From an uncultured Planctomycetota bacterium (lineage in GTDB: Bacteria; Planctomycetota; Planctomycetia; Isosphaerales; Isosphaeraceae), in assembly GCA_963845755.1 (NCBI GenBank), contig CAWJTV010000007.1, positions 11,925-75,924 on the forward strand: a stretch of 64,000 bases of DNA, written 5' to 3'. The first letter of the stretch is position 1. The number at the start of each line of letters is the position of its first letter. Position numbers and translations under genes: made by a program. Shown in pieces: positions 1 to 64,000 of the stretch. The notes beneath the pieces are model-generated. The model did not search any database. It was not told the origin of the DNA and was given only the letters and a program-made list of their open reading frames with translations.

Positions 1-159
1 GTCTACGTCGAAGGCTATGCCGCCACGCAACGGCATTTCATCAACGGCCTCATCGCGGCCACCGAGCACGAGACCCGGGCTTCCGACAATCTTAAAACGA
101 TGGATGTCATCTGGACGGCCTATCGCGCGGCCGAGGAAGGTCGCAGCCTCTCGGTCTGA
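1..159 (+). CDS. 3' end of a probable Gfo/Idh/MocA-family oxidoreductase (partial)
   Basis: Frame 1 is open from base 1: VYVEGYAATQRHFINGL...DNLKTMDVIWTAYRAAEEGRSLSV*, a typical C-terminus for this family. Confidence 0.5.
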   Translation, partial: VYVEGYAATQRHFINGLIAATEHETRASDNLKTMDVIWTAYRAAEEGRSLSV

Positions 160-180
160 ATTCCGTGCCGAACCTCACGC

Positions 181-210
181 TTGCCCGCGGGTGCGCTCAG
201 TGGTTACGAT
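181..210 (+). promoter_or_regulatory. Possible sigma70 promoter of the tRNA
   Basis: TTGCCC-N18-TACGAT, 30 nt upstream of the tRNA. Confidence 0.3.
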
Positions 211-239
211 AGCGGAGGTAATGCTCGCTTGATCGACCC

Positions 240-313
<74 letters not shown>

Positions 314-423
314 TTTGACATAACATCCGCCGAAAGCAAGACTTAGCTTACCTGTCGAATCCGACAGAGCGGCCCCTTTCAAACCCAAGAAAGCCGGTAG
401 TCTACCGGATTTGGGGCCGTACC

Positions 424-1635
424 ATGCATGCACAAGCCTCCCGCGTTCCCTCCTACCGACTCCATAAACCGACGGGCCTGGCGGTCGTGACGATCGGCGG
501 TTGTGACGTCTATCTGGGCAAACACGACACTCCCGAGAGCCGGGCCGAGTATGATCGGCTCATCGCCGAATGGTTGGCGACTGGCCGACGTTCCATGACG
601 GCCAACGCGGCCTCCGGGGCCGATCTCACCATCAACGAATTGCACCTGGCGTACGTCCATCACGCCGACAGCTACTATGTCAAGAACGGCAAACCGACAA
701 CGGAGCCGGTGAACATCCGATTGGCTCTCCGGCCTCTCCGCCAACTTTACGGGCACACCCTGGCTCGAGAGTTCGGGCCTCTCCGGCTCAAGACCGTTCG
801 CAAGGCGATGATCGACTCTGGCCTCTGTCGGAGCGAGGTCAACAAACGGGTCCGACACGTCCTCCGGGCGTTCAAATGGGCCGTTGGTGAGGAGATGGTC
901 CCTCCATCCCTCCATCACGGCCTGAAAGCCGTCCCGGGCCTCCGCCGGGGCCGGGCCGACGTCCGGGAATCGGAGCCGGTCAAGCCGGTCCCTGATGCTT
1001 TCGTGGATGCAATCCAGCCTCACATCTCCCGCCAGATTTGGGCTATAGTCCAACTCCAACGCCTCTCCGGCATGCGGCCTGGGGAGGCTTGCATCATGCG
1101 GACGATCGACATCGACACGACCGGCCGTGTGTGGGTCTACACGCCGGAATCCCACAAGACTGAGCACCACGGCCGGGAGCGACGGATCTATCTCGGCCCC
1201 GCGGCCCAAGAGATTCTCCGGCCGTGGCTCCGAACCGAGTTGACGGCCTACCTGTTCTCTCCGGCCGAAGCGGAGGCCGAACGTCGGGCCGAACAGAGGG
1301 TAAGGCGGGAAACCCGGGTCCAACCGTCGCAAGTGAGTCGACGGAGGCGGAAGCCCAGCAAGGCTCCCGGCCAACGTTACACGGTTGATTCGTACCGGCG
1401 AGCGATCGAGTACGGCATCAAGTGGGCAAATCGGGAGTCAGGAAGGGATGAGACTCGCGCAATTCCGCACTGGCATCCGCACCAGCTCCGGCACAACGCC
1501 GCGACCCGCCTGCGTCGGGAGTTCGGCCTCGACGTCGCACGGGCGGTCCTCGGGCATAGTTCGCCGGCAGTGACGGAAGTCTACGCCGAGCTCGATCACG
1601 CCAAGGCCGCCGACGCCATGGCGAGGATCGGCTGA
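424..1635 (+). CDS. Tyrosine recombinase / phage-type integrase
   Basis: GMRPGE (R), HKT (K), HQLRH (HxxR), LGH, EVY (Y); 110 bp downstream of the tRNA. Confidence 0.95.
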   Translation: MHAQASRVPSYRLHKPTGLAVVTIGGCDVYLGKHDTPESRAEYDRLIAEWLATGRRSMTANAASGADLTINELHLAYVHHADSYYVKNGKPTTEPVNIRLALRPLRQLYGHTLAREFGPLRLKTVRKAMIDSGLCRSEVNKRVRHVLRAFKWAVGEEMVPPSLHHGLKAVPGLRRGRADVRESEPVKPVPDAFVDAIQPHISRQIWAIVQLQRLSGMRPGEACIMRTIDIDTTGRVWVYTPESHKTEHHGRERRIYLGPAAQEILRPWLRTELTAYLFSPAEAEAERRAEQRVRRETRVQPSQVSRRRRKPSKAPGQRYTVDSYRRAIEYGIKWANRESGRDETRAIPHWHPHQLRHNAATRLRREFGLDVARAVLGHSSPAVTEVYAELDHAKAADAMARIG

Positions 1636-2083
1636 CCCGTCGCCAGGCACCGGGCATGATGGGCCTATCCATCGGTTTTGCGACATCACCGAGTGACGCC
1701 ACCAAGCTGGCCGGCCACCGGTTCCGCCTTCCGTGCTGGGCCTGGCCGGCCGCTCTGGCCGCCGTCCACGGCGGTCTCGTGGGAATGGCCCTGATGCTCG
1801 TCCTCGGCCTCCACGAGGCCGCCAGGCTCGTCCACGGGCCGTGGCGAGACCCGGCCAAGCGGATCATGGACAACCCCTACGCGAAGGTCGTCCTCGCCGA
1901 CGAGCCGGATGATGTCCGTGCCGGCGGCGACCCGCCTGGCTTCGAAAACACAAAGACCGTCGTGTATCAGGACACGACGACCGACCAGCGCCTGTTCTCG
2001 AAGGCCTTCGGGGAGGGCCCGGACACCGGCAAGGGCGAGACCTATACGATGCCCGCCCCTGGTTCGGCGGCAAGACGTCGCCG

Positions 2084-2413
2084 TTGACGACGAGGATGAA
2101 GACGAATGACGGCCATCACCGTCACGATCGAGGACCAAATACCGGAAAGCCGAAGGACTGCCGCAAACGCGCCGTCGCCCGGGCCGTCAACCGCCAACTC
2201 GACCCCGAGCTCAAATCGCGCGTCGGCCGGCACGTGGTCTTGATCGAGAAGGACGAGCCGTCCATCTTCAACAGCCCGTTGTGGTCGGCCCACCTGTCGG
2301 CCGTCGCCCGCGAGCTCGTCGCGCGGATCGACATGAAGGGCTGCGACCCAGAGCCAACCCCCGTGACCTTCGACGCCGACATCCCGGCCGAATACCTGAG
2401 GAGCTCGACATGA
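2084..2413 (+). CDS. Hypothetical protein
   Basis: 109-aa ORF; its stop overlaps the next ATG (ATGA at 2410-2413). Confidence 0.4.
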   Translation: MTTRMKTNDGHHRHDRGPNTGKPKDCRKRAVARAVNRQLDPELKSRVGRHVVLIEKDEPSIFNSPLWSAHLSAVARELVARIDMKGCDPEPTPVTFDADIPAEYLRSST

Positions 2414-2742
2414 TCGACCAATCGATGATCGAATGCGAGGTCGTCGTCAGCGAGAAGTACCTCGAAGTCGGTATCCCGGGATCGGGCTGCCACTGTCCCG
2501 TCGCGATGGCGATCAAGGACCACGTCCAGGCCGATGTCTACGTCAGCATGGGCTTGAACTCGGTACTGTTCGGCCGACACAATGACGAAGGGATCGACGA
2601 GGTCGTCCTCCAACGGCCCGAGGTCGTCTGGTCCATTATCCGAGACGTCGATCGCGGATATCGACCGACGAAGGCCGTCCGATTCCCCCTTCCTATACCG
2701 GCCCGGTTCGTTCGATCGAGATCGATGAATGCGCGCAATTAG
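2410..2742 (+). CDS. Hypothetical protein (phage-like, CxCPVA motif)
   Basis: ATG at 2410 is coupled to the upstream stop; MIDQSMIECEVVVSEKYLEVGIPGSGCHCPVAMAI; normal composition. Confidence 0.5.
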   Translation: MIDQSMIECEVVVSEKYLEVGIPGSGCHCPVAMAIKDHVQADVYVSMGLNSVLFGRHNDEGIDEVVLQRPEVVWSIIRDVDRGYRPTKAVRFPLPIPARFVRSRSMNARN

Positions 2743-2916
2743 TCGAGGGAATGATTGGTTGCTAGCCATCGTTAATCCTTCGGTTATTCCTCTCGGGATT
2801 AAAACCATACGTGGGACGGAACGGGGGGGAGCCCTGCGACCCCCCTTCCGGACCATGTATAATCTTCCATAGGAAGTAATTAGCATAAAGCCAGAAATTC
2901 CGGGGAGGGACTGTGC

Positions 2917-3897
2917 ATGATCTTCCTTCGGAAGCATATTGGCATAAAAGAGGGCAAGCTTCGAATGGTTGATTTCGTGCAGACAATCAAGAGGAGAGAC
3001 GGGACATCTGCCTGCTCGCAAGGATTCGAGTATCTTCGCTCGCATCGAGGCTGGTATGCTCGCATCGAAAGTGGGGCTGTTGTCCTGCCTTTGATCGGCA
3101 AGCGACGCCCTCGACGCGCTCGTGATTGCTTCAATGCCGTGGCGGCCCTGCGCCGCAAGCACCTGCAAGCCCGGGCCCTTGCCGGTCATCTGTCGCTCGA
3201 AGAGGCCGGCCGGCTCGTGCGTTGTCGTCCGGCCTTCGCACATGTGAGGCCGGCTCTCGGTTTCTGCAAGTACGAACTCTGCCCCTACTGCTGGGCCCGC
3301 AAGGCGGCCTGGGCCTGGCAGGCGGTCGACGCCGCCTTGTTCGCCGTGCCGCCCGGTCAGAAGCAAAAGCGGCCTCGTTTCGAATATGACCTCGTCCTGG
3401 CAAGCCGGACCTTCAAGCCGGAGGTCCTGAAGCCTTACGTGAAAAATGTCCTGCCGAATCTGTCGCTCGTGTTTGCAGATCGGCTCGCCTGCCGCAAGAA
3501 GGACGTGAAAGGGCCGGTCCCGGCCCGCGGCCCTGAGATGGACGGCCTGGACTTCCTGGGCGCCCTCGATCGGCTGGCGATCGCGCCCGAATGGAAGGAC
3601 CCGAAGACCTGGCAGATCTCGATCCGGCAGGTCTTCGTCGTGCCCCCGGGCGGTACGATCGCGATCCAGGAGTCGAAGCAGAGGCGATTCGAAAAGCCAA
3701 AGCGCAAGCAGGTGGCCGCGGCGATCGCGTGGCTGCATCGCTACCCGCGGGGTTTCCTGATCGCCAACGGGAAGACCGCCAGACCAGAGGCGACGTCGCT
3801 CTACCTCGCCGCCCGGAAGGATCGTCGCTTATCGGCCGCGTACGGGATCTTCCGGAAGACGACGGCCCAACGTAGCCCCGTCCAGGACGCCGAGTAA
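2917..3897 (+). CDS. Zn-finger protein, divergent Rep_1-like (paralogue of 18631-19653)
   Basis: R-C-x-P...FCKYELCPYCWAR, WLHRYP, ARKDRRLSAAYGIFRK; colinear motifs shared with the 18631-19653 product; GGGAGG RBS-like sequence upstream. Confidence 0.6.
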   Translation: MIFLRKHIGIKEGKLRMVDFVQTIKRRDGTSACSQGFEYLRSHRGWYARIESGAVVLPLIGKRRPRRARDCFNAVAALRRKHLQARALAGHLSLEEAGRLVRCRPAFAHVRPALGFCKYELCPYCWARKAAWAWQAVDAALFAVPPGQKQKRPRFEYDLVLASRTFKPEVLKPYVKNVLPNLSLVFADRLACRKKDVKGPVPARGPEMDGLDFLGALDRLAIAPEWKDPKTWQISIRQVFVVPPGGTIAIQESKQRRFEKPKRKQVAAAIAWLHRYPRGFLIANGKTARPEATSLYLAARKDRRLSAAYGIFRKTTAQRSPVQDAE

Positions 3898-5651
3898 TCG
3901 CCGGGGACAGTGCCGGGGTTCGGGGTGGCGGCCCTGCATCAAGGACCGTGCGAACGACCGGCTGCGAGGCCGGGCCTCGGTGTGGGACCCGGCCGTCGGC
4001 CGCAAGCCCGCCTGGCCGGCGGCCGGTCGGTACGGGCGGGGGCGTCAATCGCCGAGCCATAGTGGCGGTCGAACCGGTCATCGCCTTCCCGTTACTCGGT
4101 GTCATGGTCGGAACTGGGCCGCGGGAGCGCAAGGAATAGTCTCGGTCGTATACGCCGGGGCCGTGCGATACATCCCAAGGACGACGACGAATTCCCGAAG
4201 CACGCGGTCGATAACGGAAGGAGGCGATCGGGCGAGTCGACGACCCCATGGACCACTGGCCACGCCATTACAACCCTGCTCCCGCCCGGCCTGTTGTGCC
4301 GCGCACGGTGGCCGAGGTTGGCGCCACCAACCCGGCGATCCGCTGTCTTCGGCCGACGGCCGCCGTGTACGCCCCGGCGCCTTGCCCTGCCTCGGCGAGG
4401 CTCGCGAGGCCGTCCTCCTGATATCGGTTGCCCGGGCCCGGGACTTGCTCAAGGCGCGCTCGGCCATGTCGCTCTTCTCGGCGGGCTGACCGGCCGCCTA
4501 GGCCGGGACCGGCGGGCGAATCGCCGATCGGGTTCTGTCAGGGCCGGGCCGGTCCGCCGGGCCCCGGCGCCCGGGGCCGCGAGGTACTCGACGTCATCTC
4601 AAGAACCGGCCGCCCTCGCCCGCCGACGCCGCACGTGATCCCGGGGACGGCGCCGCGTCCGCAACGGGGGCGTGAGTGCTCGCCGGCCATCTTCGGGAAT
4701 CGGGGGGCGACCGGCGCGATCGACCTGGTCGGCCGGCGGCGCCCGGAGGCCGCGAGGTTGGCCGCCCGACGGCACCGACCGGCCTCGGGTACCGAATGCG
4801 CACCGTCGTGCGTATTTCGCCGCTATGAACCGGTCTGCTTCCTGGCTGAGGACGACGCCGACGCCGCCCGCACGAACCCGACGCGATGCCGATCGAACCC
4901 GACGGCCATTGGCTGGCCAGCTCTCAGGGGCTTCGACCTCGATCGTCCGGGTCGCGGGGTCGGGTGGGCTGAGCCCACTCTATGAAGGTCGACCACCTTC
5001 TGCACCGGCGTGATCCGATCAGGCCTGGCCGCGGTCACGAACTCTAGCCGTGACCGGCGTCATTTCCCGGGGACGTCCGTCCTGCCGGCGGCGGAACAAG
5101 ATCGCATCTGAATCGGCGCCGCCCGTCGTTGGTCTTGCGACCAGCGCACCGTCTACGCCGTGCTCCCCGGCCGTCGAACGGGCCTGATCCCGGCCCACCT
5201 CCATGCCGTGGTTGCGACCGCACGCGTTAATCACGACGGCGGCGCAGGAGCGCGTGAGCATCCCCTTGGGGCCCCGGGGTTGGCCAGTATGCAGAACCCT
5301 CATTTTCAGCGCCGTGAATTGGCCCGTGAACTCGGGTGGCTCGGCGTAAGGCAGGACTCGTCCGACCACGCCCAGGACTTGGTCCCGACGGCCTCCGGCC
5401 CAGGGCATTGCACGCGAGCGGCGGCGCGATCATCGCGGCAGATATGAGGCCCCTGGCGCCAACACGATTCGCCGGCCGAATCCCAGGAGGACAGTCGGCT
5501 GGTTGACGGCAAATGGAACGACTGATCGCGCAATTCCAGATCGAATCTCCCCGGCGAGGCCAGGTCGATTAGGGCGCATCCGAGGATCTGGGTATGGTGG
5601 TTTGGTCGGCAATCGGATGCGAAACGTGGCAGCCGTGTAGGAGATCCTGAG

Positions 5652-6113
5652 TTGGCCGAATCTCGAGGCAAGGCGGCGGGAGGTCCTGGTGAAACTCCGA
5701 CTTTCAGAGACGAGGGCGAACGTGCGACGACCGCGCGGACCTGCTCGACCGGGGCCGCGTCATCTGGCCCGTCCTTCTACCAGATCGTCCTGGGCCGCGA
5801 CACGATCGTGACGTTGACCCAGGCCACCGCCCTGATCCCGCCACGGCGGCGCGGGCGGAAGGCCAGCGTATCGACGTTGTTCCGCTGGTCCACCTCGGGC
5901 TGCCGCGGGATCATCCTGCCCACGCTCCAGTGCGGCGGCACCCGCTGCACGTCGGTGGAGGCCCTCCAGTGGTTTTTCGAGATGCTCGGACAGGTCGGCC
6001 GGGGACGGGGCGCCCAGGCCGGTCCGGCGGGCATCCCGCTCCGGCGCAGCCCGGCCCAGCGCCGGCGGGCCGCCGAGGCGGCTGGCAGGCGCCTGGAGAA
6101 GATGGGCGCCTGA
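5652..6113 (+). CDS. DUF1580-type HTH protein (excisionase/regulator-like); true start probably further downstream
   Basis: TLTQATALIP..RGRKASVSTLFRWSTSGCRGIILPTLQCGGTRCTSVEALQWF. Confidence 0.75.
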   Translation: MAESRGKAAGGPGETPTFRDEGERATTARTCSTGAASSGPSFYQIVLGRDTIVTLTQATALIPPRRRGRKASVSTLFRWSTSGCRGIILPTLQCGGTRCTSVEALQWFFEMLGQVGRGRGAQAGPAGIPLRRSPAQRRRAAEAAGRRLEKMGA

Positions 6114-6350
6114 TCGGCGTGCCCATTCAACGCGGCGGCCCGGCCGCGGCCCTTCCTCGGGTCCGAGGGAAAGGAGCGGCGAGCCGCCGGCACGCGACGG
6201 GCCGGGTTGCCGGGGCGGATCGTCGCCGGGTCGTGTCAAGACAGAGATGGCTCCCTAAAGTGAGGGAACCAACCATGATTCGGAAGCCGGAGGCCGGCAC
6301 CGGACATCGTGTCCGGGACCCACGCGGGGACGGCGGCCGCTGGCGGCCGT

Positions 6351-6556
6351 CCCCATCGGCGGCGCGATCGGGACGTGGTTTCTTATTACCCGGCGCGCCG
6401 CAGATGTCCCAGCCCTCTCGTGTCCGGACATCGTGTCCGGTCACCTGGAGATGCCAGGGGCGCGGCCGGGCGATATCGGGGCGATGAGTTCGGGTCGGTC
6501 GTCATCAGGGGGGCGGAGCCGGGTGGGTCACCTAACGTCGCGGAACCGGTCGTGTC
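6351..6556 (+). repeat. Degenerate ~205-bp direct repeat, copy 1 (upstream of RecQ)
   Basis: Aligns with 9120-9324, e.g. ggacatcgtgtccggtca..ggagatgccagggg..cgcggccgggcg..atcggg..ttcgggtc.gtcgt..atcag.gggcggagcc..ctaac..gaacc.gtcgtgtc. Confidence 0.85.
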
Positions 6557-6881
6557 TCCGCGGTCTGGAAGGTCGCCGCTGGTCCACGGCGGCGGCTCAC
6601 CGCTTCCCGTTACGCTATCTCGGGACGATGGCCGGTCCCGCAAAGTCGGCTTGAGTAGATCCGGGTGCTGCCGGATTCCGGGCCGGACGTCAACGCGGGA
6701 GCCGCGTCACCGCTGGCCGCGTTTTGTCCCAGGCACGCCTTCGGCGACAATGAGCGTCCGACCAGTCGAGTGGACCGCTGCCGAGATCTGGGTTGCCCCG
6801 GCAGCCTCCGCCGACGTCTGATGCTCGCCTACGATCCGGGCCAATTGCGGCCCACACCAAAGCGCACGAAAGGTCTATCCC

Positions 6882-8954
6882 TTGCCAACGCTCGACCATG
6901 CTCGCCGGACGCTCAAGGACGTGTTCGGCCACAGCAGCTTCCTCCCCGGCCAGGACCTGGTGATTGCCCGCATTCTCAGTGGGACCTCGACTGTTGCGAT
7001 CTTCCCCACTGCCGGCGGTAAGAGTCTCTGCTACCAGCTTCCGGCCCTCCTGCTCGACGGCCTGACCGTGGTCGTCTCGCCCCTGATCGCCCTGATGCAG
7101 GACCAGGTCGATCAGCTCGTCCGAAAGGGCATCCCGGCCGCCCGGCTCGACTCCAGCCTCGACACTCAAGAGGCCGCCAAGGTCTACGCTGGCCTCGACG
7201 CAGGCCGCTTCAAGCTCCTCTACCTGTCCCCCGAACGCTTTGCCAGCGAGCGGATGCGACAGACTCTGGCCCGGCATTCGATCGCGTCGCTGGCGATCGA
7301 CGAATCGCACTGTATCAGCGAGTGGGGCGATAACTTCCGACCTGAGTACCTCAAACTGGCGCGACTGGCGGAGCAACTCAACGTCGGCTGCGTGCTGGCG
7401 CTGACGGCGACCGCCACGCCGAAGGTCGCCGGGGACATCGCCCAGGCCTTCCGGATCGCACCGGAGAACATCGTCACAACCGGTTTTCATCGGCCGAACC
7501 TGGAGCTTCACGCCGTCCCCTGCCGCCCCGATGAGCGTCTGGGGCTGTTGCGACAGTGGCTCGAGTCCCGTCCGCCTGGCCCGGCGATCGTCTACGTGTC
7601 GCTCCAACATACGGCCGAGGAGGTGGCCAAGGCCCTGGCCGAACTGGGCCACGACGCCGTCGCCTATCACGCCGGTATGCCGGCTGAGGAACGGCGCCGG
7701 ATCCAGGATGGCTTCATGATCGCGCAGTCTCAGATCATTGTCGCGACGATCGCCTTCGGCATGGGCATCGACAAGGCGAATATCCGCGCGATCTACCACT
7801 ACAACCTTCCCAAGAGCCTGGAAGACTATGCGCAGGGGATCGGCCGTGCCGGTCGCGACGGCGAGCCCGCCACATGCGTGCTTTTCGCCTGCTCCGAGGA
7901 TGTGCTGGCTCTCGAGAACTTTGCCTACGGTGACACGCCGACGCCGGAGGTGGTCGCGGACCTGCTCGCCGACGTGCTGAGTCGCGGTCCCGAGTTCGAC
8001 GTATCTGTTCACGACCTGGCCCAGACGCACGACGTTCGCATTCCCGTCGTGAAGACCCTGCTGACCTACCTCGAGCTGGAGCAAGTCCTGACGGCGACCG
8101 CGTCGTTCTGCAAGGAGTACATATTCCAGCCGCGGCGATCGGTCGAGGCGATCCTGGGATGCCTCGACGCGGGGCGGGCCGCGTTCCTTCACGGGCTGTT
8201 CCGTCGGGCTCGCCTGGGCACTACCTGGTGGACGCTGGATGTGGCGTCGGCCGTGCAGGCCTTGCGTGTGCCCCGCGACCGGATTCTCGAAGCGTTGACC
8301 GCCCTGGAGGTCCAGGGCGAGCTGGTCCTCAAGTTCAGCGGGGCGAGGCAGGCATATCGCCTGCTCCAACCTGCCCCGGACCTCCCGCGGCTCGGCTCGC
8401 TGCTGGCCGAACGGCTGTTGCAACGCGAAGGGCGGGAGGTCGCTCGAGTGCGGGCTATGCTCGAGTTCGCCCAGGAGAGGGGCTGCTTGACGAGGCGGTT
8501 GCTGAACCACTTCGGCGAGGCGATGGACGCCGATTGCGGCCATTGCGGTCCTTGCCTCGACGAGCCGCCGAGACCCGTGCCGGCTCCGACGGTCCGGCAA
8601 CTCGGTCTCGCCGAGTGGGACCTCGTGGCCAGATTGCGGTCCGAGGGGCACGCGGCGCTGGCGAGCCCGCGGCAGCTCGCGCGTTTCTTGTGCGGGCTGA
8701 CCTCGCCGGCCACGACGCGCGCCAAGCTGACGAAGGACCGCCGATTCGGCAAGCTGGCCGACGTCCCGTTCCGGGATGTCCTCAGGTTTGTCGAGGGGTG
8801 CGGCTCCGTCTCCCCGGCCCGAGCTCCCGAGGGTCACGAGACGCTGCGACGGGTAGCCGACCGCAAGCCGACGGCATCCGCGAGCGCGTTCGGGGGCACG
8901 CCCAGGCCGGACTCGCGTGTACCGGTCCTGACCAGGCGTCGCGCTGGTCGATGA
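6882..8954 (+). CDS. recQ: RecQ-family ATP-dependent DNA helicase
   Basis: PTAGGKSLCYQLP, VVSPLIALMQDQV, DESHCISEWGDNFRPEY, LTATAT, ATIAFGMGIDK, GRAGRDG, C-terminal CGHCGPC Zn site. Confidence 0.93.
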   Translation: MPTLDHARRTLKDVFGHSSFLPGQDLVIARILSGTSTVAIFPTAGGKSLCYQLPALLLDGLTVVVSPLIALMQDQVDQLVRKGIPAARLDSSLDTQEAAKVYAGLDAGRFKLLYLSPERFASERMRQTLARHSIASLAIDESHCISEWGDNFRPEYLKLARLAEQLNVGCVLALTATATPKVAGDIAQAFRIAPENIVTTGFHRPNLELHAVPCRPDERLGLLRQWLESRPPGPAIVYVSLQHTAEEVAKALAELGHDAVAYHAGMPAEERRRIQDGFMIAQSQIIVATIAFGMGIDKANIRAIYHYNLPKSLEDYAQGIGRAGRDGEPATCVLFACSEDVLALENFAYGDTPTPEVVADLLADVLSRGPEFDVSVHDLAQTHDVRIPVVKTLLTYLELEQVLTATASFCKEYIFQPRRSVEAILGCLDAGRAAFLHGLFRRARLGTTWWTLDVASAVQALRVPRDRILEALTALEVQGELVLKFSGARQAYRLLQPAPDLPRLGSLLAERLLQREGREVARVRAMLEFAQERGCLTRRLLNHFGEAMDADCGHCGPCLDEPPRPVPAPTVRQLGLAEWDLVARLRSEGHAALASPRQLARFLCGLTSPATTRAKLTKDRRFGKLADVPFRDVLRFVEGCGSVSPARAPEGHETLRRVADRKPTASASAFGGTPRPDSRVPVLTRRRAGR

Positions 8955-9119
8955 TCTGTTCCGACAAACCGAGGGGCTCGTCGCCGAGCCCCGCGCGGTA
9001 TTCTGGCCCGAAAGCCGGCAAGGCCGACTTGCATCCTCGGAGAACGATCTGCGTTCGGCCGCCCCCGGGTAGGTGGGGTTGGTCATCGAAGCGATCCTCG
9101 CGTGGGTCCATCGGGGCCG

Positions 9120-9324
9120 CCCATCCGGCGCGCGATCCGGGCGTGGTCACTGCTTACCCAGCCCACCCCCTTTGTCCCATCCCTTTCCCATCTGGACATC
9201 GTGTCCGGTCATGAGGAGATGCCAGGGGGTCGCGGCCGGGCGCCATCGGGACGACGATTCGGGTCTGTCGTATCAGAGGGGCGGAGCCGCGTAAGTTTTC
9301 TAACAGTACAGAACCAGTCGTGTC
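9120..9324 (+). repeat. Degenerate ~205-bp direct repeat, copy 2 (downstream of RecQ)
   Basis: See copy 1 at 6351-6556. Confidence 0.85.
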
Positions 9325-9425
9325 GCCGCAGTGTGCGAACTCGCCAGATGGCCACCGGGACTTCTCTGCCGAGGGATCGTTCAAAAGCATCCTGCTCGCG
9401 GTCATGGACCCGGATCGGCCGAGAA

Positions 9426-10832
9426 TCACGGCTGCCGGGTCACCCGGTCCCAGAATTCCTCCCAGCGGCCGGGAGTCCGCGTGAGCTCGCGGAGGATCAA
9501 GATGGCTCTGGCCGCCGTCACGCCGATCTTGAACTTCGGATGTTTGAGCCGGTCCCCGAGGACCGCGTCCGCCAGGCCGGCCAGGATGCCGCCGTTGGCG
9601 AACATCAGCCAGGCGGCCGGCTCCTGATAATCCAGCCGGCCGGCCGAATGCTGCTGGGTCAGGAAATCGAGGGCCTCCGCGATCGATGCGCGGCCTTCAT
9701 CCGGCAGGGGATCACGCAGCCAGGCTTGGAGGTCGGCCACGATTGACGTGATGCCCCCGGCCGATCGGAGCCGCCCTCGGGCCATTTCCAGCCAACCGGC
9801 TCGCTCCCGCCTTCGCCATGTCCGTTCTCGTGAATCGTCTCCCTCTCCCAGCCCGGCGCGCTGCACCTGCTCGAAGTAGGCTTGGGCGGCCCGCGCGATC
9901 GTATCGATCACCCGGTCGGGGTCGATGAACATCCTGATTTCCCATTCCCGGCCGAAGTCATCCGTCCGTTCGGACACGTTCCTCTGCCGCGTCAGCCAGT
10001 TGTCCAGGAACTCGACGCCCCAGGGCTGACCGCCCGAGACCCCGATGAGCCGGGCCGCCTTGTGCTGCTGCTTGTGCAGTGCGCGGTCAAGCTCGTCATT
10101 CATACGGCGGGCGAATCGGCCGCGATCGGGCTGGGGCGGATCCGCCGGCGATCCCCACTCGAACAAATCGGTCACGTAGAGCGCATATTGCCGGCGGCCA
10201 TCAACGTCGTAGAACGAGACCGAGCCGATCGCCGCCGTCGCGCGGGTCGGCCGGGACGAGATCTCGACCTCGTCCAGGCCCACAACCAGCGTCACGGTGG
10301 GATTCTCGAAGTCCGGGAGGTGGTAGATCGTCTGGTCGGCCTGGAACTCGGCGAGCGCGGCGACCGCCTCGGCGACGTGGGCCACGAGCCCGCGCGAGAA
10401 GGTCCGGCCGTGGTTCTCCGCCATGTCCGCCTGGACGTGCGCCGACCCGAATTCGGCGAATTTGGATGCGATCATCCGCGCGAATCGCGGCGTCGCGCTC
10501 AACACGATCCCCGCCCGGTCCTCGAGCGGGCAGAAAGTTCGACCCGCCGGCCGAAGACTGATACACATGCCGCTCCACCTGGGCCGCCCCGAAGGCCGTC
10601 TCGTAAAACTTGGAGACCTTGCCTTTGGTCGTGTACTTGCGCCCTCTCGCACCAGCGGCTGGCCGTCAGCGTCGAACAGCTTCATCGCCTCGGCCGTCAT
10701 GAGGACCCCGGCCTGGTTCACCGCCTGTTGCACGGCTTCCTCGCATTCGGACAGCGTGCGGTAGGGACCGAGATCCAGTTCGATCTCGAATGTCCGCCGG
10801 GTTCCCTCTGCCTTCGTCACGCGAGCCTGCAT
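9426..10832 (-). CDS. ISKra4-like transposase derivative with degenerate catalytic motifs
   Basis: EEAVQQAVNQAG..FDADG, ERHVYQSSAGG (alternate frame 10201-10578), TFCPLEDRA..SATPRFA..SKFA; DDE positions appear altered (VGLDE, GVSGG, NGGILAG). Confidence 0.65.
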   Translation of the reverse strand: MQARVTKAEGTRRTFEIELDLGPYRTLSECEEAVQQAVNQAGVLMTAEAMKLFDADGQPLVREGASTRPKARSPSFTRRPSGRPRWSGMCISLRPAGRTFCPLEDRAGIVLSATPRFARMIASKFAEFGSAHVQADMAENHGRTFSRGLVAHVAEAVAALAEFQADQTIYHLPDFENPTVTLVVGLDEVEISSRPTRATAAIGSVSFYDVDGRRQYALYVTDLFEWGSPADPPQPDRGRFARRMNDELDRALHKQQHKAARLIGVSGGQPWGVEFLDNWLTRQRNVSERTDDFGREWEIRMFIDPDRVIDTIARAAQAYFEQVQRAGLGEGDDSRERTWRRRERAGWLEMARGRLRSAGGITSIVADLQAWLRDPLPDEGRASIAEALDFLTQQHSAGRLDYQEPAAWLMFANGGILAGLADAVLGDRLKHPKFKIGVTAARAILILRELTRTPGRWEEFWDRVTRQP

Positions 10833-11089
10833 GGTTGGTTCCCCGCGTTACATCAAATCGTGACCACTGCGCTTGTACTTAACGGCTATCTTGGCTATAT
10901 TACGTAGGATCTGAGCGACGGCCAATCGAAAGTAGAACCCGCCGCCGATGAGGTCGGTCGCAGCAACCCTGCCATACCCGACCCATGATCCTCCACGATT
11001 GAGAGGCACCCATGTCCCCGTCGATCGACGACCGCGAAGGGCGCAACGAGTCCCGCCCAATTTCGAAAAACAAGCAGCACCCTCGGCGG

Positions 11090-11324
11090 GCCGCGACCTT
11101 CCCCGGAGTCGAGTATGTCGAGTTGGTCGCCGAGTCGGGAGCGGGACGGCCAGCTCGTCCCGATCCACATCACGCCGGACGGCCTGACCCTGGACGGCCA
11201 CCTGCGAGTCCGGGCGGCCGGACAAGTGGGCTCGGACGAGATCCGGGTCTGCGTCCGGGACGACCTGGCGGACCAGGCTGCACCACGCCGTGGCCAGGAC
11301 GACCGCCCGGGCGACCCAAGCTGA
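11090..11324 (+). pseudogene. Partial duplicate of the ParB N-terminal domain
   Basis: DGQLVPIHITPDGLTLDGHLRVRAAGQVGSDEIRVCVRDDLADQ vs EGQREAIQVTPDGTIIDGHQRVRAADQLGWSEIRVWVRDDLAGDQ in the next gene. Confidence 0.75.
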
Positions 11325-11394
11325 CGTGCACGAAGACAGCCGCCATGACATTTCCGTCGTTGGCCCAAACTTCCCAACCAATTGAGAGGTACTG

Positions 11395-12432
11395 ATGGCT
11401 CAGTCGAAACGCGACCACAAGACACACCGACACGCTTCAGACGATGGCGCCGCCGCAAGCCAGGCGAAGGCCGACACGCCGGCCGAGGCCCAGCCCGATG
11501 GTGGGCCGCCGGCAGACGGCGGACAGGAATCCCGGCGCATCGAGCAACGGCCCATCGCCGGGCTCAACAATCATCCGTGGCAGGTCAAGCTCTACCACAG
11601 TCTGGAAGGCGCCGACTTCGAGGGTCTGGTTAACAGCTTTCGGCGTGAGGGCCAGCGCGAGGCGATCCAGGTTACGCCCGATGGCACCATCATCGACGGG
11701 CATCAACGTGTGCGTGCAGCCGACCAACTGGGGTGGTCCGAAATCCGCGTCTGGGTGCGCGACGACCTGGCAGGCGACCAGGACGCGATCGACCGCGCGC
11801 ACGTCCTGGCGAACAGGGACCGCCGGCAGCTCGATACGATCGACCGGGTGCGTCTGGCGCTTCGCCTGGAGGAGATCGAGCGGGGCCGAAAGGTGGCCAG
11901 CCTTTCGGATTCCGAACAGGAGGAGTTCCGCGAACGAATTGGCAAGTCAGTCGGGCTCTCGGGCCGCCACGTCCAGCGGTACCTGAATGTACTGGATCTC
12001 CCGATGGTCTTACAGCGAGCGGTTTCCAAGGGTCGTCTCGGGCTGGTGATGGCCGACAGGATCTCTCGCCTCAGATGGCGCGTGCAGCAAAAGATCGCCG
12101 ACGAGATCGAGGCCGGGGGTGACCCGAAGAAGGTCGTCGCCAAACACTCGTCATTCAGGGGTCGCGGGTCGCATCCAACCACGAAGTATCGGCAGATGAT
12201 GTTGGCATTGGCCCAAGGTCTTGATGCGGCGGAGGGACGCTACCGCGAGCTCTACCCCGTCAACGGACTCGAGGGAGATCTCGCTCTCATGGACCGACTG
12301 GGCCGTTTCCGCGAAGAGTTCGCCGAGGAGCGTCGCCGGAGCGAGGCTGAGTTCGAACAAGCCTTGCAAGAGGACGAGGCGCTTTTCGCCCAGCACGAAA
12401 AGCTGACTGAATCCTTATCAGGACTCGCCTGA
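11395..12432 (+). CDS. ParB/Srx-domain protein with HTH
   Basis: GQREAIQV..IIDGHQRVRAA..ANRDRRQL; HTH IGKSVGLSGRHVQRYL; GAGAGG RBS. Confidence 0.88.
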   Translation: MAQSKRDHKTHRHASDDGAAASQAKADTPAEAQPDGGPPADGGQESRRIEQRPIAGLNNHPWQVKLYHSLEGADFEGLVNSFRREGQREAIQVTPDGTIIDGHQRVRAADQLGWSEIRVWVRDDLAGDQDAIDRAHVLANRDRRQLDTIDRVRLALRLEEIERGRKVASLSDSEQEEFRERIGKSVGLSGRHVQRYLNVLDLPMVLQRAVSKGRLGLVMADRISRLRWRVQQKIADEIEAGGDPKKVVAKHSSFRGRGSHPTTKYRQMMLALAQGLDAAEGRYRELYPVNGLEGDLALMDRLGRFREEFAEERRRSEAEFEQALQEDEALFAQHEKLTESLSGLA

Positions 12433-12433
12433 C

Positions 12434-14032
12434 GTGGACACCGCCACGATGACCATCCGGATTCGCGGCGACGGCCTCATCGCCGCGATCTCATCGCCGC
12501 CGCCCGAGGTCCTCGCCGAGCTGACGGTTAACCGACGGCGATTCCGGCCGGACGGCCGGGGTGGTCTGCGTCCGGAGGCCGAGCCGGAGCCTCTGTTCTA
12601 TCGCGCGGCTGACGGATCTTTGATCCTCCCGCCCGGGCTGGTGCACCCGGTCGCGACCGTCGGACGCCGTGCCGGCTACCGGGTGGAGATCGAGGGGCCG
12701 GCGGGACCCGTGTCCGGGATGCCGACTCCCGAGTTGCCCGCCGACCTGGACGACGCTCGGCGCCCGCTCGCTACCTCCCTGACCACCGCCCGGGGCGGCG
12801 TCATCCCTGTGGACTGCGACCGCGACCGGCTGGACGCGATCGAGTTGATGCCCCGCATCTTCCCGGGGCAATCGATCGCCATCGTCGCAAAGACCCGCCG
12901 CGAGGCCAGGACTCTATCCAGGCGCCTCGGCAAGAGATTGAAGGAGCCGGTCGGTTTCTCGACGAGAGGCGTTAACACCCTCGGGGATGCGCATGCGAGT
13001 GGGGACCGAGCCGACCATGGACCTGTCGTGCGCGGCGGTCGTCGTCTTCACTGACGCGCGCCAGGTCCTGCATCGGCGCGTGCTGCGCCAACTGTCGATG
13101 ATCTGGAAGCGACGGGCCTACGGGTTCCTGGGCCCGGAGGCCGACCTGAGTCGTCGGGAGTGGCTGGTCGTCGAAGCATCACTCGGGCCCGTCGTCGGCC
13201 GGCTGGGCGTGCCGGACGACCATCTGGTCGAGATCCAGGCCGGCTTTGCGGACTGGCCCGGAGGCGAGCAGCCGGACCGACCCCTGGGCCTGGAGTGGAA
13301 ACGGGCTTCGATCTGGCACAGCGCCGGACGCAACCTGGCGATTGCCCGGCTGGCAAGGGCCCTGGCCGGTGGCGATGCCGAGATCCCATGGGATTACGGC
13401 TTGTTCGACTTCCTCGATCCGCAACTCCGCGAAGGCCGGCGCGTGGCCATCCTGGTCGAGTCCACCGAGCACGCCGATGTCCTCGCGCGGCTGTTGCCGG
13501 GTTGGTGTGTCCTGCGGGCCGAGCCATCGGGCTCATCGGGCACGCATCGGGCTGAGGGGCCTACCCGTCACAGCTCAGACATGCCGCCGCAGGCCCCCAA
13601 TCGGTCGATCATTACCTGGCTCGCCGCCTGGCGGCGGGGCGGGATCCAGACCGATGTCGTGATCCGGGCCGACGGGACGCCGTGGCCGCTCGATCTACCG
13701 CTCTGGCCGGCGAGCCACGGCCAGGGCGTCGGGCGGCCCGTCTTGCTTGTTGACCTCGCCGACGGCCAGGACCGGACCGCGGGGAGGCAAGGTACGCCCG
13801 AATGCACTATTACCGGGACCGGGGCTGGCTCGTGGCGGGTCGGCCGCCGCTCTCCAGCCACAAGTGGTCCCCTAATGTTCGACGAGCTTCGTTGTGTGGG
13901 GGTCGCCAGACGAAGACCCAGGCCGTCCCGCCGAGCCCGGACATCGTGTCCGGCACCGGCACGGGGAGTGGGCCGTTTATGGGCCGCCACGATGAGGATT
14001 GTCCGGGCGGATCGGATACCCACGAGACCTGA
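12434..14032 (+). CDS. Degenerate SF2-helicase-like protein (frameshifts near 12990 and 13800)
   Basis: Starts 1 nt after the ParB stop; SIAIVAKTRREA, VVFTDA, RNLAIARLA, VAILVESTEHA, VVIRADG, VLLVDLAD..YYRDRGW; no Walker A or DExH. Confidence 0.5.
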
Positions 14033-14479
14033 TTCGGGGATGATTTTTGCCTAATATTCGGAGACCACATATGTCTCAGGTCGGCGTGAAATCGACCTGG
14101 TTCGCCCGATCCGGGGGCATACTCCGATGCGGCCGGGCTCGACGCCTCTCCGGTGCTGCTGGTCCGGAGCGAAACGCTGCGATGGCGGGGGCTCGCGTAG
14201 GTCGGGTCGGTTCGCTGGCGACATCAGACCGTCGCTCGCGTCCGGGGTGGGCCGGCGATGCCGTCGTTGGTGCGGGGCCTGCCGATGCGCCTGGGCAGGC
14301 CGCAGGTGGGACGATCGATCTGGATGGTTCGTAACCGGGGCCGTTGGCGTTCAGCCGCGACCGGGCCGGCCGGATCGCGAGGGTTGGAACGGGAAGCTGA
14401 CCGTGTGGCGCACAGGCCGGGCGATCGCGTGGATCGGCCCAGTGCTCGCCCGGTAGACCAGATAAGAAAGGAAAGCCGC

Positions 14480-15820
14480 ATGTATAACAGCCCGCGTCGA
14501 CGGGGGGGCTCTAACCGACCCGCCGACGCTCGTGCCCGCCGGGTGCCTGCCGACTACCACGAGGGGTCGTGCCGGGACTACCTGCGCCGACACGAGCGCG
14601 AGTCCGCCGATGCCGCCCGAGCGACAGGCGCGAGAGCGAACCGAGTTCGCCGGTTGTCTGTTCCGCAGGGCGGCCGATTCTCGCAATCTCAGGTGTGCGA
14701 TCGATTATCTGGCGCGGAGGGCGGCAGCTCCCCGGGCCCGAACGGCCTGACTCTCGACGAGCTGGACGGCTCGGAACGCTGGGGGCTCGCCAGGGCGCTC
14801 GGCGAGATCATACGGACCGGCCGGTACCGACCGGGGCCGCATCGCGAGGTGCGGATCCCCAAGGGACCGGGCCGAGGCCTGCGGACGCTCCGTATCCGCA
14901 ACGTCGAGGATCGGGTCGTCGAGAGGGCGATCGTCCAGGTCGTCCAGCCGTTCCTCGATCCGACGTTCGCGGCGGCCAGCTTCGGCTACCGGCCTGGTCG
15001 GGGTCGCGAGCACGCCCTGGCTCATGCCGAGGCGATGGCCGACGCGAAGGGCTCGTGGGTCTGGATCTTCGACGACGTCAAGGACGCCTTCGATCACGTC
15101 CCTCTGGGGCGGTTGATCGACGTCGTCCGCAAGCGGCTCGTCGCCGACGAGATCGTCGAGCTGACCCGGATCGTGACCGACGGGGAAGCGAACAGGGGGA
15201 TACGGCAGGGCAGCAGCCTGTCGCCGCTCCTGCTGAACCTCTACCTGGACCACCTACTCGACCGACCCTGGGCGAAACAACACCCGGCCCAGCCGTTGAT
15301 CCGGGTGGCGGACGACCTGCTCGTCATCGCACGGGACCGGTTCGAGGCGGAGGGCGCGCACGAAAACCTGAGATCCCAACTGCGATCTGCCGGCCTGACA
15401 CTCAAGGCGACACCCGGGACGGCCGTCCGCGATCTCCCACGCGGAGAGACCGGCGACTGGCTGGGGTTCCGGCTCCGAAACGGGCTGGGTGGCCTGGAGA
15501 TCCGACCGACCGACCGATGTTGGGGCAAGTTGGGCGAGGCCCTGGGGTTGGCCCACACGAAGCCCGCCGCACCGCTCCGTGCCTTCGAGACGATCGAGGG
15601 CTGGACCGAGCAGCTCGGCCCGTGCCGGCCCGACGTGGACCTCACCGACCTGTACGCGAGGATCGCCTCCGTGGCCCGCGAGCACGCCTTCGACGAGATT
15701 CCGACCCGACAAACCCTGGAGGGACACCTCCTCATGGGGTATCGCCGTTGGGAATCGCTGAGACGGTGCGCCCGACCCACCATGGAGCGAGAACCGGCGG
15801 CTCCGCCCGCCCACGTTTGA
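14480..15820 (+). CDS. Group II intron-like reverse transcriptase (VADD), no intron RNA or endonuclease domain detected
   Basis: AAGGA RBS before ATG 14480; RT0 (ADSRNLRCAIDYLA in alternate frame, PGPNG), IPKG..GLRTL.I..VEDRVV, SFGYRPGR, DDVKDAFD, GIRQGSSLSPLLLNLYL, IRVADD, WLGF. Confidence 0.92.
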   Translation: MYNSPRRRGGSNRPADARARRVPADYHEGSCRDYLRRHERESADAARATGARANRVRRLSVPQGGRFSQSQVCDRLSGAEGGSSPGPNGLTLDELDGSERWGLARALGEIIRTGRYRPGPHREVRIPKGPGRGLRTLRIRNVEDRVVERAIVQVVQPFLDPTFAAASFGYRPGRGREHALAHAEAMADAKGSWVWIFDDVKDAFDHVPLGRLIDVVRKRLVADEIVELTRIVTDGEANRGIRQGSSLSPLLLNLYLDHLLDRPWAKQHPAQPLIRVADDLLVIARDRFEAEGAHENLRSQLRSAGLTLKATPGTAVRDLPRGETGDWLGFRLRNGLGGLEIRPTDRCWGKLGEALGLAHTKPAAPLRAFETIEGWTEQLGPCRPDVDLTDLYARIASVAREHAFDEIPTRQTLEGHLLMGYRRWESLRRCARPTMEREPAAPPAHV

Positions 15821-16043
15821 AGACCGCAGCCAGCGGTCGAACCGGCAAGGCGTCGAATCGGCGCCCTGCCAGGATTGCTACTTCGATTCGGATTCCCGAA
15901 ACAGAGATGGGGAGCGTCCCGGTTCCGGATCTCGGCCTGTGCGAGCCCGGGGCCGGTTTTCTCCCGATCTACGAGAAAGTGACGATTGTCGATGACGAAC
16001 ACCGCCGAGCCGGTCGCGGAGCCCCTCGAGGGTCTGTGCGCTC

Positions 16044-16388
16044 GTGAGTTCCTTCGTCACCAAGGTTGCAGGTTACCGGTTTCAGAACGGGAACCTCGCC
16101 ACCGCCGGAGAGCCGGTCCGGTTCGTCCGCGAGCCGCAAAATGCCGCGGACCCCAATGCAATCGCGATTCACAACAATTCCGGCCAGCGGATCGGTTACC
16201 TCTTCCGCGAGATCGCCGCTCGGTACGCGGTGCCGCTGGACCGGGGATTCGTTCGCCTCGTCGGCCGGTTGGCCGCCCCGGGCGAGCCGAATTACGATCC
16301 GGCCCTGGCCGAGATCAACCCGCAGGTCTATCTTTGGATCTATGCGGACCAGGCCTACCTCGATGCATCGCCAGGTCAAACCGCCTGA
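16044..16388 (+). CDS. HIRAN-domain protein
   Basis: TKVAGYRF...VRFVREPQNAADPNAIAIH...RIGYL.RE.A. Confidence 0.85.
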   Translation: MSSFVTKVAGYRFQNGNLATAGEPVRFVREPQNAADPNAIAIHNNSGQRIGYLFREIAARYAVPLDRGFVRLVGRLAAPGEPNYDPALAEINPQVYLWIYADQAYLDASPGQTA

Positions 16389-17761
16389 GGGACCGTGGGA
16401 ACAGGGAGCACCGTGGGGACGGACGTTGGTAACGACAGCCGCCGGCTTCTTCGCGGCAGGCCCAGCCGGGTCGCACGGGCCATGCCGGTCGAGGCGGGAT
16501 CAGCCGAGCCAGGCCCGGCCACGCGTGTTGACCCGGCCGTCGGCGAGTTCTCATCCTGTTCGGAGTCGGACGGAGTAGTCATCGCATGCTGTCGCACTGG
16601 CTTCGGGTCGCGGCGGGCAGGATTCACGGGTTCCAACCGTGGAAGGCCTCCCGCCGCGCCAGCAATTCCCCGAAACGGCTCCGTCAGGGTCGCGATAGGC
16701 TTGCGGGGCCACCGGTTCGGCGGCGACGCCGTTGGCCGACACCCTGGACTCGCCAGATTGCCGGCGGCTCTGCGGTCAGGGTGATGCCCCATGCGAGCCG
16801 TCGAGGTCGGCGTCGGACCGGCCTTCATAGGGACCCGGCCTGCAGCCGCGACCTCAATTCCGGGGAGTCCCGGATTCCACATCGGTCGAGGGCCAACCGC
16901 CGGCGCCGCGGCCTACGTGCGTGGTGTCGCAGCCCGATCCCGGTTTCCTCTCTCCCGGAGCGATCCTTCGGCTGCATGGCCCGGTGGTCGCAAAGCAGCG
17001 TCGTCAACGGGTTGGCCGCGGGACGGTGCCCTACTCGAATATGCGGGGCCCCCCACGCGATCTAACGAGTCATGATGGAGATGTGCGAAGCGCTCGAGCA
17101 CCGTGGCGGTAAATCAACGGCCAACTCGGCGCGACCACAGCCTGTTGCCCCGTCGGTAACCCAGCTGCACGCGCACCGACTCGGCGGCGGAGGGGCACCG
17201 ACGTGATTCGACGGGGCCACGGAATGTGCGATCACAAGGCGAAACGGCCGGAGATTCGATGGCCCGGGAATGTGACGAGCGGAAACCGCCAGGAATGCGG
17301 GCACGCAGGCCGCCCGACCGGAGCGTGAGGCAGGTCGGGGAGAAGCGTCGAGTGATCCTCGATTCGGCCGCTCCGGATTCGCCAGCGATATCGGCCGTCC
17401 CACACTCGGTTTTCGACGTCAACGGACACAAGCAAGGGCTCCTGTGGGGCGCCGGGCAGGTGGCATCCGTCCAATGTGCATCGCCGGCCGATCAGGTCGA
17501 GTCGATCGACGGAGCGGGGCGCCAAGACCCCTGCGCCCACGCGAGGTCTCGCTGAAACTCGAATCCGGAGAGATCCAGGCCCTGGTCGCCGCCCTCCTCT
17601 GCTACCCGGGGTCGGGCGTATCTCGAACCGGACCTTGAGTGGCCGTCGCCCATGCCACCGGACGATCGTCCCGGAAGGGGACTAACGGGTACCGAGCTTG
17701 GGGTTGATCCTCGATCACGCAGCCCGCCCGGACGCATCCGGGGATCGGTCGCCCCTCATTC

Positions 17762-18655
17762 TTAAGGCCTACCGGCTTCCGCCTGGCGAGCATCGGGCCA
17801 TGCTCCGACCGGGGTCGGCAGCCATCGGCTCTGGTCACCTTCGACAAGCTCGGCGAAGGCCTGCCGCGCCTTCTCGACAACCGGACGGAACTCCATCAAC
17901 ACCACCGTTGAATCAGGATCCCGGTAGGCGACCTCGTATGCTCGCACGGAGCTCGCATACTCACGCAGAGCCTTGGGGCGATACGCCATGAGGACCTCGC
18001 GATACTCTGGCTGCACCCGGTCGAACTGCGCCGCGACCCAGTAACGGAAGAACGGACGCAGGGCGTTGCTCGGGTCTCGGAGTGTGCCGAGTACCGCGTT
18101 TGCCCATGTCCCGCCGAACAAACGGTTGGCCCGGCTGCACTCGAGAGCGAAGTGGGCTCCCATCGTATCTCGATGGATTCTTCGCTGTGTGATGGCCTCT
18201 CCCTGCTCGTCCTGCTGGTATTGGTCGAGGGCCGCGGGAGAGAGCAGTTTGTTGGGATACGGAGATCCGGCGTTGGCGACGCGTATGAATCCCGCATTGA
18301 TGTACCCTTCGAAGTCAAGGCCGCGGTCCAGGATGGCCCTCGCGACCTTGACCCAGATCGGCGCGTGGAACCGCCCCTTACAGTCGTAGCCGCCGTCCCA
18401 TCGGCGGAGCTCATAAGCACCATAGTGATCGGGTCGCCGCGTGATGGCTTCGGTGGCTGCCCTCCGGCAGCCTACATACGTGTGGCGCACGAGGTGCGTC
18501 AGGAATCTCGTCAGGTCGTAGCAGTCCGGGTCGTGCAGGCCGGACGGAAGCACCTTCTTCGGGAACAGGTCCACAGTCGGGGTGATTCCCGAGATGCCGA
18601 GGTAGGCCGTGCGGGCCATGAGCCGGTTCGTCACGTCGTCGTCTGGCAAGGGCAT
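17762..18655 (-). CDS. Hypothetical protein (RWDGG motif), coupled to the Rep-like gene
   Basis: 297-aa ORF of normal composition whose start overlaps the end of 18631-19653. Confidence 0.7.
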   Translation of the reverse strand: MPLPDDDVTNRLMARTAYLGISGITPTVDLFPKKVLPSGLHDPDCYDLTRFLTHLVRHTYVGCRRAATEAITRRPDHYGAYELRRWDGGYDCKGRFHAPIWVKVARAILDRGLDFEGYINAGFIRVANAGSPYPNKLLSPAALDQYQQDEQGEAITQRRIHRDTMGAHFALECSRANRLFGGTWANAVLGTLRDPSNALRPFFRYWVAAQFDRVQPEYREVLMAYRPKALREYASSVRAYEVAYRDPDSTVVLMEFRPVVEKARQAFAELVEGDQSRWLPTPVGAWPDARQAEAGRP

Positions 18656-19653
18656 TGAGCTCGCTCTTCGTTAATGGGTTCGTCGGCCCGGGGCTTGACG
18701 CCGCGGAAGTTGCCGAATGCCGCCCAGAGCCGCAAGCCCTCGCGCGCCGTGAGCGAGTTGATGACCTGCTCGGGGTTGCCGCGTAGGAGCCAGGGCGGGT
18801 ATCGGCAGAGTCGCGCCACGGCGCGGGCCAGGGCCAGGCGGTCGGGCTGGCTGTGCTTGCCGACCCTGACCCGAATGTTCCGATATTGGGGCGCGACGAA
18901 CAAGTGGAGGTGGTCGGCATCCACGGCCAGGAGCTGCCGGATCGCGACGACCCAGCCGCCCGGATCACGTCCGCGGGCGTCTGTCGAGACGGCGATCGTC
19001 TCGTACCCGCCGAGCGATGAATACTTCTGCAGCTCGTGCTGCCGAAAGAACGGCCCGAACGGGATGCCGCGCGGCGGCTTGCGGACGCGGTCGGCCAGGA
19101 ACGCGGTGAGGAGCCCGGGATCCGGGCCTGGAATCCGATGGGTTCGACTGATCTCGACCAGGCTGCACGCCGGCATCTTGGGGCGACGGCTCGTACTCGC
19201 ATCGGGCGGGAAGAAGACTCTGTCCGCGAGGTTCCAGATCGTCATCGCGGCCCGTCCCCAACAGAACGGGCAAAGCGAGCTGAGGCCGCACGAGCTGGAC
19301 GGCCGCGCCGCGCCGAACGGCGGGCTGCAATTGCGGAGCTGCGAGATCCTTCGCTCCCTCCGGTCCAGGGCTCGGTCGTCGGCGCCGGGCTCCCAGCCGG
19401 CGTCGACTAGTTCGGCGACCCGTCGCCGCCAGAGGTCGATCAGGTGAACGACCTGGGGATGACGCCGCTGGAGGTTGCCAACGCGGCCAAACAGCGGATA
19501 GAGCACGGCGTCGATGCCGACGTTGGAGAGGAGCGAGAAGCGGGGCTGGGCGATCTTGAAAACGATGTCGCCGGGACCGGCGCGTCCGGACCTGTCGCCT
19601 GCCACGCACGCCGGATCAGGTTCAGGATTGCACCGCATGCGCTGTAGCGTCAC
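18631..19653 (-). CDS. Zn-finger protein, divergent Rep_1-like (paralogue of 2917-3897)
   Basis: AVLYPLFG, LRNCSP, SCGLSSLCPFCWGR, WVVAIRQ, RLCRYP, AREGLRLWAAFGNFR. Confidence 0.6.
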   Translation of the reverse strand: MTLQRMRCNPEPDPACVAGDRSGRAGPGDIVFKIAQPRFSLLSNVGIDAVLYPLFGRVGNLQRRHPQVVHLIDLWRRRVAELVDAGWEPGADDRALDRRERRISQLRNCSPPFGAARPSSSCGLSSLCPFCWGRAAMTIWNLADRVFFPPDASTSRRPKMPACSLVEISRTHRIPGPDPGLLTAFLADRVRKPPRGIPFGPFFRQHELQKYSSLGGYETIAVSTDARGRDPGGWVVAIRQLLAVDADHLHLFVAPQYRNIRVRVGKHSQPDRLALARAVARLCRYPPWLLRGNPEQVINSLTAREGLRLWAAFGNFRGVKPRADEPINEERAQCPCQTTT

Positions 19654-20561
19654 CGGCGAAGTCGCCGGCCCTCCTCAGGCGTTCCAGCGAGGCCGATGGG
19701 CGATCCTCGCGTACTGGTATTAAATATTCCTTTAGTACCATCTCTTCTTCGCTGCGCTCAGAGAGAACTAACAATCGACAAACGGGGCCGAGTACGGCCC
19801 CCCGTTTGTCTGTCATTGGCTTTTCTTTCTTCTTGAAGAAACCCTACCAACAGCAATCCCTGACGTCGAGCAACGATAGCGTCGCCGACAAGATCATGCA
19901 CACCCTCGCACCTTCGGACAATCGACTATCTCGTGCCGGATTCGGGGCAAGATGGGCCGATCCCTCGGCTCGCACTGGTGCTTCCGGCGCGAATCGAGGC
20001 CGAATGGCAGGCCAAGGCAGGTCGGCCACGTCCTTGGTCGATACGGCGGTCGTAGTCGAGTCGATGACGCTGCTCAATGCCTCGTCTGATCGAGATCGCC
20101 GCGACGAACGATGGGTTGGACCGGGTCAACAGGAGGATCGGCGATCTATCACCGCTCGATCTCGAGGGACTCGCGGTCTATTCGACGCCGGATCCCGTCG
20201 ATTGACGCGGCCTCGACGTTGATCGGGACGACATCGCTGCCTCGCCCGAGCTGGAGCCTGGCGATCGGGTCGGCAGGTTCTCGGCGGCGCTGGCGCTTCG
20301 GCCTCGCCCCGGCGTAGCCCGCTCGGCGCACTGCGCCGCGGGCGGTGGCCGGCGCGTGCACGGGAAAGACCTACCGCTCGATCTTCGGCCTAGACACCAC
20401 GGGCGGGTACGATGACGGGCAGGACGAAGATCAGAGTAGGACTCGAACCTCGCCGACCGATACCTACCACGATGGACGCCGGATAGAGATCGGTTGGCGG
20501 TGGCAGGAGGCTCCTGGACGATCACCGGACCCGTGGTCTGATCCCTCTTTACCGATGCTTC

Positions 20562-20706
20562 GAGACAGGAATGGCGACCTCACGCTAATCGAGCGGCTAC
20601 TCGCCGCCGGACATGATGTCCGCAGCGTCTTCCAGAGACAGGAATGGCGACCTCACGTTAATCGAGCGGCTACTCGCCGCCGGACATGATGTCCGCAGCG
20701 TCTTCC
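20562..20706 (+). repeat. Tandem duplication, period 73 bp, 1 mismatch
   Basis: gagacaggaatggcgacctcacg(c/t)taatcgagcggctactcgccgccggacatgatgtccgcagcgtcttcc at 20562 and 20635. Confidence 0.95.
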
Positions 20707-21204
20707 GAGTCGTCGAGGTCGAGACAGGCCGCTGGATTTCGGGGAATGCTCCGCACCCTCGTCCTTCAATCCGCCGGCGCCACACCGAACCATCCGGACG
20801 ATCGGGTGACGAACGTGCCATTCCTCAGCCGGCAATCGATGGAGGTCGGGCGGGCCGCGCGACGGCCGTGGGCGGGCATCAACGTCTGGCTCGGTTCGAG
20901 CGGGACGATCCCGTCTCTCGAGCGGCGTCGGGTTCTCCACGTGGCGGCGAACGGGTTGGCGGCCCTTGGGACGCCGGCCCCGGCGAAAGGCGGAGGAAAC
21001 GGCCAGGACGTCTCGGCCGGAGCTGGGCCAGAGGCCGCAGGCGCAAGGCCCGGAACGTCGATCTCGAGGCTTCCGATTCTGCCCGATTCGAGAATCTTGA
21101 GATGATCGTGGCGGGGCGGTACCCTCCCGCGGAATCCGGGTAACGCGCATGAGGTCGTCACACAACGACGCGAATCACGACCGTCTGACTGGAGATCGAT
21201 CAGA

Positions 21205-22631
21205 ATGGCGAAAACCAGGTCGAGAAGTGCGCCGAAAAGTCGGCGGCGTAAGCGGTCACGGGTGGCGCCCCCCGTTGACAGATGCGGCGCGCCGCCGGGG
21301 TTGACCCCGCGTGACCCGACTCGCGGAGTCGTTGACGCGGCCATCGAGCCCTGGCAGATCGTCGACGCCGAGCCCCCTCGAATTTCAACCGGCGCCGAAC
21401 CAACCGCGGGGCGGAACTCCGACGCGTTCCCGACGGCAGACCAATTGGAGGCGATCGAGACGCGGATCGCGGCGCACCTCCAAAGGATTCGAAAAGCCTT
21501 CCGCATCGCGATCGACGAGCGGATCGCCGTAGGTAAGTGCCTCGGGGAGGCGAAGAGGATTTGCGAGCACGGTCGATGGCTCGCCTTTCTGAAGCGATTC
21601 GGCCTCAACGATCGCACGGCCCAGGAGTGGATGCGCTTCGCTGAGCATGAGGCGCTCATCAAGGAAAAAACGCACGGTCGTGCGGATTTGACGGTCGAGG
21701 CCGTGCGGAAGATGCTGCCTTCCTCGAGGAAGGCGACCGGTCAAGGACGAAAGACGGGGTCGGCCAACGGCTCGGGCCCGGGCTGCGGCGGTGCACGCGA
21801 TCGCACCCCTGATGACGGGGCTGGCTCGACGATCGGAGCGGGGGATCGACGCGACGCGACGACCGGGGCCTCCGCGGACGCCCCGCAGGGTTCCGACGCG
21901 AATCCGGCTACCGATGGGCCGGACGAAACTGTAGCGACGGATGCGTCGGAAGGGCCGGCGAGCGAGTCCCTGTGCGACGGCGACTGCGGCGACGGGGGCC
22001 GTCCCGCCGACGCAACGGGCAAGGATGCCAGGACGGGGGACGAGACCGCTTTGGGGCCGGAAACGGCATGCCGTGGCGACGCCGCCCGGTCGAAGGCCGA
22101 CGACGATGGGGAGTCGGTCGCAACTACGGCGGGATCGCCCGAGGAGACGGTCCACCGCCATGCGGCGTCGGAACGGTGTGATGCACCGGCAACGGGAAAT
22201 CCGAAGGCGCCTCCCGATCGGGGTGGCGACAACGCACGCGACGGCGTCGGGGAGTCCGCGGCGGCCACGACCGGTGGGCCGGAACGGGCGCATGCCGGCT
22301 CCTCGTCGTGGGCCGAGGAGCTGTCGCTCGAGGACGTCCCGCTTCGCGACCAGCTCGCCGATCCCACCATCTTCGACGCCCTGGCGAGACTCGAGCATCT
22401 GGCCAGGCCCCACTTCGCGGTCCTGGAGAAGCTCCTCGACGATGCGACGATTCAGTGGCATCTGAAGAACGCGGAGTTCAGGGCCCTGTCGATCGCAGTC
22501 CTGATCCACCGGCTGGTCAGTGTCCCCTCTTGCAAGTCGTGGATCCTCTGCTGGCGATGCCACGGCAATGGAAAGGCGGCCGGGGGGAATGCCTGCATGA
22601 CTTGCGGGGCGCGGGCTGCACCTTCCAATAG
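21205..22631 (+). CDS. DUF3102-type protein with low-complexity linker and C-terminal CxxCxGxG Zn finger (3' end uncertain; ORF track runs to 22893)
   Basis: IAVGKCLGEAKRICEHGRWLAFLKRFGLNDRTAQEWMRFA; CWRCHGNG..CMTCG. Confidence 0.7.
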
Positions 22632-23062
22632 CCTCAAATGTCCTCGCCCAGCCGCCTGGCATGTCCGCGGCCGTCGTTTCCGTCGCAGGTTGGCCCGCGC
22701 ATGGGCCATCGCCGTATCGGGGCTCTGCCAGCAGGGGGCACGACACACCATCGTCCTTGCGGCCCTTCCCCGGCCTGATCGGCCGGTTCGTAAGGATCCG
22801 GTTGAACGGTCGTGCCGGCGGCGGAGAAGCGTCATGGACAGGCGAGTATCGACAGGCGCCCTCGAGGCAAATGGGGCGTCGGTGAACGAGTGACGGAGAG
22901 CGGCCCGGGGGGATAAGTGGCCTCAAAGGCCGTACACGCCGACGCCCGGGGACGTGGAGGATGAAAAGAGATGTGCCCCCGATCGATGAATGGGGACAGG
23001 GCGGGCTCGACCTGCCAAGGTCCGGATGCGGCCCTCGACCTCGTCCCTGGATCCCACCGCGC

Positions 23063-23620
23063 TCAGGTGGCGTAATGGTCGACGACCTTGCCGATGGCCG
23101 CGGCCCCGCTACGGAGGTATCCCTCGGTCATCACCTCGTAGATCGTCACGCGGACGCACTTCCTCAGAATCGCCTCGGCCGCCGGGCAGGAGACCCGGGT
23201 GTAGTCCATCGCGGTCAGGCCCATCTCCTTGATTGGCCACCGCCCCGCGTAGAACCAGTGCCTCCGGGAGACCGGGTTCCCGTAGAGCGGCACCGGGACC
23301 TATCCCGCCGCGGCCGGCACCCCCTCGGCGACCAGCGCCCGGACCAGATCGGCCCGGTCGCAGGGGAAGGTTTCGGGGCGGACCGTCAGCATGCAGAACC
23401 AGTATGAGCGACTGTCAACTGGGCGGACCCGCAGCCGCTCGATGCCCGCCAGGCCGGCGATCTCGTCGTTCAGCAGTTCGCACAGCCGGCTTCTCCTCTC
23501 CGTGATCGACTCGACCCGCTCGAGTTGGGCAGCGGCGACCGCCACCTGCGGCTCGCACATCAGATAATTCGTGGCGAAGGTCGAGATGAGGCCCCTCTCG
23601 CCGAGCCGTTCGATCCCAAT
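23063..23620 (-). pseudogene. C-terminal fragment of a DegT/DnrJ/EryC1/StrS aminotransferase
   Basis: ATNYLMCEPQVAVAAAQLERV..RRSRL..SYWF..LVRALVAEGVP, in-frame TAG at 23300, then PLY..CPAAEAIL. Confidence 0.75.
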
Positions 23621-23889
23621 GTCGCCGAACCGATCGAGGCGCCGGCCGTCGGGAGATCCATGAGCGGCAGAGTGAGGACACCTCTGATCCCTCATTCCAA
23701 GTGGCTTCGGTGTCGTCGGACCGAAGCTCGCTAATGCAGTGGGCGCTCCGGGACCGCGGGCTCGGCCGTCTCGACCAAGGTCTCCGTCGGGTCGGATTCG
23801 ACCAGGCCGGGCCGGCGGCTCGGGGCCGTAACTCGGGTCGAGTCCGGTCGGGCGTCCGGGCGGCGGACGCCACCGGCCAGACCGGGTCG

Positions 23890-26427
23890 TCACAGGCGGA
23901 TCACCCGCCCGGTGATGTTGCCACCCTGGTTGCGCTTGACCTCGGTGCCGATCAGGACCACTGGCTGGCCCGCGGCGTCGGCGTAAATCCCACCTCCGGC
24001 GGAAGCGACGTTGTCGTCGACGGTGCAGAAGACCAGCGCGGCCGTCCCGCTGTTGAACAGGCCGCCGCCGTCCGTCCCCGCAAAGTTGCCCGAGAGGTCG
24101 CTCAGGATCAAGTCCAGCGCCCCGGTGTTGAAGATCCCGCCGCCGTCGCCCCAGGCGGCGTTGCCATCGATCGACGAGCCGAGGATCACGGCGGCCCCCG
24201 AGTTGGCGATCCCGCCGCCGTCCGCCGCCGCGTTGCCGACGATGGCGTCTCTGGACAGGGTGACCGTGCCGAGGTTGAGCAGCCCACCGCCGTCGTCCGA
24301 TGTGACGCCGCCAGTGATCGTCAGGCCGGAGAGGACCGCCGAGGCGCCCTGGTCGACCTGGAAGACGCGGTCCGCCCCGCCCCCGCTGACGGCCAGCCTG
24401 CCGAGTCCGGGGCCGAAGATGGCAACCGGCCCGGTGGCGTTGCTCAATTCGAGCGGGCCGTCAGCCAGGGTGATGACCGACTTCCTGGTGAAGGCCGATC
24501 TGTCGAAGGTGATGGTGGCACCGCCAGTGAGCACGTCGGCGAGATTGACGGCCTGGCGGAGACTGAGTTCTCCCGGGGGCGAGCCGAGCCCGTCGATCGC
24601 CGTGTTGACGACCAGCGGGCCGACGTGCGATTGAAAGGCGCCGAGGTTGACCGGGTTGTCCAGCGGAAAGCCGCGCTGGTCGGTGGTCACCCCGGCGACG
24701 GGGGTGCCGGCGTGGCGGGCCGGGCTGTTGGGCTGGAGGGCCATGGTCTCGGTCGGTCCGCCGTAGTCGCCCAGCGGGGCAAGCCCGGGGTTGGCGACGT
24801 TGAGCAGGTTGTGGCCGGCCGCCGTGAGCCCGCCCGAGCCGCCGGTGCCGACCAAGTTATAGGTGCCCGTGACGTCGCCGGGGTCGGTGCCGCCGATGTC
24901 GCCGGCGGCGCCTCCGATCCCGGTCGTATTACCGGCGACGATCGTGTCGGTCAGCGTCGTCCTGGACGTGTAGACCGGGCTGCTGTAGTTGTCGATGCCG
25001 CCCCCCTGCGGGGCTGAGTTGCCGCTGACCGTGCAGGCGACGAGGGATGCGGTGCCGTAGTTGAACACGCCGCCCCCCGCCGCGGCCGAGTTGCCGCTGA
25101 TCGTGCAGTTGGTGAGCGTCGCCATGCCATCGATCCCCACGCCGCCGCCGTAGCCGTTGCTGCCCGCGGCGGTGTTGTCGCTGATCGTACAGCCGGTGAT
25201 CGTCGCCTCGGCACCACCGCTGACCTGCACGCCGCCACCGGGAGAATCCGGATACGTGACGGCATTGCCGCTGATCGTACAGCCGGTGATCGTCGCCGTG
25301 GAACTGTATTCGACATCCACGCCGCCGGCGTAGATGAGCCCGGTGTTGCCGGTGATCGTACAGCCGGCGATCGTCACCTTGCCGGTGACGTTCAGGCCGC
25401 CTCCGTAGAGCCCGGTGTTGCCGCTGATGGTGCAGCCGGTGATCGTCGTATCGACGGGGAAGCGCGACAACACGCCGGTCTCGGAGTTGTTCTCTACCGT
25501 GCAGTCGGTGAGCGTGAAGCCGTTGCCGTATTGAACGCCGATGCCACTGCCGTCGTTGCCGTCGATGGAGCAATCGGTCAGCGTCAGCGTGTTGCCTTGT
25601 TGCATATAGACCCCGCCGGCGGAGCCCGACTCGCAGGTGTTGCCGGAGACGGAGCAGTCGGTGAGAGTCGCTGTGGCGCTGTTGAAGATCCCTCCGCCGC
25701 CGTTGTCACTGGTATTGCCGCTCAGCGTACAGTTTGCGAGGGTCATGGTGGCGGAACCTGGCACGACGCTCTGGCTACCATTGGACAGGCCGCCTCCGAT
25801 GAAAGCGGAATTGCCGGTGACGGTGCAATCCGTCATCGTCAGCGAAGCGTTGCTCGAAGGGGAGTTGAAGATCCCACCTCCCAGGGCGGCGGCGTCGTTG
25901 TCGCTGACCGTGTCATCGGTGAGCGTGACCGCTCCCTGGTTGTACAGGCCGCCGCCTTCGTTGAGGATGCTGAGGCTGTAGTTGCCGTCAGGGTCCGAGA
26001 CGCTCCCGCCGCGGATGGTCAGGCCCGAGATCGTCGCCTGGACGCCCGGGTCGATCTGGAAGACCCGACCGTTCTGGTCGCCGTCGATGGCGAGCTGACC
26101 CGCCCCCGGCCCGTCGATCGTGACCGCGGCGGTGTTGCTCAACTCGAGCTGGCCCGAGGTCAGCGTGATCGCCGTCTCTCCCGGTGACAGATCGAACTCG
26201 ATCTTGACCGCCTTGGGGGAATGGTTGGCGATGTTGACGGCGGCGCGGAGAGTGCCCGGGCCGGAATCCGCCGGGTTGGTGACCGGGATCACCTTCGACA
26301 GCAGCTGCCGGTCTTCGAGTGCGAGGACCACCGGCCTGGCCCCGCACCGGCGCCCGCCGCGGGGGTGAAACTTTCCCGTCAAGTTGACACGCTCTCCTCG
26401 CCGGGACCAACTGAGAAGGCTCTTCAT
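23890..26427 (-). CDS. Secreted right-handed beta-helix repeat protein (LEPR-XLL motif, choice-of-anchor-Q-like)
   Basis: ALEDRQLLS, DSGPGTLRAAV, many T-ISGN-A..GGG repeats, LAPLGDYGGPTETMAL..SPA..DQRG. Confidence 0.9.
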   Translation of the reverse strand: MKSLLSWSRRGERVNLTGKFHPRGGRRCGARPVVLALEDRQLLSKVIPVTNPADSGPGTLRAAVNIANHSPKAVKIEFDLSPGETAITLTSGQLELSNTAAVTIDGPGAGQLAIDGDQNGRVFQIDPGVQATISGLTIRGGSVSDPDGNYSLSILNEGGGLYNQGAVTLTDDTVSDNDAAALGGGIFNSPSSNASLTMTDCTVTGNSAFIGGGLSNGSQSVVPGSATMTLANCTLSGNTSDNGGGGIFNSATATLTDCSVSGNTCESGSAGGVYMQQGNTLTLTDCSIDGNDGSGIGVQYGNGFTLTDCTVENNSETGVLSRFPVDTTITGCTISGNTGLYGGGLNVTGKVTIAGCTITGNTGLIYAGGVDVEYSSTATITGCTISGNAVTYPDSPGGGVQVSGGAEATITGCTISDNTAAGSNGYGGGVGIDGMATLTNCTISGNSAAAGGGVFNYGTASLVACTVSGNSAPQGGGIDNYSSPVYTSRTTLTDTIVAGNTTGIGGAAGDIGGTDPGDVTGTYNLVGTGGSGGLTAAGHNLLNVANPGLAPLGDYGGPTETMALQPNSPARHAGTPVAGVTTDQRGFPLDNPVNLGAFQSHVGPLVVNTAIDGLGSPPGELSLRQAVNLADVLTGGATITFDRSAFTRKSVITLADGPLELSNATGPVAIFGPGLGRLAVSGGGADRVFQVDQGASAVLSGLTITGGVTSDDGGGLLNLGTVTLSRDAIVGNAAADGGGIANSGAAVILGSSIDGNAAWGDGGGIFNTGALDLILSDLSGNFAGTDGGGLFNSGTAALVFCTVDDNVASAGGGIYADAAGQPVVLIGTEVKRNQGGNITGRVIRL

Positions 26428-26819
26428 CGGATTGCTCCTGGAGGGTTAATCAACGAACGTTCAACAACCGAGCCGCTGATCCGAGGATCGCAGGCGCACC
26501 ACGTCCGCTCCGGTCGTGGATCGCCACGCGGTCCATGCGGCCTGCATCCCGATTTCGACTAACGTCAGGGCGGGCCGGCCTGTGGGCCGCTCGCGCCGGC
26601 TTGCGCCGTCACTCCCGGGCCTCATCCGGTCCAAGGCCTCAAAGGGCCGAGCTACCCGCGCCTGGGCGTCATCCCGTTCCGGGTCGGGGCGCTCGAGAAA
26701 GCGACCCGCCGGCCGAGGGCCGTCAGACGGGTTTCGACGGCCCTCGGGAAGATCGTGTTGACCGGGGGATCCGAGTCGGCCGGGTTCTACCCCGCGGCGA
26801 CGCGATCGGTCCCACCTCA

Positions 26820-27230
26820 TAATGCGAGAATCGGCGACCGCCTGCACGCCAGAAAAGGAAATCTCCTGGAGATCGCCCGGCCGCCGGGAGAGCCGGGCGC
26901 GGGCGAGGGCCCGGAGGCGGTCGGCGGCCCGGCGGCCGGTCGCCAGCGAATCGGCCGCCTGCCGCCGGCTCCTGCCGGCGAAGTGGCGGACCTTGACCGG
27001 GGAAAGGCCGATCGTCGCGCCGCTCCGGTTCGGTCAGGGCCTCGTCGAGGGCGAGCGAGAGGTCGGGCCGACCCTCGACGTCCGCCGGGGATCCGTCGAT
27101 GTCGAGCCTCCGGAGCGCTTCCCCGGCCTTCAGCGACCCTGCCCGCGGGCGCGGTCGAAGAGGATGCGCCGCATCGCCTCCGCGGCCTCGAAGAAGCGGG
27201 TCCGGCCGCGAGAGGGCCGACCGGGGGTCG
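26820..27230 (-). pseudogene. 5'-truncated copy of the ECF sigma gene plus its downstream DNA
   Basis: FFEAAEAMRRIL, DVEGRPDLSLALDEAL; DNA is a close copy of ~30620-31040, including aatgcgagaatcggc..cctgcacgc. Confidence 0.85.
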
Positions 27231-27299
27231 TACCCGATTGATGGGGAGGCCACCTCGAGCCCGCCTCTCGTCCCGTCGGCGGGTTGTCGAACCTGCCCC

Positions 27300-30200
27300 T
27301 CACCGGGCGAAGACGTCGGCGGGCAGGTCGGCCAGGCCGAGCCGCGCGGCCCACCGGGCCGCGTCCGCGGGCTTGCCCCAGGCCCGGTAGAGATCGATAG
27401 CGCGCCCTCCGGCCTCGTTCAGTTCGCCCCGGAGGGTCGCGGCGGTAGTCGCCTCTCGGGCCTTCATCCCCTCGTAGCCGGCGACGACCAGAGGCTCGGC
27501 CTCGGCGTACCGGCCCTGGACCAACAATGCCTCGCCGAGCACGCTGGCGGTGAGATAACGCGGCCGGGAGCCGGGCATCACCTTGGCGTAGATCGCCAGG
27601 CACTCGCGGAGCGGCGGCTCGGCCTCCGAACCCTTCCCCTGCTTCAGCAGGTTGCGGCCGAGGTTGAAGAGATCATTGGCCAGCCCGGTGTTGTCGGGTT
27701 TCGACTTCGCCCGGCTGCGGGCCAGGTTCTTGCGGAAGAGGGCCTCCGCGTCGGCCAGGCGGTTGAGGGACTGGTAGATGTTGCCGAGGAGGATGCGGTT
27801 ATAGAGCGTGTCGGCGTGGTCCGGGCCGGACTTCGCCTCGCGCCGCCTGAGCGTCGCCTCGAGGATCGGGACCGCCTCTGCGGGCCGGCCGGCGAGCCGG
27901 TAGGCGCTCGCGAGTTCGGTGCGGTTCGTGAGCGTGTCGGGGTGGTCCGGGCCGAGCTTCGCTTCCCGCTGCTTCAGGGTCGCCTCGAGGATCGGGATCG
28001 CCTTCGCGGCCCGGCCGGCGAACCGGTAGGCGCTCGCGAGTTGGATGCGTTTGGTGAGCGTGTCGAGGTGGTCCGGGCCGAGCTTCGCTTCGAACTGCTT
28101 CACCATGGACTCGAGGATCGGGATCGCCTCGCCGGCCCGGCCGGCGAGCTGGTACATGAACGCGAGGTTGCCGCGGCTGCCGATCGTGTCGGGATGGTCC
28201 GGCCCGAGCTTCGCCTCGAGCAGCCTCAGCGTCGCCTCGTGGGTCTTGACCGAATCGCCGTGCCGGCCGGCGGACAGGTAGGCGATGGCGAGGTTGTTGC
28301 GGCTGGCGAGCGTGCTGGGGTGGTCCGGCCCGAGCTTCGCCTCCTTCTGCTTCAGGGTCGCCTCGAGGATCGGGACCGCCTCCGGGGCCCGGCCGGAGGC
28401 CCGGTAGGCGATGGCGAGGTCGTTGCGGCTGGAGAGCGTTTTGACGTGGTCCGGCCCATACTTCGCCTCCGTCTGCCTCAGGTTCGCCTCGAGGATCGGG
28501 ATCGCCTCGCCGTCCCGGCCGGCGATATGGTAGGCGAGGGCCAGAGAGCCCCGCATCGAGATGGTCAGCTCCGGGTCGATGTCGGGTCTCGCCTCGCAGG
28601 CCGCCAGCGCCGCCGTCAGCAGCGGGATCGCCTCCGCGGCCCGGCCGTTCTCCGCGTAGCGCCGGAGCAGGGAATCTCGAGTCCTCAGCGTGTCGGGATC
28701 GTCGAGGCCCAACGCCGATGTCTGCCGGCCCAGGACCTCCTCCATCAGCGACTCCCCCTCGGCCCGTCTCCCGGCATCCCAGATCGACCGGGCCCATCGG
28801 GACGCGCTGGAGAGCGCCTCGCGGCTCGACGACCCCAGGGCCGCCTCGCGGGCCGCCCGCGCCTTGCGGTGGGCCTCCTCGGCCTTCGGGCTGAGGCCCA
28901 GGCCGTCGTACGACCGGCCCAGGGCGTCGAGCAGGGCCCCCTGGGTCGCCTTCGAGCCGGCGAAGTCCTTGTCGAGCCCGGCCAGCGCCTGGTCGAGGAT
29001 GTCTGCCACCTTCACGTCCCGGCCCTCGGTCGCTGGGTCGGGCTTCTTGAAGGCGTTGACGAGGAACTTGCCGACCGCCTCGGCCTGGTCGCGGGCCTGC
29101 TCCGCATCGGCCAGCCGGCTCGTGGCCAGCCGCTCGGCCGATCGGGCGGAGGGCCAGGTAGCCGCTCACCGCCGTCGCCGCCAGCAGCAGCGCCGCGAAG
29201 GCCGACGCCGACGCCAGCGCCCGGCGGTTCTTGCGGGCGAGCTTCCCCAGCCGGTACCGGCGCGACGGCGGGCACGCCTCGACCGCCTCGTCGGCGAGAT
29301 AACGCTCGACGTCGAGGGCGAAGCCGCTGGCCGACTCGTATCGCCGCGCCCGGTCCTTCTCCAGCGCCCTCATCACGATCCAGTCGAGCTCGCCGCGGAC
29401 GAGCTTCCTCAGCCGCGCCGGCTCGGTGTGCCGCCGCGCCGCGATCGACGGCAGCGCCTCGCCCGAGTCCGACAGCCGCTTGCTCGGCCGCGGCGGCTCC
29501 TCCTCGCGGATCCGCCGGAGGATCTCGGCATAGCCCGCCTGGCGGAGCCGGGACCGCTCCAGCGGCGTCGAGCCGGTGAGCAGCTCATAGAGCAGCACGC
29601 CGAGCGAGAAGACGTCGCTGCGTGTGTTGACGTCCTGCGCGCTCAGCGCGGCCTGCTCGGGGCTCATGTACTCCAGCGTCCCGACGATGGCGCCGAACTG
29701 CGTGAACAGCGACCGCTCGGTGAGTCGCTGGCCGGTCGCTTTGGCGATGCCGAAGTCGATCACCTTGGGCGTCGGCCGGCCGTTGACGAGCGTGACCAGC
29801 ACGTTCGACGGCTTGACATCGCGGTGGATGATCCCCTTCTGATGGGCGTGCTGGATCGCCCGGCAGACGGGCACGAACAACTCCAGCCGCTCGCGGGGCG
29901 TGAGATGGGCTTCGTCGCAATACTCGGTGATCGGGACGCCCTTGACCAGCTCCATCACGAAGTAGGGCCGGCCGGTGCCGGTGGCGCCGGCGTCGAAGAC
30001 CTTGGCGATGTTGGGATGGTCCATCAGGGCCAGGGCCTGGCGTTCGGCCTCGAAGCGGGCGACGACCTGGCCGGTGTCCATCCCGGGTTTGATGATCTTG
30101 AGCGCCACCTTGCGTCGGACGGGCGTCTCCTGCTCGGCCATGTAGACAACGCCCATGCCGCCTTCGCCGATCTGCTGGAGCAGCTTGTACGGCCCGATCC

Positions 30201-30583
30201 GGGAGCCCGGCCCCTCGGCGAGTGGGCGGTGGCCCGGTCCGTCGGGCGCGGGGCGCGTCCGCGACGAACTCCTGTGTCGGCTCGGCCGGCCGGGCGGCGG
30301 TCGCGGGGCCGTCGCCGGTCGCGGTGGCCGAGTCCACGGCCTCCTTCCCGGGCAGGGTCGAGGCCGCGCCGCTCTCCCCGGGCCGGACCTCGGCCAACCC
30401 CGGGGCGGGGTGATCCAGGAAGGTCCCGGCTTGTTCGTGCGCCATCAGGAGGGCCTGGACCTTGCGCCAGAGCTCGGCGTCATCCCCGCAGGCCCGATCC
30501 ACGATGGTGGCGCGCTCGGCGGGCGAGCCGGCCTCGACGGCCCGCAGGAAGATCTCGTTGACGAGGGGATCCCAGTCGGCCAT
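27300..30583 (-). CDS. Ser/Thr protein kinase with C-terminal TPR repeats (several frameshifts)
   Basis: [12 protein letters not shown] start; [30 protein letters not shown]; 42-aa LGPDHPDTL repeats. Confidence 0.92.
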
Positions 30584-30668
30584 GTTGCCACCTCGGGGAG
30601 ACGCGGTCGGTTCCCCCTCCAATGCGAGAATCGGCCACCACCTGCACGCGGAGGGCGGAAGAATCTCC

Positions 30669-31243
30669 TCAGGGCTCGCCCAGCCGCTGGAAGAGCCAGG
30701 CGCGGGCCAGGGCCCAGAGGCGGTCGGCGGCCCGGCGGCCGATCCCCAGCGAATCGGCAGCCTCCTGGTGGCTCATGCCGGCGAAGTAGCGGAGCTTGAC
30801 GAGCCGCGCGGCCGTCTCGTCGTGCCGCTCCAGTTCGGAGAGCGCCTCGTCGAGGGCGAGCGAGAGGTCGGGCCGTCCCTCGACGTCCGCCGGGAAGTCG
30901 TCGAAGTCGAGCCTCCGGAGCGCCCCCCGGCCTTGAGCGCCACCTTTCCGCGGGCGCGGTTGACGAGGATGCGGCGCATCGCCTCGGCGGCGGCGGCGAA
31001 GAAGTGGGCCCGGCCGTGCCAGGGCCGGCCGGGGTCGCCCCCGACCAGCCGGAGGTACGCCTCGTGGACCAGGGCGGTGGGCTGCAGCGTCTGCCCCGGC
31101 CTCTCGTGGGCCAGCCTCGAGGCGGCCAGCCGCCGCAGCTCGTCGTAGACCAGCGGCAGGAGGTCGCGGGCCGAACGCGCTTCGCCCCGGCCGGGCGCTT
31201 CCGGGACGGGGGTGACCTCGGGGCGGTCGGACTCGTCGGGCAT
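30669..31243 (-). CDS. ECF sigma factor (planctomycete TIGR02999-like; frameshifted)
   Basis: LLPLVYDELRRLA..PGQTLQPTALVHEAYLRL..HFFAAAAEAMRRIL; LVKLRYFAGMS..W..ARAWL. Confidence 0.9.
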
Positions 31244-31505
31244 CGTCGTCTCCTGACCTGGCCGAACGGGGCGGCTCGAACGACGCCGGGCGGCGCGCGC
31301 CGCGGGCGGCCGAGGCGGGCCCGGCCCGCGCGGAGTCCCGGGATCGCTCCCATGATGTCACCAACGTCGCGAAACATCAAGGAGCCGGCCGGCCCTCCGG
31401 CGGTCGGTAATTCTCGAGCCGATCCCAATAGGCCGGAGCATCGATGACGTTCTGTGATGCGATGAGACAAGCGAGCGTTGGCGCGTCGGTATAATCGACG
31501 AATGG

Positions 31506-33943
31506 GTGCGCCGTGGCTAAGGTTTGTCTGGTCTTGTCGGGAGTGCCCCGACCCCGCTGGAAGAAGGCGGGTCAAACGTTCCGCTGACCTTCAACCGAAA
31601 GGATCGAGGGGACAACAGCATGCGGAAGAAGCGACGTGAGGCCCAGCGTCAAAGGGCCGAGAGACGTTCGCAAGTTAGGCCACGCATGGGTAAGGCTGGA
31701 TTGCTTGAACTCCAGTCCCAGTGGGTGTGCTCGATCACCGCCGGGAATGACGCTGAAACCCGGATTCCTGTCTCACGGGGGCATGCCATTCACCTCCGTG
31801 ATCTTCCGGCAGGACACACCCTGCAATGAGCAGGGGCAAGGGATGAACGGAGGCCCTCAACGTGGACCGGACCTGACCGACAACCACGGGATCGCCTAAC
31901 GGCAGCAATGCCCAAGGCGACAGAGTCCCCGTAGTAGGCATCGGCCCAAGGGGGACAGGACACAGGGCTTCACCAAGAACGGGGTGACTCGGATGAGTCA
32001 TTCAGCCCTACTCAGGCTTGAAGCACTGCGGAAGTGCAACACGGACCTCAACTGGGTCAACGCGGATCTGTATCGACTCCTCTACAAGACGGATCTCTAC
32101 ATCGTCGCGTATGAGAAAATCAAATCCGCTCCCGGGAACTTGACTCCTGGCACCGACGGGATGACTCTCGATGGGTTCTCCATGGATGCCATCGACGACA
32201 TCGTGGCGACCCTGCGAGACGAGGGTTTCCAATTCAAGCCTTCGCGGCGGGAATACATTCCCAAGGCAAATGGCAAGATGCGGCCTCTCGGCATCTCATC
32301 CCCAAGGGACAAGATCGTCCAAGAGGTCATCCATGTGATCCTCGAAGCGATCTACGACAGTCCGAAAGGGCCTACCTTTAGCGACTGTAGCCATGGTTTT
32401 CGGCCTGGTCGAGGGACTCACACGGCCCTGCATGAGTTCAGGACCAAGTGGTCTGGTGTGACGTGGATCATCGAAGGGGATATAAAATCCTGCTTCGACG
32501 AGATCGATCACCACGTCCTGGTTTCCCTGATCCGGAAGAGGATCTCGGACGAACGCTTCATCGGCCTGATCTGGAAAGCACTCCGGGCAGGCTACCTATG
32601 GAGGAAGGAACCGGGGGCCTCGTTTATCGGGACCCCGCAGGGGAGCGTGGCCAGCCCTATCCTCGCCAACATCTACCTGCACGAACTCGACCTCTTCGTC
32701 GAGGGACTACAGCAGAAGTACGAGAAGGGCAGCAAGCGGAAGGACAGCCCCGAGTATCACCGGATCAACTATCGCAGGCAGCGAGCGTTGAAACGGTCAG
32801 GTGGGATCATGACGCCGGAGATTCGCGCTTTGACGAAACAGATGCGATCTCTCCCGTCGATGGACACGTTTGACCCTGGCTTCGTCAGAGTCAAATACAT
32901 CAGATATGCAGACGATTGGATCGTCGGCGTCACGGGGCCGAGGTCCCTGGCCGAACAGATCAAGGACGAGATTCAGGCGTTCCTATGGGACAGGCTGAAA
33001 CTGCAACTCAGCCAGGAAAAGACGGTCGTCACTCACGCCAAGACCGAGGAGGCCTTCTTTCTCGGGACGCGGCTTCAGGTGGGGGCCGTCAACCCACAGC
33101 CCAAGGTTACCCACTGCCACAACCAACGGCGGCACTACCGGCGCCGGTGTACGGGGTGGAGCCCGCTGATGCGAGCGCCGATCAGGAAACTGGTCAAGCG
33201 TCTTCACCAGAAGGGCTTCTGTGACGGTGAGGGCATCGCCCGATCCAAGACAGCGTGGGTCTGCCTGGAGGTGAAGCACATCATCGAACTGTTCAACAGC
33301 ACCAATTGGGGGCTGTTGAACTACTACAGGTTTGCTGACAACTTCGCCTCCATGAGCCGTATCCAGTACATCCTGCATTTGTCACTTGCGAAGACCTTAG
33401 CCCACAAGTTGCAGAAGCCCGTTAAGCAGCTCCTCTGCGAACACGGACGCACTCTGCAATTCAACTGGAAAGACGGCGAGGGGAAGGAACGGAACACCTT
33501 CTTCAAAGCCAACTCCGACTGGACCCGGAACCCCACGGCATTTCTAACGGGAAGAGATCAAACCGACCCACTGGAGATGCACGTCCGATTCCGGACAAGG
33601 TCCCGCCTGGACCACCCATGCATCATCTGCGAAACAACGGTCGGGGTGCAGATGCACCACGTCCGTCACATCCGAAAGATGGAGGGCAAACCTGTCGGTG
33701 GGTTTGCCTGGCTGATGCGACTCCAGAACCGGAAGCAAGTGCCCGTCTGCCGAGAGTGCCACCGTAAGATCCACCGAGGAGAATATGATGGCCTCCGACT
33801 GGCGGACCTGGCATACCGGGTTGGACCGTGACACAAATGTAGATCCTGTGTCTGGAGAGCCGGATGCACGAAAACGTGCCTGTCCGGTTCGGGAGGGGGC
33901 GGTTGGATTCCCTTGAGATCAAGGGGCTGGCCGCCTACCTCAT
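31506..33943 (+). mobile_element. Complete group II intron, subgroup IIA (ML/LtrB-like)
   Basis: 5' GTGCG; domain V GAGCCGGATGCACGAAAACGTGCCTGTCCGGTTC (33857-33890); domain VI with bulged A 7 nt from the AT end; EBS1 CCATTC (31786-31791) pairs with IBS1 GAATGG; EBS2 TCGAT (31731-31735) pairs with ATCGA; delta G31785 pairs with C33944. Confidence 0.95.
31993..33831 (+). CDS. ltrA: Intron-encoded RT/maturase/HNH endonuclease
   Basis: TPGTDG, IPKANGKMRPLGI, EGDIKSCFD, GTPQGS, YIRYADD, domain X, CIIC..HHVRH..CRECHRKIH. Confidence 0.95.
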   Translation: MSHSALLRLEALRKCNTDLNWVNADLYRLLYKTDLYIVAYEKIKSAPGNLTPGTDGMTLDGFSMDAIDDIVATLRDEGFQFKPSRREYIPKANGKMRPLGISSPRDKIVQEVIHVILEAIYDSPKGPTFSDCSHGFRPGRGTHTALHEFRTKWSGVTWIIEGDIKSCFDEIDHHVLVSLIRKRISDERFIGLIWKALRAGYLWRKEPGASFIGTPQGSVASPILANIYLHELDLFVEGLQQKYEKGSKRKDSPEYHRINYRRQRALKRSGGIMTPEIRALTKQMRSLPSMDTFDPGFVRVKYIRYADDWIVGVTGPRSLAEQIKDEIQAFLWDRLKLQLSQEKTVVTHAKTEEAFFLGTRLQVGAVNPQPKVTHCHNQRRHYRRRCTGWSPLMRAPIRKLVKRLHQKGFCDGEGIARSKTAWVCLEVKHIIELFNSTNWGLLNYYRFADNFASMSRIQYILHLSLAKTLAHKLQKPVKQLLCEHGRTLQFNWKDGEGKERNTFFKANSDWTRNPTAFLTGRDQTDPLEMHVRFRTRSRLDHPCIICETTVGVQMHHVRHIRKMEGKPVGGFAWLMRLQNRKQVPVCRECHRKIHRGEYDGLRLADLAYRVGP

Positions 33944-33949
33944 CACTAG

Positions 33950-34151
33950 CTTTAGCGCAACATCCGATCGGACTTAGACTTGTGAACAGAGAGCCTACAA
34001 GCTCCTTGGGCCTGATCCCAGGGGCACCGTCTGAAGCCCCATGTTTCCCGGCTCTTCCGTCACCAACAAGATGATCATAGTTGGATATTGGCGACGGAAA
34101 ACCCGCCAGCCGCGAGCGCAACTCTTTTAGAAATAATGATTTGTGCTTAAG
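33950..34151. mobile_element. Putative 202-bp MITE flanked by CTAG
   Basis: Ends CTTTAGCGCAA / TTGTGCTTAAG (9/11 inverted match); CTAG at 33946-33949 and 34152-34155; no ORF. Confidence 0.5.
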
Positions 34152-34160
34152 CTAGTGCCA

Positions 34161-34225
34161 TTCGTCTGATCGACCGAAGCAGCCAAGGATGTCGTTGCGC
34201 GCGTTCGGTCGGATCGACCGAAGCC
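34161..34225 (-). repeat. Double-hairpin REP-like repeat, inverted copy of 55388-55452
   Basis: Reverse complement: ggcttcggtcgatccgaccgaacgcgcgcaacgacatccttggctgcttcggtcgatcagacgaa. Confidence 0.85.
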
Positions 34226-34732
34226 ATCTTCTGCCGGTAATGTCGGACGCGACTGGAGCCAAGCCAGTGTACGCTTGACCCTAGATCCTCCCCAGGCCGA
34301 TGATAGGGCGATGCTCCGAGAACTCCCGGAAGACACCAAGTTGCGCCTCGGCTATCGCATCGCCTACGGGGAAGCCGCCCGCCTGGCGGAGATGGCCACA
34401 TTCGACCACGGCTGGGGCAGGGACTTCGCTGCCCAGATCGGCGGTCAACCCGACGCGATCGAGAAGGAAGTGTTGCGGCGGGTCGGCCCGGGCTCCATCC
34501 CGAGGTCGTCAAGTTGGCGGTCCGGGACGCCCTAGAGCCCCGAAAGCCGCGGTGGTGAGGGGCGGAGCGTCGTCGCATCATCGCGTGCGGGATCCGGCGT
34601 GGCCGTGCGTGCCGGACCGGGGATATTGCCCCTCCAAGCGCTTATGATGAAGCTACGATAGTACGGTTCGCCGGTCCGGGTTTGCCCTTCGTCTTGGGGC
34701 GGCCCGCGGTTTCATGATCGGGGGAGATCGCT

Positions 34733-35461
34733 ATGAGGCTCGATGGAAAACGGGTGGTTATCATCGGCGGGAGCTCGGGGATCGGCCTGGAGACGGCACG
34801 GCTGGCGCTGGCCGAAGGAGCATCCATTACCATCGCCGGTAGGTCAGAGGGCCGACTGCAACGGGCCGCCGAGAGCCTGGTCGCCGCGGGGAATGTTGAT
34901 CGGCTTCGCACCGTCGTCGCCGACATCGCCGTAGAATCGTCGATCCAGGCACTATTCGCAAGCGAGACGCGGGTCGATCATGTCTTCCTGCCAGCCGGGG
35001 AACTCAGGCCAGGAGGCGGTGACGTGCTGGGAACCGAGCTCGAAGGGCTGCGGTCGATCCTGGAGGTCCGCCTGCTCGGCGTGGCCCTCGTCTTGAGGCA
35101 AGCGAAGCCGCGGATGGAGGGCGGTTCAATCACGCTGATGTCCGGCCTCTACTCGACGCGCCCGGCAGCCGGCGGAGCGATGGCGGCTGCCGCCGTCGCA
35201 GGGGTGGAGGGTATGACCAGGGCACTGGCATTGGATTTGGCCCCGATTCGGGTCAATGCGGTGGCTCCCGGCCTGATCGACACGCCGCTCTGGGCCGCCT
35301 TCGGCCCGCAACGGGAAGCATTCGCCGCGAGGGCCGCCAAGCTGCCGGTCCGACGGATCGGCCGGCCGGAGGAGGTGGCCGAGGCGGTCCTCTTCCTGAT
35401 GACCAACGGGTTTGTCACTGGGACCGTCTTGCGGATCGACGGCGGGGGTGGGCTGGTTTGA
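34733..35461 (+). CDS. Short-chain dehydrogenase/reductase
   Basis: GKRVVIIGGSSGIG, IRVNAVAPG, RIGRPEEVA, DGGG; the canonical YxxxK is replaced (MAAAAV). Confidence 0.9.
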   Translation: MRLDGKRVVIIGGSSGIGLETARLALAEGASITIAGRSEGRLQRAAESLVAAGNVDRLRTVVADIAVESSIQALFASETRVDHVFLPAGELRPGGGDVLGTELEGLRSILEVRLLGVALVLRQAKPRMEGGSITLMSGLYSTRPAAGGAMAAAAVAGVEGMTRALALDLAPIRVNAVAPGLIDTPLWAAFGPQREAFAARAAKLPVRRIGRPEEVAEAVLFLMTNGFVTGTVLRIDGGGGLV

Positions 35462-35786
35462 ATGGTAGCGCCCAGATGGTCGGGTGGGCGAAACCAAGGG
35501 GTCTGCCGTTGAAGGATAATCTTACACGAATCTGAACGCCACGCTGAGCGAGGGCAGCTACCTAGGCCGGCCTCGGCACCATTCACCACGCAGGGCCACC
35601 ATGTTCCGGGTCAGTCAACAGGGCGAGGGCATCGACGACGCCGACACCATTGAGCCCGGGAGATCGTCAGGGGCCGCTTGGAGGCGAGCCCCACCAACCC
35701 ACCTCCAAGCCATGGACTGCCCAAGATGGAATCGCGTATCATCCACCAGGGAGTGAAGCCCGAGGAACCGACAAGGCGAGGGATCG

Positions 35787-37629
<1,843 letters not shown>

Positions 37630-38130
37630 ACTCGGGTGGGCGGTTGACGCCGACCTGCGGAGGGCTGGCCGGCGGCTCGGCCGGGCCGCAGGGCGGAGCC
37701 CAGCCGGCCGGAGCCGGAGTGAGCCCGAGGTCGCGGGCGTTGAATCATCCTGGAAACGACGACAAGGCAAGAGATCAAGAGGCACCAGCTCCTCCCTTGC
37801 CCCTTGGCACCCGCCCCGCCTGACACCTCGAACGCCCCGCACTTGGCCTCACGAGGGGTTCAACCGCGCCGGCACGAACTCGCGATCCACGACCACCCAT
37901 AACCCAGGCTGCTCGACGTTGTAACCGGTCAGCCGCTAGAACCGGCGCCCCTGATCGTCACACCTGACTCCAGGGCCGTCCCGATCGGCGAGTGGTTGTC
38001 CCGGGCCGCCTCGACCCGATGGCGTGGATCCTGTCCCGATAGAGGATCGGTCCCTTGGCCGGGCCGATCTTGGTGAAATATGCGACCGATCCTCTCCTCA
38101 TCCCTAGGTAGTAACGCCCTCGCCAACATC

Positions 38131-39100
38131 TCACGCGAGACTCTTCGCCACTTCCTCGATGGTAGTCGGCGCGTGCCCTTCGAGCCGGTTGTTGATGAAC
38201 AGCCAGGATGGGACCTTCCGATGCAGCGACTGCCTGGCGATCTCGACCATCCCCTCCCGAGCACCCTCGTTCAGCTCCTGAAGATGCTCGTAGGGCTCGA
38301 AGGACTCCACCGCCTTCTCGTAGGCACGCCCTCGGGCCAACAGCGCCCGGACAACCGTGAAATCAGCCGTGTAGGCGTCGGTGAGCCGGGCCTGCTGGTC
38401 GAGAACGGGCATCCGGGTCCAGGCGTTGAACACGTGGGCGACGTTGTGTGACGCCAAGAGGCCGAAATACTCCGGCGACAGGTAGTTTTCGTTCCGGATC
38501 TCGACCGCGTATCGGAATCCCTGCGGCAAGGATCGTAGGAAAGGATCGAGCCGTGCCAGGAAATCGGCGGGAGTCGGGAACGTGGTCTTGTTGAACGACC
38601 CGAACTCGAAGATCAGCGGACCGAGCCGTTCCTTGTAGGGCTCGAGCGCCTTTGCGAAGAACCGATCGAAGGTCTTCGCATGGAGGAAGTGCTCATTCTC
38701 CAGGCCGGCACGCTTGCCGTACCGGGCATGCTTCGGCCAGACGGGGACCGTGATGTCTTCCGGCACCTTCAGGCCGAGGAGGAACCCCGCTGGAATCTGG
38801 CCGAAGAGCCGTTCCCAATACTCCTCGGTCGGGAACTGGTAGAAGGCGAAGTCGCCGCAGACGGTCGGGAAGGTCTGGGCATACTCGGCCAGGCACGTCT
38901 CCTCGAACTTCTTCTTCGAGAGCTTGCCCCGCGTCACATACGCGATCCTGGCTGTAAATGCTGCCAAGCCAACCCTCGTACTTCCACGAGCTGGTGCCGA
39001 AGTAGATACGTTGCTCGGCGAGCGCCCGCAGCTTCGGCCGAAGGCGGGCGGCTTGTGGTGGCAGGTCGTCGGAGTCGTCGAACCCTGGGAACCGCGACAT
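38131..39100 (-). CDS. DUF72 (YecE-like) protein; frameshift ~38945
   Basis: IYFGTSSWKYEGW, FPTVCGDFAFYQFP, LKVP..IT, LGPLIFEF, RYAVEIRN, FINNRLEGHAP. Confidence 0.88.
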
Positions 39101-39191
39101 CGGATGGCCTCCAATGCGTACCGTAGGGCCACGCCCCCAGTATAACCGGCCCCTCGCACCGTCACATCTCGACCCCTTGCCGACGATCAAT

Positions 39192-39662
39192 TCAAATCCG
39201 CTGATCGATCAGCACCGGCATGCGGTCGGAGCCCGTCATCACCTTGTAATAATGTGATGCTGGCTCGCAGATCATATAACAGACCGCCCAGCCCTGCTCG
39301 TCGGGCACGAGCAATCCCCGGACACCCGTCTCGATCAGGAACCAGACGCCTCGCCGCTCCAGCCCGTAATTCGCCGGGATTTCGACCGGCACGCCCCGGC
39401 TGCCCTGCCATCGCCCTTCGCGGATTGAAGCCTCCCAGGTCCAGCCGGTCCGCGGCAAGATTCGGCTTCGGCCCCGGCCGTTCCCCCATCGGGCGATCTG
39501 GAGTTGCCCGTCTCGCCAGATCGGCAGGCACGCGCGGCGGTCACGGAAGAGGAAGCGGTACTCCTCCCGCTTGCCGCGCAGATGCCGGCGGCGTCGCAGC
39601 CCGAATCGCCCTATCAACTCCGTAGGCAGTTCGCTCCCTGCGACGGCAATCCCGAGACACAC
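39192..39662 (-). CDS. SRAP (YedK/HMCES)-like abasic-site protein, compact form
   Basis: GTG start followed by Cys2 (MCLG), ARWG, C-terminal DRMPVLI; divergent from the Y-family polymerase gene. Confidence 0.65.
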   Translation of the reverse strand: MCLGIAVAGSELPTELIGRFGLRRRRHLRGKREEYRFLFRDRRACLPIWRDGQLQIARWGNGRGRSRILPRTGWTWEASIREGRWQGSRGVPVEIPANYGLERRGVWFLIETGVRGLLVPDEQGWAVCYMICEPASHYYKVMTGSDRMPVLIDQRI

Positions 39663-39722
39663 GCCGGTTCTTCCCGCCTCCACCGCCTTGACTGTCCGCC
39701 TGTTTATAGTAGGCTTTTGTTC

Positions 39723-40945
39723 ATGGGGCGCCAAGGGCCGGTTGGACATGTTGACGCCGATGCGTTCTACGTCTCCGCGGAACGGGTTCGCTACGCGCCA
39801 CCTGGCCGACATGCCGGTAGGCGTCCTGGGGAATCAGGGCGCGTGCGTCATTGCCAAGTCCTACGAGATGAATGCTCTGGGCGTGAAAACGGGCATGCCC
39901 ATCTGGGACGCGCAGCGGCTCTGCCCCGACGGCCTCTACGTCAAGCGGGATTTCCGATGGTATGAGGTGCTCTCGAGGATGATGCTCGAGGCCGTCCGCG
40001 AACTCTCGCCGAGGGTCGAGTATTACAGCATCGACGAATTCTTTTTCGATGCCTCGGTCGCCCCGGCCGATGATTTCCAGTCCTTCGCGGTGTCGATTCG
40101 GGACGAGATCATGGGGCGCGTCCATGTCCCGGTGACAGTCGGGATCGCCCGCACGCGGCACGCTGGCCAAGCTGATCTCCGACGCCGCCAAGCCATTCGG
40201 GGCGATGGCGATTTTGGACCGAGGCACCGAGGAGTCGTTGCTGGCCGCCCACCCGGTTACGGACGTCACGGGCATTTCCGGACGGCGGGAAAAGCGGCTG
40301 ATCCCGTGGGGTATTCGCACATGCCTCGATCTCGCCCAGGCCGACCGGCGGTTAATCCGGCAGATCCTGACCGCCAGCGGCGAGGCGTTGTGGTGGGAAC
40401 TCAACGGCGATCCGGTTCTCCCGATCCGAACGCAACGGATGCCGCACAAGGTCCTCTCCCGCGGCGGAAGCTTCGGCGAGCCGACCGATGTCCCCTCCGT
40501 GCTCTGGGCGTGGCTGGTGCGCAATCTCGAGCGGCTGATCGAGGAGTTGGTCTACCACCGGGTGCTGACCGGCCGCAGAGCGGTCTGGGTGGGATATCGA
40601 GACGGCCGCGCGGGCGAAGGACGAGCGACCTTGCAGGTGCCGACTAACCGATTTGACGCCCTGCTGGAAACGTACCGGCCCTGCCTTCGGAGGGCCTGGT
40701 TGCCCCGCACACTCGCCTCTCGGATGCATTTGTTCGCCGATGATCTGACGCCGGACGTGCCGCGGCAACTGGGATTGTTCGATCGGGACGGCGAGGACGC
40801 CGCGACCGAATTGAAGCGGACGATCAATCAGAAGCATGGTCGATTCGCGCTGCGGAGCGCGGCTACGTTACCTCTAGCGCCGATCTATGCCGACAATGCC
40901 CAGGCGTACGACATCTGCGACGTGCACGGCAAGATGTGTTTCTGA
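39723..40945 (+). CDS. Y-family DNA polymerase (DinB/UmuC-like); two frameshifts
   Basis: HVDADAFYVSAE, CVIAKSYE..GVKTGMP, EYYSIDEFF, VGIARTR..AKL..AKPFG, QLGLF clamp-binding motif. Confidence 0.92.
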
Positions 40946-41149
40946 ACTGGGAATCGAGCTTGCCTCCGAGCCCCGGCCATCCGGGATACGCCCGACCGAG
41001 CACCGCGGACACAGCCATGCCCGACCGGAACTCATAGGATACGGCTCAGGTGTCATACGCCGACTTCCAATCAAGTTGGCTTGAGCCGATCGCTCGAACT
41101 GACTATGCTGGCGGGACGTAAGTTCTTCTCCTAACTGGTCAATCCTTCC

Positions 41150-42254
41150 ATGACACACCCGTTCGAGTTGGACGCGGCGATCGGGCTGGACGCCGCGTGG
41201 CTCCTAACTGCGCAGGTCGAAGTCCGGAGCTTGGTCCCACACCCCGCCGAAGCCGAGACGCACACGTTGCCAGTCGCCCTCATGGTAGGCATGGCGCTGG
41301 CCGGCATCGCCGCCCTGGCCTGGCTCTACGTCCGCAAGCGGCGTGTGCAGGAGATCGTCGATGCGCAGTTCAAGGGCTTCCGCGAGCGTGCCGTCGCGCT
41401 GATGGACCAGCTCGACGCCCTGCGCAAGCGTCAGAGTGAACTCCCCACGACAGACCCCGACTTCACCGAGCCGATGGCGGGCGCCACGCTGTCGCTCTAC
41501 CAGGGGGTCAGCTCCGACCTGGACGCCCTCTGGGAGCGCTGGCTCCGCGTGATGGACATCTGGAAGACGGCCCAGGGTCGGCTCCAGTCTGACTCGGGGT
41601 TGACCACCCAGGCGGCGCACGACGCCGGGGCGCTGTTGAAGTCCGGCGACCTCGACCGGCTGCAGGCCCTGGCCGGCTCGTGCAAGGAGCAGCTCGACCG
41701 GCTCAACATCGCCCACGAGCGCCGCCCGAGCCGCCTTGAAGTCGGGTCGCCAAGAGCTGGCGCAACTGCGCGGCGCCGTCGAGCGGGGGACCGGCGTGCT
41801 CTTGCCCGACGACCCCCACCACGCCGAGATCGAATCGGCCGAGGCCGCCTTTTCCGAGGCCGAGTCCCGCCTGGCGTCCGACCCGATCGGCGCCGAGAGC
41901 ACCATCCAGCGGACCCGCCAGGCCATTGCTGCCGCCTCAGTGCCCCCCCAGCCCATTCCCGGCCGACCCTGGGGACCCTCCGCCATTTCGATCTTCGACG
42001 ATCTGGCCTCCGCCGCCGACGGCCTCCGCTCGACTATCGCCCGGCTCAGGGTTTTCGACCTGATCGGCTGGTTCGTCCGGATCTGGCTGTTCGTCTGGGT
42101 CGCCGGCCTGCTCCTGGCCGTCTTCACTACCGTCCTGCCCCTGGCGCTGCTCGCCCTCGGCCTGCTCCTCATGCTGACCCTCGGCTGTGGGTTCGTCCGC
42201 CTCCTGCTCTTGTTCCTCGGCATCGGCCCCTGGACGTCCCGGCGCTTACGGTGA
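41150..42254 (+). CDS. Membrane-anchored helical hypothetical protein; frameshift ~41720
   Basis: N-terminal TM (LMVGMALAGIAALAWLYV), coiled region, C-terminal hydrophobic helices in ORF 41736-42254. Confidence 0.65.
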
Positions 42255-42390
42255 GGTGGCTCCGCCGTTGCCCTCATCTTGCGTGCCCGTCAAACTGGAC
42301 GGGTCCGGCAACGACAAGGCGGGAGTGTCGGCCGGGCCGGACGCCAGATCCATCGTGTAGGAGACAGTGGTCATCCACAGGAATGACACC

Positions 42391-42738
42391 ATGACTCGCC
42401 GAACGCTGTTGACCGCCACACCTGCCTTGCTGGCCTCGCCGGTTCGCTTCGGCCCCGCCGCCGATCAGGGGCTGCCTCCATTGCCGGAACCCGGCCAGCC
42501 GATGCAGCAGGTCCTCCGCGCCTTGATCGCCTGGCATGGCGGCACGGCGGCGGCTGTCGTTGCGTTGACACAGGGGTTGGACCAAGAGTTGGGCGAGTAC
42601 GTCGATGACGAGCAGTACAACGCGATTCGACCGCACCTCGAACGACTCGAGGATTGGGCCGGCGCTCGGACGGTTGACGAGGTAACCTACGAGGATCGCG
42701 TTCAGGCGGCTTGTGCGAGATATGGATACGTGCGGTGA
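42391..42738 (+). CDS. Hypothetical protein (RRTLL Tat-like start)
   Basis: ATG 42391, MTRRTLLTATPALLA; normal composition. Confidence 0.45.
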   Translation: MTRRTLLTATPALLASPVRFGPAADQGLPPLPEPGQPMQQVLRALIAWHGGTAAAVVALTQGLDQELGEYVDDEQYNAIRPHLERLEDWAGARTVDEVTYEDRVQAACARYGYVR

Positions 42739-42895
42739 TCGCCTGATAGCCGTTGAACCTCATCGATCCCGGCATCGTCCCGACCGCTCCAGGTGAGCCC
42801 CGCCAACCCACCTCCAGGGCATGGACTGCCCACGATGGAGTCGCGTATCATCCACCGGAGGTTGAGGACCGAAGAAACAATGCTGTGGGGTATCG

Positions 42896-44144
42896 ATGCC
42901 CAAGATCTTCCTCTCTTACCGGCGCGAGGATTCAGCCGCCGAGGCCGGACGGATCTACGACCGCCTGCGCATCCACTTCGGCGACAACGCTGTCTTCATG
43001 GACATCGACGCCATTCCATTCGGTGTCGATTTCCGGGAACACATCAGAGAGGCGGTCGAACAGTGCGGCATTCTTCTGGCTGTCATCGGCCCCAACTGGT
43101 TCGGCCCTGCCGGCATCTCCCCGACGGATCGATGATCCGCGTGACTTCGTACGGATTGAGATTGAATCCGCGTTGGAACGAAAGCTCCCCGTGGTCCCGA
43201 TTTTGATCAAGCATACCCGGATGCCGGCCGAGACGGACCTACCGCCCTCCCTGGCCTCGCTGGCCTTTCACAATGCGCTGGAGCTGGATCAGGGACGGGA
43301 CTTCCATTCCCATGCCGACCGGCTCATCAAAGGGATCGAACGACTATTTCCGCCTTCGCCGCGAGAGATGACGAACTCGATCGGGATGAAGCTGACCTTG
43401 ATCCCCGCCGGGGAATTTCAGATGGGCTCGGATGAGAGCGACACGGACGCGAGGGACACTGAGTTTGTGGTCAACCCCGAGGGCGAGAAGCAGAAGCACT
43501 TGGTGCGGATCACCCGGCCGTTCTACTTGGGGGTGACCGAAGTGACCCAGGGGCAATACCAGGCGGTGATGGGCAAGACCCCGAGCGTTTTCAGGATGTC
43601 AGATGATCTACCCGTTGAGCGAGTTTCTTGGTTCGACGCAATCGAGTTCTGCATCAAACTGAGCGACAAGGAAACCCAGCAACCCCGCTATCGGATTGAA
43701 GACAAAACGGTTACGTTCACTGGCGGTTACGGATACCGTTTGCCCACCGAGGCGGAATGGGAATATGCCTGCCGAGCCGGCAGCACAACGCGTTATCCGT
43801 TCGGAGATGATGAGAACGGCCTGGGAGAGTACGCGTGGTACCACAAGAACGCCGGTGGTAAGACCCACCCCGTCGGTCAGAAAAGAGCCAACGTGTGGGG
43901 CCTCCACGACATGATGGGAAACGTGTGGGAGTGGTGCTGGGACGGGTATGCAGTCGATTATTACAAGGGGTCAACGGTGGACGATCCGCATGGCGCCACA
44001 AAGTCTGAGGGCCGGGTGGTCCGCGGCGGAAGCTGGAACGGCAACCCGCTCGCTTCCCGATCGGCGCACCGCGCGTGGTTCGGGCGGGAGTTCCGGAGCG
44101 ACATCTTGGGGTTCCGCGTCGCCCTCGGGGACTCTGGCCGCTGA
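42896..44144 (+). CDS. TIR domain - FGE-sulfatase protein with no TM helix; frameshift ~43120
   Basis: IFLSYRREDS, DDPRDFVRIEIESAL, NSIGMKL, RLPTEAEWEYACRAG, DMMGNVWEWC, RGGSW, LGFRV. Confidence 0.9.
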
Positions 44145-44315
44145 GCCCAGGCGAGGCATCGCCAGCGGGCTCGCCGAGGACTGGCCGGCGGTGCGGCAGA
44201 GCCAGAGGTCGAAGCCGGTCGTGGCTGCGGATGATCCGGCATCCGGACGGGCGGGTTGAGGAAGAGGCGTAGCCGTGGGAAATGGGTACTCATTCGCAAT
44301 CGGGCTGAAGCCTCA

Positions 44316-44948
44316 TTAGAATCCTTCGGTGAGGGTCTCCAGGATCTCCTTCAGATGCGCCGATTTCTTCTTGAAGTGAAACTCGATCATCGGGAATCCT
44401 GCCGCAATCCCAATGCCCGGGTCCACATCTACGAAGAGAGCACCCGTCTTGCAGGCGTTCACTATCAACTGCATGACGAGACCCGCGATTTTCTTCAACT
44501 TCCTCCACAGTCTCATCAAGAAGAATCCGTCCTTTGTTGGTGGCGCCGGTGCATGTGGGGCAGGGGCGGCAGGCGCCGCTGGAATAAGTTTAGGATCAAA
44601 ATCGGTCAGCCCGAGTTCGTGATAGCGCGTGAGCGTATCCTGCAAACTGCTGCCACTTTTGACCGATTCCAGCACATTCTGAATGATGAAGGCCCTCGCC
44701 TGGATATCGTTCAGCGCCTTCAGTCCGTTCCTCACGATGTCCGCCGGCTTGTATTCGCCGAAGAACGCCAGTTTTTCCAGCGTGTCCACAAGGAAGTTGT
44801 CTTGCTCTTTCTCGAAGGATTCTTGCAAGGGTGTGTCGCGGGAGGAGGATGATACGAACTTCCGAACCGCATCGACCGTCTGCTTTGCATCTTCTATGAT
44901 CTTGGAGTGATTCTTTTCCGCGATCTCGCGGGGTTGAAGATCTGCCAT
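44316..44948 (-). CDS. Hypothetical protein (lower GC)
   Basis: 210-aa ORF with GGAGGAG RBS and natural composition. Confidence 0.7.
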   Translation of the reverse strand: MADLQPREIAEKNHSKIIEDAKQTVDAVRKFVSSSSRDTPLQESFEKEQDNFLVDTLEKLAFFGEYKPADIVRNGLKALNDIQARAFIIQNVLESVKSGSSLQDTLTRYHELGLTDFDPKLIPAAPAAPAPHAPAPPTKDGFFLMRLWRKLKKIAGLVMQLIVNACKTGALFVDVDPGIGIAAGFPMIEFHFKKKSAHLKEILETLTEGF

Positions 44949-45138
44949 GGTCGGGAATCTCCTCCGATACGAATGGCGAAAGGCGTACCCGGGAGTAGAC
45001 TGCTTACGATAAACGCGATCCGGATGCTTATGATGCCAACTACGTCTCGCTTATTCAAGACATGAGCCAACTCTCGCCTTCCCTCTCCGAGCGGACCAAG
45101 GATCCTCTCCCGGAAACATGCTCGACCACACGCCGACA

Positions 45139-45420
45139 TCACTCCGGCGTGAGCGCTTCGTTGAACACCCAGGCCAACCTCACGCCAGCCTGATACAACC
45201 GCCGTTTCGCCACTGGTAGATTCTTCTCTTGGTACGCATCCCCGAGCTTGGCACCAGGCTTCATCCGCTGGCCCGTCCCCGGGTCCTGGTAGGCTTCCCG
45301 GGCCGCCAGCAGGGATTCCCGTCGCCCAATCCTCGACCGAGCCGCCCTGAGCCTTCTGGCGGGCTTCTGGCGTGTCCAAGACGGTCAGATCGCCGAGCCG
45401 GGTGTCCTCGGTCCGCCCGA
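45139..45420 (-). pseudogene. C-terminal fragment of an S1/P1 nuclease
   Basis: GSVEDWAT(E)SLLAAREAYQ..LGDAYQEKNLPVAKRRLYQAGVRLAWVLNEA across a frameshift; no N-terminus. Confidence 0.7.
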
Positions 45421-45592
45421 CGTCTTCATTGGTGCTGGTGTCCCGAGCGCGGTATATGCCGGAGCCCGGCTGATGCACCTGACGGGGGTATGGTTACCGT
45501 CCCCGTCGTGGTGGTATCGCTGAGAGCTAAGAGAGAGCAGGCCAACCACGGCCGCAGCCGTGGCCAGCCCGCCTGGTGATCGTGCAATGCCA

Positions 45593-45919
45593 TCAAGGTC
45601 GGTAGAACCTGTGCTTCCGCACCAGGTGATCTCCGAACGCGAGGCCGCCCCCGAATCCGAAGATTGCCCCCAGCGGCCCGGCCAGGTTCCACCCCACCGC
45701 ACCGCCGATCAGCCCCATCGCGATCCTGTACCACGCGCTGAAGCCGTTGAAGAGCTTCCGGCGATCACGACCACGGATATCCGGGAAGATCCAGTCGTAG
45801 ACGTGCCTCGCCCCGAAATCCTGAAACGAATTGGGCCGGACCTGGTACCCGCCGCGGTAATGATGCGGCGGTCGCCGGCCCGGCCGCTTCTTGCGTCGAT
45901 TGGGATAAGGTCTTCCCAC
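45593..45919 (-). CDS. Small membrane hypothetical protein
   Basis: Adjacent to 45920; Gly-rich TM segments. Confidence 0.5.
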   Translation of the reverse strand: MGRPYPNRRKKRPGRRPPHHYRGGYQVRPNSFQDFGARHVYDWIFPDIRGRDRRKLFNGFSAWYRIAMGLIGGAVGWNLAGPLGAIFGFGGGLAFGDHLVRKHRFYRP

Positions 45920-46471
45920 TCAAACCCCCTCTCCGGCTGGCGGGATCGCCAGTGCCTCGCGCTCGAGCTGGGTCGGCTCGTCGCCGAGCAACTCTCCGAC
46001 CTTGGTCCAGAGCTGGCGGATCTGGGCCGGAGAACAGGCCAGCCAGACGGTGTCGAGCAAACGATCCTTCTCGGCGCGAAGCTGGAGAATCCGGCGGCCG
46101 ATCTCGTGCTCGGCCAGCAGCTCGTCCTCGTGAACCGCCTGCCGATGGGAAACAGCCCTGGTGACCTCGGTCTCGTGGCGGCCGTAATAGACCTCCTCGA
46201 TCCGGTCGATGTTCACGCCGCGCAACCGAGCGAGCATGGCCCGGTGGGCCTGCCGCTCGCGGCGGTCGAGCTCCTCCTTGTGGGCGGCGACCTGGTCGAG
46301 TTCCGCCTGGAATCCGGCCAGTCCCAGCGACGTCAGGGCACGCCCTCGAGCCGAGACCTTGATCCGGTCCATCAGGCCCGGGTCGCCAGCCAGGATCGCC
46401 TCGATCCGCCGATTGATCTTGACCTCGATCCGGTCGCGCCAATGTGTCTTTTCCGCGACGGTCAAACCCAT
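45920..46471 (-). CDS. Conserved-looking hypothetical protein of the ICE/phage-like cluster
   Basis: MGLTVAEKTHWRDRI..EKDRLLDTVWLACSPAQIRQLW. Confidence 0.75.
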   Translation of the reverse strand: MGLTVAEKTHWRDRIEVKINRRIEAILAGDPGLMDRIKVSARGRALTSLGLAGFQAELDQVAAHKEELDRRERQAHRAMLARLRGVNIDRIEEVYYGRHETEVTRAVSHRQAVHEDELLAEHEIGRRILQLRAEKDRLLDTVWLACSPAQIRQLWTKVGELLGDEPTQLEREALAIPPAGEGV

Positions 46472-46530
46472 GTCAGTTCCTCGCGATGAAGGTGGTTCTG
46501 GGTTGTTCTCGACGCCTTCCTGATGGCCGC

Positions 46531-47016
46531 TCAGATCTGGCTAGCGGTCTTGAGCGTGTCGATCAGGTCGGACGCTTGCTTGAGCGACAGGTCCTCGATG
46601 TGTTCGACACCGAACTCTTGACGGATCAGCCCATCAAGGTCCGCATTCTGACGACGGGCGATCGAGCGAATCGCCCGGATCTGGTTCTCGGTCGCCGGCT
46701 TGCGGGCCCGAGGTCGCCCTGTCGGCTGAGGGTCGGTGCGACCGTTGCCGTTGACATGGCCATTGGGGGTGTGAAGGGGCGGCGATGCCGGCGGGTCCTG
46801 CAGCCTCGCGACCGGCGCCTGCAAGCGGGTCAGCTCGTCATGCACAGCCTGATGCGCGGCGACGTAGGCGCTGCGGACCCGGGCGTGGAAGCCGTCCAGG
46901 TCACGTTCCAGCAGGCCAAAATCCATCTCCAGTTCGAGATTGCACGAGGCCCCGACCGAGCCATAATCCGGCTGGCTGACCTTGCGCGACACCCCCACGT
47001 TCAATTTCAAGGACAT
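46531..47016 (-). CDS. Hypothetical protein (C-terminal ATENQIRAI..LSLKQASDLID motif)
   Basis: 161-aa ORF within the operon. Confidence 0.75.
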   Translation of the reverse strand: MSLKLNVGVSRKVSQPDYGSVGASCNLELEMDFGLLERDLDGFHARVRSAYVAAHQAVHDELTRLQAPVARLQDPPASPPLHTPNGHVNGNGRTDPQPTGRPRARKPATENQIRAIRSIARRQNADLDGLIRQEFGVEHIEDLSLKQASDLIDTLKTASQI

Positions 47017-47421
47017 CGATGTGGTTCTCCACCGGTTAGGAATTGGATCTGAGCGATCGGAGGTACTGGCTGTGATCCCTCGGGATCAACCGGCGGTCTC
47101 GACCAGCCGGAGCTGGCGGAGCGACTTGAGGGTCTCGTTGACGAGTCGCGACTGCTTGCGCTGTCGCCTCAGTCCGGAGATCAGCCGGACCGTCCGGGAC
47201 CTCGCGTCGGCCAGTGCAACGTGCAGCGACTCGGCCTCCGCGATCAGAGCCGCCAGGCTGATGCCGGGTTGATCGCTGCCCGCGGGACTGGCGGTCTCAA
47301 CCGGTCTCGCCGGTGTGTGGCCATTGGCCCCGGCCGCGGTCGCCGAATGGTGGCCATTGGCCTCGGCCGTCCGCGACGGGTCGTGACCATTGCGGCGCAC
47401 GGCCTCGGACGCCGGCCTCCG

Positions 47422-49091
47422 AGGCTGTGATTCTTTGGCGTTCTGTGGTTGTCCAGTTATCAGGCGGGCTCGATCCCGGTCTGGCCGCCGATGATCTCAT
47501 CGCGGCCGACCCACCGGACGATTTTCTCAATCAACCCTCCTGGGAGGGCCAGAACACCCACGGATCCGGACTGTTTCCCCCGATTCGCCTTCAAACCGCT
47601 GTTTGGGCCGCCTCAGCGCGCAGTCTCTCCCCGACCACGAGATTATGAGCAATTGCATACAACAATGCGATGATGCGACAACGCGGCCGACCCCGCACCG
47701 GCATCTGCCGCAACCCCCGGTTGCGACATTGCGCGTTGACCCACTCCGCCGTCTGGCCGCGCAGTTTATAGATCGTCTTGGCCGCCTCGGTCCCCATCCG
47801 GATGCGCCAGTTGGCTATCGCCTCCGAGTCCCCTTTCTTGGGGACAAACGGATTCTTGCCTTGTTCCTCTTGCTTCTTCTGGTTCTTCAGCGGCGCGTAC
47901 ACCGTGCAGCCGCACGCATCGGCCTGCTCGATGGTGTCGATCGTCGCGAATCCCCCATCGACCAATGCCTCGTCAGGCACATGCTCATAGCGTTCTTTCA
48001 ATTGATCGAGCATCGTCGGCAGTTGATGGCCATCGGTCCCCTCGTTGGTCACCTCGACACCCGCGATCACCCCGCTGGCCGTGTCGGTCGCGAATTGCAC
48101 GTTAACAGCCGGCCGCGTGCCCCCATCGGCCATCTTCATGTCCCGGGCCACGGGATCGGTGGTCGAAGCCCGAGCCTCCCGGGCCTTGCGGCCACTCTGC
48201 TCGGCTGTGGACTCGCGTTGCCGTTGCAACTCCTCGCAGTTCTGCATCGCCTCTTCGATCCGCCGCTGGCGCTCCCGCGCCGCACGCTCCTGCGCCGCAC
48301 GCTGCGCCGGCGTGCGCCGGGGCCTCTCATCCTCACCAGGGCAGTCCTCCTGCTCGGCCAGTTTCTTCAGCGCCTCGACCTGCTGTCGCGCCGCGTCCAG
48401 CGCCTCCTCCAAGGTGGCCGCGCGATGGAACGAATCCCCAGCGGCATTGGCCCGGACCTTCATGCCGTCCTGGGCGACCCGCTCCAGGGTCACCAAGCCG
48501 GCATCCACCAAACTGGCCACGATGTGCGTGAGCAAGTCGTCCCATTTCTCGCCCCCCTGGGAGCGGAAGTCGGACAACATGTGGTAATTGACGCTCACCC
48601 CGCCGCAGAGCCATTTGTAGGGCAAAGACTCGCGACACAACTCGGCCAGTTGCCGCGCGCTGCCAATCCCTTTGAGGGTGGCATAGACCCACAGGGCGAC
48701 CAGCAAGCGGGGGTCGGTGGCGTCGCGACCGACATGTCCCTCGACGGCCTTGATCTCACCCAACCAAGCCGAGAGATCCAGGGCACAGACGGCGGCCCAG
48801 ACCGTCCGCACCGGATGATCGGCTTCGAGCAGTTGATCGAGCGAGGCCCACTGGAACTCGACCTGGTCGCGTTGGGGGAGTCGCAAGCGGGGCTTGCCCG
48901 GGGGCAAGGCCTGGGCCGCTTGGGCGGGAGTCGGCGGCTCGGGCAAATCGTGAGGGTCAAACAGGGGGGATGTCATGACGTGGTCCCTGCCAGGCGTGAG
49001 GCGCCTGAAGCCGCATGATCCAACTGAATGCGTGGTATTATATCGTGAACACTACCCGGAATCAACCCGGATCCCCAAAAAATCACAGCCT
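47422..49091 (-). mobile_element. IS1182-family insertion sequence
   Basis: TIR AGGCTGTGATT / AATCACAGCCT; target duplication CTCCG (47417-47421, 49092-49096; 3 bp TCC if the TIR is 1 nt longer). Confidence 0.9.
47591..48976 (-). CDS. IS1182-family transposase
   Basis: LDQLL..DHPVR, DPRLLVALWVYA..GIGSAR, YHMLSDFR, AQDGMKVRANA, STTDPVAR.MK, LVDGGF, Y..R..TAEWVNA. Confidence 0.92.
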   Translation of the reverse strand: MTSPLFDPHDLPEPPTPAQAAQALPPGKPRLRLPQRDQVEFQWASLDQLLEADHPVRTVWAAVCALDLSAWLGEIKAVEGHVGRDATDPRLLVALWVYATLKGIGSARQLAELCRESLPYKWLCGGVSVNYHMLSDFRSQGGEKWDDLLTHIVASLVDAGLVTLERVAQDGMKVRANAAGDSFHRAATLEEALDAARQQVEALKKLAEQEDCPGEDERPRRTPAQRAAQERAARERQRRIEEAMQNCEELQRQRESTAEQSGRKAREARASTTDPVARDMKMADGGTRPAVNVQFATDTASGVIAGVEVTNEGTDGHQLPTMLDQLKERYEHVPDEALVDGGFATIDTIEQADACGCTVYAPLKNQKKQEEQGKNPFVPKKGDSEAIANWRIRMGTEAAKTIYKLRGQTAEWVNAQCRNRGLRQMPVRGRPRCRIIALLYAIAHNLVVGERLRAEAAQTAV

Positions 49092-50352
49092 CTCCGTGTG
49101 GATTCATTGCGAACCGGGGCACGACCCTCACCATCGGCTGCCGCGCCCGACTCGATCCGCGTCACGTCCGCGTTCGCCTCGAGTGGTGACCCGGCCCCCA
49201 GGGGCTGGACCGTGAAGACCTTCCGGTCGGCTTGGCAGACGAACGGCGAATCGCCCCCCGCGAAGCCGAACTCCGTGAGGCCCAGCCGGAGAGCCCGTTC
49301 GACGAAGGCACGATTGGTGACGATACAGAGCGGATCGCCCGTGTACCGCGACCGGTTGAGGATCAGCTCCGTGACCTGCTCGGGATGATCCGCACCACTG
49401 GCCCGGACGGCGATCCGGCCGTTGAGGTCCAGGGTCACCGGGCTGTGCAGGTCGTCGCCGCCGGGCAGGCGGTCCAGCGCCGACCCGAGGAACCGGGCGT
49501 CGACCGGGTCCAGCCGCAACCGAGTCGAGACCTCGCCGTCGGTCAGGATGACCCGTTGCAGGTCGGGGAACCGGGCCTCCTTCTGGATCTCGCAGGAGAT
49601 CGCCCAGGCCCCGGCGCGGATCAGGACGTGGGTGTCGGTCCGGCCGATCTCGACCGGCTGATCGCGAGGAAGGGCCCGGCAGGCGAAGATCGGACGGCCC
49701 CTGATCAGGAGGTGATCCGACCAGGGAAAAGTGAAGCCCGAGCGGACCAGCCCCTGGCGTCCATCCGTGGCCAGGACCTTGCCCTGGTTCCCCTGGAGCT
49801 GGATGCAGTTCAGATCGTAGCGCGGCGAGTCGGGGATGCCGATCTCGGTCGCCACGGCCAGGGCGTCCAGCAAGTCGCCCGGATTCGATGCCCAGGTCGC
49901 GGGTAACGCCGGCATCGGCTCCACGCGATCGACGGGCGTGATGATGTTGTACTCCTTGTGCTGTGGGATGCCGCGATCATCCCAGCGGACGACGGTTCGA
50001 TCGGGGGCGACGGATTCGAGGACAACGGGCGAGTCGGCGGGGCCTTCGAAGTCCGCCAGGGCGTCGAGCGGGATGGCAATACTCGTTGCAGGCCGGTCGC
50101 TACCCGGCTCGACGTGCTCGATTGCCAGGTCGCAGTACCGATATTGCGCCCGTAGTTGACCCCCTTCGGCGCGGAGCACGAGCTCGGAGACGATCCCCCG
50201 ATGGCTGATGCCCAGGGCCGCGCGGCGGAAGGCGACACGGAGCCGACGGACCTGGTTTCGGGTCAAGGTGATCATTCAGGAAGACTCCTGGTGGGGTGTA
50301 TCGTGGTCGATGAATGAAACGAGCTACGGTGACAGGGCTGGTGCTTTGGCGG

Positions 50353-50670
50353 TCAGGTGGGGATGTAGCGGCGCCGGGCCGGGGTCGGGCTCACGGCCGT
50401 TCGCGAGCTGGCCGGGAAGACGTCGCGGTCCTCGAACTCGAAATAGACGTCGCAGCCATGGCACTCGGCCAGGGCGTTCGAGCCGTCGCGGGATCGGCCG
50501 GGATACGAGACCTGGCCGCTGCAGAATGGGCAGTGGACGACCAGGCGGATCTCCTCGGCGACGGGCTCCTCACTCGGCTCGACCAGGAGGCGGAATCCGA
50601 GGCGGCGGATGACGGATAGCGGTTCGCCGGTACGCGCGGCGATCGAACGAATAAGCTGGGTCCGGGTCAT
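50353..50670 (-). CDS. Small HU-like N-terminus + CxxC..CxxC Zn-ribbon protein
   Basis: MTRTQLIRSIAARTGE; CPFC..CHGC. Confidence 0.6.
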   Translation of the reverse strand: MTRTQLIRSIAARTGEPLSVIRRLGFRLLVEPSEEPVAEEIRLVVHCPFCSGQVSYPGRSRDGSNALAECHGCDVYFEFEDRDVFPASSRTAVSPTPARRRYIPT

Positions 50671-50847
50671 GGTGTTACTCCTCCCGGGCCGGCCTGGTGC
50701 CCCGCAGCCCGGCGCGCACCCGCCTCCCGGCCAGGGCGCACCGGGAGGGGGCACTGCGGGGCCGGACGCGGGTTGTGGTTCAGGGTAGTGAACGTAAGGG
50801 CGGCCGGATGCCGGCCGCGGGAAGGTCGAACGAAGAAGAGCAGGGTT

Positions 50848-51093
50848 TCAGACGGAGCCGTTCAGCCAGTGGCGTTCCAGCCAATCGTGCTCGGCCTGCA
50901 AGGCCTCGCTGCGACGGTCGAACGGACCGAGCACGGGGCCGCCCCCCGGCGTCAGGTCGGCCCGCCAGCAGCCCTGGTCGTCGGGCTCGACCTGGCTGGC
51001 CCGGGTGATCGTGGGACGGCCCAGCACGCTGAGATCGATCATCTCGTCGTAGATCGCCAGGACCGTACCGTCGGGCTTGACGAGCAATTTCAC
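50848..51093 (-). CDS. Small conserved-looking hypothetical protein
   Basis: KPDGTV.AIYDE.IDL..LG...I.RASQVEPD..G.W.ADL.P.GGPVLGPF; coupled to the upstream stop. Confidence 0.75.
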   Translation of the reverse strand: MKLLVKPDGTVLAIYDEMIDLSVLGRPTITRASQVEPDDQGCWRADLTPGGGPVLGPFDRRSEALQAEHDWLERHWLNGSV

Positions 51094-51571
51094 GATTCAG
51101 ACTCCGAGGTCGGCGTGTTGCGGAGGATCCGTCGCCGCGGCCGGTCGACCAGCAGGGCGTCGAGCGACGACTGAACCCGAGAGAGCTGGGTGGCCACCTG
51201 GCTCCGGATCGCGTCGCTGTCGCGCAGATCCTGCGCGCCGACATTTCGTACGGCCCGCTGGGCCTGGGCCACCAGGTCGTCGAGCTGCTGATTGGACCGG
51301 ACGTTCAACGCCGATTTCCGCGGAGGGGAAACCGACTGACATTCTGATCGGTCTGCACCGAGATCTGTAGGGGATCGCCCCGGTCGTTGTCAGTTCCTTC
51401 CTCGCCCTCGGTTCCGTCGCCCGTCAGGTACAGAGCCGGCGATGTCGTGATGGCAGGGGCCGATTCTTCCGCGATTTCACCGCGATTGCCTTCGAATGAC
51501 CGCCGGCCGCGAGTAACCTGGCCCTCGGCTCGTCTCTGAAAACCGACTGACAACCCGAGGGAGCACCGGTT

Positions 51572-51835
51572 ATGGATGACACCCAGTACCGGGAGTTCTT
51601 CGCCCGGCCCACGCAGCCGTATCACCGCCGTTACGAGGCCCTCCGTGCCGTGTTCCTCGACGGCCGTTCGCAGAAGGAGGTCGCCGAGCAGTTCGGCTAC
51701 CGCTACAGCGCGCTGCGGCAGTTGGTCTATGAGTTCCGACGGCACGGCCGAGACCCTGGTGATGCCTCCCCCTTTTTCGAGAGCGGAAGTGCGGGCGCCC
51801 AGCCGCGTCGAGCACCGTGGCGCCGTCGCGAGTGA
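51572..51835 (+). CDS. IS orfA, HTH
   Basis: RRYEALRAVF..SQKEVAEQFGY. Confidence 0.8.
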   Translation: MDDTQYREFFARPTQPYHRRYEALRAVFLDGRSQKEVAEQFGYRYSALRQLVYEFRRHGRDPGDASPFFESGSAGAQPRRAPWRRRE

Positions 51836-53175
51836 ACGAGGATACCGAGCCCGAGACGGCCGAGGTGGCGGACCGCCAGCAACTGGTCTTATCCGGCACC
51901 GATCCCTTGCGGCTGAAGACACGCGTCGCGGGCTTGTTCCTCTTCCTCCCGCTGTTGGCACGCCTGAGGTTCGACGAGTTGGTCCATCAGGCTGGCTACG
52001 CGGGGTCGCGCATGGTCCCCGCCGACGCCGCCCTGCTGAGTCTCCTGACGCTGAAGCTCCTGGACAAGGAGCGGCGCAGCCACATCGACGACTTCAACTT
52101 CGAGGGGGCGCTGGGCCTATTCGCCGGGCTGAACATCCTGCCCAAGAAGAGCTTCGCCACCGATTACTCTTATCGCGCGGGGCCCGAGCAGCAGCGGCGG
52201 CTCTTGGCGGGCTGGGTGAAGTGTCTGGCGCCGGTGCTGCTGCCCGGGGCGAACGCCTTCGCGCTGGATTTCCATCCCATCCCCTACCGCGGCGACGAGG
52301 CCGTGTTGGAGAACCATTACATCCCCGGCCGGGGCACGGCCCACGCCAGCGTCCAGTCATTCTTCGCCCAGGAGCACGAGAGCCGGGTGCTCTGCTATGC
52401 CAACGCCAACCTGACGCGCGACGAGCAGTCGGCCGAGGTCCTGCGGTTCGTCGAGTTCTGGCACGAGTTGACGGGGCACGACCCGGAATGGTTGTACTTC
52501 GACTCGAAGCTGACGACCTATGCGGAGCTGTCGAGCCTGAACCGGCGGGGCGTCCACTTCGTCACCATCCGCCGTCGCGGGGCACGGCTGGTCCAGAAGA
52601 TCCTCCAGCGGCCGGCGGGCGATTGGACGGGCGCCGTCATCGACATCCCCAAGCGCCGTCAGAAGCGCGTTCGGTACCTGGAACAGCCGGTCCGGCTACG
52701 TGACTACGAAGGCGCGGTGCGACAGATCGCCGTGACCGGCCTGGGACGGGAGGAACCCACCCTGTTCCTGACGAATCACTTCGAGGCGCGGCCGCGCAAC
52801 CTGATCATCAACTACGCGCGGCGGAACCGGATCGAGGACGGCCTGGGCACGAGTGTGGACTTCTTCCATCTCGACTGCCTGTCCAGCGAGGTACGCTTGA
52901 ATGTCGATTTGGATGTGGCGTTGACGGTGATCGCCCACGGCTGTTACCGCTGGTTGGCCAGCGGACTGAAGGGCTTCGAGAAGGCGAAGCCGAAGCAACT
53001 ATATCGCAAGTTCGTAGAGACGGGCGGAGCGATCGAGGTGGCAGCGGACCGCACGCTACGGGTCCACTTCGACCGCCGCAGCCATAACCCCATCCTGCGC
53101 GAAGCCGCCCTCGACCGCGACTGCCCGCCGGTCTCCTGGTTGAGTGGCTACCGCATCGAGTTCCACTACCGGTGA
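51817..53175 (+). CDS. IS orfB, DDE transposase
   Basis: ALDFH, YFDSKL, FVTIRRR, LFLTN..YARR.RIE. Confidence 0.88.
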   Translation: MAPSRVNEDTEPETAEVADRQQLVLSGTDPLRLKTRVAGLFLFLPLLARLRFDELVHQAGYAGSRMVPADAALLSLLTLKLLDKERRSHIDDFNFEGALGLFAGLNILPKKSFATDYSYRAGPEQQRRLLAGWVKCLAPVLLPGANAFALDFHPIPYRGDEAVLENHYIPGRGTAHASVQSFFAQEHESRVLCYANANLTRDEQSAEVLRFVEFWHELTGHDPEWLYFDSKLTTYAELSSLNRRGVHFVTIRRRGARLVQKILQRPAGDWTGAVIDIPKRRQKRVRYLEQPVRLRDYEGAVRQIAVTGLGREEPTLFLTNHFEARPRNLIINYARRNRIEDGLGTSVDFFHLDCLSSEVRLNVDLDVALTVIAHGCYRWLASGLKGFEKAKPKQLYRKFVETGGAIEVAADRTLRVHFDRRSHNPILREAALDRDCPPVSWLSGYRIEFHYR

Positions 53176-54077
53176 TCCCTTCGGTGTCGCCCGGAGACTC
53201 GAGAAATGTCAGTCGGTTTCCCTCCGCGGAAATCGGCGTTCAACGAGCGGAACCGCTCGAAGAAGTCGTCGAGATTGCCCACGACGGTGTCGCGAAACAC
53301 CTTAGGCGTCCCGTCCTCGTTGGTACCCGAGATCCGCTCGGTCAGGTGATTGACCAGGCGGGCGAACTCGTCGACGAACGCCTGCTCGGCCAGTCGAACG
53401 GCCTCCTCGAACCGGGCCCGGACCCGCTCCTGCTCGCGCTCGTAGAGCCCGGCGCGAGCTGGACCAGGTAATCCGGCGGCTCGATCGAGGGGAAGTCGTA
53501 GGAGACGCCGAAGAGGCCGATCAACGTCTCGGGGTAATCCGACGGATTGTAGAGCGAGCCCAACCGGCGGGCCGCCGCCTGCTTCAGCTCGTCGAAATGG
53601 CGATCGAGGTTCGCCACGGAGTCGTCCAGCACGGCCCGGTAGTCGGCCATCTGGCGGTCGAAGTCCTCGACGGCTTCCAGTTTGATCAGCCGGACGCCCG
53701 GCTCCGGGAAGGGCAGCGAGAGCCCCTTCCAGTGGTCGCTGATCTTGGTGCGGATGGCCGTCACGGCTCGGAAGGCCGTGTGCTTCGTGTCGAGCAGCTT
53801 CTTGCCGGCGGACAGGAACTCGCCCTCGGCGTCGAACGCCTGGGCGGCCTGGGCCTTCTGCTCGGACGTCAAGGTGCGTTGCACGCCCCACCACGTAAAC
53901 GAGACCCGGCAGGCGGTCATGGTGGTCCGCAGCCGCTCGGCCGGGCTGGTCGTGACGGCGCGGTTCCTGCTCTCCGTAGACAGGGTTTCGAGGTGATCGA
54001 GCAAGGTGGACATCATACCTCCGTTCAAGGCGACGATCGCGTGCATCGACCCCCTCCGACCATCGGAAGAGGATTAT

Positions 54078-55074
54078 CGCGAATTACGCTGATTTCGCTG
54101 ACGGTTCCCTGAAATGCAGAATGACGTGAAAAGGGTCCGGACCCCGAATTTCGCGGATTACGCTGATTTCGCTGCAAGGTTTCGAAGCAATGAAAGGGCC
54201 GAGCCAAAGCCCACAACCATGCATGGCCGGCAACAGGTCAGGAGCTCGAACGACCCGGGCAAAGGCCCTCCTGGGCAGCCGGCGCCGAGGCGCAAGGACT
54301 CCACTTCGGACGACGCCCGGGTGTCCGGCCCACGTTCCCAGCCGGGCCAGATCGGGTCGGTGAATCAGGACGAACCATCCCCGGTCTGCTTCGATGTGCT
54401 CACACACCGGACTGACTCGTCTGGGAGACCGGCGATCGATCGGGGACGGCCGCACCGCAGCGTCGATGGGGACTCTCCAGGCCTCCCGGGGGTCGGTTAT
54501 GCGAGGCCGCTGGGAGGCCGAAGATCGCCTTCAGAAGCCTATCCCAGTGCCCAGTGAAGGTTGCTGGAAACGGCTTCGGGACCTGGTGGCTTCCCAGGGG
54601 AAAAACAAGGCCCTGGGCCAACGCCAGGACTCACTTCCCCGGGAAGTAATACTATTCTTTAAGTTATATTATGATTATTCTTGTAGTTCAGTGACTCAGG
54701 CCGGCTTCCCGTCTGCCCAGCCGCTCGGCAGTTCGTAGCTTCGGGCATCCTTTCACCCGGACCCCGATCTCCCGTCTCTTCGCGACCGCCAGTCCCGGAG
54801 AGCTGTCGACCGGTTCGGGGTCATCCGGGGCGGGTGCGACGACGGCAGTGTTGCTCGGCCCTGGGGAGCCGTCCCCGTCCAGGATCGGCCGATCCGCCGC
54901 AATCCTGAGCAAGTCCGCCGATCTGGCATCCCTCTCGGGCATCTCCGGGTTGCAGGCAAATGCCGACCCGGCGCCCTTGGTGCCGGATGTGGTGACGGGG
55001 ATGGGTTCTCGTCCTTGATCGATTGCTCTTTCTCACGGATCCCGGACCTGACAGCAAAAACAGCGTAATCCGCG
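54078..55074. repeat. 23-bp motif CGCG(G/A)ATTACGCTGATTTCGCTG: two direct copies and one inverted copy
   Basis: 54078-54100 (+), 54152-54174 (+), 55052-55074 (-, CGCGGATTACGCTGTTTTTGCTG). Confidence 0.8.
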
Positions 55075-55387
55075 AAAATCCCTCTGTTGGCCCCGGAATC
55101 CAGGATCGGGATCGTGTCCGAGCGGGCGTCCGATGGAGGTGCGGAACGGCCAGATGGACCTTCGGGACACATGCGGAACCCTCCGCGAAATTCGCAAAAC
55201 TCGCCCTCAGATGCTACCGATCGCGGCTTCGGAGCCAGTGTCGAACGTGAGGCCGGAGCTACCTGTGGCGGCCGGATAAGGTCCAGGAAGTCAGGCAGGC
55301 ACGACCACACCGCTCTGCTCGCCGCGGGAGTGCGCGCGGTGACCCCATCAGACCGACGATCGCCGTCCGATCACTTCTTGGAAATCG

Positions 55388-55452
55388 GGCTTCGGTCGAT
55401 CTGACCGAAGTGCGCAAAGACATCCTTGGCTGCGTCGGTCGATCCGACCGAA
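55388..55452 (+). repeat. Double-hairpin REP-like repeat, inverted copy of 34161-34225
   Basis: ggcttcggtcgatctgaccgaagtgcgcaaagacatccttggctgcgtcggtcgatccgaccgaa. Confidence 0.85.
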
Positions 55453-55762
55453 GCGCACAGCGCTGGCTCGGGACCGGCACCGAGCCCTTGCTCCTCAAGC
55501 CTCGCCGAGATCAACCGGGTGATCCAGTGCTCCGGGGAATGCCTTGAGCGTGCAGGGGTCCCTCTGGTTCTGCGGGACAATCCCCCGGATCATCGGGCTG
55601 CCCGGGCCGTCGTCCTTTCACGACCGCCCGATGACGTTGAGGCGGACCGCGCCGCCGGGCTTGTCATCCCGCTCGCGCATCGCGATGAACGTCTCGCGGA
55701 CTCACTCGAACAGGATGGGCGCCGTCCGGTGCGGCCGGCCGGTCGGGCGGCCATCCTCCGTC

Positions 55763-58700
55763 TCAGGGCGTGTCGTGCCGGTCGCCTGTAACGGCTTCCG
55801 GCGGTTGTGCCCTCCGCAGCACAGCACGCAGGGCCGCCTGACGCAGCGACGCGCTCAGCACCCGGTCGGCCCGGAGGGCGGCCACGACCCCGGCCGCGTC
55901 GTGCTTCTGCCGCCATAACGACTCCACCAGTCGTTCGGCCTCGGGCCGCAGGGCCTCGGCCTCGCGTCGCGCCCGGTAGCGCACCTTCAGCGGCTCCGTA
56001 TCCCAGAGGCGGACCGTGAAGTCGCCCGAGCCGGACGCCAGCGTGGTGCCGTCGGGGCTGAAGGCCAGCGACCAGACGTAGCTGGTGTGGCCCTGGAGCC
56101 GCGCCACTTCCTCGCCCCGCGCCAGGTCCCAGAGCCAGACCGCCCGGTCACGGCCGGCCGACACCAGGCGCGTGCCGTCGGGGTGGAATGCCGTCGCGAA
56201 GACATCGTCGGTGTGCCGCGCAGCACCACGCACGCGCCGCCGTCGAGCGGCCACAGGCGAACGGTACGGTCCAGGCCGCACGAAGCCAGGAGGCGGCCGT
56301 CGGGACTGAAGGCGGCCGACACGACGTCCTTCTCGTGGCCAGGGAATCGCGCGGACGTCGCGTGCGTCCGCGCATCCAGGAGGAGCACGGTCTTCATATC
56401 CGCGGCCTGGACGGCCAGCCAGCGGCCGTCGGGGCTGTAGGCCAGGACCCCGCCTTGGGCCGAGAACAGTCGCTCGCCGGACGCGATGTCGCAGACGTGC
56501 AGGTGGTGCGTGTTGCTCTGCGGGTCGAGCGCCGTTGCGGCCACTCTCCTCCCGTCCGGGCTGACGGTCAACGACTGGAAATGTTGAGAAGGGACCCGGA
56601 TCTCCTGGCGGAGGCGAGCCGTCGCCACGTCCCAGATCCGCAGCGGGGATCCTCCGTCGCACCCGCTCACCAGCCATCGACCGTCGGGGCCGAAGGCCAG
56701 ACACCGCACGATCCCGGGGTGAGGCAACCTCGCGCACGCGCGCCGGTCGCCGCATCCCACAGGCGCACCGTGCTGTGCCAGTCCCCCGAGGCGATCCAGC
56801 GGCCGTCGGGGCTGTAGGCCACCGGGTAGACGTAGCTGGTGTGGCCGCGCAGGACCGGCAGGGTCGCGTGGGGGTCCACGTCCCAGACCCGCACGGTATC
56901 GTCCCCTGCCCAGCCGAGATTCCGTTCGATACTGAGCGAGGCCAGCCGGCGGCCGTCCGGGGCGAACGCCAACCCGGTCACGCTCCCGGTGTGGCCGTGC
57001 AGGACCGCCACGTCCTGCCGGCCCGTCGCGCGCCACACCCGGACGGTGCGGTCGGTGCCCGCCGAGGCGACCCATCGCCCGTCCGGGCTGTACACGGCGG
57101 CGGCGACCTCGCCGGTGTGGTGGTCGTAAGGCGGCTCGACCTCCCGGCCCGTCGCGACGTCCCACTGGCGCACCGTCCCGTCCGCGGAGGTCGTCACCAG
57201 GCGCCGCGCCGTCCGGCCGGAACGCGGCGCTGAGGAGCTTGCTCGCGTGCCCCCGACACGTGGCGAGCAGGGCGCCGGTGGCCGTGTCCCACAGGCACGC
57301 GCTCTGGTCTTCGCTGACCGAGGCAAGGCGGGTGCCGTCCGGGCTGAAGGTCAAACCCCAGATCAAGCCGTGGTGGCCGTCGCAGATCGTCGTCGGCCGG
57401 CCGGACGTCGCGTCGCCCAGGTAGAGCCGCCACCAATCGCGCTCGGGCTTGATCCACGCGATCCGGGTGCCGTCCGGGCTGAAGGCGAACAAGGACATGG
57501 CTCCCTCGGGGATGTCCGTGCGACCGAGGAGCCGGCCGGCCTCGTCGAGCAGGTCGAAGTTCCCGCCGTCCCAGACGGCGACCCGTAGCCCCCGGCTCGT
57601 CTCCGCGGCCGTCACGGCGCGCCGGACCGCCAGGCGAACCGGTACCGTCGCCGGCTCGCCCCTCTCCACATCCGCGACGCGCAGGCGGTCGCCGTCCAGG
57701 ACCCCGAACCGGATCCCGGCCGGGCCGGGGATCAGGACTCGGCGCTCCCCGACGGGCATCGGGATCACCGACGAGCTGTCGTCGAGCCGGCTGTGCAGGT
57801 GCCACCATTCCCAGCCGCGCAGGTCCTCCGGGGCCTCCTCGAGCTGGTGCGCGGCGTCGGCCACGTCGTGCGTCGACAGGGCCGCGACCGCGGCCGCCAG
57901 CCGGGCGCGGTACTCCTGGAACTGCGCCTTGCGCTTCTCGGCGATGGCCTGTCGGGCGTTATGCTCGGCGCGCGAGGCAAAGCCGACCGAGACGATGGTC
58001 CCCGCCAGCAGGGCGGTGAAGACGCCCAGCACCCCGCCCACCAGGCCCGTGTGCCGGCGGGCGAACTGGCGCAGGTGGTAAGCGCCGACGGCGGCCGCGC
58101 CAGGATCGGCTCATCGGCGAGGAGCCGCCGCAGATCCTCCGCCAGCGCCTCGGCCGTCCGGTAGCGGTGCGCGGGCTCCTTCTCGAGGGCTTTGAGCACG
58201 ATCGTCTCCAGGTCGCGCGGCACCCGCGGCTCGAGCCGCCGCGGCGCGATCGGTGGGGCCGAGGCCGACGCGCGGAGCACCTCCGCCGGGCTCTCGCCCC
58301 GGAACGGGGGCCGCCCGGTCAGGAGTTGATAGAGGATCACTCCCAGGGCGTAAACGTCGACCGCCGGACCCACCTGACCGCTGTCGCCGCCGGCTTGCTC
58401 GGGAGCCATGTACTCGGGGGTGCCCACCGTGAACCCGGTCCGCGTCAGGCCGGCCTGGCCCTGCACCGTCCGGGCCAGGCCGAAGTCGGTGATCTTGGGC
58501 ACAAGCCCGCCGAGCGGGTCGGCCCCGTCGCGGCCCGACCGCACCCCGCCCGAGTCGGCCTCCTCGGCCGGCTGCACCAGGATATTCGCCGGCTTGAGGT
58601 CGCGGTGGATCACCCCCTGCCGGTGCGCCGCGTCGATCGCCCGGGCGAGCGTGCCGACCAGGAGCGCCGCCGCACGGGCCGGCCACGGCGTGCCGTCGAG

Positions 58701-59326
58701 CCGGTCGGCCAGCGTGCCGCCCTCGACCCACTCCATCGCCAGGTACGGCCGGTCCCCCACCTGACCGACCTCATAGACCTGGACGATGTGGGTGTGCCGG
58801 ACCCGGGCGGTGAGCTCCGCCTCGCGCTGGAACCGCAGCCGCTGAGACGCGGAGGCGAACTCGCCGGCTAGCACCATCTTGAGCGCCACCACACGGTTGA
58901 GCTCGCGGTGTCGGGCCTTGTACACCACCCCCATGCCGCCACGGCCCACCTCGCCGAGGAGGTCGTAGGCCCCGACCTGCCAGGTCGGCGGCGTCGGGGG
59001 CGGATCCCGGAGCGGGGTCGTGCGCGATCCCGCCACTGTGCGCTCGGGCGGCCGGGGCGTCAGGCCCTCCCGCCAGTGACCCCGCCGCAAGGCCCGGACG
59101 GCCGACTGGCGAGCGGCGTCCGCCTCGCGGCTGGCCTGGTCCTCGCCGACCGCGTCCCGGAGTCGAGTCACGCGCGTCCCGCGGGGTGAGGTCATCCAGC
59201 GCGGCGCAGCAGGCCGCACATCCGGCCAGGTGGGCGGCGACGCGCTCCTGCTCGGCCGCCTCGACCTGCCCGTGGGAGAAGGGCCAGTTGCTCGGCGGTC
59301 AGGTGGCCGGGGTCGGAGTCGTGCAT
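55763..59326 (-). CDS. Ser/Thr kinase with N-terminal zf-HC2-like motif and WD40 repeats (multiple frameshifts)
   Basis: VAAHLAGCAAC; GRGGMGVVY, HRDLKPANIL, DFGLA, GTPEYMAPEQ; repeated GH...FSPDG..LAS...VR.WD. Confidence 0.9.
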
Positions 59327-59419
59327 CGCGGTCTCTCAAGGGACGTCGGGGAGAACGGGCTCCACTTCTTCTTATAGCGGCGATCGGGCCGGGAACCTTA
59401 CACCATCTGGCAGGGCCGA

Positions 59420-60000
59420 TCAGTCGATCAACCCGGCCGCCTCCTCACGGATCCGCTGCAAGACCCGCGTCTTGGCCACGTAGGCTGCCCCCACGCTCAG
59501 CCCCAGCTCGGCCGCCACCTCGGCGCCGGTGGCGCCGTCGAGGGCCAGCCGGCGGAACGCCCGGAAGGTCTTCGGCTCGAACTCCTGCTCCACCAGGTCG
59601 AGCAGGCAGCGGAGCACGTAGCGATCGTGCTCCTCATCCCAATGGCGGTTCAGGGCGCTATCCGGGTCGGCGACCTGGTTCAAGATCTCGGCCACGCCGC
59701 TACCGCCGCTGACCGGGGCCTCGGGCTCGCGGGCCCGCCAGTAGTCATGGACCCGGTTGGCGGCGATGACGCGGAGCCACGATCGGAAGGCGCCGGGATG
59801 CCCCGGGTGCCGGAACGAGGGGAGGTACTGCACGACCGAGACGAGGATCTCCTGCGTCAGGTCGTCAACATCCCGGGCCGGGACCTCGTGCCGGCTCAGC
59901 CAGTTAACGAGGAACGGCCGGTACAGGTCGGCGAGGTCTTTCCACGACGCCTCATCGCCTCCCTGCGCCGGATCAGGAGACTTTCCCTTGTCGCCGCCAT
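59420..60000 (-). CDS. ECF sigma factor (frameshift near the 5' end)
   Basis: TRESLL.R; W..L..LYRP, DVDDLTQE, GAFRSWLR.IA.N, VA.ELGLSVGAAYVAK.RVL. Confidence 0.88.
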
Positions 60001-60715
60001 CGCGCGACCTCCGGCAGGCCGCCCACCTGCCGCCGCCGTCGGCCAGCCCGGGCTCATCCCGGCGACCGCGTCGGCCACGGGGGCGGCTGGAATTGACTTC
60101 GAGCGGCTCCCGAATCAGGGGAGCACGTGCGAGCCCGGGCGGCCGAACGCCTCGGGTCACCCCCCCTTGGCCCCCGTTCGCAAGGGGGCTAAACGGGAGG
60201 GCGCGACGGTTTCCTTTCCCCCCCTTCGCAAGGAGGGGTTCGGTGCGCGTGTGCAACCCCAACGCGAACCGCTCTCGGTGATCCATCCCAACGGCGAGCG
60301 ATTATAACCCGGGCTGACCCCCATCGCATCCTTCCTGGGCACGAAATGGCCGTGGGGTCGCGCCGCCCGCCCGTCCCGACGCCCCGTCCCCGGCCGGTCT
60401 CCGACCCGCCCGGCTCGCGACGAGTTTTTTTCCGCTTTCTTGGCCAAGTGCTGTAAGGTTCGGGCCGCGATCACCGCTTTCCTCTCTCGTGCGGGTCGAA
60501 CGGACACCGGGCCCGCGACCGGCCCCCGCCGCGGGTGCGGCTCGGCGACCCGGATGGTTCGGCGATCACGGGAGATGTCCGTGCCTGTGGCGGCGCCGGC
60601 CGGATTCACAGAGGCGCCGCGCGGGACCATCAAACCAGGGGTCGAGGCTTGAGGGCCCTTCCCGGACGGTAAGTGCCGTTTCCAACCGATCCAGACACCT
60701 CCCAAGGAGCAACCC

Positions 60716-63700
60716 ATGTCATCACGTCAGCGATTCGCTCGTCCTGTCGTCAAGCGAACAGCCCGGAACTCGCTCCGACCGACGGTCGAGCGCCTGGAAC
60801 TCAATGGCCCTGCCGTCCTCGGCGGCGGTCCCGGCGCTGTGCCCGTCGAGGTCATGGGCCCGAACGGGGGTGGGTCCCCCTCTCGACGTCGGCACCGACG
60901 GGCTACACGGCGCAACAGCTTCAGAACGCCTACGGTTTCAGTCAAGTCAGCTTCGCGGGGCAGAAGGGAGATGGGGCGGGCCAGACCATCGCGCTGGTCG
61001 ATGCCTACGACAACCCGAGCTTCGTGAACTCGACCGATCCCAACTTCGAGACGAGTGCACTGCACATCTTCGATCAGCAGTTCCTCCTGCCCGATCCGCC
61101 GAGCTTCATCAAGGTCAATCAGAACGGCCAGACCACGAATCTGCCCGGCTTGGATCCGATGGGCCGGTGCGGGCGATTGGGAGGCGGAGGAAGTCGCTGG
61201 ACGTCGAGTGGGCCCACGCAATGGCGCCCGCGGCCAACATCGTCCTCGTCGAAAACGATGGCACGTATGGGGGCTTCCTCGCGGCCGAGGCCGAGGCCGG
61301 TAAACTGGCCACGGTGGTCTCGATGAGCTACGGGAGTTCGAGTATCCGAACAGGTGAGCCAGGAAGACCCGATCTTCCAGGTACCGGGAGTCGCTTTCCT
61401 GGCCTCGACGGGAGACCACGGGGCTCCCGGTGGCTATCCCGCTTTCTCGCCGCACGTCGTGGCCGTCGGCGGTACCAGCCTGTACAACCTCGACTCCCAG
61501 GGCGACTACCCGGGGACGGGAACGGATGGCGAAGTCGGCTGGAGCGTAGGAAGCGACTCGTACAACCTCAGCATCGGCGGCGGCGGGGGCATCAGTCGGT
61601 ATGAGCCTGAACCGAGCTATCAGACGTCGTTCCAGTCCACCGGCCAGCGGACGATCCCCGACATCTCCGCTGACGCCGACCCCACACCGGCGTGCCCATC
61701 TACGATCCGTACGACTTCGGCACGACGTGGGGAGTGTACGGCGGCACCAGCCTCGCCTCGCCCCTGATGGCAGGCATGGTCGCCCTGGCCGACCAGGGCC
61801 GTGTCCTCGGCGGCGGCCAGACCTTCAGCTCCGACCAGTTGCTCGCCGCGCTCTACAGCCTCGCGAGCAGCGAGCCCGGCGACTTCCACGACATCCTCCA
61901 CGGCTACAACCGCTTCAATGCCGGCCCGGGCTACGATCTCGTCACGGGGCTGGGCACGCCCAACGGCAGCCAACTCGTCCCCGACCTGGCCTCCTTCGGG
62001 ATGATAGCCGTCCGGCCTTGACGTCGATCACCGTCACTCCCGGCAATCCGTCTGTCGGCGTGGGCCTCACGCAGCGGCTCACCGCCGCGGGCACCTACTC
62101 CGATGGCACGACGCGACGTCACCAATTCGGTGAATTGGGCGTCGGCGACGCCGTCGGTGGCGACGATCGACTCGGCCGGCCTGGCCACGACGGTGGCCGT
62201 CGGCACGAGCGTGATCTCGGCGTCGCTGGCGGGCGTCTCGAGCCCCGGCGTCACCTTGACCAGCTCGCCCACACTATTAGCGATCGTCGTCACTCCCGGC
62301 AACTCGTCCGTCGCCGCAGGCCTCACGGAGCCGTTCACGGCCACGGGCATCTATTTCGACGACGCGACGCACATATCACTGACTGGGTGACCTGGGCGCG
62401 GCGTCGCCGTCGGTGGCAACGATCGAACGGTCCGGCCTGGCCACGACGGTGGCCGTCGGCACGAGCGTGATTCGGCGTCGTGGCGGGCGTTCGAGCCTCG
62501 GCGAACCCTGACCGTCGTCCCCCTCAGCTTCGTGTGAACATACCGCCGATGACGCAACTAACCGCGGCACACGACCAGCCTTCGCGAGGCGATCCTCGCG
62601 GCCAACGCGTTCCCGGGCGACGAGATCACCTTCATCCGAACATTCGCTTCGCCGCAGACCATCACGCTGGCACCGGGCCCGCTCGACGACCGACAACACC
62701 GGTACCGAGACGATCACGGGCCGGATGGCGGCGTGACGGTCAGCGGCGGCGGGAACAGCCGGGCGTTCGTGTTCGACCGGGGCGTCATGCGTCGACCTCG
62801 GGAGTGACGATCCAGGCCGGCAAGGCCGCCGTCTAGGGCGGCGGCCTGTATGACAACGCCGGCACAGTCACTCTGACCAATCGCATCGTCACCGGCAACT
62901 CCGCGGGCCGTGGCGGCGGCCTCTTCGGCCGACAACGGCATGGTCACGTTTACGTATTGCACCGTCAGCGGCAACTCGGCCTCGGGGAACGGCGGCGGCC
63001 TCTAGCTGTCTTCGGCACGGCCACGCTGACCGACTGCACCGTCAGTGACAACTCGGCCTCTGGGAACGGCGGCGGCGTGTACACAACCACGGCACGGCCA
63101 CATTGACCGATTGCATCGTGAGCGGCAACTCCGCTGGCAACGGCGGCGGCCTGAACAACTACGACGGCACGGCCACGCTACCGATTGCACCCTCAGCGGC
63201 AACTCCGCCGCCTTCGGCGGCGGCGTGTAAAACTTCGGCAGGGCCACCCTGACCGATTGCACCCTCAGCGGCAACTCCGCCGGCAACAACGGGGTGGCCT
63301 GTACATTTAGGCGCCCGGCCACGCTGACCAACACGATCGTCGCCGGCAATAGCGGCGATGACATCGAGGGCGGCTACTCGGGCAGCCATAACTTGATCGG
63401 CGGCGACCCGCCGCTCGCCCCGCTGGGCGATTACGGCGGGCCGACCCAGACCATGGCCCTGCTCCCGGCAGCCCCGCCATCGGCACGGGCACGCCACCGC
63501 CGAGTCACCACCATCAGCGCGGTGCCCGCCCGAGTCGCCCCCCGACTCGCGCCTTCCAGACCAACCCGCTGAAGGTCAAGACCACCCGCGACTCCAATGG
63601 CTCGCCCTCGGCCGACCCCGGCCTCGGCCAGGCCGCAACTGGCCAATCCGCCGGCGCCGCCGGGACCGGCGTCATCAGGCTATCACGTTCGACAAGACCG

Positions 63701-64000
63701 TCTTCGCCGCCGCGAAGACGATCGCCCTGGCCGGCGCCCCGCTCGAGCTGAAAAGCGGGACGGAGACGATCGACGGGCGCGGCGGGCTGACGGTCAACCG
63801 CAACGAGGCCAGCCGGGTGTTCCAGATCGAAGGTGGCGTCACCGCGTCGATCTCGGGGCTGACCATCACCGGCGGCAACTCCGCCGGCTTCGGCGGCGGC
63901 CTGTTCATCAGGGCACGGCCACGCTGACCGATTGCACCCTTAGCGGCAACCGGGCCATCACCGGCGCGGGGCTGGACAACGACGCCTCGGCCCGGGCCTA
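60716..64000 (+). CDS. Large secreted S53 (sedolisin) protease with Ig-like (Big_2) and beta-helix repeats; heavily frameshifted, runs off the window
   Basis: RPTVERLE, GAGQTIALVDAYD, SLDVEWAHAMAP, ASTGD, AVGGT, PDISA, GGTSLASP, GYDLVTGLGTP; W.S..PSVATID..GLAT; SGNSA..GGG repeats. Confidence 0.8.

Follow-up and report, generated by a model that had tools for sequence, protein, structure and literature searches.

To our knowledge, the intron-less group II-like reverse transcriptases (RTs) are the least understood of the bacterial RTs, and a role is known only for G2L4 and for the CRISPR-linked enzymes. The G2L4 RT of Pseudomonas aeruginosa acts in DNA repair via microhomology-mediated end joining. 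Two reports describe a function of the G2L4 RT in double-strand break repair (PMC11761039, 10.1101/2022.03.14.484287), and a third gives its motif as YIDD and Proteobacteria as the only group in which it is reported (PMC4244168). Group II-like RTs have also been reported previously from Planctomycetes as G2L5 (Simon and Zimmerly 2008; PMC2602772, PMC4244168). In these, according to PMC2602772, the DD of the active site is changed to DN and the N-terminal extension measures ~500 aa. Further published clades are those of Toro et al. 2019 and the myRT classes G2L, G2Lb and G2Lc (PMC8632793, PMC8934634).

The window analysed here, a stretch of 64,000 nucleotides from an uncultured Planctomycetota bacterium of the Isosphaeraceae, carries an RT of this general kind (Table 1). 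The initial annotation described it as a stand-alone RT outside the named classes and joined it with the HIRAN protein that follows it into one functional unit. The first part of this interpretation is supported and the second is not. The RT is predicted to have a different partner, a previously unannotated gene termed X, and both are found on an integrated island.

Table 1. Features of the island and of the X-RT locus (positions within the window).
Feature	Position	Strand	Remarks
tRNA-Arg (ACG), left end of island	240-313	+	synteny break
tyrosine integrase	424-1635	+	Pfam Phage_integrase 7.1e-17
15-nt inverted repeat CGGACATCGTGTCCG, one copy	6301-6315	+	island-specific
RecQ-like SF2 helicase	6882-8954	+	DEAD, Helicase_C, RecQ_Zn_bind
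ParB-like protein, stop abuts X start	11395-12432	+	TIGR00180 5.2e-12; phrog_4715 1.1e-21
X, predicted P-loop-less XPB/SSL2-like helicase-fold protein	12434-13860 (end approximate)	+	previously unannotated, ~490 aa in relatives
15-nt repeat copy between X and RT	13938-13952	+	~540 nt before RT start
RT gene	14480-15820	+	446 aa, group II intron-like
out-of-frame RT segment	14629-14714	+	+1 base near 14629, -1 near 14714, versus four relatives
VADD (GTG GCG GAC GAC) at YxDD position	15305-15316	+	family residue there V, T, Y, F or W
two hairpins directly after RT stop	15822-15838, 15841-15873	+	15822-15873 overall
stand-alone HIRAN protein, optional in this island family	16044-16388	+	114 aa
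3' half of HIRAN and ~880 nt without convincing ORF	16199-17266		duplicated elsewhere

The RT open reading frame starts with ATG, which is preceded by a AAGGAAAG stretch, and is identified by Pfam RVT_1 (E 2.6e-23). The VADD motif with three retained Asp residues was read correctly in the initial annotation. The catalytic residues D199, D278 and D279 (window numbering) show no or almost no variation in the family alignment, D278 being invariant and D279 nearly invariant. The active site varies across the family as V/T/Y/F/W-A/V/I-DD, and YIDD is present in 1 of 29 sequences (P0118). An N-terminal extension of ~60 aa (range ~60-80 aa) is conserved in the family, and the C-terminal additions of the relatives consist of nothing, RNase H or a DUF3102-containing tail. 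RNase H is fused to the RT in 13 of the 120 relatives listed; the fusion in locus L014 has an RNase H match of 7.1e-36. Full-length relatives that have kept the catalytic residues number in the hundreds. The RT, the HIRAN protein and the absent features of the initial description hold, but an intact RT0-RT7 does not, since residues ~51-79, the RT0 site, are unlike all homologues in the 446-aa frame.

The RT is closest by sequence to the RTs of group II introns. Against the GsI-IIC group II intron RT (PDB 6ar1), its best sequence match, the family profile scores 170 bits (E 5.7e-49), in an alignment that spans RT0 to RT7 and reaches the beginning of the thumb. In agreement with the initial placement outside the named classes, the best NCBIfam model for the RT, TIGR04416, scores 148.4 bits where the cut-off is 300 (covering 15-269 of the 353 model positions), the retron model St85 (NF038233) 23.2 bits against 235 and the Drt2 model 19.6 bits against 390. 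The best PADLOC UG/DRT models are RT_UG21 (1.4e-14) and Drt9 (2e-14), both partial matches, and the PADLOC Cas1_IIIb match reaches only model positions 56-255 of 617, which belong to the model's RT portion. No cas1 and no retron features were found, as had been stated, and Rfam gave no match to an msr/msd-type ncRNA near the RT. A direct-repeat scan of positions 1-30000 detected neither a CRISPR-like array nor a TR/VR-like repeat pair beside the RT, and no DGR-type repeat pair around 13-18 kb.

The features of an intron are also missing. In the Pfam search the RT has neither an HNH nor a GIIM or Intron_maturas2 domain, unlike the true intron ORF of the window, in which an AI2M-like HNH is present. 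Rfam detected no intron RNA near the RT, either at gathering or at E<=10 over positions 13000-18000, while the same scan detected the true intron at 33855-33943, so the reported absence of HNH and of domains V/VI is confirmed. Fifteen family loci with a total of 142.5 kb likewise contain no intron RNA by Rfam, and the same scan finds it in 7 of 17 RT loci outside the family. The RT is closest to intron RTs and lacks intron RNA, which makes it G2L in the broad sense. These comparisons support a free-standing, intron-less, group II intron-like RT that falls below every named-class cut-off. The genome itself is rich in introns, with 39 RVT_1 matches.

In a 63-row tree, 33 rows group as a single clade with SH-aLRT 99 and a stem length of 0.9. 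The clade consists of 30 family rows together with the window, L102 and L028, and the three Rfam-confirmed intron RTs sampled fall outside it. On this evidence the RT is assigned to a distinct, intron-less lineage that is apparently derived from group II introns and is so far seen only in Planctomycetota. It is extremely unlikely that the RT is merely the functionless remnant of a mobile group II intron, an ORF in decay. Such an origin would be consistent with intron RTs as the nearest non-family relatives, with the many introns in the genome and with the frameshifts of the window copy; however, hundreds of full-length relatives retain the catalytic residues, the RT keeps a conserved non-intron partner and gene order, the 15 family loci lack intron RNA where positive controls were detected, and the family is a single clade on a long stem.

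The partner, X, has no Pfam or PHROG match, and its profile finds 4708 cluster representatives at E<=0.001. Structure prediction gives a model with a pLDDT of 80.9. Its top Foldseek matches are archaeal XPB (E 3.8e-13, probability 1.0), TFIIH XPB/Ssl2, T4 UvsW and RadD, with TM values of only 0.3-0.4. The neighbours of X in the protein atlas are phage SSL2/ResIII helicases (ResIII/Helicase_C) of ~500 aa. Walker A (GxGKT) is found in 0 of 20 aligned sequences and 0 of the 150 best representatives, and the position of motif II reads LPDA or is variable, not DExH. Based on the model, X is predicted to be an XPB/SSL2-type two-lobed helicase fold in which the ATP-binding loop has been lost.

X lies directly upstream of the RT, on the same strand, in 36 of the 41 loci that have at least 1500 bp upstream of the RT. 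The RT is directly downstream of X at all eight X places, found in seven other genomes. Loci with similar X proteins also tend to have similar RTs: the Mantel r between the two sets of pairwise identities is 0.86, a value reached by 0 of 2000 permutations. The mean identity is 25% for X and 38% for the RT; therefore, X evolves faster than the RT. X is detected in 8 of 401 sampled genomes of the phylum and at 0 of 79 RT loci on viral contigs. The linkage identifies X, not HIRAN, as the likely conserved partner of the RT in a pairing that appears close to obligate. A fusion of X with the RT was also considered as the origin of the G2L5 extension, and no fusion is present in four longer relatives.

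A HIRAN protein does follow the RT, as the initial annotation claimed (PF08797, 56.1 bits against a cut-off of 24.7), and the HIRAN homologues of L003, L177, L178 and L179 are also above the Pfam gathering score. The claim of a functional unit is not supported by the linkage in homologues, which had been named beforehand as decisive for it. HIRAN is found downstream of the RT in 2 of the 59 family loci with at least 600 bp downstream of the RT, namely the window and L003, and these two count as a single inherited block because they share one continuous alignment of 1898 nt. No RT or X is present in the flanks of 4 of the 6 HIRAN loci. The segment comprising the 3' half of HIRAN and the sequence after it recurs with 91% identity on a different contig of this genome, next to an integrase island without X or RT. 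By its distribution HIRAN is optional in this island family and is not the partner of the RT.

These counts largely refute a G2L4-like unit for DNA repair or damage tolerance of the host, in which HIRAN would capture the 3'-OH and the RT would extend or join it, and such a unit is considered very unlikely. The two genes are adjacent and co-oriented with conserved spacer DNA in the window and L003, and the G2L4 RT provides the precedent in double-strand break repair (PMC11761039, 10.1101/2022.03.14.484287). A role of HIRAN beside a DNA-synthesising enzyme is also plausible since in L179 it comes after another polymerase module, PrimPol-AAA_25. Against the unit, the RT and HIRAN are separated by two hairpins (folding z = -2.05). 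In L003 and L001 the 14-bp stem of the second shows three covarying pairs and is followed by a U-rich tail, so this hairpin looks like a terminator. The family profile is far closer to intron RTs than to G2L4, the window has VADD and not YIDD, and the island that carries the genes is accessory, a genome of the same genus being without it.

That genome matches the window only up to ~316 and lacks the island, a comparison that delimits the left side only. An att-type direct repeat of the tRNA 3' end was not found in positions 1-30000. By a local HMM scan, 17 of 75 loci have an integrase of the window family no more than 6 kb from the RT, and 8 of 75 have a ParB-like gene near it. Of the 15 family loci scanned, four contain or adjoin a tRNA or tmRNA; the tRNA adjoins the integrase in L005 and L020 and comes after the RT in L009, and L008 has a tmRNA. 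Serine recombinases are present in L013, L017 and L089, and in L013 the RT is also beside a DnaB_C/AAA_25 helicase. Taken together, X-RT appears to be a Planctomycetota-specific module of tRNA-/tmRNA-integrated islands. The RT neighbours also include an nSTAND1 domain in L084 and an Eco57I methylase domain in L006.

The 15-nt inverted repeat has further copies starting at 6425, 9193, 13938, 20608 and 20681. On both strands there are eight matches at six window sites, compared to 0.45 expected, and in the whole 14.27-Mb genome there are eight matches with at most one mismatch, six of them in the window. The repeat is also present in L001, L003 (two copies), L011, L022 and L065. Its position in the X-RT spacer is similar in relatives, ~530 nt before the RT in L003 and ~610 nt in L001, and it is the only part of the spacer that is conserved, even where the RTs are ~70% identical.

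A comparison of gene order points to a possible role. L014 has the order ParB, X, RT-RNase H, DUF5131, F14, F13, L279 has ParB, PrimPol-like, F14, F13, and L179 has PrimPol, AAA_25, HIRAN, F14, F13. Of the 18 F14-marked places examined in the taxonomic family (17 and L179), three have X or RT, three a PrimPol-like gene and one a PolA-like gene. Nothing was recognised at the remaining 11, where most upstream genes have no family match. These orders suggest that X-RT and the PrimPol-helicase modules may be equivalent, in position only and at few loci. A role in replication or establishment is suggested because related islands have a PrimPol and helicase-type ATPase module in the same slot.

The reading preferred here, which is tentative, is that of a distinct RT lineage with X as partner, forming a replication or establishment module of the island, with HIRAN optional. 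X, presumed to bind the RT, would be an ATPase-dead nucleic-acid-binding scaffold that places the RT on its template. The RT would then make DNA from an RNA template, and the RNase H that is fused to it in some of the relatives listed would remove the RNA. The DNA product could be used for the island's own replication or establishment following excision, and HIRAN, where present, may hold its free 3'-OH end. Several observations do not fit this replication module easily. A template RNA was not found in the X-RT spacer comparisons, and the spacer is unconserved beyond the 15-nt repeat. An ATPase-dead helicase would be an odd replication factor, and the slot argument is made from few loci, with X or RT at only 3 of the 18 F14-marked places. 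The nearby recombinases are of two kinds and their order varies, as is also expected of a mobile cassette, and the patchy occurrence of X suits cargo or defence equally well.

It is a realistic possibility, if on balance a doubtful one, that the two genes are a defence cassette against phages or plasmids which the islands carry as cargo. In such a cassette the dead helicase would sense foreign nucleic acid or protein and license the RT, with RNase H in some relatives, to make DNA that stops either the invader or the cell itself, in the manner of DRT and retron systems. The patchy distribution of X agrees with this, as do the compact cassette with fixed gene order in variable surroundings, the variable C-terminal additions of the RT and the faster evolution of X. 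The PADLOC matches to UG21, Drt9 and further DRT models, weak as they are, and the single neighbours with nSTAND1 and with Eco57I methylase also point in this direction. According to PMC8632793, 25% of known G2L RTs are near defence genes, and domesticated group II-like RTs are viewed in the literature as a likely source of defence systems. However, the RT, X and HIRAN have no strong PADLOC match beyond generic RT models, X is absent from the RT loci on viral contigs, and the neighbours mostly form one conserved island backbone and not mixed defence islands. No conserved ncRNA was found beside the RT by Rfam (E<=10), by spacer alignment or by blastn/tblastx with the spacers of 10 loci, which also counts against a defence role.

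The module in the window is probably damaged. Along the X gene, homology is in frame 2 as far as 12970, shifts to frame 3 for 12972-13781 and is back in frame 2 near 13802 (the C-terminal tail), so that X has two frameshifts as assembled. In the RT gene the conserved RT0 peptide is encoded in another frame; therefore, the +1/-1 pair leaves RT0 scrambled in the protein as assembled. Soil metagenome runs of one study contain a 0.10 share of the sequence words, and no RNA data set was among those with matches. Soil contigs match parts of 14183-14397 and 15539-15912 exactly, and none spans 14600-14740, 12971 or 13785. As a check of assembly quality, copies of the group II intron were aligned; three of four comparisons are free of gaps, and the fourth has 4 gap openings. 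These alignments suggest that the indels are real rather than assembly errors. With X frameshifted twice and RT0 scrambled, the X-RT module of the window, as assembled, is probably inactivated.

The analysis defines a large, hitherto unannotated two-gene module in a defined island backbone and corrects the HIRAN reading, since HIRAN beside the RT is probably incidental cargo. Neither an RT with an XPB-like partner nor RT-RNase H fusions in Planctomycetes turned up in the open literature searched. If the replication role is true, the module would mark the first integrative element in bacteria that depends on an RT; if the defence role is true, it would be a new RT-based system outside the UG/Abi and retron lineages. 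The module is experimentally accessible through its cultured carriers, Aquisphaera giovannonii (P0278), Anatilimnocola sp. NA78 (L017) and Singulisphaera acidiphila DSM 18658 (L013), the last of which has the RT but no X. Intact pairs of X and RT are present in L001 and L014, among others. The island of A. giovannonii may be L280.

Compared to group II intron RTs, the family has no intron RNA, HNH or D/En domain, the Y of their YADD is not conserved, and it has a dedicated partner X, RNase H fusions and the ~60-aa N-terminal extension. The RT is set apart from G2L4 and G2L5 by their published descriptions and by the match to G2L4 structures. Like G2L4, it stands alone as a group II intron-like RT, has no intron RNA and carries a changed YADD. 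However, G2L4 has YIDD, whereas the window RT has VADD at a position that varies across the family; the family profile reaches just 65 bits with G2L4 structures compared to 170 for GsI-IIC; and the window RT is island-borne with a partner, whereas G2L4 is a lone chromosomal gene. The family differs from G2L5 in that it keeps ADD, its extension is ~60-80 aa and X is a separate gene.

X shares two RecA-like lobes and an N-terminal beta-rich domain with XPB/Ssl2 and with phage SSL2- or UvsW-type SF2 helicases, but lacks the Walker A and DExH motifs of the XPB/Ssl2 type. The family resembles DRT/UG/Abi systems and retrons in that an RT and an accessory protein form a compact cassette on mobile DNA, and differs in its weak, partial model matches and in that a conserved ncRNA was not found beside the RT. 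The PrimPol-helicase modules of integrative elements occupy the same slot as X-RT, from ParB to F14-F13 and upstream of HIRAN (L179, L279), but have another polymerase fold, and X, the helicase-like partner, has lost its ATPase motifs.

DIRS-like elements are eukaryotic tyrosine-recombinase retroelements, and retroplasmids are known from fungal mitochondria. It is conceivable, though unlikely, that the islands are integrative retro-replicons in which X-RT copies island RNA to DNA and the recombinase inserts it at tRNA genes. The whole island or a part of it would be copied after excision or transcription, with RNase H fused in some relatives, and the RT would have replaced the PrimPol-helicase module of sister islands in the same slot. 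If so, the islands would be a bacterial counterpart of DIRS-like elements or of the fungal mitochondrial retroplasmids.

The reverse transcriptase (RT) is encoded by a single-copy gene whose ATG start lies behind a AAGGAAAG stretch. RVT_1 is the only Pfam domain in the protein (E 2.6e-23, residues 126-311), which agrees with the initial annotation that an HNH domain is missing. The VADD active site and the three catalytic aspartates described there are also confirmed; across 29 aligned family members, D199 of RT3 and D278, the first Asp of RT5, are invariant and D279 is nearly so. Since family members differ in the residue that takes the place of Y in YxDD (V, T, Y, F or W), VADD characterises the lineage rather than marking a defect in the window copy. 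Residues 1-60 (family alignment A1) form a conserved extension N-terminal to RT0 in which H27, G29, L35 and R37 are nearly invariant, and its motif, H-x-G ... DFLRRHE, is specific to the family. The polymerase residues are intact in the family, and RNase H is fused in a minority: it is found at the C-terminus in 13 of the 120 listed relatives (match 7.1e-36 in locus L014). In four longer forms (782-920 aa) the C-terminal tail is of another kind, and none of the four is fused to X, the unannotated protein encoded directly upstream of the RT.

Coordinates of features in the window and at the compared loci
Feature	Locus	Position	Strand	Remark
tRNA-Arg(ACG)	window	240-313		at window start
Tyrosine integrase	window	424-1635		
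15-nt inverted repeat	window	6301-6315, 6425-6439, 9193-9207, 13938-13952, 20608-20622, 20681-20695		six sites
RecQ-like helicase	window	6882-8954		on island
ParB-like gene	window	11395-12432		stop abuts X
X	window	~12434-13860	+	about 490 aa
RT	window	14480-15820	+	446 aa
VADD codons	window	15305-15316	+	GTG GCG GAC GAC; RT active site
HIRAN ORF	window	16044-16388	+	114 aa
Duplicated stretch	window	16199-17266		HIRAN 3' half and about 880 nt without a convincing ORF
Copy of duplicated stretch, 91%	L142 (window's genome, contig C5)	9224-10289		on a second, RT-less island
Tandem duplicate of a 72-nt unit	window	20562-20706		99% identity
Group II intron	window	31984-33943		ORF with RVT_1, Intron_maturas2 and HNH, then domain V/VI
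IMS_C ORF	window	40205-40945		246 aa
Truncated second HIRAN copy	L142 (window's genome)			adjoins F11 and a tyrosine integrase
HIRAN locus	L178			has DUF1580 gene
PrimPol (PF09250), AAA_25 ATPase, HIRAN, F14, F13	L179 (genome G455)	3277-10155		related island, genes in a row
Family A DNA polymerase domain	L006	1296-2153		
Family A DNA polymerase domain	L287	3585-5048		

The best models for the RT are those of intron RTs, and TIGR04416 gives 148 bits where 300 would be required. The generic RT model of PADLOC matches at 1.3e-46, and matches to the retron, Drt2 and UG models fall well short of the cut-offs or are partial; the RT reaches the cut-off of no named class. The family profile aligns with the GsI-IIC intron RT from RT0 into the thumb (5.7e-49), compared with only 4.9e-17 for the G2L4 RT and 2.7e-5 for Drt2. 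Of 8000 candidates scored in a protein search, 223 qualify as relatives at E<=0.001; those that are named belong to Isosphaeraceae or Pirellulales. Pattern scans added 22 clear family loci among 49 returned from genomes, every named one in Planctomycetota, and 52 among 80 kept from metagenomes. At seven metagenome loci outside the X-linked family (L110, L112, L113, L114, L116, L118 and L121), RT ORFs come in same-strand tandem pairs.

No intron RNA accompanies the family. Across the whole window, Rfam at gathering level finds only two RNAs, the tRNA and, at 33855-33943, the true group II intron, and at E<=10 the region 13000-18000 around the RT has merely two chance-level matches, as expected from the initial reading that intron domains are missing there. 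None was found in 15 family loci (142.5 kb); of 17 RT loci outside the family, 7 gave intron RNA hits in the same scan. The intron of the window itself has at least five near-identical copies in the genome (99.7-99.8%), which has 39 RVT_1 matches in all. In an RT tree of 63 rows, each with at least 230 matched profile positions, a single clade (SH-aLRT 99, stem of 0.9) unites 33 rows: those of the family together with the window, L102 and L028. The three Rfam-confirmed intron RTs kept in the tree fall outside it; four others and the window's own intron RT are among the rows left out. The proposed phylogenetic check thus shows a distinct clade; the tree is midpoint-rooted and free of named G2L, CRISPR-RT or retron references, and it does not give the relation of this clade to published G2L clades.

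The HIRAN protein reported downstream of the RT is real (56.1 bits against a cut-off of 24.7), follows after a 223-nt spacer, and has a start codon backed by a 114-aa homologue. The initial proposal that it forms a unit with the RT did not survive the linkage survey. Of the 59 loci that extend 600 bp or more past the RT, only 2 have HIRAN after it; an improved HMM built from 8 sequences still finds 2 in 75 family loci, and a Pfam scan of 147 further neighbour ORFs from 17 loci detects none. The positive loci are the window and L003, whose DNA forms one unbroken alignment of 1898 nt (77% identity) that runs through the spacer; they therefore represent one inherited block. Window-type HIRAN has seven close homologues in the protein collection and occurs in 3 of 401 genomes from the phylum and in 5 of 121 from the taxonomic family, counting the window's own. 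Four more HIRAN loci (L142, L177, L178 and L179) lack RT and X in their flanks, yet have other genes of the same islands. A terminator-like hairpin with a 14-bp stem and three covarying pairs among five sequences separates the RT from HIRAN, with a U-rich tail in L003 and L001. HIRAN was consequently rejected as the RT partner. At L179 it accompanies a primase-polymerase instead of an RT.

The conserved partner is X. HMMs of recurrent neighbours were run on 75 family loci (the window, L001-L022 and L050-L101), and X lies upstream of the RT on the same strand in 36 of the 41 with at least 1500 bp upstream. The exceptions are L006, L013, L051, L100 and L017, the last with X downstream and inverted. 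Seen from X, which is present in 8 of 401 sampled phylum genomes, the RT is directly downstream on the same strand at 8/8 places (7 other genomes). The X-RT pair on integrative islands is therefore close to obligate, and literature searches returned no description of it. Pairwise identities of X and RT correlate over 18 loci (Mantel r 0.86, with 0/2000 permutations as high), which fits co-inheritance, and shared island ancestry would give the same result. X was found at none of 79 viral-contig RT loci.

X has no Pfam or PHROG match. Its AlphaFold model, from 20 sequences, has a pLDDT of 80.9 and a pTM of 0.71, and Foldseek returns archaeal XPB (E 3.8e-13), TFIIH XPB/Ssl2, T4 UvsW and RadD, with TM scores of only 0.3-0.4 as expected of a two-lobed protein. 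Its neighbours in a protein atlas are phage SSL2/ResIII helicases of about 500 aa, and its profile recovers 4708 cluster representatives at E<=0.001, of which 1097 score 1e-30 or better. Walker A is absent from all 20 aligned sequences and from the 150 best representatives, and the motif II position is LPDA or variable; X is therefore a helicase fold without ATPase motifs.

As assembled, the window copies of both genes are disrupted. Of the initially assigned RT0-RT7, RT0 does not hold: residues ~51-79, its place in relatives, resemble no homologue, and a different frame encodes the conserved peptide. Compared with the DNA of four relatives, the window has a surplus base near 14629 and lacks a base near 14714. 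The nucleotides in between are still well conserved, so the change is either recent or an assembly error. In X, homology follows frame 2 as far as 12970, switches to frame 3 over 12972-13781 and returns to frame 2 for the tail; some other loci, L003 and L022 among them, likewise have a split X. Three of four comparisons between intron copies from other parts of the assembly show no gaps, which suggests that the indels are real; the public reads that could be matched to the region span none of these sites.

The island order is ParB-like gene, X, RT and HIRAN. Window 1-316 aligns with a same-genus genome at 82% identity, and 317-20000 has no counterpart apart from weak integrase-like similarity elsewhere in that genome; the right island end was not found. 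Among related loci, an integrase lies within 6 kb of the RT in 17 of 75, tRNA or tmRNA genes are in or beside 4 of 15 scanned, and L013, L017 and L089 have serine recombinases. The common backbone consists of recurrent small genes (families F8, F11, F13 and F14) and a DUF1580 gene. Two islands with this backbone have family A polymerase domains, one upstream of an RT locus and the other upstream of F14-F13. Elsewhere in the window, the only part of a Y-family polymerase that one ORF encodes is the C-terminal domain, IMS_C; this gene may be truncated or split.

The 15-nt inverted repeat, mostly intergenic, has six island sites against 0.45 matches expected by chance; at no more than one mismatch the whole 14.27-Mb genome has eight hits, six of which are these, within 14 kb. 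It recurs in five related loci (L001, L003 with two copies, L011, L022 and L065). In the window, L003 and L001 a copy lies 530-610 nt ahead of the RT start; the rest of that spacer is not conserved. Each copy of the tandem 72-nt unit has a perfectly palindromic variant. The repeat may be a parS-like or operator site, perhaps for the ParB-like protein of the island.

X would hold nucleic acid for the RT, which would make DNA from RNA. A role in island replication or establishment is rated slightly above defence because related islands have PrimPol with AAA_25 or a helicase-type ATPase in the same slot (PrimPol, AAA_25, HIRAN, F14, F13 at L179 and ParB, PrimPol-like, F14, F13 at L279, compared with ParB, X, RT-RNase H, DUF5131, F14, F13 at L014), because the RT adjoins a DnaB-type helicase and a recombinase in L013, and because X resembles phage replication or recombination helicases. 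A defence system is nearly as likely, since neither Rfam at E<=10 (13000-18000) nor comparison of RT-upstream spacers gave a template RNA, the helicase fold of X is ATPase-dead, X is patchily distributed, and nothing is recognised upstream in 11 of 18 F14-marked island places.

Judged from sequence, the RT descends from group II intron RTs and probably works like them, but it fails the intron criteria of intron RNA, En domain and model cut-off. It fits G2L in the broad sense, and the available descriptions set it apart from two such classes. G2L4 is described with YIDD at the active site and as proteobacterial (PMC4244168), whereas the RT is VADD and planctomycete and is not a member. Nor is it a member of G2L5, described with DN at the active site and a 500-aa N-terminal extension (PMC2602772). 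Four unnamed G2L clades are also mentioned (PMC8632793).
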